A stretch of DNA of 50,229 bases from positions 1 to 50,229 of the IMG/VR virus record IMGVR_UViG_3300020414_000439; one strand, written 5' to 3'. This DNA comes from a virus. Taxonomy: Duplodnaviria; Caudoviricetes. Positions 1 to 50,229 of this stretch are shown in pieces. The notes under the pieces are model-generated. The model saw nothing but the letters and a program-made list of their open reading frames with translations, had not been told where the DNA came from and did not search any database. Position 1 is the stretch's first letter. Each line of letters begins with the position of its first letter. Both the position numbers and the translations under genes were made by a program.

Positions 1-1382
1 GCAGTTGCTCCATCAAGAGTAATATCAGGATCAGAAAAATAGGAACGGACATTGACATCAATCTCACCAGCGCCACTATCCCCTGTATTATTAGCGCCAA
101 ACAGTAAGTTGCCACTAGTATCATTAACTTTAACATAATTAAGATAGTTGAAACCTCTGTAACCAGTAGTTGCAGTTAGTTCTTGATCAAGTTCAAAATT
201 CTCTACGGTATTACCGTCAGCGAAACCAATACGATTATTTTGTAATTGTGTGTTATCTACGCCTAATGCAGCGATGGTGACGTGCCCGTTGCTGTCAACA
301 TCGAAATCTTCCTGTGCAAAGGAAGCCAGTCCCTTCTGTTCCGTTGCTTCAGCCGCGAGGTAACGCCATGATCCAGTATCACCACTGGAATGAGTAGGAG
401 CACCAGCACCAGCACTAATGTCCGCAATTGCTTGGTATACTTTTGATGCATTCTGAATGATTGCATATCTAGAGTAAGCAGTCCCTGCATCATAGTTAGG
501 ATACTTGCTACCCTCAGTAGCAGTAGCGATAGGCACATTTGTTGCACTGGTTAATCTACCATATGCATCAACCGTAAATTTCGTAGCGTTTACAGTTTCT
601 GTACCAAAAGGTTCGCTGTTACTACCTGCACCAGATACAGATGTCAGGGATTCAGTATTATAGTTACCTGCTTGAACAGCAGTTGTGATCATATCGATAG
701 TAGGATCACCAGCAACACCAGAACCATTATTAATTTGAATTCTAGTAGAAGTACCTTGAATAGTTCTAGTTGCTACATTACCAGTAGATGTCTTGGCATA
801 CAAACCAGTACCAGTATGTCCAGCAATTGCAACCAAATCAAGGTCATATGGTTGAGCAGAAGAACCTTCTACAGTACCATTAAGGTTATAATCTGCAAGA
901 GTTGATGGTGTAGTTGCATTAACAACTCTACCTTTAGAGTCTACTGTAACTTTAGTATATGTACCAGTAGCATTAGCATTACCTGCATCATAGTGAGGTA
1001 AGGTATTCAGAATCTCTAGTGTAGAATTGAGATTCAGGTTGGAACTACCATCAAAAGTTCCAGTAGCGACAAGATCACCAGATAATTGAATTTGACGGGT
1101 GGTAGCAATTCTCTGAGCGGTGGAAGCATTACCAATCAGGTTTGCAGTAATTGTACCAGCAGCAAAATTACCATCAGCATCACGCTGAACCAGTGAGTTT
1201 GCAGTTGCAGTGGTAGATTCGACAGGTCTGGAATATCTCAGATTACTCCAGTTGGAAACACCATCACCGATTTTGAAACGACCAGTGTTAAGTTCCAGAC
1301 CGATTTCGCCCTGAGCAAGTACGGGGTTAGAGTTGGTCCACTCTGCGCTGCCACCACGTCTTAATTGAATTCTATTTGCCAT
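1..1382 (-). CDS. Tail fiber protein, 5' part (runs off the left edge; absent from the ORF track)
   Basis: Hand translation from ATG at 1382 gives MANRIQLRRGGSAEWTNSNPVLAQGEIGLELNTGRFKIGDGVSNW, the Mtd/hyaluronidase-type fiber N-terminus. It is followed by fiber motifs (GNASTAQRIATTRQIQLSGD, YTKVTVDSKGRV, KFTVDAYGRLT). A late promoter lies upstream. Confidence 0.88.
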   Translation of the reverse strand, partial: MANRIQLRRGGSAEWTNSNPVLAQGEIGLELNTGRFKIGDGVSNWSNLRYSRPVESTTATANSLVQRDADGNFAAGTITANLIGNASTAQRIATTRQIQLSGDLVATGTFDGSSNLNLNSTLEILNTLPHYDAGNANATGTYTKVTVDSKGRVVNATTPSTLADYNLNGTVEGSSAQPYDLDLVAIAGHTGTGLYAKTSTGNVATRTIQGTSTRIQINNGSGVAGDPTIDMITTAVQAGNYNTESLTSVSGAGSNSEPFGTETVNATKFTVDAYGRLTSATNVPIATATEGSKYPNYDAGTAYSRYAIIQNASKVYQAIADISAGAGAPTHSSGDTGSWRYLAAEATEQKGLASFAQEDFDVDSNGHVTIAALGVDNTQLQNNRIGFADGNTVENFELDQELTATTGYRGFNYLNYVKVNDTSGNLLFGANNTGDSGAGEIDVNVRSYFSDPDITLDGAT

Positions 1383-1421
1383 TTTTTTACGACAACCCGA
1401 TAGGAGATAATGCTTCCAAGT

Positions 1422-1429
1422 TATTTATG
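1422..1429 (-). promoter_or_regulatory. T4-type late (gp55) promoter CATAAATA
   Basis: NATAAATA in the intergenic gap, 40 nt upstream of the fiber ATG. Confidence 0.75.
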
Positions 1430-1434
1430 TCATT

Positions 1435-1456
1435 AAAAAGGGGGACTAATGCCCCC
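1435..1456 (-). terminator. Rho-independent terminator
   Basis: Minus strand GGGGG-cattagt-CCCCC followed by TTTTT, directly after the stop codon at 1462. Confidence 0.8.
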
Positions 1457-1461
1457 ACTTA

Positions 1462-1680
1462 TCATTCTTGAGTTTCTTCGTCAGGAGGATGGGAAGCGGT
1501 TTCCTCCTCACCACCATTAATATAGTATTGGAGGGTCTCAATAGCACCTTGCAACTTAAGGATAGTTTGTTCGTTCTCCCTAACCTTTGCTACATAAGTC
1601 TGATTCTCTTCAGAAAGAGTTTTAATTCGCGTTTGGAAATTGGAGAGCATTTCCTCTTGCGATACCTTTTCAACTGTCAT
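1462..1680 (-). CDS. Small coiled-coil hypothetical protein (72 aa)
   Basis: ATGA overlap with the upstream gene; heptad pattern ...ILKLQGAIETLQY; followed by a terminator. Confidence 0.8.
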   Translation of the reverse strand: MTVEKVSQEEMLSNFQTRIKTLSEENQTYVAKVRENEQTILKLQGAIETLQYYINGGEEETASHPPDEETQE

Positions 1681-1916
1681 GATGTTTTTTCTTGATTTTG
1701 GACTAACGTTAGTAAGAGTGATTTGATATCACTCATCTCAGATTTTAACCCAGAAACATCGTTTTGTAAAGTCTTGAATTCTTCCTTCTTTTTCTGCGAT
1801 TCTCTATAAGAACGCATATACTTTTCATATTCAGTATCAGAAGTAAGTTCGATTGATCCCGATTTAGAATCTCGGGACCAATCATGATCTTCATCGACTA
1901 TCCACTTTTCACTCAT
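1677..1916 (-). CDS. Small hypothetical protein following VrlC (79 aa, MSEKWIVDEDH...)
   Basis: ATG begins 3 nt after the VrlC stop; C-terminal coiled coil LKSEMSDIKSLLLTL. Confidence 0.8.
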   Translation of the reverse strand: MSEKWIVDEDHDWSRDSKSGSIELTSDTEYEKYMRSYRESQKKKEEFKTLQNDVSGLKSEMSDIKSLLLTLVQNQEKTS

Positions 1917-1918
1917 AA

Positions 1919-4900
1919 TTAGACTGCTAATGCAATACAACGAATGTCTTTGATGACTGGAGAGTATGCTTGATTAGGTGAAGTAAAGATTACTTTGATC
2001 TGATATTGTGTGAAATTCAAACCACTAATCTCATATTCATAATCAGCATATTCTTCAATGTCACTGGTTCCTGGTTTGTTATCGGGTTCGGGGAAATAAG
2101 TGTATCCGAACGTTTCGATAGGATCTGTAGAACCAACTGGTAATACTCTATATAGCACTCTAATATCAGTGTCAACAGGACGATAACCCGTAAAGTACAC
2201 CTTAATAGCACCAGAAGGATTAGTCAAAGTAGCAACCTTAGTGATATAGCATCCTTCATGCTGATCACCAACTGCTAATAATGCACTATCACTAGATGCT
2301 GGAACATTGATTCGGTTACTTGTAGTTGACATTGAGAATCTATCAGTATCAACTACAGGAGACAAGTTATCAGTCTTTGTGGTCAAAGTCAGATCCAATC
2401 GGAATGATTTAGCACCTGCGAGTTCACCATCTTCATTAACATCAGAACAGATCATCTGAGGTCTGTTGAAATAATTATCTTCTGAAAGATCAATATCAAC
2501 AAACGTTCCATCGTTGACGAACGAATTCTGATTCATAGTTACACCATCATTGATGGATGTACCAGAAACTGTATTTGCTCTTGCCGTAATCTTTGTCTTA
2601 GGCAGTAACATAGTCTGGATAGCAGGAGTGATAATCTCAAACTGAACGTTCTGAGATGCTGTAATATCTGCACCACCACCCAAGATACCATTACTTGCAA
2701 CATAATTAGTCAGAAGTTCATAAGTATCCAAAGTAGGACTCAAGACAGAGGTATGTGTTTTGTTGATGGTTGTCAGAGGAACACCATCAAGGTTATAACA
2801 TTCAACCACTGCTTCACTTGCGTGAGCGGCAGCAGTAGTTCCATCCAGTCCCCTTTGAGTTACTGTAATAGTCTTACCATCGCTACTGATTGCTTCATAA
2901 GACATGATCTCATCTTCAATTTTGATGAATCCTGTATTAGTATTACTAATTGCAAGACCATTAATAATTTTGTGGAACGCTAATGCATCGTTTACAACCA
3001 GAGAAGTATCAGATGCAGAGATCGATGCAGTCAGATATGTATTACTGACTTCAGAGATTACACCATCGATGACGACATTGTTATCAACATCATGCATACA
3101 ATGGTTACTATGATATACACGAATTCTCTTCTGAGATGCTGCAATAGTAGGAGTTACAGAAACAGTTGCTGCTTGAATTACACTAGACTCAACTCTGTCA
3201 CCAGCGGGAACAAATGCAGTGGAGGATGCAAGAGTTCCAGACGTACCAGAAGTTCCACCAGTAATGGTAGTGCCATTACTAAATGTTCCCGACACATAAC
3301 GTACCGTTAGAGTATTATTTGAACTATTCCAAGTAACAACTTCTGCTGTAGGAGATCCATCACTAGACGCACCAGTAATTGTTTCTCCAGGACTAGATCC
3401 TGCGGGAATAGTAAATCCACCAGTACCACCAGAGGGAGCGCCAGAAAGAGTAATTGTTGCAGTAGTTGCAGAAGATACAATAGTATTAGTGGTATCAAAT
3501 ACACCAGAAATATCTTTAACCTTCAGAACCAGATTTGTACCTGTTGTGATCTTATCAATAGTTGCTTCAGCATTAGAAGTCTTTTGATAGATTCTAGCAC
3601 CTAAAGTAAATGGCAATGAATTGGAATTCATTGTCAGATCCAACTTAGGAGATAAAGTCTCAACAGCATCCTGTTCAAGATCAACGATACCATCATTACC
3701 AATATCAAGATCACTATTATTCAAGATCAGTGTACCAGTGACCGATGGGTCAAACTTTGCTCTATAAAGATTGAACTTAAGATCTTCATATTGGTCAGCA
3801 GTCCAGGTAGATGCGTTCTGTGATTTAAACAGAACACCAGCATAAGGTTGCTCGGAGATTGTTCTATCACCTTCAATAGTTTGCTCACCCATTCTAGAGA
3901 TCCATACTTGATATTCATTCGAGTCTGCGAACAAACAGAAGCAGTGTTCTTGAGACTGAGGAATATAAACAGGAGCAGGGAATGTAAATCTAGTTGCAAC
4001 AGCACCAGTATCAGAAAGATTTACATCATTAGGGTTAACTGTTACGTCAGCAAAAGGAAGAATAGTTGTAGTTGGATAACCATTTTCCATAGTTCTGATC
4101 TGCATGTTGATAGGAATACTACTATCTTTCTTGAAGAAGAAAATATCAACACTAGTAACAAAACAACCACCCTTAAGATCAATCAAGAAGGATTGTGCGA
4201 GAGGGTCCCACCAACCAACCTGTCTTCTTTCAGTTCTTGTAGAACGAACTGTTCTACGTTGAGTAACTGTATCTCTGACGATATCAGCATTTCTGATCGC
4301 GACGACGTTTCTACGAATCCTACGCAGAGTTCCAGATGAGGTAAATTCAACTTCACCAGCAGATGCAACTGCTCCTGGGATCCTAGTATCATCAGACTGA
4401 GAAGTCATTCTCAGAGTTCTAGTACCAGTTCTCCAACGTGGATTGACATTCTTAATTGGAGGTGGAATAAAGAAGTTGCCTCTATACCAACCATTTCGGT
4501 CAGTCATATGTCTACGACGTTGCACAACTGCTCTTGCGCCAGAGGTCATACCGATCAGAACTTCTCCGACCTGCATATTACCACGATATCTAGCGTTCCT
4601 CTTATTGCGTCTTGCAAGAGCCGCAACGTTATGGTTAACAATGTTTGTATTTGCAGAATAAGATGATCCCAGTTCACTATCATCATAAGGGTTGTATGCA
4701 ACACCATTATAGTGAGACTTATACCAGTTATTAGGTCTCAAACATTGGAAACGACACTTACTTTTAGCACCTCGAATTGTTTCACCAGGTTGGAATGGAA
4801 TATCATTAGTTCTAGAATCTGTAGAAGGATTCTTAATAACTTCAATGATCTTAGGAGTTACATACTTAGTAATTTTCTTTTTGTCAAAGAAAATATAGAA

Positions 4901-7900
4901 CTTAGTATTTGGTTTCATTCTAGAAGCAGTAATTCTAATGTTTCTAGATCTCATCCAATTAATTGATGTCTGTGACACCACGCTATCACCAAGACTCCGA
5001 CGATCAATCCTTGGAACAACTCTGGTTCTAATACCAGTTCTGCGTTGACGAGTAGTTGTCCTGATTCTCGTTACCCGATCAACAGCACGACCTCTACCCC
5101 AACTAGAACGACGACCAGAACGGAAGGTTCTTCTAGAGATAACTCTATTACCTCTCCATGTAGTTCTCCAAGAACGCCATTGAATAGGTGCAAATCCTCG
5201 TCTATTAACTCTCAGTCTTCTTCTGGTTGCTTGGAAGTTACCTTCAATTCTAGTAACTCTAGTTGGTAAACGCCTGGTATCTACCCAATCATCTGCTGCA
5301 GGAAGCAAAACAAGATTACCAATAAATGCAAAGACGTTGAATGGATTGACGTTTTCAACTCTAGACGCATAGGGTTGCTGAATTAAAAGATCTTCTGTAT
5401 ATGGCAGAAGCGCCAAAGGTTTTTCATCCTGATCAGCACCATCAGCATCATCAGCAACAGGAACAAGATAATCAATATTCGTAGTCAGAGTATCATTAAT
5501 TTCCAGAGGAACATTATTAGTATAGTGTGACGCACGACAGATACCTTCCTCAAAATCTAAAGAAGCATTAAAGTCTTCGTTTTCAGTATCAGACTTGCCA
5601 TGATCAGTAAAGTCATCAACAATAAAACCATTTTTCAATCTATTATTACCATCACCATCTAAAATCTCAGTGGAGATAGTGTCAGACTCCAGCATATTGA
5701 GAGATGTGTAATACTCAATCTGATCAATACGTTTTTCAAGTCCACCAATGTCACGCATGGTGAAACGCTTATTATCAGATCTTTCAATCTCTACATCTTC
5801 ATCAGGATCAAATCCATATGGAGCATAAGTTAGCGTTGCCAACAACATGCCAGTTTCAAGATCATCTGGTTCCTCAGGTTCTTCTGCAGGTTTACCAGTA
5901 ACAATCTCAAATTCACCATCTTGGTCCAGATATACTTTATCAATTCTACCAATATACCAAGAGAAATCACACCTGAAGTTTGCATTAACTTTCAGAATAT
6001 CAAAGATGGTGGGGTTCTTACCAGAAACTGCAGTAAATTGTCTAGATTTAAAGTCAAATGTAGAACATGCCAGGAACGCTGGTGTAATAACAGTACCAGC
6101 ACCGCTATACAAATTGGCAATACCAGGACGGAAGTCTAAGAAATCTGGTAAGAATTGACCATTGTGGAATGGAATGTCCTTATAAGAAACACCAGTATAA
6201 GATTGACCAGCAAAATAATCACCAGTGGAAGCATGAGTGAAGTAGTCTAAAACTACCATCACCTTTCTGATGGGAACAGCAACACCTTTTCTTCTTACAA
6301 TTTTAGATGTAGCATACATGTAATCGGTTTGACCTCTGTCAAGTTCATAACGATCACTGATATTTTTAGAACCTTCAACAACAGAACCAGCAGCATCATT
6401 AATGATTCCAGTAATACTAGCACCAGTGCTATCAAAACCAGTTACATTTTCACCACCTTGGAATGTTCCATCCAAGACTACAATACTGAGTTTCAAAGTG
6501 CTGGAGTTAAAGTCAATAACTCTACCCGTTGCACCAGATGTAGCACCTGTAACAATAGTACCAGTATCAAAGAAGACCGATTCAACTAAAGTAACCGAAG
6601 GAAGAACTGGATCATTATCATCTAGCGATTCGTATACAGCATGTACTGTCTGTGCATCAACCAGACCTAAAGAAATATCTCTATCTTCAATTCTATTACC
6701 ATAGATATGAGAATTGGTTAAACCATACAACTGCTTCTCATTATCTTGAGTGGTTTTATTAACCTTGAAGATAAACATCTTCTGAAGAGATTTCGTTTTC
6801 TTAACAGCAACATTTTTAGAAATAGATGCTGTCAGTTGAACTTCAGTAATATCTGTAAGGTTTGCAATAGTAAGAGTTTGTTGATCTGCAGAAACTGTGC
6901 AATAACCTGCAGCTGCAGAGTTTGAAGAACCAGTTTTAATCTCAACCTTTCCACCATCAGCAACAGCAGGACTGCTTCCAACACCAGTAACTGTAATGGT
7001 TAGATTTCTATCACTAATTTCATCATTATTAAAGTTAAATTGCTCATTCTCAGGAAGTGTAATTGACAGAGTTCCTGTAGTTACAGTTTGAGCATCAAAT
7101 GTTCTTCTAATAACAGCAGATTCATCCTTAATAGATGCAATATAAGGTTTAGGCATCTTAGTCAGGAGATTTGCATCCTCCTGATTTTCCAATCTTGCTC
7201 TATATCTAACTAAAGATGTGTAGTCACCAGCAGAAGGTGCAGCACCACCAGGACCAGGAGTTACGTTAACTGTCTGATTACTAAAGTTAAAGATAGTAGA
7301 AGGATTACCAGAACTCAGAGCAGCATTATTTACCAGGTCAACATCAACATATTTTGTGGCACTGAAGAAAATTCTATCTCCAGCACGAAGATCTGATGCA
7401 AAATTAGAGTTGAGACCAACAATATTTTCAGAACCACCAGTTGCATCATATGTGAAACTACTACCAACAATCTCTTTAAAGTCTGCCAGTTCTAAATCAG
7501 CAGTAAATTCTACCGCAGAGTTGCCTTCATCTCTAGCAACAAATTGTCTTACATCACTATATTGATATTCATATACCTGTGCAATAGTATCCTTATCACG
7601 TCCATCAACAGTAACCATCTCACTCTTGAGGAAAGTACCCTCAACCTGATGAAGATTAAGGTGCGTTGCACTACTAATAGTATCAACAATATATCCTCTG
7701 GCACCACTGGTAGAACCAACAACTAAAGAACCTTCAGTAATACTTTGTGCAGTGCTTAACTGAATTCGAGTAAACATCTGAATATCAAACAGATGAACCC
7801 GATACTTATCGTCAGTATTGCCAAATGTATTATCAGGATCTTCCCTATGTTCTAAACTAGCAACACGAGATACACCAATCTTAGCACCTGATGAAGAACC

Positions 7901-9211
7901 AGGAGATGATGTAAACGTATCATGTAAATCAATAACTTGATATGAATTTGATACAGAATCACCAGTTACATTTGGGAATCCATAAACATTCTTAACTTCA
8001 GTGTAATTACCAAGACTGAATGTAATAATTGCATTCTCTTTGGACAGAGTTGTCCTTGGTTTCATTACATCAACAAAGGTTGCAGACAGAGTAGATACTC
8101 TATAACCCTTAACGTATGCTGTACCAGGACCAAATTCTACGCAATATCTGTCATCACTAGCAACATTACCATCATCACTAACTTCATTTGCAGTATAGAC
8201 ACCATCATTGAAACCATCATCAAGGTGTTCTTTTAGTGCAATATCAAAATCTTGTACAGTATAATCACCAGACTCTTCGTATGTACGAAGTGCCATAGTT
8301 CTTTCTAGTTCATCATACGCGCTACGATCAACTAGTTGTTCTACTTTTTCGCCATTAATGCGAAGAAGTTCAATAAAATCTTTATCGGCATCATCATCGA
8401 GTGCCTTTTTAACTAAGTTTGTGGTGATTCTGAATCGGTGAGAACCAGGAGCAGCATAATTAGATGTGCCTGCAGCGTTATCATTGAGTGATAAGTCATC
8501 TTCTGGGGTGACAATCGACTCAAGGATTTCGAGACCAATTCTGTATTTGGGGTCACTTCCATATTGATCAAGGAGAATATATTGATATGGTACGTCTACA
8601 AAGAATCCACGAATGAAGTATACACCTTCCTGAACATATGCGACAGATCCTTGCTGAAGTGCATCAGTAGGAAGCAGTTGTGCAAAAGGAGATCCAACTT
8701 CAATCAGAGTAGATCCAAAAGTAATTTCACTATCAGTAACTAACTGCTCGTTATTAGCAAATGTCTTAATAGATGCTGCTTCTTCAGTATCGGCAGTAGT
8801 ATCTGTACCAGAGGAAAGGTATTTTACATAAAGAGTAATATATCCTTTAGTAGAATTTGTATCGGAGATACTATAAAGAACCTTTGCCTTAACACCTGTG
8901 GTCAGACCTTCAATAATCTTACCATCTAATTGAGTACGATATGTTTCAACCTGTGCTCCCAGGAAAGATTCCTGAAGCATAATTGCATCGACATTCAGAT
9001 CGTAACCAACTTGTCCAGGGATGACCATCGAACCATCCTTAAACAGGTGAGAACCTACACTCTCAATCTGATTTTGCAATACAGATTGCATGGTAGTAAG
9101 TTCCCGTGCCTGAATTGGGAAACCAGGACGGAACAGCACTCGATAAAAGTTCTTCGCTTTATCGAAATCGTCGTAATAAGGTGTGACGTTTAAATTTGTG
9201 TTTTGTGCCAT
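1919..9211 (-). CDS. vrlC: VrlC / DUF4815-type large virion structural protein (2430 aa)
   Basis: N-terminus NLNVTPYYDDFD..KNFYRVLFRPGFPIQARELT.MQS; NYAAPGSHR; LKNGFIVDDF; DPLAQSF; GVLFKSQNASTWT..QYEDLKF; position directly after gp8. Confidence 0.9.
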   Translation of the reverse strand: MAQNTNLNVTPYYDDFDKAKNFYRVLFRPGFPIQARELTTMQSVLQNQIESVGSHLFKDGSMVIPGQVGYDLNVDAIMLQESFLGAQVETYRTQLDGKIIEGLTTGVKAKVLYSISDTNSTKGYITLYVKYLSSGTDTTADTEEAASIKTFANNEQLVTDSEITFGSTLIEVGSPFAQLLPTDALQQGSVAYVQEGVYFIRGFFVDVPYQYILLDQYGSDPKYRIGLEILESIVTPEDDLSLNDNAAGTSNYAAPGSHRFRITTNLVKKALDDDADKDFIELLRINGEKVEQLVDRSAYDELERTMALRTYEESGDYTVQDFDIALKEHLDDGFNDGVYTANEVSDDGNVASDDRYCVEFGPGTAYVKGYRVSTLSATFVDVMKPRTTLSKENAIITFSLGNYTEVKNVYGFPNVTGDSVSNSYQVIDLHDTFTSSPGSSSGAKIGVSRVASLEHREDPDNTFGNTDDKYRVHLFDIQMFTRIQLSTAQSITEGSLVVGSTSGARGYIVDTISSATHLNLHQVEGTFLKSEMVTVDGRDKDTIAQVYEYQYSDVRQFVARDEGNSAVEFTADLELADFKEIVGSSFTYDATGGSENIVGLNSNFASDLRAGDRIFFSATKYVDVDLVNNAALSSGNPSTIFNFSNQTVNVTPGPGGAAPSAGDYTSLVRYRARLENQEDANLLTKMPKPYIASIKDESAVIRRTFDAQTVTTGTLSITLPENEQFNFNNDEISDRNLTITVTGVGSSPAVADGGKVEIKTGSSNSAAAGYCTVSADQQTLTIANLTDITEVQLTASISKNVAVKKTKSLQKMFIFKVNKTTQDNEKQLYGLTNSHIYGNRIEDRDISLGLVDAQTVHAVYESLDDNDPVLPSVTLVESVFFDTGTIVTGATSGATGRVIDFNSSTLKLSIVVLDGTFQGGENVTGFDSTGASITGIINDAAGSVVEGSKNISDRYELDRGQTDYMYATSKIVRRKGVAVPIRKVMVVLDYFTHASTGDYFAGQSYTGVSYKDIPFHNGQFLPDFLDFRPGIANLYSGAGTVITPAFLACSTFDFKSRQFTAVSGKNPTIFDILKVNANFRCDFSWYIGRIDKVYLDQDGEFEIVTGKPAEEPEEPDDLETGMLLATLTYAPYGFDPDEDVEIERSDNKRFTMRDIGGLEKRIDQIEYYTSLNMLESDTISTEILDGDGNNRLKNGFIVDDFTDHGKSDTENEDFNASLDFEEGICRASHYTNNVPLEINDTLTTNIDYLVPVADDADGADQDEKPLALLPYTEDLLIQQPYASRVENVNPFNVFAFIGNLVLLPAADDWVDTRRLPTRVTRIEGNFQATRRRLRVNRRGFAPIQWRSWRTTWRGNRVISRRTFRSGRRSSWGRGRAVDRVTRIRTTTRQRRTGIRTRVVPRIDRRSLGDSVVSQTSINWMRSRNIRITASRMKPNTKFYIFFDKKKITKYVTPKIIEVIKNPSTDSRTNDIPFQPGETIRGAKSKCRFQCLRPNNWYKSHYNGVAYNPYDDSELGSSYSANTNIVNHNVAALARRNKRNARYRGNMQVGEVLIGMTSGARAVVQRRRHMTDRNGWYRGNFFIPPPIKNVNPRWRTGTRTLRMTSQSDDTRIPGAVASAGEVEFTSSGTLRRIRRNVVAIRNADIVRDTVTQRRTVRSTRTERRQVGWWDPLAQSFLIDLKGGCFVTSVDIFFFKKDSSIPINMQIRTMENGYPTTTILPFADVTVNPNDVNLSDTGAVATRFTFPAPVYIPQSQEHCFCLFADSNEYQVWISRMGEQTIEGDRTISEQPYAGVLFKSQNASTWTADQYEDLKFNLYRAKFDPSVTGTLILNNSDLDIGNDGIVDLEQDAVETLSPKLDLTMNSNSLPFTLGARIYQKTSNAEATIDKITTGTNLVLKVKDISGVFDTTNTIVSSATTATITLSGAPSGGTGGFTIPAGSSPGETITGASSDGSPTAEVVTWNSSNNTLTVRYVSGTFSNGTTITGGTSGTSGTLASSTAFVPAGDRVESSVIQAATVSVTPTIAASQKRIRVYHSNHCMHDVDNNVVIDGVISEVSNTYLTASISASDTSLVVNDALAFHKIINGLAISNTNTGFIKIEDEIMSYEAISSDGKTITVTQRGLDGTTAAAHASEAVVECYNLDGVPLTTINKTHTSVLSPTLDTYELLTNYVASNGILGGGADITASQNVQFEIITPAIQTMLLPKTKITARANTVSGTSINDGVTMNQNSFVNDGTFVDIDLSEDNYFNRPQMICSDVNEDGELAGAKSFRLDLTLTTKTDNLSPVVDTDRFSMSTTSNRINVPASSDSALLAVGDQHEGCYITKVATLTNPSGAIKVYFTGYRPVDTDIRVLYRVLPVGSTDPIETFGYTYFPEPDNKPGTSDIEEYADYEYEISGLNFTQYQIKVIFTSPNQAYSPVIKDIRCIALAV

Positions 9212-10743
9212 TAGAACTCGATTACGATTTTAATATCTTCTACTTGGTCGTTTGCACGACTAATTGCTCTTCTATTATCTATATAAACAACGTCACCGCT
9301 GTTTGATTTAATCTCGGGTTTTGCATATCCAGTATTAAATTTCATGCCGAGATCATACTCAGTACCATTAATGGTTCTGGAGGATGCATTGGGAACCTGT
9401 GGAAAAGCAACATCAGGTTGTCCAGCAGCACCAGAAGTGGCACCACTAATAACGTTAGAACCATCAAACTCATTCTGTGTACCAGTAACTTCAGGGAAGA
9501 TACCATCGACAGAGTTCTGATAATACTTCAGAACTTTCGTTGTAGCGTTCCAAGAAACTACTCGACCACGAGCAGTAACAGATTGACCGCCAACAACTCT
9601 AGTTTGAGTGACAATTTCGTCAGGAACGTAGTTACCTTGGAAGGTAGGAGCGAAGATCGCTGCCTTTGCAGCAGAAACTGTAAGGTCAGAGATTAATTCT
9701 TCAGTACCAAATTTTAAGGGATTAGTGATCAAACCAATACGACGATAATCGTTATCGATAGGGAAGTCACCAGCACCTTCATTATATGAAAGTTTTGCGT
9801 TGATCATGACTCGGAAAGCACCAAGTTCGACAACAGAGTCGCTTCCATGACCACCAGGAGGAGGAATGATAACATCAACTTGTCCACCTGTTCCTGTACC
9901 AATACCTGTAATTGAGTCAACACTGATTTTACCGAAGGTATAACCAGTACCACCAGATGTAACAGTAGCAGACAGAAGTTTACCACCATCAACAACAATG
10001 GAAACACGACCACCAGTTCCGTCACCATTAATAGCAACGTTATCATAAGTTCCGTTGTTGTAACCTGTTCCTGCTGAGTTAATGACAACTGTATCAATTT
10101 CACCAGTAACAGCGTTAGTCCTCACCGCATCATTGGTAAAGACTGGCATGTATTCATTACTGAAGAACTTAAGGACGGAAGCAACGGGAATGGTATACAT
10201 GTACTTCCAACGATAAGAGTCACCAGTTGTAATGATGCTAGTGGAAGTACCAGTAGGCTCAACTGTAGAAGGTTTACCATTAGGATCAGAGGGTGATGTT
10301 CCGTTGTAGATACACTTGTATACTTGATACTGAGAATTTACAACGTAAAAATCAGAGTCATAAAGTTTGGTAGCACCAGAGGCAGCAGTTTTACTTGGAG
10401 AATAATCGTGACGATACATATCGTAAGTAAAACCCAGACCACCAGTGGTCTGTTCTGGAGAAACCCAGTCAATACGACGAACAACTTGTACGGTATCTGC
10501 TGCAAGAACTCTCTTAAGAGAGATCATATCATCGTAAGAATCTGCAAATTCCGAAAAAGAGTCAACCGCCTGAGGGGGAGCATTTTCATTATCCCACGTC
10601 TGAGGTCTGCCGATAAACAAATATAAACGATCTCTAGACGCACCAGCAGCGGTATCGCTCTGAGTAGCATCAGGACCCTCAAGTGCTTTGATGAATTTCT
10701 TCGCAGAAAAAATTCTAAATTGATCAGTTAATAGAGCTGCCAT
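9211..10743 (-). CDS. gp8: Baseplate wedge subunit gp8 (510 aa)
   Basis: MAALLTDQFRI; LYLFIGRPQ.W; YVVNSQYQVYKCIYN; DSYRWKYMYTI; NDYRRIGLITNP; SGDVVYIDNR...QVEDIKIVIEF. Confidence 0.93.
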   Translation of the reverse strand: MAALLTDQFRIFSAKKFIKALEGPDATQSDTAAGASRDRLYLFIGRPQTWDNENAPPQAVDSFSEFADSYDDMISLKRVLAADTVQVVRRIDWVSPEQTTGGLGFTYDMYRHDYSPSKTAASGATKLYDSDFYVVNSQYQVYKCIYNGTSPSDPNGKPSTVEPTGTSTSIITTGDSYRWKYMYTIPVASVLKFFSNEYMPVFTNDAVRTNAVTGEIDTVVINSAGTGYNNGTYDNVAINGDGTGGRVSIVVDGGKLLSATVTSGGTGYTFGKISVDSITGIGTGTGGQVDVIIPPPGGHGSDSVVELGAFRVMINAKLSYNEGAGDFPIDNDYRRIGLITNPLKFGTEELISDLTVSAAKAAIFAPTFQGNYVPDEIVTQTRVVGGQSVTARGRVVSWNATTKVLKYYQNSVDGIFPEVTGTQNEFDGSNVISGATSGAAGQPDVAFPQVPNASSRTINGTEYDLGMKFNTGYAKPEIKSNSGDVVYIDNRRAISRANDQVEDIKIVIEF

Positions 10744-10770
10744 TTCCTATGGGATTATTGTCCTCTTGTT

Positions 10771-10778
10771 TATTTATG
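10771..10778 (-). promoter_or_regulatory. Late promoter CATAAATA
   Basis: Intergenic, 28 nt upstream of the gp8 ATG. Confidence 0.75.
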
Positions 10779-10782
10779 AAGG

Positions 10783-13700
10783 TTACGAACGAATGATTGT
10801 CTGATAATCGATTCCTTTAATTCTATATCTAGATCCACCCGTTCCCAAAATGTCTTCACCACCCAAAATAGCATACGCTGCGGCACCACTACCAGTAGTG
10901 TCGCCACTTGCTGCGGAGAATGTTATTGTGGGATGTAAGTTATATCCACTATCAACAGATTGTTTTATGCCATATCCGCCGTTAGTTATAGTTACTGAAG
11001 CAACTTGGTCACCAGCGCCAGTAAGAACTGCTGTTCCAGTTGCCTCAATATCACCAATGTTTTCAATTGCAACATTAGGTGTCAATGTGTAGTTTGTTCC
11101 AGGATTTTGAACAATGATATCAACAACTGTAGAATTGTGTGAGAATTCATACAAGAATCCATTCTCACCTTTGTTGGAATCACCAGTGTTGAAGGGTACT
11201 GTATCTTTGATAGTTAGTTTTGATGTACTTGGATCCCAGGAAACTACAGTTGCCTGTACTCCTGAAACTTGACCAGTAATAACTTCATTAACACTAAAGT
11301 TTCCACCATTAGCATTATCAGCATCCAACTGAAGAGTTATTAAACCAATATGCTCAACACCTTCACTCAAACCTCCAGCAGTTGTAATTGTGGAGAATTT
11401 GAATGGAATAGAAGCATCTTTGATTTGGTCTCCATTTTGGAATAATGTAGTGTTTTGACCACCAACAGTTTCTTCAATACCAAATTTAGAGTCTCTACCA
11501 GTTTCGCCAGGTTCACCAAGAATAATACCACCATCCAAACTAATTTGACCCTCATATTGAGTTCCAGTATTAACCAAATCAGCAATACCATCACCAACAC
11601 CATCCAATTCATCATCATCTTCAAAGGCACTATTTGCCAGAGTTGTAATAGGTTCGGTTAGTAATGTAATCGAATTGCCTTGAGAAGTGAGCACTACATG
11701 TGGAAGTTGTGAGGATGCACTAGAACTATAAACACCACCATCAAACTGGACAATAGCATCCTCGGTAGAGGGAATACCTGCATCAATAAATGCAAGTTCA
11801 TCAACTTCAAATGTAACAAGGAGTTCCCTAGTTGCAGGATTCCAGTCATATACTCGTGCTAATTTATTAGAAGCACTTTCAACTTTTCGGATTACAACAT
11901 CACCTACATTAAATTTGTAAGTGGAATTTCCATCATCATCAAGTTGACTATTGTCAACAATAACTCTCTGATCATAATTAAAGTTAGTTCCTCTTGTAAG
12001 TCCAGTAAATTTACCAGATGTTTTTGCGGTATAAGAAACTGTCTCTTTATTGATAATAAATGAACCAGAACCAGGAAAAGCACTAGTATCATCAACGTAG
12101 ATATTAGTATCAGAAGCAGTAACGTTCTTAACAAGACCTGTCAGATAACGAATATCTGAGTTCAAAGATTGTCTTGCTTGAGTCTTTCTTTTTAAATTTA
12201 CAAGTTTTGTAAAAATAACTTGAGGACTAGATGTATAACCAGCACCCTGATCAGTAATATTGATTGCAGAAATCTGTCCTTGATTTACTTCCGCTGTTGC
12301 TCTTGCACCAGATCCACCGCCACCAGTAATTAAAATGTAAGGAGGTTCTTGGTAGAACTCACCAGGATCGTTAATACTGATACTAGTAACTTTACCAGTA
12401 GGACTTACTTCTGCAGCACCTTCAGCATCTTGACCACCGCCACCAGTGAATTGTAGGTTAGGTGCAACTGTATAACCTTGTCCTGGGTTTAAAAGTGTTA
12501 GACCAGTAACTGTTTGAACAACTGGATTAACAAGTGCTCCACTTCCTTCACCACCTAAAATTCTCGCAGTGGTAGGACCAAAATAATTATCACCCTGTTG
12601 AGTGACATTAACGTATGCAATGGTTCCATCAGGATTTAGTGCAACATCTCCCTCTGCTCTAGTTGGGAAAATATCTGGTTTTTGAGGAACTGTATCACCT
12701 TCAAATAAAGGAACACCATAATATTTTGGACCAATAGCATAAGGATATGCTGGATTACCACTGCTATCTTCGGTCATGAAGTAAGCATATGTTCCGTTGG
12801 GATACTCAGGAGTAACGGCAAATTTGCCATTAAATTCATCTAAAGTACCAACAGATGAATCATATACATAATCCTCAACAAAATCACCAAGAACATATCC
12901 ATCTTGAGTAAGTCTGAATCCTAATCCAGAAGTAGAATATGCAAACGTATATAGATTGTTTGGAGCATCTACAGGTACAAAGAATCTCATCTCCCGTTGA
13001 GATGCAGTAGTAAATTGACTAAGATACTGAGTATACGTTACTTGAGATCCATCAATATAATAAGTTGCAAAATGAGGTTGAGAATAAAGATAAGTCGTAT
13101 CTCCAATAACAGGAGGAGCACCTACATGCCATCCGTCTTCAGTTGTAGAAATGAACAAATGATTTGCATCATTTGAAGAATCATCTTGATTGAAGACGTA
13201 GGTTTTACCTCTTTTTAGATTCAAAAATGGAACTACAGAACCATCTACTAAAAACTGACCATTTGCAACAGTAATTGCATAAGTAACCGTTGATGGGGTT
13301 ACAATTTCTTCGCGATTACCAGCAACCTCATTACCAGTTCTTAATCTGTATGAAGAAACTTCTCTTGCTACAGCACCGCTAGAATTATATCCCCATGGAC
13401 CATAAATGGGATATCCATCAAAGGACATACCAATAACTTTTGAGTGTCCATCTACATGTCTACTACGATCAATGGTTGATGTATCACCAGGTTGATAAAA
13501 ATCTTCGATGTAGTAAGTGTTCATGTTTACTTCATCTTCTTCCTCTTCTGGTGAGGTGTCAAGAATCATATAACCTTCATCACCAGCATAACCAGACATA
13601 TAATTATGGTTGCCGCAATAATAATAGATTCTATTATTCTCATCTTCATTCATTAAGAATAAAGCCTGATACTCATTTTCATAATCCGCAGCTGGTGCTG

Positions 13701-14964
13701 AAGACGATCCGCTACTGGTGTATAAAATTGTGCCAGGTGAAGATTGATTTAGAGGACCATCTGGAGTCGTACTAAAACGCATCGGATGGCCTTGATTACT
13801 ACTATCCGATTGATTCCAAATAATTAAGTAATTTTTTTGGACCAGAATATTTTCTGGTGCCATGTAATAAGTTCCTGGTGTAAAAGCACCAAACTCATGT
13901 GCTTCTGGACCAAAGTCAATATAGAAAATACCTGTGGGGAATGTAATGGGAGCACTTTGAAGTGTGAAACTAAATCCATTAGAACCAAGAATTTTATCTC
14001 CAGATGCAAAAGTAGATTGAACTTCTCTTATGTAAATTCTTGTAGGAAGACCATTGCTATCGGTAATAACCTTAGCAATTTCTCCTCGGGCATTTCCACC
14101 AATTTGTGTAATAATTCTACCAACTTCAACAGATCCCAGTGTTTGATCGAGAGTTGCGGGATCAATGAATAATAGTAAATTATCAAGTTCAGTTTTTACA
14201 TTCCATGTAAATTGTTCTAATTTGCCCCATTGAAAAACACCATTTTCTAAGGCAAATTCATTAATTGTTTTAGATGATGAATAGTATTTAATATTACCTT
14301 CAGTAATAGTATCATATACATCTGCATTTTTTACATAATCATACTTTACAGTATCAATGGAGAAAGTACCTGGTGCTCCACCATCAGATGCCCAGTCTGG
14401 AGTATGTAAAAGACCGCCATTAGCAAGAATGCCAGTTACTTTATCTTCTTGTGCAAGTCTTGTACCAAAATTAGGTACATCTTTACCACCTCTGTATACA
14501 AAGGTTTGATCAAAAGATCTATCTACTAATGGACCACCACCAGGTACTGCTTCTGCTTGAGTCCATGTAGGTTTTGGATGATTATCAGACTCAATTCTCA
14601 GTCTATCATCCGTAAAAGTTCCCCTAGTCAATGAGTTAGGGTGAGGTTGCCAGATCCTATTAATATCAAAAGATCTTACAACATTTGGAGTTTCTTGTTG
14701 AGGAACAATTTCAACACGAAGTGGATCGTATCCTCTTCCTCTTCTGAGAACACGAACGTGAACAATTTTACCAGAACCTTCTGAAATGATTGGATATAAT
14801 ATCGCCTCCACATCAGGAGTGCCGCATCCATCAATAGTAAGTCTAGGTGGATCAGCAGGATCATATCCGCTACCACCATTTACTACTCTTACCGCTCGAA
14901 CACCAAATATATCATCAAAAATCGGTTCAATTACGGCACCAGATCCAGGAACTAGTCTTGCCAT
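10783..14964 (-). CDS. Putative virion structural protein with a split YHYH-type domain, cupredoxin-like inserts and Gly-rich beta repeats (1393 aa)
   Basis: HSKVIGMSFDGYPIYGPWGY; LDEFNGKF.VTPEYPNGTYAYFMT; repeated I..GG.GYT..P.V.F.GGGG.GA; located in the baseplate cluster. Confidence 0.82.
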   Translation of the reverse strand: MARLVPGSGAVIEPIFDDIFGVRAVRVVNGGSGYDPADPPRLTIDGCGTPDVEAILYPIISEGSGKIVHVRVLRRGRGYDPLRVEIVPQQETPNVVRSFDINRIWQPHPNSLTRGTFTDDRLRIESDNHPKPTWTQAEAVPGGGPLVDRSFDQTFVYRGGKDVPNFGTRLAQEDKVTGILANGGLLHTPDWASDGGAPGTFSIDTVKYDYVKNADVYDTITEGNIKYYSSSKTINEFALENGVFQWGKLEQFTWNVKTELDNLLLFIDPATLDQTLGSVEVGRIITQIGGNARGEIAKVITDSNGLPTRIYIREVQSTFASGDKILGSNGFSFTLQSAPITFPTGIFYIDFGPEAHEFGAFTPGTYYMAPENILVQKNYLIIWNQSDSSNQGHPMRFSTTPDGPLNQSSPGTILYTSSGSSSAPAADYENEYQALFLMNEDENNRIYYYCGNHNYMSGYAGDEGYMILDTSPEEEEDEVNMNTYYIEDFYQPGDTSTIDRSRHVDGHSKVIGMSFDGYPIYGPWGYNSSGAVAREVSSYRLRTGNEVAGNREEIVTPSTVTYAITVANGQFLVDGSVVPFLNLKRGKTYVFNQDDSSNDANHLFISTTEDGWHVGAPPVIGDTTYLYSQPHFATYYIDGSQVTYTQYLSQFTTASQREMRFFVPVDAPNNLYTFAYSTSGLGFRLTQDGYVLGDFVEDYVYDSSVGTLDEFNGKFAVTPEYPNGTYAYFMTEDSSGNPAYPYAIGPKYYGVPLFEGDTVPQKPDIFPTRAEGDVALNPDGTIAYVNVTQQGDNYFGPTTARILGGEGSGALVNPVVQTVTGLTLLNPGQGYTVAPNLQFTGGGGQDAEGAAEVSPTGKVTSISINDPGEFYQEPPYILITGGGGSGARATAEVNQGQISAINITDQGAGYTSSPQVIFTKLVNLKRKTQARQSLNSDIRYLTGLVKNVTASDTNIYVDDTSAFPGSGSFIINKETVSYTAKTSGKFTGLTRGTNFNYDQRVIVDNSQLDDDGNSTYKFNVGDVVIRKVESASNKLARVYDWNPATRELLVTFEVDELAFIDAGIPSTEDAIVQFDGGVYSSSASSQLPHVVLTSQGNSITLLTEPITTLANSAFEDDDELDGVGDGIADLVNTGTQYEGQISLDGGIILGEPGETGRDSKFGIEETVGGQNTTLFQNGDQIKDASIPFKFSTITTAGGLSEGVEHIGLITLQLDADNANGGNFSVNEVITGQVSGVQATVVSWDPSTSKLTIKDTVPFNTGDSNKGENGFLYEFSHNSTVVDIIVQNPGTNYTLTPNVAIENIGDIEATGTAVLTGAGDQVASVTITNGGYGIKQSVDSGYNLHPTITFSAASGDTTGSGAAAYAILGGEDILGTGGSRYRIKGIDYQTIIRS

Positions 14965-14970
14965 TTATCC

Positions 14971-16218
14971 TCAACTAATAACGTTAATAGTTCCCTGCAT
15001 TGCAGCATGGATTGTACATTGATAATACAATGTGCTAGGAGCGTCCATTGGAACAGTCCAATAGAGAACGTTACTACCACTACCACTTTGACCAGCAGTG
15101 TATGGATTACCTGCTAAACCTTGAGTGCTTTGAATTCTGAATGGATGAGCACCACCTTGTACGCTGTTATCAAAAGCGTAAGTAAATCCTCTATTCACAT
15201 ATAAGGTAGGATCATTAGCGGTTGAAGGGAATCCTGGTCCTTGGAAAGTGAAATCGGAAGATCCGTTTGCATTAATTTCCCACCAAGTAATAGGACTACG
15301 AGTAACAATCCAATCGCTACCATTCCAGAATAATGAATCTCCTTGAGTAGGAGTACCAAACTGAGCACCACTTGACATGTCAGTGTCAGTCATTGCTGCA
15401 AATGTAGTTGGAATAGTTCCATTAAATGCAACAGTAACTGTATCTCCAACAACACTAGTAACGATGTCAGCACCACCAGCAATCGTCAGAGTATCAGTCT
15501 GAGTATTTGCTGTTGTACTACCAGTATCTGCGGTTACAGTAGCAAACAAGTTAATGCTTGCAATACCAGCAGCATCATCTCCAGGTAACCATTTGCTGCT
15601 AGAAGCATTCCACTTCAGAACCTGGTTATTTGTAGGAGCATTGGTTGTTGTATCTACATCCAACAAAGCATCAACACCAGAATATTGTGTCAATAACTTT
15701 GCTCTAGTATCTCCAACACCGCCAGCAGTGATATTGATATTTACATAAGGACTATCGTCACCATCAACAGTGAAGAAATAACCCTTATAATTAGCAATGG
15801 CAGGAGCAGAACTTAATGTTGCATATTGGTTTTTATATTGAATTTTCGTAGGAAAATCAATAACACCAGTAGCACCATCAAAGACACTGGTAACACTTCC
15901 ATGAGAAATGTTTACATCTCCAGTTCCATTGGGATTTAAAATAATATTGCCATTCGACGCCGAGATAATCTCGTTTCCGTTGACATTTAGAGCGGCGGTA
16001 AGAGTGTCAAGATTACCAGGTTCAAACCTGTTATTTGACGTATATTTCAATACTTGATTGAGAGTTGGACCAGAAACGCTCAGTTGAACGTCGGTTCCAT
16101 TTCCAATCGCACCATATACTTCATTAAAGTTATCATTAATCTTATCACCGCCCGCACGGAGGGTATCCCCCGTGTTATCATTAGCGGAAGCGCCAATACC
16201 AATAATTTGCTTAGACAT
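14971..16218 (-). CDS. gp9/gp10-like baseplate-fiber connector with a C-terminal cupredoxin-like domain (415 aa)
   Basis: N-terminus KQIIGIGASANDNTGDTLRAGGDKINDNFNEVY is the T4 gp9/gp10 signature. C-terminus has HPFRI...LYYQCTIHAAMQGTINV. Confidence 0.82.
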   Translation of the reverse strand: MSKQIIGIGASANDNTGDTLRAGGDKINDNFNEVYGAIGNGTDVQLSVSGPTLNQVLKYTSNNRFEPGNLDTLTAALNVNGNEIISASNGNIILNPNGTGDVNISHGSVTSVFDGATGVIDFPTKIQYKNQYATLSSAPAIANYKGYFFTVDGDDSPYVNINITAGGVGDTRAKLLTQYSGVDALLDVDTTTNAPTNNQVLKWNASSSKWLPGDDAAGIASINLFATVTADTGSTTANTQTDTLTIAGGADIVTSVVGDTVTVAFNGTIPTTFAAMTDTDMSSGAQFGTPTQGDSLFWNGSDWIVTRSPITWWEINANGSSDFTFQGPGFPSTANDPTLYVNRGFTYAFDNSVQGGAHPFRIQSTQGLAGNPYTAGQSGSGSNVLYWTVPMDAPSTLYYQCTIHAAMQGTINVIS

Positions 16219-16238
16219 TACTCGCAGTGATTTTTAGT

Positions 16239-16246
16239 TATTTATA
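16239..16246 (-). promoter_or_regulatory. Late promoter TATAAATA
   Basis: Perfect T4 late consensus overlapping the gp7 stop codon, 21 nt before the next ATG. Confidence 0.8.
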
Positions 16247-19200
16247 GGATCTCTGGATCAATTAGTTCTTCACCATATTGGGAAAGATCAGGTGCAGTCC
16301 AGTCATCTGGGACAGATGTCTCAACAACAATCTCTGGATTTTGATATCCAGTGCCTTGATTTGAAACTTCGATAGATGCAACACCTACCAGGGCACGAAT
16401 GTTAGCACCAGATCCTTGGATAGCACTAGCATTAACTGCTGGTCTAGAAGTATAACCAGATCCACCAAATGTAACCTTGACGGATTCGATCGATCCTGTT
16501 GTGACGTTAGCAGTTGCTTCAGATCCGCGTCCAAACACAGACCCAAGATAATCAAATGTAATCAGAGAGTTAGAAGATTCAATGATAGCAACTTGCCTAT
16601 CTTCAACTTCACCCTGAATATCTAACAGATCTCCAGGTTCAATTGGAGGAACAACTTCAGCAGCATCAACGTCTGCCTCAGAACCAACGTAAGAGAACGC
16701 AACGAATGTGGAACCTACGCGAGGAATTTCGGAGAAGATGATTCTAGAACCAACGATTTCAAAGGACTCTTTTGGTTTCTGAATAACACCATTGAGCGAA
16801 ACAATAATATTATTTTCAGGAAGGATGTTTGTAGATTGTACACCATCCGTCAGAGTCAATGAGTAGAATACGTCATTACGCTTCAAGTTGAAGGATTGAC
16901 GTAAGGAGTCAAACTCAAACGAAATATCATCCAATTGTCTCAGTTTACCAATATAGAATCCAACGAAGGATGCTCCAGCATCAGGTGCTTCAGTGAATTG
17001 AATTTGATCAGAGAACGCTGTATATGCGTTAGTTGCACCAGGAGGTTGGAGAACACCATTAACAAAAATGAGCATGTGACCTGCGGGATCGGGCAGATAT
17101 TGTGTGCCATTATTGATGGAGAGTTTGAAGGTAGTTGTAGTACCATCAAATCCTTTAAATGATCTCTTAACTCTACCTTTCAAATCAACCAAGTTGATAA
17201 TTGCTGCCTTGAATCCATTAGGACCAATTACTGCGTCATTTGCAGTAAAGGCACCAACAATATTACTGAGATAGTATCGTGTAAGTGTGCCAACTGTTTC
17301 AAAGTTTTGAATCAATGCCGATGCAGCACCTGCGGTAGTTACGTTAGTGTTGATAGTTGCATAACCAACTGGGAATGGAAGACTACCAGAAGGACCATAA
17401 TCACCAACCTGTTCACCATTACTAAACGTTCCTTGTACAGGCGTGAAGTAAATATAATTATTTGCAAGATCTACACCCGTAATAATTCCATAAACATTGG
17501 TAACTTGTCCACCACCAACAACTTTATAAAGTCTGTTACCAGGCGTAAAGTTGTTATATGTGACATTCTGTGCAGTGATGACGGAGATACCGAGACGAAT
17601 CTGACCAGAAGATGCAATTCTGTCACCAACATTAACATCAAGACCTTCATATTTAGAAACATCGATGTATTGTCTGGACGTGTCTGGATAAACAACAGCA
17701 GTCTTCTCAAACTCACCTGTAAGGGTATCAGTATCAACAGAAAGTGTACCGCCAGTATTAGCATTAACCGCAGCAGTGTTCTTGTAGAACACGTCAGGAG
17801 TTGCATTGCTTCCACTAGTATAACCCTTGAATGGGATATCAGTAGTAAATCCACCCTTAAGATCAATGATGTGCATACGATCTTCGATGAGACTGATTTG
17901 TGCTGTTGTAGTATTCGTAGCACCAACTAATACGTCAGTAATTGCCCAAGTACCACCAGTTACAGCAACATCAAGATACTTATAAGTAGCATCTTCATGG
18001 AATCCATAAACTTGACCCGTAACAGAACCATCGCCCTGCTTGGTAACAACTTCATTCATTACGAAAGGACCATCAGTGATTGCACCATCGATACGGAATC
18101 TCTTATAGATTCTCGCAATAGTTGCAGAATTTTCTACCTTATTCTTAATTTCTGCATATGCGTCACTCTGTAATCCATAGACATATTCAGTAGCATCAAC
18201 ACCGCCGCCAACACCAACAGCAATATCTCTAACACCATATGTCTTAGCAGGTACAGAAATACCACTATAGAAAGGAATTGTATTATTGAATGCAGTGCTA
18301 CCCAGTTGACTCTGAATAAGTCCATTCAGATAACGAATCATTCTAGTGATTGATACCTTAGCATAATCAGTATTGATTGTATTATCATAATATGCATAGT
18401 TACCACCAGCGGTAGGACTTGTCAGAGTATTGTCAAGGGACTTACTCATCCATTCAGTCAGTCTAATTAAGATTCTAGACTTAATATTAAATTCAGTATT
18501 AGAGAAGAATGTTTCGCCAGATACTGCCTGATAAGGATCTAGAGCACCCTTATTCAATTTTGCACCCCAAACGTAGAAACCATCATTTCCAGTTCCTGTG
18601 TAATCAGTTGCCTGGTTGTTGAGAACGTAAATTTGTTGACGTAGTGTACTGAATCCAAAACCAAAGCGAGCAGTAGTAAAGATTCTATACCAACCATCAC
18701 CATAAGGAATTACACCAGTATCCATTGGAGTAACTGTTGCAACTTGGAACGTGAGATTGTTAGTTCCATCTGCTCCACCAAGAACACTACCAGTTACTGT
18801 AAAGTTGTCACCAGGTGCATAATTTGAACCAGTGTTGGTAACTGTGATAGTTGCCTGATTGGGTTGATTAGCGTGATCAATAGTGACATTGAATGTTGCA
18901 CCAGCACCACCATTGGAAACATTAGATGTATTTGCAACACTTGTGTAAGTGCCAGTCATAGCACTTGTAGTGATAATTGAAATAGAACCTAATGTTTCAA
19001 TATTATTGGAATTTACAATAATATCACCAGCATTTCCACTACCATCAAGGATATTTACAGATCCCTTAGCACCATTATCAAGATCTACATTAAAGAATAC
19101 TCTCTGAGAATTATTTCCTGTGCCAGCGTCAAGTCCAACTTCATATCTGAGATTGGAACGAGTTCCTGCTTTTGCAAAGAAGGACAGAGTAAATGTTTGA

Positions 19201-22200
19201 TCATCGGTAAAGGAACCTGTGTCAAACGTTTCAGACCCAGAGTCAAATTTAACACCAGAACTATCAAATGTTTCAAACGATGTTAGATTGAAATCTCTAA
19301 ATTTAAAGTGTTGACCAGCGGTGGTGTTATCTTTAATATGATCAGCAGTTTGAGTGCCATCAGGAGCAAGAATAGCATTCGCAGCATAAGTCGTATTGCT
19401 ACTAGACCAGTTAGTGCTGAAATCTTCTGGATTTGTCCAGAGGTTTGTACCAGCAATTTGACCTTCAATCAGACCAGTAATACCAGCAGCGGTAGTTTTA
19501 GTTCTGACATTACCAGGTTCTGTATACCAATCATATGCACTTCCAACACCACTGGTAGCAATAGTTGCTGTAGCACCAGAAGTTTGACCAGTCAGAGTTT
19601 CTGCAGCAGACCAAGTTGTGCTTGTAAAGTATGGTCCGATAATCAAAATAGAATCATCTTCCAACCATTCATTAACGAGAGCATATCCACCACCACTAGA
19701 AACAACGGTCTCTCCAACGGAGAAGTCACCAGTCACACTGGTTAATGTAATGTTGCGTGCGTCTTCTTTCTTATAGAAGTCGGTTGTCATTATGTCATGA
19801 ACAATATTGGTGGTGAGTTCATCAACAAAGTCGTTATAAACCCAAGATCCAGCACCAAACTGAACATTAATTTCAGAATTAAGTTCTGCTCTATAGTAAT
19901 GCTCATTGAACAGAATTTGCTTACCAGCAGATCTTGCGGGTGTGCCACCAGGAGCAAGGATTCCAATGACAATATCAACCAGAGTACGAAGACGATAGAT
20001 TACTGCATTGATATCGGATGGAGATTCGCTATCACGATATGCAGTTCCAGTCTTAGGAGTGCCACCAGCGTTATTACCAACACCTGCATATTGAGCAGCA
20101 TATTGACTACCCGTTACAGAATCTCCGTTGTTATACAGAAGATTATTCAATGCTTTTTCACCAAGTTGCTTAAGTTGCTCGATTGCATAAACTGTTGCCA
20201 ACAATTCGCCTTCAACACTAGTAATTCTCTGATTACCATCAAGATAAAGTTCGGCAGCACGAATTGTGCTGTTAGTTCCACCAGTTTGCAGGTCAGAAAT
20301 GATACTAATAAGAATCAGTTTAAGATCTCTCTGACAGGTAACTTCGCCACTAGATCCAGGATATTGGAATGCATTGTAAGTAACATTGTTCAGAGTATAA
20401 GTGAACTCTGCTGTTGTGAGACCCGTTGCTTCTTCAGCAATGTATTGCCTGTTGAAGTAAAGTCTATCTGCACCGATTTGATAATCACCACCCTTAGGTG
20501 CGATAATCTCATTTAAAGTAGAAATTAATGTATCAATTGCAGTCTTGACATTTGCACATCCACCACCATCTTGAGTAATACCCCAATCACCAGTAATAAT
20601 TTTATCAGTATTAGTGCTATCAAGATCACCAGTAATTGCCTGCTTCATGTAGAAACCAAGTCTCTCATGAGCATATTCCGATTGCCATACTTGTAGGCGA
20701 ATATGAATCAATTCATCATTAGCACCAAGATATTGTCTTGCTACATTTGCTGTATGGAAATTACCGCCATCTTCAACGTCCTTAACAAGTTCATTAAGAA
20801 GCAAACTAAGGTCAGTTTGACATCTTAATGTTCCAGCAGTGCTAGATCCATTTTGGTTTCTTGGCATATCTGCTGCAAGATCAGGATATCTCTGCAGTAA
20901 GTCGAACGATGCCTTATCTACAATAGCACCAGAATTCAATCTAATTAAGTTAGCAGCATCACGGAATCTATACTGAGTATCTGCATCAATTTGATTTGTA
21001 TAGAAGATATTATTTGCAGCATCAACGTAATCAATTGAAAGATCAACATCGCTAAATGCATCAACTGTTGCACCAGCAAATTCAAACGCAGGTTCTACCT
21101 TAGTTACGCTAGCAAGATGATCAACTGGTACTGCGAGATTTGCATTACTGAGTGTATCAATAATGATATCCATCAAGTTGCCGATGGTTGTATAAACATC
21201 AGAACAATCACCAGAATCAAAGTTTGATACAGAAACAGAGTTGCTAGCAGCAGAAACAAAGGTGTGAGTGTATCTTTGTCTGACAGGAGATGCTCCAACA
21301 TTAACTGTAAATGTGTTGGTATCTGCAGCAGTAATTTCAAGTAAGGAATTGAGATTCGCAGAATCAGGATCGGGATATGTTTCCTGACTCTGGTTGCCAT
21401 CTAATGTACATGTAAATGTCAGTGAATCGGGAGCAATATAAATTTCATCACCCGCACGAATGACTCCGTTAGATGCTGCACTTACGAATGTATGAGTATA
21501 ATTACCACCAGTTGTGATTGCGTTCGTTGCAGAAGAAACAAATGTATGGGTGTACTGAGTTGCAGTGACCACTGCACCTGATGTAGCGGATACGAAAGTA
21601 TGTGTTGTCGTATTGCTAGAAGTACCAACATTAAGTGTAACTGCACCAGTCTGTTTGATCAACGCACCAGCAGTTGCTTGTACAAATGTATGACTTGTAG
21701 TATTGGTAGAAGGACCAACCTGAATAGTAAAGGTGTTGGAGTCAACAACTGTTACATCAATCCACTTTCCGCTGATAGGATCAGTAGTTCTAGGATAAGT
21801 CTTCTGAGTAGCATTATTATCTTGAGCACAAGTGTATGTCAGAGAATTGTCTGCAATCTGAACTCTATTACCAGTAGAAAGTCCATGAGATGCCGAAGTA
21901 ATGGTGATAACACCAGTGCTAGGTACATAAACTGCGTTGGTAATGTTTGCAGTGGAAGTTCCAACTGCGCTAATAGTCAGTTCGGAATCATATGCACGAT
22001 CTCTCTTGACCTTAATGCCGTTAGAAGTTGCTGATACAAATGTATGAGCGTATTGATCTCCTTGTGCAGAAGCACCAACATTAACTGTAAATGTGTCTGT
22101 GGTAACTGCAGAGATAACCAAGAAAGTTTCATATGCGGGATCAGGATTTCCGTCCCCTGCAACTGCACGAGGATAAGTCTTTTGAGCACTATTGCTATCC

Positions 22201-25200
22201 TGCGTACAAGTAAATGTGAAGGAATCATGAACAAACTTAACTTGATCGCCAGTTGATAATCCATGACCAGCAGAAGTAACAACAAACTCACCAGTTGAAG
22301 AATTATAAGTTGCATTGGTAGCAGTCTTATTATCCAAGATAGATCTAGGATACAACTTGTTAGTTGCGTTACTATCTTGATCGCATGTGAAAGTAAGAGA
22401 TTCCTTGCCAAGACGAATCTTATCGTTGACATTCAAACTATGAGTTCCGATCTGAAGAACCATATCACCTGTGGTGGGGTTATAGCTGGTTCCAGTTGTA
22501 GGAGTATAAGTTACTCTGTTAGGTCCAACATAGACTGTAACTGTGTTATCCCTCTTAACAATACCATTAGGTACAGCAGACACGAATGTATGTGTATATT
22601 GATCTTCTGCCTTAGAGGGACCAACATTAACTGTGAATGTGTTGTTGGTTGCAGCAGTGATCTTCAACCATCTACCAGCAAAAGGATCTGTGGGACGGGG
22701 ATATGAATGATTTGTATAGTTATTATCCTTAGAGCAGGAGAATGTTAATGAATTATTTTCAAGTCTAATTTCATCAGAAGTAGTCAATCCATGACCGATA
22801 GCAGTGATAACGATCTCACCATTTGCAGGATTGTATGCTGCATTAGAGACTGAAGCATTAACAACCACGCCATCATTATAGATGGGGAGAGGAACGTTAT
22901 TGTTTGCAGGATCACTGGAACGAGGATATGTGTGATTAGAAGCACCACCATCCTGACTACAAGTAAATGTCAGAGCATCATTGGTAAGTTTGATTGTTTC
23001 ACCAGATCTTACAATACCATTTGCCTTTGCACTAACAAAGGTATGAGTAGAAGTATCAGAAGAAACACCAACATTAATATCAAAGGTATTGGTTGTGATA
23101 TTCGTGATTGCAAACCACTTATTAAATGCAGGATCGGGACCAGCATCACCAGCATATTGTCTAGGATAGGTATGATGAGTTGCATTGCTATCTGTAGCAC
23201 ATGTAAACGTCATCGAATTGGGTTCGATGAGAACGCGATCACCAACAAACATTCCATGATTGGGAACTGTGATAGTCATAGCACCCGATGCTGGAGTATA
23301 GACCGCATTAGTTGCTGTAAACTTCTGAGAAGTTCTCAAATCATGATCACCGATGGTCATCTTGAGAGCACCAGTTCCAGGATCATAAGTCGCTGCAGTT
23401 GGTGTGTAGTTAACTGTAGGCGATGCACCAACGTTAACATCAAATGTATTTGTAGTGACGTTAGAGATAATCATCCAACCCTGACTTGCAGGATCATCTG
23501 CTCTAGGATAAGACTGAGAAACTGTATTGCCGTCAGAAGTGCAAGTAAACGTCAGAGAGTTATCAGCAAATTGAATTCTGTCGCCATTTGCAAATCCATG
23601 ATTATTAATTGTAACTTGCAGAACACCTGTGGTTGCAGTATATGTTGCGTTTGTTGCAGTATGAGTAGTTCTAGCAGTAAGACCATGACTATTTGAAGTC
23701 AAGACCATTATGCCAGTCGAAGAATCATAAGTTACATTAGTGGGTGTTAATTGCGTCAGAGAAGCATAATCAGATTCAGTGATAGTAGAATCTGTACTTT
23801 GTGTCAAACCATGATCTCCTTGGATATCCCAAAGAAGATTGGTAATAACGAATCGCACAATTTCTTGTGCTTTTTGTAAAGTATAAATCGATTCGGGAAT
23901 TTCAGATTCAATATGATAAAGAGAGATTGGACTTGTCGCTCTATTAACATAGAGTGCCGCAGCATCCCAAACATGGTTATTACTACCATTACGAAGGTCT
24001 TCAACAACTGCTTCTAAGATATCTACAACGTCATCTTCGCAATTTACATCACCTTTAGGAACACTGAAGGATGCAAATCTTGCCTTCATGATATCTACTG
24101 CTTCTTTAGCAATAAAGTCTTTATTTGCAAGGATTAAATCAGCAGCATCAATATATCTCTGACTATTGCCAGTAAATCCAGCAGGAGCACCAGTTAAGCG
24201 AGATGTTGCAAGAATTGCCTCATTATTGATGTCCTCACCCTTAGTGAAGTTTTCAACGCCAGACCAATCTTCAGTATGAGTCTGACCATAAGATCCATCA
24301 AAGTGGACCAGAAGTTTGGCATTAGCATCACCTTGGAATACTCCGTTAAGTGGTGTGAAGTTTGCTGTATAACGAGCATTATTAGAAATTCTAACCTCGT
24401 CAACATAACCAGCAAAGTCATTTGATGCATCAAAGTCAGCACCAATTCTGACTGGTTTGGTAGATCCATAGTTACTAGCATCTGTATAAGTGGATCCTTC
24501 TTGTGTACCATTCAGGAACAACTTAGTGCTAGTACCGCTTCTGGAGAGGGCAACGTGATACCAAGTTCCAGCAGAGAGATTTGTAGATCCGCTAATTGCA
24601 GCACTACCATTATTATAATACTTAAGGTTTGCACCATCAAGATATATTCTAGGTGAAAGTTCAGTTTCTTGAGTTCTGAAATCAAAGATTGCTCTCTCGC
24701 CAGCAGAAACTAAGAGAGGGTTGATCCAACATTCAATTGTAAAATCACCAGAAGCAAATCCAAATTCAGTAGATGTAGCAAAACTGATATATTCATCAAC
24801 AGGAACTGCACCAACGTTTACTGTAATCGTAGTGGCAGTCACTGCAGTAATATTACGGGCAGATCCTGATGCAGGATCAGTAGACCGAGGATATGTTTTA
24901 TTTGAAGTGTTATTATCCTGAGCACATGTAAATGTCAGGGTATCGTCTGCAATAAGGACTGTATTGGACGTTGTGAGAGTATGAGCACCAATCTCAAGAA
25001 CCAAGTTACCAGTCTCAGGATCGTATGTAGTGCCTGTAGCAGCAGTAAATGTGCCTGTAGCACCACCACTAGCGGTAATAGAGTCTGCAGTGCCACTTAC
25101 AAATGTGTGTGTAGCAAGACCAGGTGAAAGTGCTAATGCAGCAGTTCCAAACTTCTTATTATAAGTGTTCAGAGTTGCATTAGTGAAAGTTGCAGAATGA

Positions 25201-28200
25201 TAATCTTGACCATTTGCTTGAGTTCTACCAATCTTACCGACATAGATGATCTTGTCAGCAATATTATAACCAATGACCTCTGCCTTTGTATCTTGAGTTC
25301 TTACAACCTGACCTTTGTTAAACAGACCATTGCCTTTCAGATTCTTTACTGCAAGTTTTCTACTCTTAGCAGTTTCACCAACAGCATAGTCAAGAGTATT
25401 ACCAATGCCGTAATCCATCTTATAATTACGGATTACTTCATTTTCCGTAAAGGCACCGCTAGCATTATCATATTTGATTACGTTATTACTGATAGGTTCT
25501 GTTGATGGGAACTTATCGTCAAAATCTGTAGTATTAGTTGGGAAGTCAACAATGTTAACCTGCGACTTGGAAATATCATCCAAAACAACGTTTGGATATG
25601 TCTGAGCAGCAATTCTGTTGAACAGAAGACCGAAGAAAGAAGAACCATCAGAAATATCAAATTCTCCAGAAGATTCTGGTAATCCAGTGGTGGGATCAAT
25701 CTGTGCATTAGGAGCAACATAAGATGCCACAAATGTCACCTCTGCAACAACATCGGACTGAGAACCAATGATAAAGTCATTCTGATTGATTTCAAACAAT
25801 CCAGGTTTAGACTGATATGTACCAGTTGTCTTACTTAAAAGAAGTCTGGTTGTAACATTAATTTCTGTTCCGTAGAGAGGTGTTCCACTAGATTGAGAAT
25901 CAGAAACTGTACCATTATTCAAACCAGTTGCTCTAGTTACTGTCAAAGTAGTAGAATCAGAATTATCTGTAATTGTATCTACACGGAACAATTCGGAACC
26001 AAACTGATAGATCTTAGTTGGAATAAGATTTCCAGCAGGTACAGGTGCTGCTGGTGCATTAGGATCTGCATTATATGCAATGACTTCAATTGTGCTAGTT
26101 GTTGCACCGATGGAGAATCTTAATTCGGCAAGAGGTGTTTCAGCACCTGCTGCAAGGTTGATTTCTTCAACTCTTGCAGTTTTACCAGCAAGATTTCGTA
26201 CTTCTTCACCAAAAGCATATAGACCATCGCTTACTACTGCTGTTGCTGTAGCAAAGTTAGCATTGAATCCTGTAGCACCAACTGTTACAAATTCACCGCC
26301 GATGAATGAAACTAAGTTACCAGCAACAACCTCGGTGAGGAAACCAAATACATTATTACCTACAACTTTAGTTACGGTCAATCTAGCATTAGAATCAGAA
26401 CCAACCATAACATCACCAATATTAGGGAAGATACCACTAATGTTAGTAAATGTAAGTTCAATGACATCTTTCAGATTAATTGTAGTTTCTACATATTGAA
26501 CTTGAGCGTCAGGTTGAGGAGGTTCTGCAAAAACAATAGAATCTTGCTCAATAGTAAAAGAAGTTCCAGGGTTCTGAACAACACCATTGAGAACAATCAT
26601 CAACTGATTAGCATTTGCCTGAACAGGGGTATTATTAACCTTAAGGGTAAATGCTTTCTTAACACCATCAAATTGATCAGAAATATCATCAATCTGGTTA
26701 GTAAATGAAGTCAGAATATTCTCTGAAGATGTCAGTCTCTTTTGTCTGAAGAGAATTTCAGTATTATTAAATTCAGAATAAATTGGTTGAACCAGAGCAA
26801 AACTTTGAATATTGGGGACAATTGCTTCTCTTGCAAGTTCAACAGACTTAGTAATTTGGAAAGTAGTCTCTTTGTTAGGAATAGAACCATATTCATCAAG
26901 ATTCAGTTCACCAAATACCTTGAATGAAGCAGGGTGAACATTCTTAAGGAGAATGTCTTTCCAATCATTAATAGAAACTGCAGACTTAACAGCATATGAG
27001 AAGTCCTGATAATAATAAGAGTCTTGGATCTTTTGAATAATTTCGGATGGTTTACCAACATCATCAGTAAACTGACCAGAAGTTTTAGTAATAGAACCAA
27101 TTTCTAAAACACCTTTAGCAACTTTGAGGTCACTGATAACACCAGAAGATTTGGAAATAACACCAGTGATTCTTTCATTCAGAGAGAAAGTACCATCATA
27201 ATCAACAATCTTCAGGATTCTAGGTCCAACCTGCCAACCATTGTTTGTAGAAACATAACCAGTAGCAACTGCAGTCTCCAGTGAATTGCCTTGATAAACC
27301 AATTCACCTTCAAGGAAAGTAGAAGTTTCTACATTAGCAGTTGCAGCACCACCGAAGGAGGAGGTAAGAACCTGCTGACGACCAACACCTCTACCACTTT
27401 CACCATCGACGAATGTAATTGCATCACCGAGAGCAGCGTTAGCAGAACTAATTGCGATCTTTAACTGGTCATCTTCAAGAGAGTTTGCAGATCCAGCAAT
27501 TGCATAATATGTGGTAGTTCCATTCAGAGTGGTAGCACCAGATGCTTCAGGGAATGCTGTACCATCTCCAGTATCAACAACATTCAAAGTAATCTGTGCC
27601 CCATTTGTAATACCATGAGGGAAAGCGAATTGCAACAGACCCAAATCAGTGTTTACAACATAATTGAAAGAAGATTTCAACTCAATAGTAGGTTCTGAAG
27701 AATATCCTGATCCAGGATCTTTAACAACAATTTGATTCAGTCTACCATTTTTAATTTCTGCTGCAGCAATTGCACCAGTACCGCCACCACCAGTAATTAC
27801 AACTTCAGGTGCTTGAGAATATCCAGATCCAGGATCGGTTACGGTAATACTTGCAAGAATACTGGTAGAAGTTAACTGAGCATTGATTGGGAATGTGATT
27901 TCAGGACGTAAGGTATAATCATGAGGATAGTCATAACCGAAATTGTTATTCTTCAGTCTCTTAATCTTACCAACGCTAGTACCTTTGGTAAATACCGAAG
28001 CACCAGTTCCGAAAGGAGGAATGACTACATTAAGATCAGCACCAGAACCAGTATTACCAGGTCCAAGAATACCATCAATCGCTTCAATATCAATAGAGGC
28101 AGTTGTATAACCAACACCAAATGAAGTTACTTGTACCTTTTGAATCTGTCCAGGAATGACACTACCACCACTATCAGATCCATCTGCTACTGTAATTTCA

Positions 28201-31200
28201 ACAATACCGCCTTCACCATCACCAGTAATAGGAACACCAGAATATACACCAACTGCATATTCAGTTCCAGGATCATTGATTTCAACTCTTTCAATTTTTC
28301 TGTTGGAAACAATGGAGGAAACAACTGGCAATCTAGTGTAGAATCCACCGCTGTTTACTACTCTAATAGAATCAATAGATCCAACAGCATTTGGAGAACT
28401 AGTAGAATACTTAGAATTTGCTACTTCTGCAGCACCTTCAGGTTCATTGAGAAGTAAGAATTTAAAAGTATCATCGCCTCTAGTAATTGAACCACCAGAT
28501 GTTGCAACAATATCAAAAATACCAGTGTAGGGAGAATCAACAACATCGAGATAACTTCCAGGAATAACTGGAGAATCTGCACCAGTTCTTGAAGGATCAA
28601 AGTAATAAGAAATATTTGTAACGATACCTCTGTCTACCTTCAGTTTGACAGAAGGAGTTGGAAGTCCCTGACCTGTTAATCCTGGTGTCCCAACACGCTC
28701 AATAGAGTTGAAGGAATATTCCAGTTTGTAGAGATTATCCTTGGAGAACGACAGGTTAGTGCCAACCATCGTACCATGACTGACATCAAAGACATATTGA
28801 TGCCCATAATACATTTTAAGGGTAGGAGACTTAGTGAACAGAGAGACTCCTGCCGAACCAGTGGTTCCCAATGCGGGAAGAGTAGAAGCAGTCGCAGGTA
28901 ATTTATATGTAAATTCAATTGGACTTACAATTGTATCTACAGGGAAAGAACCATTATATTCGCTAGTTTGACCAGTTGCTTCATTACCATCAATATAAAG
29001 CATTTCTCCATCACGAAGATAATGCTTACTGCCAGTAACAACATATACCTCATCAGTATTAGCAACAGCAGTCACTTTTAAAATCTTAGAAAGATTTGCA
29101 ACGATAGTAATCTTAGTTACATTAGTAAGATTACTAATGGTCATAATATCTTTAGTTGCGTTAAATGCAACCTGATTATTTGCAAGTGTTACTACAGAAC
29201 CAACTGCATAGGGAGAACTTCCAGTAATTTCATCAACTCTAATAGAGTAATCATTTGAATTATAATCTTTCCAAAGAGCAAATTGATCAAGGTTATTAGT
29301 TCCACCAGATCCAGGAGCAGCATAATCGTCAAGATCAATGGTAAAGTTACCAGGTGTAGTATCTTCTACTTGAGCAAACGTGTAATTGGAAATATCATTT
29401 TTAACAGTTGACACAGGACCAACAATTCCAAAACCAGTATTACTAAATTGCTCAAAAGAAAGTTGACCTGTATTTAAATCATCACTCCAAGCATTAGAGT
29501 TGATAGCAACGTAGATATGAGTATCATCATATCTAACAATATAACCAGCATTAACCTGAGCACCAAGATTATTTCTAAGTACGAGATTTAAGTTATTTTC
29601 AGCGTTGAAACTTTGATTAATCGTCAGTTTTTGAATATTATCAATCTTCAGTGTATTTGTAACTTTGAAGTAATAACGATCTTTGACTACTGCAGTTGCC
29701 TTCAGTTTTTGAGATCCAGGAGAAGGAACTGTAGCAGTTCTGGTACTCCAAGTTCCAGGAACATAAGTCAGATTCTCAGTATCCTGTGCCATAGTAGTTG
29801 TGGCATCATTATAATCCAGAGATTGAAGTCCTTGAGCACCAAGAGTGTAATCTGCACTGACTATCGACAAAGCAGTTCCTGTTACAGGAGAAACAGCAGT
29901 TCTCTTAATGGATATACCTGTTGTAGAAGCAACACTAGTAAAGTTTCCAATTCTAGCAGCGTCTGAATTTTTATCAGTCTTTAAGATATAACCATTATAG
30001 TCAATATAATCGTATTGATTGAGATTAGTTGTAAACCATGCATCATCTACCCAATCAAATGCAAGACCAAATGCTCCTGCAGCAGGATATGCAACAACGT
30101 CTCCAGGAACTGTAGGAGTAATCGCTCTGTTCTTAAGTCTTAAATTTTCAACAAAGAACTGACCCTGCTCATTACTTCTGAAGGTTCCTGCACTACCACT
30201 TCTACCAGGAATATTACCAATGTAGAGATCCTTACTAGCAAAGGAAGTATTAGTAATTGTGGAAGAGAATACAGAATTGCCATTGACATAAGCAGCAAAG
30301 GTATCACCACTCTTTCTTAACGCAATAAATTGCCAAGTATTATCGGCAAACATATTGGAGAGGGAAGATTGTAATGGACTGGAAGAAGAATTGATAGTAG
30401 TTGTATTATTGGTTACAACTAGTTCAAGTTTACCAGTTCCAATATCATAGTATAACCAAAGACCACCAGTTGCACCAGAAGCATCACCAATTGCAACTAA
30501 GGTATGTTCTGTTTGAGACAGAGTTCCATTACCAGTGTAATTCTTATAGAGCATAAACTCTAATGTCCAATCACCATCAAGTTTAGTTCCTAATTGAGCA
30601 CCAGTAACTTTTTGATGTGCGTTTACCCAAGTTGCAGTGTTACCAGAGGGATCATATCCATAGATCTTAGCAACATTATCAGCATAAGTTACCGAATTAG
30701 TTGTGGTTTGTGTGGTAAGAGTATAGTGACCTGTTGTATCAGTAGTTGAACCAGAATCAAAGGTGTAAATGAATTCATTTCTATTCCAAGACGTTTGTCC
30801 AACTGCATAAACATCACCAGATACATCAGTTGCAAGACCATTAACTTGCATACCTTCAATATTACCAGCATAAAAATCATTAGTAGTATGACTCAGGATA
30901 GTTCCATCATACTTAATTTTTACTGTATCAATAGTCTTCTGAGAAGTTGTTGTATCGACTCTAGTGAATGCAACATTAAGGTCACCAAAGATATCAATAA
31001 CAGACTTTTGTGCCAGGTTGATTTCTCTACCAGGAGCAATATATCTCTTGTTCCAGAGGAGAGCACCAGCAGAATCAACTTTACCAACCCAGAAACTATC
31101 TCTGCGTAAGTCGGACTTAAGACTTAATGTGGAGCAAACATAATATTCGTTAAATTCATCTACAGCAAGAGACGTATCTAAGAAAGAATATCCGTTATTA

Positions 31201-34200
31201 CTAAATTCTTTGATAAAGTCAACTGTAATAACACTAGTTCCTAAAGTACACTTACCAAAAGCAGCGTTGATTGCAGTAGAGGAATTGGTTGCAGAAGTCT
31301 CCATTGTAAAGTAAATGGAGTTATCTTCAGCAAGAACCATGGAAGTAATCTTCTCGGAAAGATTCTGAGAGGAAATCTTTCTCTTGATAGCAAAATTACC
31401 ACTAGTATCAATGCTTGCAATGAAAGCATCGTAAGGATTGGATGAGTTGGTATTTGTAAAACCACCAATAATGAATCTGGTATCAGAATACTTAATGATA
31501 CTAGTTACTTCATCGGCACGAGTAGAACCAGAGATACCAGCATATCCTTTTTGGAATCCAAGAGTTGCACTCAACCCGTTTGCTGCTTCAACATACTTAC
31601 ACAGAATAATATCTGGATTATAAGCAGCAACCGCAGATTGGTTGGGTTTATTGATACCAACTACCCAGATGTTTGTGCCATCTGCATAAATTCTCTGGAA
31701 TTCTGCAAAATCTTCTCCATCATCACTCTCAAGAGTCTTTTCCCATTCTTTAGATCCAGTTGCAGAAATTTTAGCAATAAATGCAACATCTTTATTACCT
31801 GCAGCATTCTTTGTAGTACCACAAACATATGCAGACTTATTAGGAAGTAATTGAACATCATTGACTTTTACGTTGTCATTATTGTTCAATGCAGAAACAT
31901 AATAATCTGCTTTTTTAAAGACCTGAGGATGAGAAAGAATTACTCGGGGATTCTTTGTATAACCAGAACCAGAATTGACAATATCAACTCTCTCAATAGC
32001 ACCAACACTATTAACAACAGCAGAAAGTGCTCCCGAATTTCCATCGCCATCAATGATTAATGTAGGAGGAATGTCAGAATTGTATCCAGATCCAGTTTGA
32101 GTGATAACAATTTCTTCAATACCCTTATACTGCCTAACAACATATTGTTTGTTAGTATTATTCATTGTGGGCGTGTAGTCAACAAAAATTCTGTTGCCCA
32201 CAGACATATTATGTGGATTTGTTGTCGTAATGGTTCCGTAACTTACACCACTTTCATTAAGAAAATTATAAGTGGAAATAGGTTCACCAGTAATTCTAGA
32301 AATTCTAGCAGATACACCTAAACCATCAGTATCAGTATTATCAAATACTAATCTATCATCTACCTGATAGTTTTTGCCTGGGTTTTCGATAGAAAACCCT
32401 GTTACAGAAGCATCCTCAAATTTAGTGATAGTTTCAACTTCAATATCGACCTTAGAGTCAAATTTAACAGCAGGGAAATAATCAAACAATTGTAAGGGCG
32501 ATTCTTCCAAAACAGAGTCGGGATCAGCAGTTTCATCTGCAGTGATTACGCCATCTCGGTTTTCATCTTCCACTTCAAACAATAATAATGAACCATCTTC
32601 CAGGGTCAACTGATTGGTAGATGCATTAGGTGTTCTCTCAACATCAATATCAACGTTCTCGTATGGATCGCGATATCTTACAACACCAGTAGGAATATTT
32701 TGCTGAACAGCATCTGAGACCAAATTCCAAGAATCTACAACCGAATTGAACGTAGGTCCAAGAACATATGGGAATACAGGTACACCAGCATCACTATTAT
32801 CGATAGTGACAAAATAACAATATCTGCCTTCAGGATATTCTGGAGTTTTGCAGAAACGTCCGTTATATTGATCCAGTTCACCTAAGTTGAAGATATACTC
32901 ATAGTCTTCAACAAACGTACCTGCAGGTTCATCGCTCAAAGCAGGACCATCGGTTCTTTGAGGAGAAATATTAGTATTCTCATCAAAGATTAAGGATGGT
33001 TTTACTCTATAAGAAGAACCAAGTCTTACAATACTGGACTGCTGATCGGTGGGATCTTGATATGCATAAGGTCCGTAAATTGGATTACCATCAAACGCCC
33101 AACCAATAATGGGAGAGTGAACTGCATGATCGGTAATTTCTTGAAGTGTTCCATCACCAAGAGTTTCTACACCATCACCCAATACTTCTCTGAGTTTCTT
33201 TGGAGTAGAAAGATGGGCATATTCACCACCATATTGATTATTAAATCCTTCAAATACACCACCTTGAGCAGCATCAAAAGTTGTAGAATTTTGAAGGTTG
33301 TAAGTCCACTGGAATACATTTGAAGTGAACAATGCACCTTCACCAACAGAATTGAGATTGATTAAGGTAGTTCCTTGTACATAACCAATACCTCTGTTGA
33401 TAATGTCAATACTAGTAACCCTACCAGCATTTTCACCATCGGTATCAATATTTGCTTTTGCTACTGCACCAAAACCAACACCTTGAATAGTAACTTCAGG
33501 TGCTGTGGTATATCCAGAACCAGCAGCGATAATAGCAATAGAAATAATTCGACCATTATTGACAATTGGTTGAGCAACAGCACCACTACCAGAACTGAGA
33601 GTTACACTTGGTTTAGAAGTATATGATGCACCACCATTGGTGACATTGATTGATTGAATAGGACCTCTAACTGCTGCTGTAGCAGTTGCTCCCGCTCCTC
33701 CACCACCAACAATGGAGATTTGAGGTTGAGATGTATATCCAGTACCACCCTCATTGATAAGAATTCTAGAAACTGCACCCTTAGTGATAATTGCAGTAGC
33801 AGATGCGCCAGTTCCACCACCACCAACAATAGCGACTAATGGAGAAGAAGTATAACCACTACCACCTGCGGTAACATCAATACTATCCAGAGAACCATTA
33901 ACTACAACCTCTGCTGTAGCACCAGATCCAGCACCACCAGAAATAGTTGCGGTTGGTGGAGATGCAGCATCATAGTTACTACCAACATTGTCAATAGTGA
34001 TGCTAGTAACAGAACCAAAAGTTTTGGTAATAGAGGATTTGTACGACCAAATTGAAACACCATTGACCCATGTACCAATAGGACCAGGGTTAATAGTATT
34101 CTTAGATGAAATTGTAGTCGATACTCTAGGGAATCTATTTAATTTACGTTGGTTGCCAGGTAGAAGTGCAGATCCAGGGAAGGGTCCAATCTTATAGTTG

Positions 34201-37200
34201 GGAATACCTGTTGATGCAACATAAACGTAATCATCATTGAAGAAAGTATTTTGAATATTAGTCGTATATGGACTAATAGCGTTAAATACAGCAGAATTGT
34301 CAGACTTACCTTTGTTAAGGTCAATAGAAACTAGAATATTACCCTGTGGAGCAACAGCAGGGGCTTGAGGCAATTCGTATTTAAATACTGTAGGACTAGT
34401 TCTGTTCTTAACTAAGAATGTTCCATTGTAAATGATTGGATTTGCACCATAAATTGAAATCTGGTCACCAACCAACAAACCATGATTGTTAGAACAAGTA
34501 ACTTCTGCAATATTACCATCAAAAGTAATAGAAGTAACTTCAATTAATTTTTTGACGTTGTATAACCAAGTTGAAAGATCAGCAGTATTACCAGTACCAC
34601 CTAACTTAGAAATTGATAATTTATCGCCAGGAAGATAGTATGATCCAGTATCAGTAAGAGTCGTTTGTTCGGCATCAACGATACCAACAACTCTCATGAG
34701 AACTTCTCTATCAGTTCCTTTATTGATATAGACACTAAAGTTTGAAGTTACCTCTGTAGCAGAGTCCCAAACTTGAGCAGGTCCACTAACAGTAGCACCA
34801 CGAGTACATTCAATAAACTGGTTTAGGGATTTTTCTTTATATTGTACAACTTCAGTTCCACCAATCAAGAATTGTCCATTTCTTTCTGGCCAACCAATTG
34901 TAGAGTCTACAGTGATAATACTATCAGTGGTAGAAAGAGGTTCTGCTAACTTTGTTTTATAAGGAACTACAAATTTACCCTGAATAGTTTCTTCGGAGAG
35001 AACCAATTCATAAATTTCAGTTTCAGATGTTCTAATAGCAATATAATTTTCTACCAGAGCACTTGCCGCTAAAATATTAGGATCTGCAATATCAGCATCT
35101 TGCTGTAGTAAACCATCTCTAATATTGATAGGATCACCAGATACTAAAACTGCTCTTAAAACAGTATCAATTGACCATGTAGATGCAGAAGGTTTGATAA
35201 TCTGATCTTTAGGGTAAGTTACACTAACTTCTTCACCATAGAGGAGTTTGAACAGATACGAAATACTGAAAGAAGTACCTTTAGAAGTATAGAAATCTCT
35301 TACACTTTTAATTGCATTTCTAACATCAATTTTAGTATAGTCAAGTTCAGGAACATCGGGAAGGAATTGTTCCGTATACTTATCAAGAAGTCGTTTAATA
35401 AAGAGAGCGTCTAGACATTTAACAGGAGTATCTGCAGTTGCTGCCGCTGCAGATGTATTGTTAGAAAATACTGCGTTACCATCTTCGGTATACCTAACAA
35501 TACCACTAGCAGCTCTAGCACAACCCTCGAAAGATGCCTTTGAGTATCCGCTACCTTGCTTATTAATTTTATAACCAGTTACTTCATTCAGACCAATATC
35601 TACAGACGCTCTAGCATTAGGAGGTTCTTGAATAAAAATTTCAGGAGGTTCTGCAGCACTATATCCACTACCAAATGCCGATACATTAATATCAGTAATT
35701 TTACCATTGAAAATAGAGGCAGTTGCAGTTGCTCCACTTCCACCATTTTGACGATTATCTACAATATAAACAGAAGGGACATCATCGTATCCAGATCCTC
35801 CATCAAGAAGATCAATGCCAACAACACGTCCATCTCCATCAACGCGAGTTTGAAGAACTTGAGCGCCAACAGGATCGATAATAGCAATTCTAGGAGTAGT
35901 TTCGTATCCTTGACCTCTATTAAGAATATTGATAGAGGTAACTACACCATTAGTAAGAACTGCTTGGAATGATGCCTTAATGGAGTTATCTCCAGTGGGT
36001 TCGTCAACATAAATTGCAGGAGGTGTGGTATATCCAGATCCACCATCAACAATAGGAACAACGCCTATAACTTGACCGCCACCAATAGTCAGAGTTCCTA
36101 ATTTTGCTCCACCAGGTTGTTTGAACGTGACTCTAGGAGTAAAAGTATATCCACTACCAGAACTAACAACCTCCAGTGAAGATACAGAACCATTCGTGAC
36201 AGTTGCTTTTAATTGTGCAGGAACAGATCCTGCCTTTGTAGGAGCCTCTACGATAACCGCAGGTGGGTTTGTATCGCTATATCCTTTACCACCATGCAGA
36301 AGGGTAGAACTTTTAACTCCATTAACCAGAGTTGCTGCCGAAGCACCAAATCCCGACTCAGAGTTAATAGTTACCTTAGGAGGATACTCAAATCTATAAT
36401 TTGATCCACTAACACTAGTAGAAATAGAAGTTAAATTACCATCATCATTTACACGAGCAAAACCAACTGCATTTGCACCAAAAGAAGGAATAGGTGCTTC
36501 AATTGAGAATAATGCAAGTTTTCGTCCATTCAGAGGAGCAGTTTCAAAAATGAAATAATCTCTATCAATATAAAAATCTTGTTTAGGGATCAACAATTGA
36601 TTATCATAGATTGCAATGAGAAACTCATCTACAATGGGTTCATAAGGAATACCCGATCTTGTCATTTTGAAAGAAGTTTTACCTTCTCCAAAAGAACCAG
36701 AAATATCATCAATCTCAAGGATATTATTTTCAATAAAACCACCAAGATAGAAGATATAAGTTAAATCACTAGAGTCTGCAGGAATTCTAGTTCTAGGAGC
36801 AGTTGTAAATACAATATTAGTTCCACTAACAGTATAATCAACTCCAGGAATTAAGATCTGTCCATAAAGACTAACAATTAAATGCTGAGCTGTTGGTGGT
36901 GCTGCGGGATTACCAGCAGTTCTTAATGGAAAGATCGTAGTTGTTCCATCATATGAATCAATTTGACTCTCGGCAATAGTCCACTTTAATTTTACTTGCT
37001 CATAAGAAATACCAGGACTGAGAGCAATGTTTGGTGCTGATTTTGTACTTTCATAATAAATTACTTCATCACCAATTAAAACAGAACCATTTTTTTCTAC
37101 AAACTGATCAACACTCTCTACAACAATAGATGTTGAAGTTGTAGTAATAGGTTCTACAATTTTCGTACCCCCGTCTAAGATACCGATATCAAGTTTGTCG

Positions 37201-37367
37201 ATATCAAGATATTGAATGAATTCATTAACAATATTTTGTCCCAAGCCCGTCTTTTCTTGAGACCTATAGTAATACTCAATAAATTTATTGAAAAGTGGAT
37301 AGTCTGATCTAATAAAATCGGGACTAAGAGCTTTAACCGATTGCGAGACCTTATTGACGTTACTCAT
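16242..37367 (-). CDS. gp7: Giant baseplate wedge initiator gp7 (7041 aa), multidomain
   Basis: N-terminus PDFIRSDYPLFNKFIEYYY; IKSVRDFYTSKGT..S..YLFKLLYGE; IQDSYYYQDFSYAVKS...W...VHPASFKVFGE; directly follows gp6. Also contains YHYH-like, two LamG-like, helical-repeat and beta-repeat regions. Confidence 0.9.
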   Translation of the reverse strand: MSNVNKVSQSVKALSPDFIRSDYPLFNKFIEYYYRSQEKTGLGQNIVNEFIQYLDIDKLDIGILDGGTKIVEPITTTSTSIVVESVDQFVEKNGSVLIGDEVIYYESTKSAPNIALSPGISYEQVKLKWTIAESQIDSYDGTTTIFPLRTAGNPAAPPTAQHLIVSLYGQILIPGVDYTVSGTNIVFTTAPRTRIPADSSDLTYIFYLGGFIENNILEIDDISGSFGEGKTSFKMTRSGIPYEPIVDEFLIAIYDNQLLIPKQDFYIDRDYFIFETAPLNGRKLALFSIEAPIPSFGANAVGFARVNDDGNLTSISTSVSGSNYRFEYPPKVTINSESGFGASAATLVNGVKSSTLLHGGKGYSDTNPPAVIVEAPTKAGSVPAQLKATVTNGSVSSLEVVSSGSGYTFTPRVTFKQPGGAKLGTLTIGGGQVIGVVPIVDGGSGYTTPPAIYVDEPTGDNSIKASFQAVLTNGVVTSINILNRGQGYETTPRIAIIDPVGAQVLQTRVDGDGRVVGIDLLDGGSGYDDVPSVYIVDNRQNGGSGATATASIFNGKITDINVSAFGSGYSAAEPPEIFIQEPPNARASVDIGLNEVTGYKINKQGSGYSKASFEGCARAASGIVRYTEDGNAVFSNNTSAAAATADTPVKCLDALFIKRLLDKYTEQFLPDVPELDYTKIDVRNAIKSVRDFYTSKGTSFSISYLFKLLYGEEVSVTYPKDQIIKPSASTWSIDTVLRAVLVSGDPINIRDGLLQQDADIADPNILAASALVENYIAIRTSETEIYELVLSEETIQGKFVVPYKTKLAEPLSTTDSIITVDSTIGWPERNGQFLIGGTEVVQYKEKSLNQFIECTRGATVSGPAQVWDSATEVTSNFSVYINKGTDREVLMRVVGIVDAEQTTLTDTGSYYLPGDKLSISKLGGTGNTADLSTWLYNVKKLIEVTSITFDGNIAEVTCSNNHGLLVGDQISIYGANPIIYNGTFLVKNRTSPTVFKYELPQAPAVAPQGNILVSIDLNKGKSDNSAVFNAISPYTTNIQNTFFNDDYVYVASTGIPNYKIGPFPGSALLPGNQRKLNRFPRVSTTISSKNTINPGPIGTWVNGVSIWSYKSSITKTFGSVTSITIDNVGSNYDAASPPTATISGGAGSGATAEVVVNGSLDSIDVTAGGSGYTSSPLVAIVGGGGTGASATAIITKGAVSRILINEGGTGYTSQPQISIVGGGGAGATATAAVRGPIQSINVTNGGASYTSKPSVTLSSGSGAVAQPIVNNGRIISIAIIAAGSGYTTAPEVTIQGVGFGAVAKANIDTDGENAGRVTSIDIINRGIGYVQGTTLINLNSVGEGALFTSNVFQWTYNLQNSTTFDAAQGGVFEGFNNQYGGEYAHLSTPKKLREVLGDGVETLGDGTLQEITDHAVHSPIIGWAFDGNPIYGPYAYQDPTDQQSSIVRLGSSYRVKPSLIFDENTNISPQRTDGPALSDEPAGTFVEDYEYIFNLGELDQYNGRFCKTPEYPEGRYCYFVTIDNSDAGVPVFPYVLGPTFNSVVDSWNLVSDAVQQNIPTGVVRYRDPYENVDIDVERTPNASTNQLTLEDGSLLLFEVEDENRDGVITADETADPDSVLEESPLQLFDYFPAVKFDSKVDIEVETITKFEDASVTGFSIENPGKNYQVDDRLVFDNTDTDGLGVSARISRITGEPISTYNFLNESGVSYGTITTTNPHNMSVGNRIFVDYTPTMNNTNKQYVVRQYKGIEEIVITQTGSGYNSDIPPTLIIDGDGNSGALSAVVNSVGAIERVDIVNSGSGYTKNPRVILSHPQVFKKADYYVSALNNNDNVKVNDVQLLPNKSAYVCGTTKNAAGNKDVAFIAKISATGSKEWEKTLESDDGEDFAEFQRIYADGTNIWVVGINKPNQSAVAAYNPDIILCKYVEAANGLSATLGFQKGYAGISGSTRADEVTSIIKYSDTRFIIGGFTNTNSSNPYDAFIASIDTSGNFAIKRKISSQNLSEKITSMVLAEDNSIYFTMETSATNSSTAINAAFGKCTLGTSVITVDFIKEFSNNGYSFLDTSLAVDEFNEYYVCSTLSLKSDLRRDSFWVGKVDSAGALLWNKRYIAPGREINLAQKSVIDIFGDLNVAFTRVDTTTSQKTIDTVKIKYDGTILSHTTNDFYAGNIEGMQVNGLATDVSGDVYAVGQTSWNRNEFIYTFDSGSTTDTTGHYTLTTQTTTNSVTYADNVAKIYGYDPSGNTATWVNAHQKVTGAQLGTKLDGDWTLEFMLYKNYTGNGTLSQTEHTLVAIGDASGATGGLWLYYDIGTGKLELVVTNNTTTINSSSSPLQSSLSNMFADNTWQFIALRKSGDTFAAYVNGNSVFSSTITNTSFASKDLYIGNIPGRSGSAGTFRSNEQGQFFVENLRLKNRAITPTVPGDVVAYPAAGAFGLAFDWVDDAWFTTNLNQYDYIDYNGYILKTDKNSDAARIGNFTSVASTTGISIKRTAVSPVTGTALSIVSADYTLGAQGLQSLDYNDATTTMAQDTENLTYVPGTWSTRTATVPSPGSQKLKATAVVKDRYYFKVTNTLKIDNIQKLTINQSFNAENNLNLVLRNNLGAQVNAGYIVRYDDTHIYVAINSNAWSDDLNTGQLSFEQFSNTGFGIVGPVSTVKNDISNYTFAQVEDTTPGNFTIDLDDYAAPGSGGTNNLDQFALWKDYNSNDYSIRVDEITGSSPYAVGSVVTLANNQVAFNATKDIMTISNLTNVTKITIVANLSKILKVTAVANTDEVYVVTGSKHYLRDGEMLYIDGNEATGQTSEYNGSFPVDTIVSPIEFTYKLPATASTLPALGTTGSAGVSLFTKSPTLKMYYGHQYVFDVSHGTMVGTNLSFSKDNLYKLEYSFNSIERVGTPGLTGQGLPTPSVKLKVDRGIVTNISYYFDPSRTGADSPVIPGSYLDVVDSPYTGIFDIVATSGGSITRGDDTFKFLLLNEPEGAAEVANSKYSTSSPNAVGSIDSIRVVNSGGFYTRLPVVSSIVSNRKIERVEINDPGTEYAVGVYSGVPITGDGEGGIVEITVADGSDSGGSVIPGQIQKVQVTSFGVGYTTASIDIEAIDGILGPGNTGSGADLNVVIPPFGTGASVFTKGTSVGKIKRLKNNNFGYDYPHDYTLRPEITFPINAQLTSTSILASITVTDPGSGYSQAPEVVITGGGGTGAIAAAEIKNGRLNQIVVKDPGSGYSSEPTIELKSSFNYVVNTDLGLLQFAFPHGITNGAQITLNVVDTGDGTAFPEASGATTLNGTTTYYAIAGSANSLEDDQLKIAISSANAALGDAITFVDGESGRGVGRQQVLTSSFGGAATANVETSTFLEGELVYQGNSLETAVATGYVSTNNGWQVGPRILKIVDYDGTFSLNERITGVISKSSGVISDLKVAKGVLEIGSITKTSGQFTDDVGKPSEIIQKIQDSYYYQDFSYAVKSAVSINDWKDILLKNVHPASFKVFGELNLDEYGSIPNKETTFQITKSVELAREAIVPNIQSFALVQPIYSEFNNTEILFRQKRLTSSENILTSFTNQIDDISDQFDGVKKAFTLKVNNTPVQANANQLMIVLNGVVQNPGTSFTIEQDSIVFAEPPQPDAQVQYVETTINLKDVIELTFTNISGIFPNIGDVMVGSDSNARLTVTKVVGNNVFGFLTEVVAGNLVSFIGGEFVTVGATGFNANFATATAVVSDGLYAFGEEVRNLAGKTARVEEINLAAGAETPLAELRFSIGATTSTIEVIAYNADPNAPAAPVPAGNLIPTKIYQFGSELFRVDTITDNSDSTTLTVTRATGLNNGTVSDSQSSGTPLYGTEINVTTRLLLSKTTGTYQSKPGLFEINQNDFIIGSQSDVVAEVTFVASYVAPNAQIDPTTGLPESSGEFDISDGSSFFGLLFNRIAAQTYPNVVLDDISKSQVNIVDFPTNTTDFDDKFPSTEPISNNVIKYDNASGAFTENEVIRNYKMDYGIGNTLDYAVGETAKSRKLAVKNLKGNGLFNKGQVVRTQDTKAEVIGYNIADKIIYVGKIGRTQANGQDYHSATFTNATLNTYNKKFGTAALALSPGLATHTFVSGTADSITASGGATGTFTAATGTTYDPETGNLVLEIGAHTLTTSNTVLIADDTLTFTCAQDNNTSNKTYPRSTDPASGSARNITAVTATTITVNVGAVPVDEYISFATSTEFGFASGDFTIECWINPLLVSAGERAIFDFRTQETELSPRIYLDGANLKYYNNGSAAISGSTNLSAGTWYHVALSRSGTSTKLFLNGTQEGSTYTDASNYGSTKPVRIGADFDASNDFAGYVDEVRISNNARYTANFTPLNGVFQGDANAKLLVHFDGSYGQTHTEDWSGVENFTKGEDINNEAILATSRLTGAPAGFTGNSQRYIDAADLILANKDFIAKEAVDIMKARFASFSVPKGDVNCEDDVVDILEAVVEDLRNGSNNHVWDAAALYVNRATSPISLYHIESEIPESIYTLQKAQEIVRFVITNLLWDIQGDHGLTQSTDSTITESDYASLTQLTPTNVTYDSSTGIMVLTSNSHGLTARTTHTATNATYTATTGVLQVTINNHGFANGDRIQFADNSLTFTCTSDGNTVSQSYPRADDPASQGWMIISNVTTNTFDVNVGASPTVNYTPTAATYDPGTGALKMTIGDHDLRTSQKFTATNAVYTPASGAMTITVPNHGMFVGDRVLIEPNSMTFTCATDSNATHHTYPRQYAGDAGPDPAFNKWFAITNITTNTFDINVGVSSDTSTHTFVSAKANGIVRSGETIKLTNDALTFTCSQDGGASNHTYPRSSDPANNNVPLPIYNDGVVVNASVSNAAYNPANGEIVITAIGHGLTTSDEIRLENNSLTFSCSKDNNYTNHSYPRPTDPFAGRWLKITAATNNTFTVNVGPSKAEDQYTHTFVSAVPNGIVKRDNTVTVYVGPNRVTYTPTTGTSYNPTTGDMVLQIGTHSLNVNDKIRLGKESLTFTCDQDSNATNKLYPRSILDNKTATNATYNSSTGEFVVTSAGHGLSTGDQVKFVHDSFTFTCTQDSNSAQKTYPRAVAGDGNPDPAYETFLVISAVTTDTFTVNVGASAQGDQYAHTFVSATSNGIKVKRDRAYDSELTISAVGTSTANITNAVYVPSTGVITITSASHGLSTGNRVQIADNSLTYTCAQDNNATQKTYPRTTDPISGKWIDVTVVDSNTFTIQVGPSTNTTSHTFVQATAGALIKQTGAVTLNVGTSSNTTTHTFVSATSGAVVTATQYTHTFVSSATNAITTGGNYTHTFVSAASNGVIRAGDEIYIAPDSLTFTCTLDGNQSQETYPDPDSANLNSLLEITAADTNTFTVNVGASPVRQRYTHTFVSAASNSVSVSNFDSGDCSDVYTTIGNLMDIIIDTLSNANLAVPVDHLASVTKVEPAFEFAGATVDAFSDVDLSIDYVDAANNIFYTNQIDADTQYRFRDAANLIRLNSGAIVDKASFDLLQRYPDLAADMPRNQNGSSTAGTLRCQTDLSLLLNELVKDVEDGGNFHTANVARQYLGANDELIHIRLQVWQSEYAHERLGFYMKQAITGDLDSTNTDKIITGDWGITQDGGGCANVKTAIDTLISTLNEIIAPKGGDYQIGADRLYFNRQYIAEEATGLTTAEFTYTLNNVTYNAFQYPGSSGEVTCQRDLKLILISIISDLQTGGTNSTIRAAELYLDGNQRITSVEGELLATVYAIEQLKQLGEKALNNLLYNNGDSVTGSQYAAQYAGVGNNAGGTPKTGTAYRDSESPSDINAVIYRLRTLVDIVIGILAPGGTPARSAGKQILFNEHYYRAELNSEINVQFGAGSWVYNDFVDELTTNIVHDIMTTDFYKKEDARNITLTSVTGDFSVGETVVSSGGGYALVNEWLEDDSILIIGPYFTSTTWSAAETLTGQTSGATATIATSGVGSAYDWYTEPGNVRTKTTAAGITGLIEGQIAGTNLWTNPEDFSTNWSSSNTTYAANAILAPDGTQTADHIKDNTTAGQHFKFRDFNLTSFETFDSSGVKFDSGSETFDTGSFTDDQTFTLSFFAKAGTRSNLRYEVGLDAGTGNNSQRVFFNVDLDNGAKGSVNILDGSGNAGDIIVNSNNIETLGSISIITTSAMTGTYTSVANTSNVSNGGAGATFNVTIDHANQPNQATITVTNTGSNYAPGDNFTVTGSVLGGADGTNNLTFQVATVTPMDTGVIPYGDGWYRIFTTARFGFGFSTLRQQIYVLNNQATDYTGTGNDGFYVWGAKLNKGALDPYQAVSGETFFSNTEFNIKSRILIRLTEWMSKSLDNTLTSPTAGGNYAYYDNTINTDYAKVSITRMIRYLNGLIQSQLGSTAFNNTIPFYSGISVPAKTYGVRDIAVGVGGGVDATEYVYGLQSDAYAEIKNKVENSATIARIYKRFRIDGAITDGPFVMNEVVTKQGDGSVTGQVYGFHEDATYKYLDVAVTGGTWAITDVLVGATNTTTAQISLIEDRMHIIDLKGGFTTDIPFKGYTSGSNATPDVFYKNTAAVNANTGGTLSVDTDTLTGEFEKTAVVYPDTSRQYIDVSKYEGLDVNVGDRIASSGQIRLGISVITAQNVTYNNFTPGNRLYKVVGGGQVTNVYGIITGVDLANNYIYFTPVQGTFSNGEQVGDYGPSGSLPFPVGYATINTNVTTAGAASALIQNFETVGTLTRYYLSNIVGAFTANDAVIGPNGFKAAIINLVDLKGRVKRSFKGFDGTTTTFKLSINNGTQYLPDPAGHMLIFVNGVLQPPGATNAYTAFSDQIQFTEAPDAGASFVGFYIGKLRQLDDISFEFDSLRQSFNLKRNDVFYSLTLTDGVQSTNILPENNIIVSLNGVIQKPKESFEIVGSRIIFSEIPRVGSTFVAFSYVGSEADVDAAEVVPPIEPGDLLDIQGEVEDRQVAIIESSNSLITFDYLGSVFGRGSEATANVTTGSIESVKVTFGGSGYTSRPAVNASAIQGSGANIRALVGVASIEVSNQGTGYQNPEIVVETSVPDDWTAPDLSQYGEELIDPEIL
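21228..23750 (-). repeat. Eight copies of a ~105-aa protein domain within gp7, nested rather than tandem
   Basis: Motifs Y...TG...H.L, SLTFTC..D.N...YP(R), TFTVNVG and HTFVS (or close variants) each occur 8 times in the translation. Confidence 0.9.
33370..36440 (-). repeat. Two clusters of ~36-40-aa Gly-rich beta repeats (I...GSGYT..P.V.I.GG.G.GA.A.A) in gp7
   Basis: Visible in the translation at about 33370-34010 and 35520-36440; coordinates approximate. Confidence 0.75.
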
Positions 37368-37371
37368 CTAT

Positions 37372-39420
37372 TTAAAAACAGCTTGATGTGTTGAGGGAGC
37401 CAGGATTACTAATGTTTGGAATTTCGATCGTAACGGGGGGTTGATCGAACTCAGTTGGCGTCAAACTATTTAGTGGTATACTGGGAGGTGGAGTAGTACC
37501 GATTGGGGCAACTGTAACTTCAGGGACGACAATATTTAAAATAGTTCCAGGTGTTGTCGCAGGAATTGTTGCATTGTTTGACGGAATAGTAACAACTGGC
37601 AGTTGTAGGTCTCCAGGAAGAAGATCTTCATTAGTAATACTACCAACACCTGTTACAGTGTCAGTGATAGTGATGATAGTATTGTCTGGAATATTACTAC
37701 CTGTACCAATAATATTGACAGGACCGAAGCAAATACGACCAGTATTATAATCAACAGTTCCTGCCGCATTATTTGTATAGACTTTCTTAATACCAGTATT
37801 GTAGAACATTCTCAGGTTGCCAAATCCATCATCTTCAAATTGCTGGTTAATTCCAGGTCGATCGTAAGTCCTGAAAGTTCCAGATAAGATAACAGGTTCT
37901 TTTTTACATTGATTGGCACTACCATCACTACCATCACCATCATTATTACTGGGATTACTATCGTATAAACCAGAACCAATGGAAACACAATATGTGTTAG
38001 TTTGATTGGAAATAGGTGTAATGTATTTGAGAAGTGATGTCTGCACAGAAACGTCACTAACACATTTGTTTGCAAGTGCAATTGCTTTCTGATAACTATT
38101 CAATCTAAACGTAGAATTGAAGTTATTAATCTGAGTTTGTCCTGCCCAATCAACAATAGAATTTTGAATGTCGGTTTTAATTGCAGAGGAATTAGATCCG
38201 CAACCAGTATCGTACTGAGCAAAGACTTTTGTATTGATGTATAGACTATCTGGATCAACTACAACAGGGTCGATAGACGCCATTGCATATTTTCTTAAAA
38301 GATTCTGAACTTCTTTTTTAGTAGCAGCGTTAAGTTCAGAACCAGTTTTTGTTAGGATTGCAATATAGACTTTTCCGTAGATAGGAGGGTTTAAAATATC
38401 TCCACCATATGCAACAACTGCCTGAGCATTCTCATATAGTTTTTTTGTCAAGACAGCATAGTCTTGAGCAGTAACTGCTCTGTTTTGGGAAGAAAGATAT
38501 CTAGGAGCATTATATTTAATAGATTCGATAGTTTCAGCAGCTTCACCTTGCTGAGAGTTATCAATAGTAGTTAAAATTACTGTAGAAGCACTATAGGTTG
38601 CTGAATTACTATCAGTTAGTCTACCAACAAAACTAAAGTTCTTGACCTGATTTGCTTCCGCTCCAGAAGTTACCAAATACTCAAGATCAATAACCTCGCC
38701 GTCTTTTAATGCTCTACCGATACTATCATCACCAAATCTAATTTCATATCTCATGTCCTCACCTTCGTGCATAAAGTACACACGAGTAGTAGAAGTTACC
38801 GATGTAATATTATCAGTTATATTGTAAAGATCAGAGGCAGTAGATGATTCATTAGGTCTGACTCTGACGACTAAAGTAGATGTATCAACGTTTCCAGAAG
38901 GAATTGCATAAACCTGTTTTGCAAACGTATTAACAATGTAAGAATAGTTTAAGATGTTACCTTCATAGATAAGCATCTTATCAAAAACTGCTTGACCTGT
39001 TGTTAAATCAACATTTGTCGTTCTATCACTTAAAATATTCCAAATATAATTACCACCAGTTGCAACAGGTCCTTTTTTCAAAGTTATTGAACTAGGGTAG
39101 ACTCCATTTACTGCAGTAGTCTGTATGGTCAACTTAATACATGCTTTTGCCGCTGTAATAGAGTTGGGAGTATAATTCATCAACTTAGCAATGTTGACGA
39201 CGTTATCCCTGATTGTTGAAGATGGCAAAAATGCCTCATTCATTGCCATATTAGCATTGAACGAGGTATAGTAAGTATTATATGCTAAAAGATCAATAAT
39301 ATAAGACAACGAAGAACCATCAAAATCATAATCCGTGAACTCTTCTCTAGTTCTCAGATAGGATTTGATAGAGGCTTTAATATCCTCAAAATCTAAAGCA
39401 GTTAGGTTATTCGGTTGCAT
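37372..39420 (-). CDS. gp6: Baseplate wedge subunit gp6 (682 aa)
   Basis: LDFEDIKASIKSYLR..EFTDYDFDGS.LS..IDLLAYNTYY; YEIRFGDD; QNRAVTAQDY; GTVDYNTG. Confidence 0.95.
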   Translation of the reverse strand: MQPNNLTALDFEDIKASIKSYLRTREEFTDYDFDGSSLSYIIDLLAYNTYYTSFNANMAMNEAFLPSSTIRDNVVNIAKLMNYTPNSITAAKACIKLTIQTTAVNGVYPSSITLKKGPVATGGNYIWNILSDRTTNVDLTTGQAVFDKMLIYEGNILNYSYIVNTFAKQVYAIPSGNVDTSTLVVRVRPNESSTASDLYNITDNITSVTSTTRVYFMHEGEDMRYEIRFGDDSIGRALKDGEVIDLEYLVTSGAEANQVKNFSFVGRLTDSNSATYSASTVILTTIDNSQQGEAAETIESIKYNAPRYLSSQNRAVTAQDYAVLTKKLYENAQAVVAYGGDILNPPIYGKVYIAILTKTGSELNAATKKEVQNLLRKYAMASIDPVVVDPDSLYINTKVFAQYDTGCGSNSSAIKTDIQNSIVDWAGQTQINNFNSTFRLNSYQKAIALANKCVSDVSVQTSLLKYITPISNQTNTYCVSIGSGLYDSNPSNNDGDGSDGSANQCKKEPVILSGTFRTYDRPGINQQFEDDGFGNLRMFYNTGIKKVYTNNAAGTVDYNTGRICFGPVNIIGTGSNIPDNTIITITDTVTGVGSITNEDLLPGDLQLPVVTIPSNNATIPATTPGTILNIVVPEVTVAPIGTTPPPSIPLNSLTPTEFDQPPVTIEIPNISNPGSLNTSSCF
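37467..37474 (-). promoter_or_regulatory. Possible internal late promoter ACTAAATA for gp7
   Basis: Variant late box inside the gp6 3' end, 100 nt upstream of the gp7 start; could occur by chance. Confidence 0.35.
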
Positions 39421-39839
39421 TATTCAGGTCTCTGTAAAACAAACTCGATTGTTTCAACAATGGGTAACCCAACAATTCGGTACTCAACATAGACATTCAA
39501 CTTATTACCTGCAAAAACAGGAGTTGCCTGAACATTTACGAGTTGCACCCTGGGTTCATACTGATTAATGGTATTTATGATCTCATCCCTAACTGTATCT
39601 GCGGTAAACGCATCTAGGGGTTCAAAAAGTAATTGTCTAACCCTAGAACCAATGTTAGGTTGAAAGGGTTTCTCTCCAGGAGCAGTTAATACTAAATTTT
39701 TAATCGATTGCTTGATAGCATTGTCGTTTTGCACAGCAGAAACATCTTTAGTAAATGGATTCAAGAGCAAATTGATCGATAAATCTTTGAAAGATCTCGA
39801 TTTCTTAAATTCTCTACCAGTGACTTGTTTTAACGCCAT
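39420..39839 (-). CDS. gp25: Baseplate wedge subunit gp25 (139 aa)
   Basis: AIKQSIKNLVLT.PGEKPFQPNIGS...LLFEP...I.QYEPRV. Confidence 0.95.
   Translation of the reverse strand: MALKQVTGREFKKSRSFKDLSINLLLNPFTKDVSAVQNDNAIKQSIKNLVLTAPGEKPFQPNIGSRVRQLLFEPLDAFTADTVRDEIINTINQYEPRVQLVNVQATPVFAGNKLNVYVEYRIVGLPIVETIEFVLQRPE
39572..39579 (-). promoter_or_regulatory. Possible internal late promoter CATAAATA for gp6
   Basis: Late box inside gp25, about 150 nt upstream of the gp6 start. Confidence 0.35.
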
Positions 39840-39985
39840 TTACTCAGTGGTTTATTTTTGCTGGTTTTATTTTTTTGGTGCAAATTGAGATAATAATCGG
39901 ATTTTGGATCAGTAATTAGTACATGAGTACCATGATCTTGCTTCATCATCTCAACATTATGATCTGGGACATGATTTAACCCCAT
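39830..39985 (-). CDS. Small hypothetical protein (51 aa, MGLNHVPDHN...LITDPKSDYYL...; not in the ORF track)
   Basis: Hand translation; strong GGAGG Shine-Dalgarno 5 nt before the ATG; the stop overlaps the gp25 start. Confidence 0.75.
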   Translation of the reverse strand: MGLNHVPDHNVEMMKQDHGTHVLITDPKSDYYLNLHQKNKTSKNKPLSKWR

Positions 39986-39999
39986 AAAATCCTCCAAAC

Positions 40000-40035
40000 A
40001 AAGTTCGTAGAACTTTTTATGGGGTTCTATCCCAA
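40000..40035 (-). promoter_or_regulatory. Candidate 5'-UTR RNA element: H-type pseudoknot with a competing hairpin
   Basis: UGGG A UAGAAC CCCA UAAAAA GUUCUA CGAACUUU; pairings read by eye. Confidence 0.55.
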
Positions 40036-40038
40036 TAA

Positions 40039-40046
40039 TATTTATC
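40039..40046 (-). promoter_or_regulatory. Late promoter GATAAATA
   Basis: Overlaps the stop of the upstream basic ORF and precedes the gp25/gp6 unit. Confidence 0.72.
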
Positions 40047-40188
40047 GACCTTGACCGCGATAACGCTTTTTAGCATTATTTCGACTGGTTGCAGCATATT
40101 TTGTATGCTGACCTCCACCTTGACGAGTCTTTTTCGGGGTGGTCTCGATCATATTGCCGCCAGAGAGCGACTTTTTCATTTTTGCCAT
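40042..40188 (-). CDS. Small basic hypothetical protein (48 aa, ...PKKTRQG...KKRYRGQGR; not in the ORF track)
   Basis: Hand translation; fills the gap after the PAAR gene; the ending YRGQG resembles a small ORF I recall from T4-like cyanophages. Confidence 0.8.
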   Translation of the reverse strand: MAKMKKSLSGGNMIETTPKKTRQGGGQHTKYAATSRNNAKKRYRGQGR

Positions 40189-40192
40189 AATT

Positions 40193-40741
40193 TTAAGCTC
40201 CTACAAATACGTTTGGACTGCTACCTGCAACTTTGGACAAACAACCATATGGTCCTGTTCCTGGTGTTACACCAAAAGGATCATTGAATCTACCCAATCT
40301 CCTTTTATTTACAAAGACTGTAGCAGTGGTAGCAACTAGTTTCCTAGGATGTCCTGCAGCAGTCTCTCGTGCCCCTCCAAGGTCTGTCAACCACCATGCT
40401 GGGGTAGACAATGTAGTTAGGCATTTATAACCTGTAGATGTCGTTACATGCAATGTGGGGGTTGGGTGTGGGGTCAATTCATCTTGGTCCACAATGGGCA
40501 CCTTTTTATTGATTAACACATTTGTCACTGCTGGACCAGCAGGCAATTGTGCAACTGGTGGCCAAAGTGTTACTGGTTCTTGAGCTGCTATGGGAACTTG
40601 TCCCATATCAGGTCTCATTGGGGTGTGTGGACATGGAGAAAGCATACCTCCAACATGTCCTGGGTGTGCAGTAGATCCCGAACCTTTTCCGTGACCACTA
40701 CAGGTCCCCATATATAACGCTGCTCCTAGTCCTGATGGCAT
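40193..40741 (-). CDS. PAAR-type spike tip protein (T4 gp5.4-like, extended; 182 aa)
   Basis: CSGHG; NVLIN..P...D..TPH; GH.......TVFVN...GRFND; C.SKVAGSSPNVFVG; located upstream of gp25. Confidence 0.8.
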   Translation of the reverse strand: MPSGLGAALYMGTCSGHGKGSGSTAHPGHVGGMLSPCPHTPMRPDMGQVPIAAQEPVTLWPPVAQLPAGPAVTNVLINKKVPIVDQDELTPHPTPTLHVTTSTGYKCLTTLSTPAWWLTDLGGARETAAGHPRKLVATTATVFVNKRRLGRFNDPFGVTPGTGPYGCLSKVAGSSPNVFVGA

Positions 40742-40743
40742 GA

Positions 40744-43269
40744 TTAATTAGCAAATCCTGGGTCGTATGGGTTTCCGTATGCTTTAGTAGCTTCCGATAC
40801 TCGGTCAATACTCCTAGTGAAATTATTGAAAATAGTAATTTCACCTTGTGCAGTCCATTCCTGACATCCTGGTCCTAATAACGGAGACATACTATAAACA
40901 TATGAAATAGTAGTCGTGTTTCCTTGATCATCAGTAGTAGTTTCGTCTGCTCTAGAAGATAATCCTGGTACACCGCATGTAAAATGCGATTTACCAATAT
41001 TAACAGGAGTACATGTTAAAGATACTTGAATTGACGTTTGACGGGTAGTATCTGGGCGATACTGCTTCATAAGATATTTAGTGTATTCAGACGCATATGG
41101 CAATTGTGTCAAACTTCCTTGTACAGTTTCAACTAAATTTTCTTGATACTGCTCTTTCCGTGGAATTACGTCTTGAATTAGTGCTTCAAACGTTGCATCG
41201 CGCCTAGGTTGGTCTGCTGCTTTCTCAGCACGATAGATATTTTTCATTTCTTCAGTGATAGGAGTCTGATTTAAGTGGTCTACGTTGTATTTTGACGTAT
41301 ATTCTTGTTTCAGAGGTTCAATATCCTCTCTCCTATACAATTCTTGTGCAAATTCTTGCTCTCGCTTGCGATTAATATCGGGTCTAACCTCATAACGAGG
41401 TATTCTTTCAGTTTCTTCGATTACTTTTTTGCGTGCATTGTACAATTCTTCAATTTCTTGAATGGCATCACTTGCAATTGGCGATTTTTCTACCCCATTT
41501 TCTACTGTATTGGGCAAAGTTGTTAAAAGATCCTTAAAATCTTGTAAAGTTTGCGTAGAATATCCCTCATGATCCTTTTCTGTTGGGATATCTCGGTAAA
41601 TATTCTCTACAAATAGTCTAGGACGATTGTTGACACCAGCATCTTCATCAAATCCACCATCATATCCCGCACCCGCATCAGTAATTTGCACTGCAGTGAG
41701 CACTCCATTACTAAAAGTACCCTTTACTTTAGCAGCAATTCCGTTTTCTGCCGCAGGTTGTGTAATATTTAACACAGGTTCCGTGCCAGTTTGATTCCAA
41801 CCACTACCACCATCGACAATATTGATGCCTGTAACCCGTCCATTGGTAATAATACCCTCTGCTACGGGTTGAATTGCGGTAGTTAGTGTGTCAATTGCTT
41901 CTTTATCAAGGTCAGCAGTGAGAAATTGTACGCTTTTTTCCAAAAATTCATACAAACCGATCAAACATGCGCGGTCTGGAATGCCATGTCCCGCAACAGC
42001 AGTAATTTGATGCTGTCTACTAGAGGTATATTGCGTGTCTTTTGTAAATGCACTACCAGATCCGTCCAAATATAAGATATGATAACTAAAATTTGAGTAA
42101 TCAGTGTGGAAAGTGCGTGTAATAGTATGACCATTGATGGTATCACCTGGTCTCAATAGGTTAAAACTAGTAGATCCTGAAGGAATTGTCAAGGGACCAA
42201 CGCTAGTAACCTTCACATTCATCGTTAAAGTCGATGTTGTCCCATCAGTATGAGTTACTGGATACGATAATGCAAAGGTATTATTGACACTATACCCTGT
42301 TCCACCAGCAACTAGTTCAGTTACTCTCCAATTAGTGCCCTGAAACACTGGTGTAGCACCTGATTCATCATATCTTGGTGTAATTTCTACCTTAATTCTA
42401 AATCCAGTGGCGGTTGGTTGATTCTCCATTGTAAAAACTTGGAAATCAAAGAAGGTTTCATCGCCTTGCACCCAAGGATTTTGAGGTGATTCAAATGTAG
42501 TATTACCTTCATTAGTGTCAAATACATCTGTATAGGTAACACCATCGTATGAAAACGAGAAATCTAGTACTGTATCTGGTACTGTAGTGGATAAAGCGTT
42601 ATAGCGGAATACAAGTTTATCAGAACTCGTCCCAATACCAAACAATGTAGGATGTGGGCAATCGGGGTCGCCCGTCAAATCAGGTGTTCCAGTATACTTT
42701 AGTTCTGTGGATGCCGCCGTGCAACTAAAATTGGTACATGGAATACATCTAGCACCAGCATCTGCAGCAACAGATGAACTACCAGGATCATAACCAGGTT
42801 GACCCTCTGTTCCACTGGAAGGAGTTGTTGTAGTTGTATTTCGGTCTTCATCTTCAATATAGAATGCTGCAATGCCTGAGTGCCCCGCCCCCTTGCCACC
42901 ACTGGTGTCATAGATGTATGCAAACCATCGCTCAGAGTCCTGTAGGTCGAACGACAATTCGTTGGGAACATAATCATAATACCGAGTGCCTGTTTGAAAG
43001 AACTCATCTGTGGATGCCTCGGAATATTTCCCACACATTGCAGGTGGATCGGAATGTGTACTAAAAGAACTTCGCGCAGGGTCAGGAATGAATGTACTAG
43101 GATACATTACATTATCAGCATTCCTATAACTGATCTGATAATTGCCACCAGATCGAATCGGATCCTCGGGATACTCCTCGAAAATTATACTGACACCATT
43201 GTTACCAGGTGTAGATTGTTCACATGGTGCATTACTATTATCATTATTACCTGAATGTCGGCAAGGCAT
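40744..43269 (-). CDS. Hypothetical, probably virion structural, protein (841 aa)
   Basis: Long ORF in the late cluster; contains the same Gly-rich beta repeats (GRVTGINIVDGGSGW, VQITDAGAGY); Cys-rich ends. Confidence 0.78.
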   Translation of the reverse strand: MPCRHSGNNDNSNAPCEQSTPGNNGVSIIFEEYPEDPIRSGGNYQISYRNADNVMYPSTFIPDPARSSFSTHSDPPAMCGKYSEASTDEFFQTGTRYYDYVPNELSFDLQDSERWFAYIYDTSGGKGAGHSGIAAFYIEDEDRNTTTTTPSSGTEGQPGYDPGSSSVAADAGARCIPCTNFSCTAASTELKYTGTPDLTGDPDCPHPTLFGIGTSSDKLVFRYNALSTTVPDTVLDFSFSYDGVTYTDVFDTNEGNTTFESPQNPWVQGDETFFDFQVFTMENQPTATGFRIKVEITPRYDESGATPVFQGTNWRVTELVAGGTGYSVNNTFALSYPVTHTDGTTSTLTMNVKVTSVGPLTIPSGSTSFNLLRPGDTINGHTITRTFHTDYSNFSYHILYLDGSGSAFTKDTQYTSSRQHQITAVAGHGIPDRACLIGLYEFLEKSVQFLTADLDKEAIDTLTTAIQPVAEGIITNGRVTGINIVDGGSGWNQTGTEPVLNITQPAAENGIAAKVKGTFSNGVLTAVQITDAGAGYDGGFDEDAGVNNRPRLFVENIYRDIPTEKDHEGYSTQTLQDFKDLLTTLPNTVENGVEKSPIASDAIQEIEELYNARKKVIEETERIPRYEVRPDINRKREQEFAQELYRREDIEPLKQEYTSKYNVDHLNQTPITEEMKNIYRAEKAADQPRRDATFEALIQDVIPRKEQYQENLVETVQGSLTQLPYASEYTKYLMKQYRPDTTRQTSIQVSLTCTPVNIGKSHFTCGVPGLSSRADETTTDDQGNTTTISYVYSMSPLLGPGCQEWTAQGEITIFNNFTRSIDRVSEATKAYGNPYDPGFAN

Positions 43270-43271
43270 TG

Positions 43272-43484
43272 TCAGTTACCCTCCAATGTACTGATACGAT
43301 TGTACAATTCATCGTAGTTCTCTTTCACATTCATGTACTTTGTATGCCCTTTTGGTTTGTAATACGTCTTATCAGGTGTTGGTAGTTCGGACACATACTT
43401 TTCAAGCGCCTCAACCCGTTCTATGAGTGCTAGAAGGACTTCATTGATCTGTACATGTTCTTCATGATTCTGGTCGTCATTCAT
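43272..43484 (-). CDS. Hypothetical protein (70 aa)
   Basis: Tightly packed ORF; coiled-coil-like LIERVEALEK; YKP.G...Y......D.LY.RI..LE. Confidence 0.75.
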   Translation of the reverse strand: MNDDQNHEEHVQINEVLLALIERVEALEKYVSELPTPDKTYYKPKGHTKYMNVKENYDELYNRISTLEGN

Positions 43485-43641
43485 TTTTTGCTCTTCTTAA
43501 AATAAAACTATCACCATCTACTTCATATTCCAAATCTTGATTGATGTCCCATCCCAGTTCTTCACACACTTCATAAGGAATTGTCATGATGAGATCTCCG
43601 AAATCATCTTCTTCTAGTTGTGTTGTGAATCTATGGGACAT
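43477..43641 (-). CDS. AbrB/MazE/SpoVT-like small protein (54 aa; not in the ORF track)
   Basis: Hand translation MSHRFTTQLEEDDFGDLIMTIPYEVCEELGWDINQDLEYEVDGDSFILRRAKNE fits the pattern G...hTIP.Eh.E.LG......L.h...GD.hhL; GAGGT Shine-Dalgarno very close to the ATG. Confidence 0.72.
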   Translation of the reverse strand: MSHRFTTQLEEDDFGDLIMTIPYEVCEELGWDINQDLEYEVDGDSFILRRAKNE

Positions 43642-43649
43642 ACCTCTAC

Positions 43650-43868
43650 CTACATGCGATTACTTATCTGGGGGTTATCTGTTGGATTCTTTGCTTTCCA
43701 CTCAACCCATAGTGTATATAGATCTTTCTGATCTTTAACTAACCCTGCACTGGTCGCATAGTCTGCACATTCATACATCCTAGGGTCTAGACCGCCCTCT
43801 AAACGAATTAACTGCTCTAACGCCCATACCCTCGCATCCTGTCTTTCAATTCGGGTCTTGGAGTCCAT
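43650..43868 (-). CDS. Hypothetical protein (72 aa)
   Basis: ORF with a GAGGT Shine-Dalgarno; first gene after the non-coding junction. Confidence 0.78.
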   Translation of the reverse strand: MDSKTRIERQDARVWALEQLIRLEGGLDPRMYECADYATSAGLVKDQKDLYTLWVEWKAKNPTDNPQISNRM

Positions 43869-44056
43869 TTTTTACCTCAGAAATTTTTTTATATACGCCG
43901 TTGACATTAACTCGAATAATATCTAAGGCGTCTGGGAACCTTTGTAGGTTAGGGTAGTGGCCGTTTTTAATATTTAACGGGGGCCAATTTACTGCCCTCA
44001 GTAACATTTAATGACTGCTCAGTTAGTGTTACATAGTGCCTCCGATTACCCTCTCA

Positions 44057-44260
44057 TTATACCTTACTTTGTGCATAGTTGTCAACACATTCCCAAGACC
44101 ATTTGATATGCTTGATATAATCGAAGCACGACATTCTCGGAGTATTTGGGAATGCATCTCCCATACTATTCCGAATGCCATCGATATACCTTTCCATGTC
44201 ATAGATGCTGTTGAAAGTACCTCTCAGGTTGTGCTGATTGTCGTAGATAAGATAATGCAT
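44057..44260 (-). CDS. Hypothetical early protein (67 aa, MHYLIYDNQ...)
   Basis: ORF immediately downstream of a consensus sigma70 promoter. Confidence 0.7.
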   Translation of the reverse strand: MHYLIYDNQHNLRGTFNSIYDMERYIDGIRNSMGDAFPNTPRMSCFDYIKHIKWSWECVDNYAQSKV

Positions 44261-44304
44261 AAGTCTCAAAGATACTAGGTGTGTTTCTGAACCCTTACAA
44301 GGTT

Positions 44305-44348
44305 ATTATAAAGGAAAGTGAGAAATAAGTCAAGGGGGTTTCTGACAT
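44305..44348 (-). promoter_or_regulatory. Sigma70-type early promoter TTGACT-N17-TATAAT with a degenerate upstream box
   Basis: -35 at 44328-44333 and -10 at 44305-44310; shares tcaagggggttt with the promoter at 46048. Confidence 0.8.
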
Positions 44349-44457
44349 TTATCTGCGTATTCTCACAGGGGTTGACAATCGATAGGAAACGTGCTAAGAG
44401 TACAACAAACGGAGACATTAATCGAGGAATAGAACACACTAATAGGTTTTTTAATAG

Positions 44458-44557
44458 TTTTCCACAATTTCCGCATATGTTGTGGAAAAGTGTTAATTAG
44501 TGTTGTGGCGGTTGTTGTTACGTTGTTTAGAGATATACTCTCTGAAAGTTTTCCACA
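44458..44557. promoter_or_regulatory. Cluster of three TTTTCCACA (DnaA-box) sites
   Basis: 44458-44466 (+), 44481-44489 (-) and 44549-44557 (+); all fit TTWTNCACA. Confidence 0.5.
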
Positions 44558-44574
44558 GGATGATAGTAATTTCC

Positions 44575-44808
44575 TTAGTTGTCAGTTTGATGTAATCGAG
44601 TTGTTCTCTGAATGTCGTCCCATCTTTGTCGGAAGATAAGAACATTGACTTGCGTTGTTGGTTGTCTGGCAGAGGCGGCACATTCTCGGGGTTTGTCATA
44701 CTCACAAATGCAGTAAGTTATATAATCGTTTGAAATAAAAGTAATATACCCCTCAACACCATCTAGAGAGATGTATTCATTTAGTTGAAAATCATCGGTT
44801 GTTATCAT
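44575..44808 (-). CDS. Hypothetical protein (77 aa, MITTDDFQL...)
   Basis: ATGA overlap with the upstream ORF; SH3-like beta pattern GYITFI..YIT. Confidence 0.7.
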   Translation of the reverse strand: MITTDDFQLNEYISLDGVEGYITFISNDYITYCICEYDKPRECAASARQPTTQVNVLIFRQRWDDIQRTTRLHQTDN

Positions 44809-44984
44809 ATAGTTAAAAACGGATGATTGTTGTCAAGAATGTCGGATGATGTAGCAAATTTAATTGTTCCTTGTGTGGGGTAATACTCTGCTAGGTGTTC
44901 ATCATAAATGGAGACATTTTGCTGGAGTTGGTTTTCATCCAGTTGTTGTAATTGTTCTAGTAGTTGTTGATAAGTCATGTTCAT
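44805..44984 (-). CDS. Hypothetical protein (~59 aa, MNMTYQQLLEQLQQL...HPFLTI)
   Basis: ORF track 44805..45038 trimmed to the likely internal start. Confidence 0.7.
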   Translation of the reverse strand: MNMTYQQLLEQLQQLDENQLQQNVSIYDEHLAEYYPTQGTIKFATSSDILDNNHPFLTI

Positions 44985-45028
44985 TTTACGATAATCGGAT
45001 GATTCTGACCATGGGAAGATAATCCAAC

Positions 45029-45163
45029 TCATTTGCAATAAGAGGGATCAATTTGACAAATTTTATCCATCTTTTGATCGTTAATCTCTTGCATTTTATT
45101 GATAGCAGAGAGACCAACATTAACGCCGATCAGGATAACAATAGCAGCAAGAGCGATACGCAT
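45029..45163 (-). CDS. Small membrane-anchored hypothetical protein (44 aa, MRIALAAIVILIG...CQIDPSYCK; not in the ORF track)
   Basis: Hand translation; N-terminal hydrophobic helix; fills the gap. Confidence 0.7.
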   Translation of the reverse strand: MRIALAAIVILIGVNVGLSAINKMQEINDQKMDKICQIDPSYCK

Positions 45164-45190
45164 GATGATAAAAAATAAGTGTGTAATTAA

Positions 45191-45514
45191 TTAGGCGAAA
45201 ATGTAACCATTCTCAAAATCTTTGGTTACATTGTTGTCACGAACGTACCACTGAAAGTCCTTTTGAAAAACACCATCAGTCACGCCATTACAGAAGCGAT
45301 CGATGATAGCATTAAGGCGTGATTTAGTTGTAGTTGTTTGCCAACCACCATCAAAGATCTCAAGGAAGTCTTCACCAAGGACGGCAATTTTGTTACCATG
45401 AAGACGAACAATAGAAGTATTATTTTCTTCGTTAAAATGAACAGAAGTGTTACCAGACTGCCAGTTCTTGCTGTTAGCGAGAGCAGTGTTCATTTGTTGT
45501 TCGATTTTACGCAT
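45191..45514 (-). CDS. Hypothetical early protein (107 aa, MRKIE... type)
   Basis: VRLHGNKIA, FDGGWQT.TTKSRLNA, GVFQKDFQWY; first gene after a boxed promoter. Confidence 0.85.
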   Translation of the reverse strand: MRKIEQQMNTALANSKNWQSGNTSVHFNEENNTSIVRLHGNKIAVLGEDFLEIFDGGWQTTTTKSRLNAIIDRFCNGVTDGVFQKDFQWYVRDNNVTKDFENGYIFA

Positions 45515-45570
45515 TTGAGATGATTGAGTGAATGTTTGGTGGGTTTGGTTTCCCTCCCCCTGATGTCTTT

Positions 45571-45628
45571 ATTATAGAGCATTTCGGGGGTCTGTATACC
45601 CCCTGTGTGCCACTTTATTAGGTGTCAC
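45571..45628 (-). promoter_or_regulatory. Early promoter with paired palindromic boxes
   Basis: -10 TATAAT at 45571-45576; GTGCCAC at 45607-45613; GTGTCAC at 45622-45628 (boxes given on + strand). Confidence 0.75.
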
Positions 45629-45804
45629 ATACCATTCATAAAATCATGAATTGCTTCGTTATATTCTTCTTCGGTCTGATATGTGCGACCGTGAATAGTA
45701 TAAGGAAACGTTTTCTTTTGGAACATTGTAGACGCGGTTTCGCAGTCTTTTCGATCATAACCCATCGAAACAAGGTTTTCAACGTAAGGATTCACAATAG
45801 TCAT
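45625..45804 (-). CDS. Hypothetical protein (59 aa, MTIVNPYVENLVSMGYDR...; not in the ORF track)
   Basis: Hand translation; the TGA stop lies inside a promoter box. Confidence 0.7.
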   Translation of the reverse strand: MTIVNPYVENLVSMGYDRKDCETASTMFQKKTFPYTIHGRTYQTEEEYNEAIHDFMNGM

Positions 45805-45834
45805 AATTTAGTGTTAGTTAAGAAAAAGGGCGAT

Positions 45835-46026
45835 TCAGTCAAAGAGGGCAGTTTTTTCCCACGCATCGTAGAACATATCCCATGCAGTGTTATTATCAAC
45901 AAAGGACGAAACTTCGGCATGTTCAGCAACATAATCATATGCCATATCGATGTCGGCATTTGTGTCAACAATGAACGCGGGAAGCGTTGCGATTGCGTCG
46001 ATGAACTTGGGAGAGGTGTGAATCAT
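45835..46026 (-). CDS. Hypothetical acidic protein (~63 aa, MIHTSPKF...)
   Basis: ORF directly after a boxed promoter; start trimmed from 46041 to lie downstream of the expected transcription start. Confidence 0.7.
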   Translation of the reverse strand: MIHTSPKFIDAIATLPAFIVDTNADIDMAYDYVAEHAEVSSFVDNNTAWDMFYDAWEKTALFD

Positions 46027-46047
46027 GTGTGTTTCTTTCATGCTCCT

Positions 46048-46106
46048 AATATGGCACAGATTTGGGCAAAAATCAAGGGGGTTTGTGCTACTTTGATTAG
46101 TGGCAC
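46048..46106 (-). promoter_or_regulatory. Early promoter with paired boxes
   Basis: TG-extended -10 CATATT at 46048-46053; -35 TTGATT at 46071-46076; GTGCTAC at 46085-46091; GTGGCAC at 46100-46106. Confidence 0.72.
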
Positions 46107-46119
46107 AAGGGGGGTTGAC

Positions 46120-46278
46120 TTACTGGGCAAGTTCCCACATATCATTAAAGTTTCGTAACCAGTTCACATGTTTCTGATCTAAATCGGTTAAATCTTGCTC
46201 ATCTGCTGAAACATATGGAAGACTATGTTTTGTGCAATAGTCTTCATAAACGTCAGTTAAAAAATCAATTTTGTCCAT
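46120..46278 (-). CDS. Hypothetical protein (52 aa, MDKIDFLTDVYEDYC...MWELAQ; not in the ORF track)
   Basis: Hand translation; the ATG abuts the upstream stop; GGAGG upstream. Confidence 0.7.
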   Translation of the reverse strand: MDKIDFLTDVYEDYCTKHSLPYVSADEQDLTDLDQKHVNWLRNFNDMWELAQ

Positions 46279-46497
46279 TTATACGCCCTCCCTGATATAA
46301 CCATTTTCTGACTTGATAAATGCATCGAGCATAGGAATGTTTAACTCAGGATCATCAAAGTCAATTTTTGCACATCCATCAACACCCCACTCTGCCAATT
46401 CTTGCACGAAATCTTTCCAATCAGAGCAGTAACATGCTACGTTTTGAAAGTTACCAACTTGGAGGATTCTGTTGATGATTGTTTGAGTTTTGGTCAT
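46279..46497 (-). CDS. Hypothetical protein (72 aa)
   Basis: First ORF after the boxed promoter at 46523. Confidence 0.75.
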   Translation of the reverse strand: MTKTQTIINRILQVGNFQNVACYCSDWKDFVQELAEWGVDGCAKIDFDDPELNIPMLDAFIKSENGYIREGV

Positions 46498-46522
46498 GGA
46501 TGTGATTTGTTTGTATACACTT

Positions 46523-46580
46523 ATTATAGTGTGATTTGTGGCACATTGTATTACTATTGTGCCACTTATTTAATTGTCAC
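46523..46580 (-). promoter_or_regulatory. Early promoter with paired boxes plus a third inverted box
   Basis: TATAAT at 46523-46528; GTGCCAC at 46559-46565; TTGTCAC at 46574-46580; extra GTGGCAC at 46538-46544. Confidence 0.75.
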
Positions 46581-46786
46581 TCTGATAACGGCGATTCTCT
46601 TTTTTGTATGTAATGATTACCATCGAGCACATCTTGAATATAATTGGAGGGACGTTCTTTCATCAATTCTTGAATCCTTTCCTCTTCTTCGGGCATAACT
46701 TCCCAAGTGCCAAACTTTTCAGGTGAGTTCCAAAAATCCTCCCAATCTTTAGGGGAGTCAGTTACATCTTTGATATTTTCGTTCAT
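46577..46786 (-). CDS. Hypothetical acidic protein (69 aa, MNENIKDVTDSPKDWEDFW...)
   Basis: AGGAG Shine-Dalgarno; ATGA overlap; stop inside a promoter box. Confidence 0.7.
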   Translation of the reverse strand: MNENIKDVTDSPKDWEDFWNSPEKFGTWEVMPEEEERIQELMKERPSNYIQDVLDGNHYIQKRESPLSE

Positions 46787-46956
46787 TTGTTGTCTCCTTG
46801 TGTTTGTTGCATTGTGATACCACGCGCCGCAAATGCATCGGATACGATACCACATAGCGCAGTGACTTCAAATTCAGTCATGTCCCAAAGTTCACCAACA
46901 AGTTCAATTTGTTCTTGAATATCGTTGCTGATTTGTAATGCTTCAAAGTTGTTCAT
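46783..46956 (-). CDS. Hypothetical protein (57 aa, MNNFEALQISNDIQEQ...; not in the ORF track)
   Basis: Hand translation; ATGA overlaps at both ends. Confidence 0.72.
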   Translation of the reverse strand: MNNFEALQISNDIQEQIELVGELWDMTEFEVTALCGIVSDAFAARGITMQQTQGDNK

Positions 46957-47147
46957 TTTAATGCTTCAACCTCGTAACGGATTTGATTGGGGTATGTTTT
47001 TTGTGCCCATTTTAGCACTCGATTGTTTTGTGCTTTGATGCCCTTATGTGATGTTGGTTTGGTAGGCATTGTGCGGGTAACTTGCATCATGGTGAACTCA
47101 TCATAGAGTCGCACGAGATAAGTTTGTGTAGTAGTTTTCATTGTCAT
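46953..47147 (-). CDS. Hypothetical basic protein (~64 aa)
   Basis: ORF track entry; GGAGG upstream; start overlaps the upstream stop. Confidence 0.72.
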   Translation of the reverse strand: MTMKTTTQTYLVRLYDEFTMMQVTRTMPTKPTSHKGIKAQNNRVLKWAQKTYPNQIRYEVEALK

Positions 47148-47311
47148 CAACCTCCAAACATTTGGTCAAAAAGTTCTTGTGAATCTCGCTCTAATTCTTC
47201 GCGATGTTCTTGCATCCAACGCTCTTCATCAATCATCCGTTTGATAGCAAGTTCACGGGGAAGATTGTCAGTTCTGATGATGTTGCCGTTAGGAAGTTTG
47301 TGTTGAAACAT
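47147..47311 (-). CDS. Hypothetical protein (54 aa, MFQHKLPNGNII...FDQMFGG; not in the ORF track)
   Basis: Hand translation; fills the gap exactly. Confidence 0.7.
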   Translation of the reverse strand: MFQHKLPNGNIIRTDNLPRELAIKRMIDEERWMQEHREELERDSQELFDQMFGG

Positions 47312-47316
47312 GATTA

Positions 47317-47472
47317 TCAGTTGAAAAAGTTGTTAACGCGATCGTTGAAAGATTTGGGTTCAGGACGTACAAATTCTTCCGCACTTTCAAAACCATCAGC
47401 AATAAAAGTGCGGGCATCATCATTAGTCCAAACTAATGCAGCAATGAGAATGAGAGCGATTGTCTTGAACAT
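47317..47472 (-). CDS. Small membrane-anchored hypothetical protein (51 aa, MFKTIALILIAALVWTNDDAR...)
   Basis: Start trimmed to the ATG downstream of the promoter; N-terminal hydrophobic stretch. Confidence 0.72.
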   Translation of the reverse strand: MFKTIALILIAALVWTNDDARTFIADGFESAEEFVRPEPKSFNDRVNNFFN

Positions 47473-47501
47473 TGTGTGAGGTGTGTTCCTTTGACTCTTA
47501 T

Positions 47502-47559
47502 AGAATACACGAAAACGGCGACCGATCAACCGATGGTGTGCCACTAACTATTCTGGCAC
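47502..47559 (-). promoter_or_regulatory. Early promoter with paired boxes
   Basis: -10 TATTCT at 47502-47507; TTGATC at 47524-47529; GTGCCAC at 47538-47544; CTGGCAC at 47553-47559. Confidence 0.72.
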
Positions 47560-47781
47560 ATCCAACCCCTCATGAATATCCTCGACGGCATACTCTATAT
47601 CATCGACGCCAAATTCTTCCATGTAGTAATCCAAACTAACACCGAGTTTCTTACATTTTTTGATCAATTTTTTGTACTCTTTTCTATTAGCGACCTGCAA
47701 CACATGCAAATCAGTTTCAATCTCAATAAAATTGGGTTGTTCGAGTTGAATGATGCCGTATTTAGGGAAAGAAGTGTTCAT
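47548..47781 (-). CDS. Hypothetical protein (77 aa)
   Basis: ORF with ...C.KLGVSLDYYMEEF; the stop falls between the two promoter boxes. Confidence 0.72.
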   Translation of the reverse strand: MNTSFPKYGIIQLEQPNFIEIETDLHVLQVANRKEYKKLIKKCKKLGVSLDYYMEEFGVDDIEYAVEDIHEGLDVPE

Positions 47782-47817
47782 GATGAAATAAAAATGTGTG
47801 AGTTGAATTGTATACTA

Positions 47818-48186
47818 TCACATATAAAGATAACCGCCCGCCCAATCAGCACGATAGAAACATTCTTCACGAGAGTTATCATCAAGCAAATTAAATCGGA
47901 TATGCTTTGCAGGTGCTTTCCATGATGCTGCTTTATATACGTTGCCAAACTTTTTCTCAATGAATGCATGAACGCTACGCGAACCTGCTTCAGTTTCCAT
48001 TACAATTTTATGGTATTTCCTACCACTTTCGATGTAGAATTTGTAACCAGAATCTCTGCCGTTATTTCTACCTTTGAAATCTTGCATCAATGCTTCACAG
48101 AGCATTTCAGAATACTTGAGAACTTGTGTGAGTTGTTGTTGCATTTGAGGTTGAGATTGTTTGAAGTCGGTGAAAGATTGGCGCAT
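47818..48186 (-). CDS. Phage hypothetical protein (122 aa)
   Basis: GRKYHKIV...SVHAFI...G.VYKAASWKAPAKH.RFNL...ADWAGGYLY; start trimmed to MRQSF. Confidence 0.85.
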   Translation of the reverse strand: MRQSFTDFKQSQPQMQQQLTQVLKYSEMLCEALMQDFKGRNNGRDSGYKFYIESGRKYHKIVMETEAGSRSVHAFIEKKFGNVYKAASWKAPAKHIRFNLLDDNSREECFYRADWAGGYLYM

Positions 48187-48191
48187 AATAA

Positions 48192-48443
48192 TCAGCAGGC
48201 GAGACACATAGCAGAGTTAAAGAGTTGCGGTTCCATGTGCATGTCTGTCACTTCATAACCATAACCCTCAACGCGAGAATCTACCTCACGATCAAAATCA
48301 CGCTTCAAGATGTAACGCTTAGACTGAGATTGTCCCATGAATGTAACAATCTTCAGAATGTAGCGGGTGCTGATATCACCATCAGCAAACTTGACGGGAT
48401 AGAAATCGACAACCATGTTGGCATCTTTTGAGGTGAGTTGCAT
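48192..48443 (-). CDS. Hypothetical protein (83 aa, MQLTSKDANMVVDFYP...)
   Basis: First ORF after the boxed promoter at 48473. Confidence 0.8.
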   Translation of the reverse strand: MQLTSKDANMVVDFYPVKFADGDISTRYILKIVTFMGQSQSKRYILKRDFDREVDSRVEGYGYEVTDMHMEPQLFNSAMCLAC

Positions 48444-48472
48444 GTGCTTTGCTCTGTTCCTTGGACTCTTTA

Positions 48473-48530
48473 ATAATACACCATTCTGAGACGCCTACAA
48501 GCGTCTGTGTGCCACTTTGAGGGGTGTCAC
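48473..48530 (-). promoter_or_regulatory. Early promoter with paired boxes
   Basis: -10 TATTAT at 48473-48478; GTGCCAC at 48509-48515; GTGTCAC at 48524-48530. Confidence 0.75.
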
Positions 48531-48817
48531 ACCCATAAACCCTCCAGTCCCTTTAATTTGAGTTGCATCGCCGTATATGGTGTGGTATTGTTGATGCTTA
48601 CTGGTTCACCTAGTTTCTTACTATTGATGGGGGCAATGTATTCACGCTGTTTGACATTGTAGAATCCCCAAATTGTCTTTGCAGGAATACCGCCATTGTA
48701 AGTGAACTCAGCATGATTGCAACACCAAATGCGTAGAACATTGCGTCGAAACGTTTCAACTTCATAAGTGTAGTTTTCGGGTGGTTCATGTATGAAATCT
48801 ATAGGAAGTTCCATCAA
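48527..48817 (-). CDS. Hypothetical protein (~96 aa)
   Basis: F.HEPPE.Y.Y...IW....TIWGFY....APIN....TTPYTAMQL; stop inside a promoter box. Confidence 0.8.
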   Translation of the reverse strand: MMELPIDFIHEPPENYTYEVETFRRNVLRIWCCNHAEFTYNGGIPAKTIWGFYNVKQREYIAPINSKKLGEPVSINNTTPYTAMQLKLKGLEGLWV

Positions 48818-48981
48818 AAAATGTTAGTCCATGAACGTTGTTGTGCTTGGGTGATTCTACCATCAGCGGCAAGACCATCAACAACACGACAGAAAATTTG
48901 AAACTTTTCCTCACGAGTGAGATTTTGATCAACACTCATTGCAGTTTCACCAACAACTTTGAGCACTTGTTTTTTCAGCAT
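48814..48981 (-). CDS. Hypothetical protein (55 aa, MLKKQVLKVV...WTNIF)
   Basis: Trimmed to the ATG 2 nt after the upstream stop; paralog-like to 49123..49314. Confidence 0.75.
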   Translation of the reverse strand: MLKKQVLKVVGETAMSVDQNLTREEKFQIFCRVVDGLAADGRITQAQQRSWTNIF

Positions 48982-48982
48982 T

Positions 48983-49123
48983 TTACTGAGCGAGATTCCA
49001 GAAACGTTGTGAAGCGATTGTCGCTTGCTGTTCAATAGTTAAGTCAGGATATTCTTCCTGAACTTGTTCAAACAGAGATTCCATGATCTCTGTATTTGTA
49101 TCACATGACATAAGTTTTTCCAT
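48983..49123 (-). CDS. Hypothetical acidic protein (46 aa, MEKLMSCDTNTEIMESLFEQ...FWNLAQ; not in the ORF track)
   Basis: Hand translation; TAATG overlap with the upstream gene. Confidence 0.7.
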   Translation of the reverse strand: MEKLMSCDTNTEIMESLFEQVQEEYPDLTIEQQATIASQRFWNLAQ

Positions 49124-49314
49124 TAGAAAGGGTTGCTCCATGTCTCGTATTGTTTGAGACTAATTTCATCACACTTGCAAAGCATATCAGTGAAGTCACC
49201 GAACGCAATACGCTTTGCAACTTTGTCAGTTTTGAGTGCAGGATTCTGCATTGTTGCTACTTTCCAGTTGTAACGGAATTGCTCAACAACTTGTGCTTTG
49301 GTGTAGTGACGCAT
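49123..49314 (-). CDS. Hypothetical protein (63 aa, MRHYTKAQVVEQF...WSNPF)
   Basis: First ORF after the boxed promoter at 49343. Confidence 0.8.
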   Translation of the reverse strand: MRHYTKAQVVEQFRYNWKVATMQNPALKTDKVAKRIAFGDFTDMLCKCDEISLKQYETWSNPF

Positions 49315-49342
49315 GGTGGTTTCCCTTGATTGCTATAAACAT

Positions 49343-49401
49343 AGTATGACACAGGATCGGACCCAATGGGGCGATCAGTGGACACTTTGACAAACTGGCA
49401 C
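49343..49401 (-). promoter_or_regulatory. Early promoter with paired boxes
   Basis: TG-extended -10 CATACT at 49343-49348; TGGACAC at 49379-49385; CTGGCAC at 49395-49401. Confidence 0.7.
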
Positions 49402-49402
49402 A

Positions 49403-50229
49403 TCAGCAGTAGGCAAGAGGGGGGATGCCCTCTAGAAAGATTTGATTAACAACGTTCTGCAATCTTGCTGCGATAGCATTACCCATCTTGTAACCTGTTG
49501 GCATAGTAACAACACCTTCCTGCTTTTTATAGAGGTGAAATGCACCAGCAGGGATGCGACCTTCAGCAACAGCAGCGCGGTCATCTTTATGCACACGGAT
49601 AACACGACCGATTGTCTGTGCCATCTCAACAATAGGCAGATTTCTGAGCAGAATAGTATGTGTCAACCCAGGCACATTGATGCCCTCACTGAGAATAGAA
49701 TAATGGAAGATCACAAACTTTTTAGTGTCATCAGCACCCCAAGATTGCAGAGTGGTGAAGAACTCTTCACGACCAACTTTCTTGTCGTTGATGATAGCAC
49801 CGAACTTAGAGGTGATGTGCATCACTTCATAACCTTTCTTGTAGAAATACTCAAGAATGTCAGTGTGTCCGAGCATATTGCCAAGAACCTTAGAAGATGG
49901 AGCAGCAACCAGAACTTTAGGTTTCTGGAATACATCGAGTTGCTCAAACATATCCTTCAAGTTTTCAGCATCAACCTCATGTGCGTTGACTTTGTTACGA
50001 GTGCGATTTGTCTCGAAAGGAACAACACGAGGGGGAACGATTGCACCTGCTTCGATGAGTTCCTTGGCAGGAACATTGCAGAGCACACCACCCCAAACAT
50101 CAGTGTTATTCATGCCGCGAGCAACACTCACACCACGACCAGTTTTAGGGGTTGCAGTGAAATAATAACGACGCTTAGCATACTGAGCAGTAGCAAAGAC
50201 GCTAGTGAAGAAGTGCTTACCGCACCCAT
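49403..50229 (-). CDS. Superfamily-2 (DEAD/ResIII-like) helicase, C-terminal part (starts beyond the right edge)
   Basis: The frame is open to the window edge; motif III FTATP, motif V ILSEGINVPGL, motif VI QTIGRVIR. Confidence 0.88.
   Translation of the reverse strand, partial: GCGKHFFTSVFATAQYAKRRYYFTATPKTGRGVSVARGMNNTDVWGGVLCNVPAKELIEAGAIVPPRVVPFETNRTRNKVNAHEVDAENLKDMFEQLDVFQKPKVLVAAPSSKVLGNMLGHTDILEYFYKKGYEVMHITSKFGAIINDKKVGREEFFTTLQSWGADDTKKFVIFHYSILSEGINVPGLTHTILLRNLPIVEMAQTIGRVIRVHKDDRAAVAEGRIPAGAFHLYKKQEGVVTMPTGYKMGNAIAARLQNVVNQIFLEGIPPLAYC

What the first reader, a model, noticed from the sequence alone, without database searches (positions are those of the whole stretch)
21228..23750. 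Recursively nested ('matryoshka') domain tree inside the 7041-aa gp7
Seen in the sequence: gp7 residues ~4540-5380 hold eight copies of a ~105-aa unit with ordered segments A (T.A.Y...TG......H.L), B (GD.I....SLTFTC..D.N....YPR), C (DP...W..I), D (TNTFTVNVG.S) and E (HTFVSA..NG). They are not tandem. They parse like balanced brackets: A1[A2B2C2D2[A3[A4-E4]B3C3[A5-E5]D3[A6B6[A7-E7]C6[A8-E8]D6E6]E3]E2]B1C1D1E1. Every opened copy is completed in last-in-first-out order. The nesting depth is 5, and all four junctions (A|B, B|C, C|D, D|E) serve as insertion sites. Copy 3 carries three children and copy 6 carries two. Inference: a single chain folds into a branched, dendrimer-like cluster of identical domains, plausibly a multivalent host-surface-binding bouquet on the baseplate. 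It would have grown by repeated self-insertion, which ordinary unequal crossing-over does not produce. I know of no described example at this depth but cannot check the literature.
Basis: partly seen in the sequence, partly recalled or inferred. Interest (0 to 1): 0.93.

Follow-up and report, generated by a model that had tools for sequence, protein, structure and literature searches.

The report
Self-nested barrel tree in cyanophage gp7
A giant baseplate protein of a marine cyanobacterial virus carries eight copies of one ~105-residue domain inserted inside one another five deep, predicted to fold as a branched tree, and related viruses carry 0 to 23 copies at the same spot; it likely helps grip the host cell surface, which is untested.

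Summary
Confirmed. Spliced host copies are 103-106 aa and align nearly gap-free. At the same site, 59 distinct orthologous inserts carry 0, 1, 4, 8, 11, 15, 18, 21 or 23 units (~105 aa each). In AlphaFold2 models the split copies 2 and 6 match single barrels of the E1-FCCH/endosialidase type across their inserts (copies 1 and 3 were not shown directly). The whole tree sits in a loop of a phycobiliprotein-like domain that closes over it.

Self-nesting this deep is already described in cyanobacterial RNA polymerase Si3. No special self-insertion mechanism is needed: junctions are stereotyped by site, and copies resemble same-site cousins, not their parents, which points to recombination copying branches.

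New here are the fold, branching through four loops, and the lability among close phages. My 10 literature searches found no paper on it. This scan noted the same architecture before in other cyanophage genomes. Host binding is inferred, not shown.

The parts
16242..37367 (-). gp7-like baseplate wedge protein, 7041 aa, between gp6 (37372-39420) and gp9 (14971-16218)
   Evidence: PF23786 34.8 bits, cut-off 27; gp6, gp9, gp8, gp25 neighbours; same position annotated gp7 in P-SSM4
23757..24176 (-). N-terminal part of the phycobiliprotein-like host domain (res 4398-4537; Cys4443)
   Evidence: (model range 1..1010 vs phycoerythrin beta, Z 17.2, rmsd 1.9, 137 aligned)
23676..23756 (-). copy 1 (root), segment A (res 4538-4564)
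   Evidence: one-unit orthologues join A directly to B-E here
23418..23675 (-). copy 2, segments A-D (res 4565-4650), inserted at the A|B loop of copy 1
   Evidence: model range 55..795
23331..23417 (-). copy 3, segment A (res 4651-4679), inserted at the D|E loop of copy 2
23007..23330 (-). copy 4, contiguous leaf (res 4680-4787), at the A|B loop of copy 3
   Evidence: absent as a whole in four-unit orthologues
22869..23006 (-). copy 3, segments B-C (res 4788-4833)
22551..22868 (-). copy 5, contiguous leaf (res 4834-4939), at the C|D loop of copy 3
   Evidence: model range 327..429
22518..22550 (-). copy 3, segment D (res 4940-4950)
22341..22517 (-). copy 6, segments A-B (res 4951-5009), inserted at the D|E loop of copy 3
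   Evidence: model range 441..759
22005..22340 (-). copy 7, contiguous leaf (res 5010-5121), at the B|C loop of copy 6; depth 5
   Evidence: model range 500..611
21960..22004 (-). copy 6, segment C (res 5122-5136)
21651..21959 (-). copy 8, contiguous leaf (res 5137-5239), at the C|D loop of copy 6; depth 5
   Evidence: model range 628..729
21561..21650 (-). copy 6, segments D-E (res 5240-5269)
21507..21560 (-). copy 3, segment E (res 5270-5287)
   Evidence: 10 of 11 four-unit orthologues
21456..21506 (-). copy 2, segment E (res 5288-5304)
21219..21455 (-). copy 1, segments B-E (res 5305-5383)
21138..21218 (-). last helix of the phycobiliprotein-like host domain (res 5384-5410; Cys5388)
24792..25121 (-). 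ninth copy, circularly permuted (E-A-B-C-D), res ~4083-4192, directly before the Pfam LamG match (res ~4193-4332) and by eye inside that domain's N-terminal part

Best explanation
Eight copies of one ~105-residue domain are inserted into each other's loops in gp7, and the single chain is predicted to fold as a branched tree of small beta-barrels, grafted on a phycobiliprotein-like domain, that likely serves as a multivalent, low-specificity grip on the host surface. How it works: each barrel is predicted to have its two ends side by side, so the chain can leave a parent through a loop, build a whole child and return (predicted; direct for copies 2 and 6, geometric inference for 1 and 3). How it grew: a few founding insertions per loop, then copying of junctions and branches by homologous recombination between copies or between co-infecting phages (inferred). 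Shown: the parse, the full-length spliced copies, and quantised gain and loss of whole units in orthologues. Odds: architecture about 0.93; growth mainly by recombinational copying about 0.7; host-surface binding as the main role about 0.45.
For: Parse exact, chance 1e-11 under the stricter null. Spliced copies 1, 2, 3 and 6 are 103-106 aa and score 85-133 bits over the full length of a leaf-only HMM. Among 59 distinct inserts at the same flanked site, 5 are empty (2-6 aa), 8 have one unit, 27 four, 3 eight, 7 eleven, 3 fifteen, 2 eighteen, 3 twenty-one and 1 twenty-three, at 103-110 aa per unit. In four-unit orthologues the contiguous A-B of unit 3 best matches window A3 and B3 (11 of 11 each); their closing E's match E3 and E2 (10 of 11 each). 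AF2 models: pLDDT 78.8 and 80.0, strands in all segments. Single-barrel matches span model 55..795 = copy 2 (UBA1 FCCH Z 8.5, rmsd 2.5, 77 aligned; phi92 endosialidase Z 8.4, rmsd 2.3, 82 aligned; repeated in the second model) and 441..759 = copy 6 (Z 5.4, rmsd 3.0, 81 aligned). The host domain closes over the tree (range 1..1010, Z 17.2). A separate BFVD model of the Syn30 protein superposes at TM 0.65. Junction linkers are stereotyped per site, e.g. D-to-child 305 of 413 share one length, child-to-D 113 of 115. The nearest paralogue shares the insertion site in 151 of 341 units (86.7 expected) and is parent or child in 31 (54.3 expected). For binding: the closest phage fold is the endosialidase barrel, a polysialic-acid site (PMC12632334 passages); the cluster holding the Syn19 orthologue (T4-GC969) was detected in S-SM1 virions (PMC3037559 passages).
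Against: pTM is 0.51 in both models. Copies 1 and 3 never appeared as matched ranges. Three K1F endosialidase rows span 464..729/730, from inside copy 6 to the end of copy 8 (Z 7.6-7.7), which the parse does not predict and I could not resolve. The folding alignment was chosen among the sets I tried as the one placing orthologous B at B3, which favours the parse for copy 3; the same alignment put orthologous E3 on E6, against the parse. The segment-covariation test was weak: LIFO partner ranks 1-6 of 8 in 11 host tests, and the leaf control was noisy (ranks 1-8). Segment best-match was poor for one-unit orthologues (only D and E pointed to copy 1). A strict parser accepted 55 of 138 homologue groups; a tolerant one parsed 31 of 37 large ones with 0-7 edits. 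The trees are related, so those counts are not independent. For function: Z near 8 is only at the edge of significance, the same fold is the eukaryotic FCCH domain, Pfam cut-offs are not reached, 5 orthologues have no unit at this site, and no binding data exist.
Confidence: 0.72

Rival explanations
1. Same tree, but a passive scaffold or neutral decoration: a domain with adjacent ends is tolerated in any loop and accumulates by recombination, at most stiffening or extending the baseplate rim.
For: 0 to 23 units at one site in otherwise 44-69% identical orthologues; the unit also sits next to or in LamG, elsewhere in gp7 and in an unrelated 640-770 aa protein family; similar barrels occur in phage neck, tail-tube and tail-tip chains.
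Against: Near-invariant Tyr, Gly, His, Cys, YPR, Asp and His in 416 contiguous units (partly circular, since units were found by these motifs); up to 2.5 kb of extra coding DNA per site is retained.
Confidence: 0.35
2. The conserved Cys and His residues form a metal site (structural zinc, or iron or copper capture), so the tree is a multivalent metal carrier on the virion.
For: One Cys per unit (100% of 416), His in A (98%), His in E (100%) and a further His (69%).
Against: I could not measure distances in the models; the residues may be buried structural ones; the conservation figures are partly circular.
Confidence: 0.2
3. The fold is branched but partly strand-swapped: E strands (or A hairpins) pair out of bracket order, as some Si3 domains do.
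For: E segments are nearly interchangeable by sequence; MAFFT puts orthologous E3 on E6; unexplained 464..729 ranges; recursive HABAS domains are sometimes domain-swapped (PMC11515920).
Against: Ranges 55..795 and 441..759 end within 1-2 residues of the predicted E2 and E6 ends; linkers are only a few residues long.
Confidence: 0.12
4. The tree grows mainly by fresh local paired duplications (xy to xx.yy) through unbalanced intermediates.
For: Formally sufficient for every junction; circular permutants, the usual by-product of duplication (general knowledge), exist; runs such as ABCD-ABCD-E-E are common.
Against: Parents and children are nearest neighbours less often than chance (31 vs 54.3 of 341); window copies are only about 60-80% alike in DNA and 36-52% in protein. 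It may still explain the founding events.
Confidence: 0.15
5. Degenerate tandem repeats or an assembly artefact, folding as a linear array.
For: Foldseek on the whole model gave only non-specific multi-domain beta hits (TM 0.09 or less).
Confidence: 0.01

Closest known systems
Si3 insertion of cyanobacterial RNA polymerase beta' (RpoC2): recursively inserted SBHM/HABAS domains
   Same: One small beta domain inserted into copies of itself; 8-10 domains, 6 levels, bifurcating nodes, continuous and discontinuous copies; solved structure (PMC13114784 section 2.3; PMC10895346 and PMC11515920 passages).
   Different: Here the best fold matches are FCCH/endosialidase-type barrels, in a virion protein. 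Four loops are used in one protein and more in homologues (inside B, inside A, E|A in permutants). One node has three children. Size at one site varies from 0 to 23 units among close relatives, up to 25 units and depth 10 elsewhere, whereas Si3 is reported at 640-690 aa.
Beta-barrel domain of phage endosialidases (PF12195; K1F, phi92) and FCCH domain of ubiquitin E1 (PF16190)
   Same: Best structural matches (Z 8.2-8.8, rmsd 2.0-2.6, 75-82 aligned) and weak Pfam hits. Both are single inserted barrels (recalled).
   Different: The unit is ~25 residues longer, with a Cys...YPR..DP excursion and a His-Thr-Phe closing strand. It is below both Pfam cut-offs, and sialic-acid residues could not be mapped.
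T4-like baseplate wedge gp7 of Kyanoviridae (P-SSM4 gp7, Syn19_088)
   Same: Gene order gp25-gp6-gp7-gp9, giant size and PF23786 hit.
   Different: Annotations give no domain tree; topologies differ: Syn19 4 units, this phage 8, P-SSM4 11.
Phycobiliprotein beta subunits (host domain only)
   Same: Globin-like fold, Z up to 17.2; family profile hits phycocyanin at E 1e-7 with the main Cys-x-x-Asp aligned.
   Different: Fused into a virion protein, starts at about residue 30 of the beta chains, and is split by an 846-residue tree just before the second Cys; no bilin shown.

Membership tests
Si3-type recursive self-insertion (architecture) | Multiple copies of one domain, some discontinuous, nested in each other | tested here: met
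Si3-type recursive self-insertion (architecture) | Five or more levels with branching nodes | tested here: met
   depth 5, nodes with 3 and 2 children; 6 levels with the host domain
Si3-type recursive self-insertion (architecture) | Experimental structure showing the discontinuous copies folded | not testable with these tools
   AF2 models only
Si3 proper | Located in the trigger loop of RNA polymerase beta' | tested here: not met
   located in phage gp7
Si3 proper | Unit has the SBHM/HABAS fold | tested here: inconclusive
   top rows are FCCH, endosialidase and reductase-type barrels; I recognised no hybrid-motif domain among the listed rows, which does not exclude it
E1_FCCH / endosialidase beta-barrel | Barrel fold | tested here: met
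   Z 8.2-8.8, rmsd 2.0-2.6, 75-82 aligned; Atlas neighbour 0.92 with 73% PF16190
E1_FCCH / endosialidase beta-barrel | Pfam gathering score | tested here: not met
   window copies 14.6 vs 29.5 bits and 14.2 vs 35 bits; 4 and 3 of 61 units hit at E<=0.1
E1_FCCH / endosialidase beta-barrel | Polysialic-acid binding residues of the endosialidase barrel | not testable with these tools
   no residue-level structural alignment returned; profile search of PDB sequences did not reach endosialidases
T4-like gp7 | Position between gp6 and gp9 and baseplate-wedge signature | tested here: met
T4-like gp7 | Present in the virion baseplate | not testable with these tools
   orthologue cluster T4-GC969 detected in S-SM1 virions (PMC3037559 passage; its Table S8 not seen); not shown for this phage
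Phycobiliprotein (host domain) | Phycobiliprotein fold and sequence profile | tested here: met
Phycobiliprotein (host domain) | Covalently bound bilin | not testable with these tools
   Cys4443 and Cys5388 present; second Cys aligned only in a weak stretch

The most novel reading that the evidence does not exclude
Marine cyanophages carry a genetically encoded protein dendrimer whose branching pattern is an evolvable host-range trait: recombination at stereotyped junctions adds or removes whole branches of a glycan- or metal-binding barrel, tuning valency from 0 to over 20 per gp7, on a host-derived phycobiliprotein stem that may still carry pigment.
Probability: 0.25. Interest if true: 0.92.

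Novelty: new variant of a known kind. Interest (0 to 1): 0.78.

Why it matters
It is a natural branched polymer made from one linear chain, with a readable grammar and a ladder of natural sizes (0, 1, 4, 8, 11, 15, 18, 21, 23 units at one site) in cultured and uncultured phages. The size ladder makes three things directly testable: how recursive domain insertion arises and spreads, how deeply nested chains fold, and what the giant unannotated baseplate proteins of ocean cyanophages do. Homologues reach depth 10, beyond the six levels highlighted in a 2026 survey of 2.7 million classified domains (PMC13114784). The unit is also a ready-made scaffold for multivalent protein design.

Tried and rejected
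Plus-strand reading: stops throughout. Pfam and PHROGs give no named family for the unit; phrog_1276 (unknown function) matches in 8 stretches. PDB sequence searches with unit profiles gave only an iota-carbonic anhydrase hit spread over three weak stretches (best single-stretch E 7.6-32), rejected as chance. Foldseek of the whole model against PDB was non-specific. An alignment built from short topology-matched fragments failed: MAFFT placed at most 19 of 104 correctly. The segment-covariation test was weak, with a noisy control. A four-sequence profile of the host domain found nothing meaningful; a 42-sequence one did. The run-shuffle null did not separate short strings; for strings of 40 or more segments, 12 of 13 beat every shuffle, with only 6-12 shuffles each (37 strings in all). 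One scan of prokaryote genomes with copy 5 gave 1 locus from 219 candidates, too insensitive to show absence from cells. Literature searches listed no paper on nested barrels in cyanophage gp7; the library lacks most subscription papers, and I opened no supplements. No complex prediction was run, because halves of a split domain tend to pass by likeness to solved folds.
Full report
SETTING. The window is a 50 kb fragment of a T4-like marine cyanophage (virus record, 29% complete). The region is 99.3-99.4% identical at protein level to Synechococcus phages S-P4, S-E7 and Syn30. The 7041-aa ORF at 16242-37367 (minus strand) lies between gp6 and gp9 and carries a baseplate-wedge Pfam hit above cut-off. 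P-SSM4 has an annotated gp7 at the same position. The finding is residues 4540-5380.

1. THE OBSERVATION. Motif and PSSM scans recover 8 each of A, B, D and E, with a clear gap to background. C was found by PSSM in 6 of 8 copies and placed by eye in copies 1 and 3. Nest-valid strings are 3e-19 of all orders and 1e-11 of orders that keep the segment ranks. Spliced in silico, copies 1, 2, 3 and 6 are 106, 103, 104 and 104 aa. They align almost without gaps to leaves 4, 5, 7 and 8 (36-52% identity among all eight) and score 115, 133, 85 and 104 bits across the whole leaf-only HMM. DNA identity between copies is only about 60-80%, so the copies are old. A ninth copy at residues ~4083-4192 is circularly permuted, E-A-B-C-D.

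2. NATURAL EXPERIMENTS. I collected loci by protein, motif and flank searches and took those with both flanks of the site. There are 59 distinct inserts: 5 empty (2-6 aa), 8 with one unit (109-116 aa), 27 with four (412-440), 3 with eight (849), 7 with eleven, 3 with fifteen, 2 with eighteen, 3 with twenty-one and 1 with twenty-three, at 103-110 aa per unit. In the first whole-insert alignment, one-unit orthologues fell on A1 and B1-E1, and four-unit ones lacked about one unit near copy 4 and the whole subtree of copy 6. That placement was not stable: in other sets the one-unit A went to A3, A5 or A6. By best segment match, the contiguous A-B of unit 3 in four-unit phages corresponds to window A3 and B3 (11 of 11 each), and the closing E's to E3 and E2 (10 of 11 each). 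Other segments were noisier, and one-unit orthologues pointed to copy 1 only in D and E (3 of 8 skipped). A covariation test across contiguous homologue runs ranked the LIFO partner 1-6 of 8 in 11 host tests, but its leaf control was noisy.

Beyond this site, 322 phage records match the region; all organism names tallied are cyanophages or marine viruses. A 640-770 aa protein family builds trees from the permuted unit. A strict parser accepted 55 of 138 complete groups. The window itself failed there through one spurious C hit; I did not inspect all 83 failures. Against shuffled runs, 12 of 13 strings of 40 or more segments needed fewer edits than every shuffle (6-12 shuffles each); short strings were not separated.

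3. PREDICTED STRUCTURE. AF2 on residues 4511-5414 (18 sequences) gave pLDDT 78.8, pTM 0.51, with strands in all segments. On residues 4398-5424 (22 sequences) it gave 80.0 and 0.51. The alignment was picked from the sets I tried as the one placing orthologous B on B3. This favours the parse for copy 3, while the same alignment misplaces orthologous E3 on E6. The top matches against 48,161 chains span model 55..795, which is gp7 4565-5305, the two ends of copy 2: UBA1 FCCH Z 8.5, rmsd 2.5, 77 aligned; phi92 endosialidase barrel Z 8.4, rmsd 2.3, 82 aligned. The second model repeats this (169..908). Range 441..759, which is 4951-5269 or copy 6, appears (best Z 5.4, rmsd 3.0, 81 aligned). Leaves 7, 8 and 5 appear as 500..611, 628..729 and 327..429. 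Copies 1 and 3 were not listed; they are bracketed by closed domains through short linkers, so their closure is a geometric inference. Three K1F endosialidase rows span 464..729/730 and remain unexplained. The separate BFVD model of the Syn30 protein superposes at TM 0.65 over 904 columns, rmsd 17.8, so the branches are placed differently in part.

The domain around the tree is phycobiliprotein-like and closes over it: range 1..1010, Z 17.2, rmsd 1.9, 137 aligned to a phycoerythrin beta chain. A 42-sequence profile of uninterrupted relatives hits phycocyanin at E 1e-7 and hits gp7 at 4404-4540 plus 5368-5408, and at two intact paralogues downstream. Counting this host, the depth is 6. The lead for this host identity came from an earlier scan note and was tested here.

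4. HOW IT LIKELY WORKS. Shown: the grammar, and gain or loss in whole units. Predicted: each unit is a small barrel with adjacent ends, so a child fits any surface loop. The chain goes host, 1, 2, 3, branches to 4, 5 and 6, then 7 and 8, and returns. Inferred, origin: any self-insertion x[xy]y equals xx.yy, so no special machinery is needed, and once one junction exists a double crossover can paste it, with its branch, into any copy. Linkers are stereotyped by site (most common length: D-to-child 305 of 413, E-to-E 215 of 286, C-to-child 89 of 137, child-to-D 113 of 115, A-to-child 121 of 259, child-to-B 155 of 210), and the window's linkers fit these patterns by eye. Nearest paralogues share the site in 151 of 341 cases (86.7 expected) and are parent or child in 31 (54.3 expected) (the trees are related, so not independent). 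This favours branch copying over fresh local duplication.

Inferred, function: a multivalent surface grip (about 0.45). The nearest phage fold is a polysialic-acid-binding barrel (PMC12632334, passages), and the orthologue cluster is a virion protein (PMC3037559, passages; Table S8 not seen). A passive scaffold (0.35) and a Cys/His metal site (0.2) remain open. PMC9910659 (passages) reports mutations in very large S-PM2d proteins during coevolution, which I did not link to this unit.

5. COMPARISON. Recursive insertion of one domain family into itself is known: Si3 of cyanobacterial RpoC2, six levels with bifurcating nodes (PMC13114784, passages and section 2.3), shown by X-ray to have continuous and discontinuous copies (PMC10895346, passages) and sometimes domain-swapped (PMC11515920, passages). 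This finding works like Si3 but is not Si3: different protein, different best fold match, more loops used, and far more variable. The unit resembles FCCH and endosialidase barrels by fold but is below both Pfam cut-offs. PMC1079782 and PMC12801897 (passages) showed no mention of nesting. Ten searches listed no paper on this architecture in phages; the library is incomplete and no supplements were read. The scan's own notes report the same architecture in other cyanophage genomes; these are unchecked notes, not support.

6. VERDICT. The feature is real and well supported at sequence level, with good predicted-structure support. It is a new variant of a known kind. Mechanism of growth is likely recombinational copying; function is open, with host-surface binding the best guess. 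Interest 0.78.

Noticed in passing
window 24792-25121 (-), gp7 res ~4083-4192: Circularly permuted copy (E-A-B-C-D) at the start of the LamG domain; the same permutant is inserted inside segment B in several homologues (string ABEABbCDbCDE).
   Followed up: partly
window ~19950-20972 (-), gp7 res 5467-5806: Two further, uninterrupted phycobiliprotein-like domains (142 and 122 bits with profile A8).
   Followed up: partly
window ~17200-27400 (-), gp7 res ~3350-6710: A second short repeat (F-x-x-G-E-x-V type) has several starts before the tree (3351-4374) and more after it (5882-6707); it may be an outer layer of nesting around the LamG and phycobiliprotein-like domains. Only motif positions were listed.
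   Followed up: no
P0040-P0097 (parsed): A separate family of complete 640-770 aa proteins with a shared N-terminus builds nested trees from the permuted unit, with several topologies; 32 were aligned (A4, most 82-99% identical to the first) but not folded.
   Followed up: partly
L004, L006, L010: Extra insertion sites in homologues: inside A before the His-Gly motif, inside B after the Cys, and apparently inside E after the His-x-Phe strand.
   Followed up: partly
L218:3001-3303: One unit (43% identity to copy 5) in a contig titled as a marine Euryarchaeota MAG; possibly a mis-binned phage contig.
   Followed up: no
window ~34340-34550 (-), gp7 res ~940-1010: A single stretch with the same His-Gly-Leu..Gly-Asp start but lacking the Cys/YPR excursion, perhaps a plain FCCH-like barrel; Pfam gave nothing.
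   Followed up: partly
window 10783-14964 and gp7 res 1354-1523: YHYH domains (PF14240) in gp7 and in the 1393-aa neighbour.
   Followed up: no
window 43270-49400: About 6 kb without long ORFs in the table 11 listing, between a baseplate gene and a helicase fragment; not examined.
   Followed up: no
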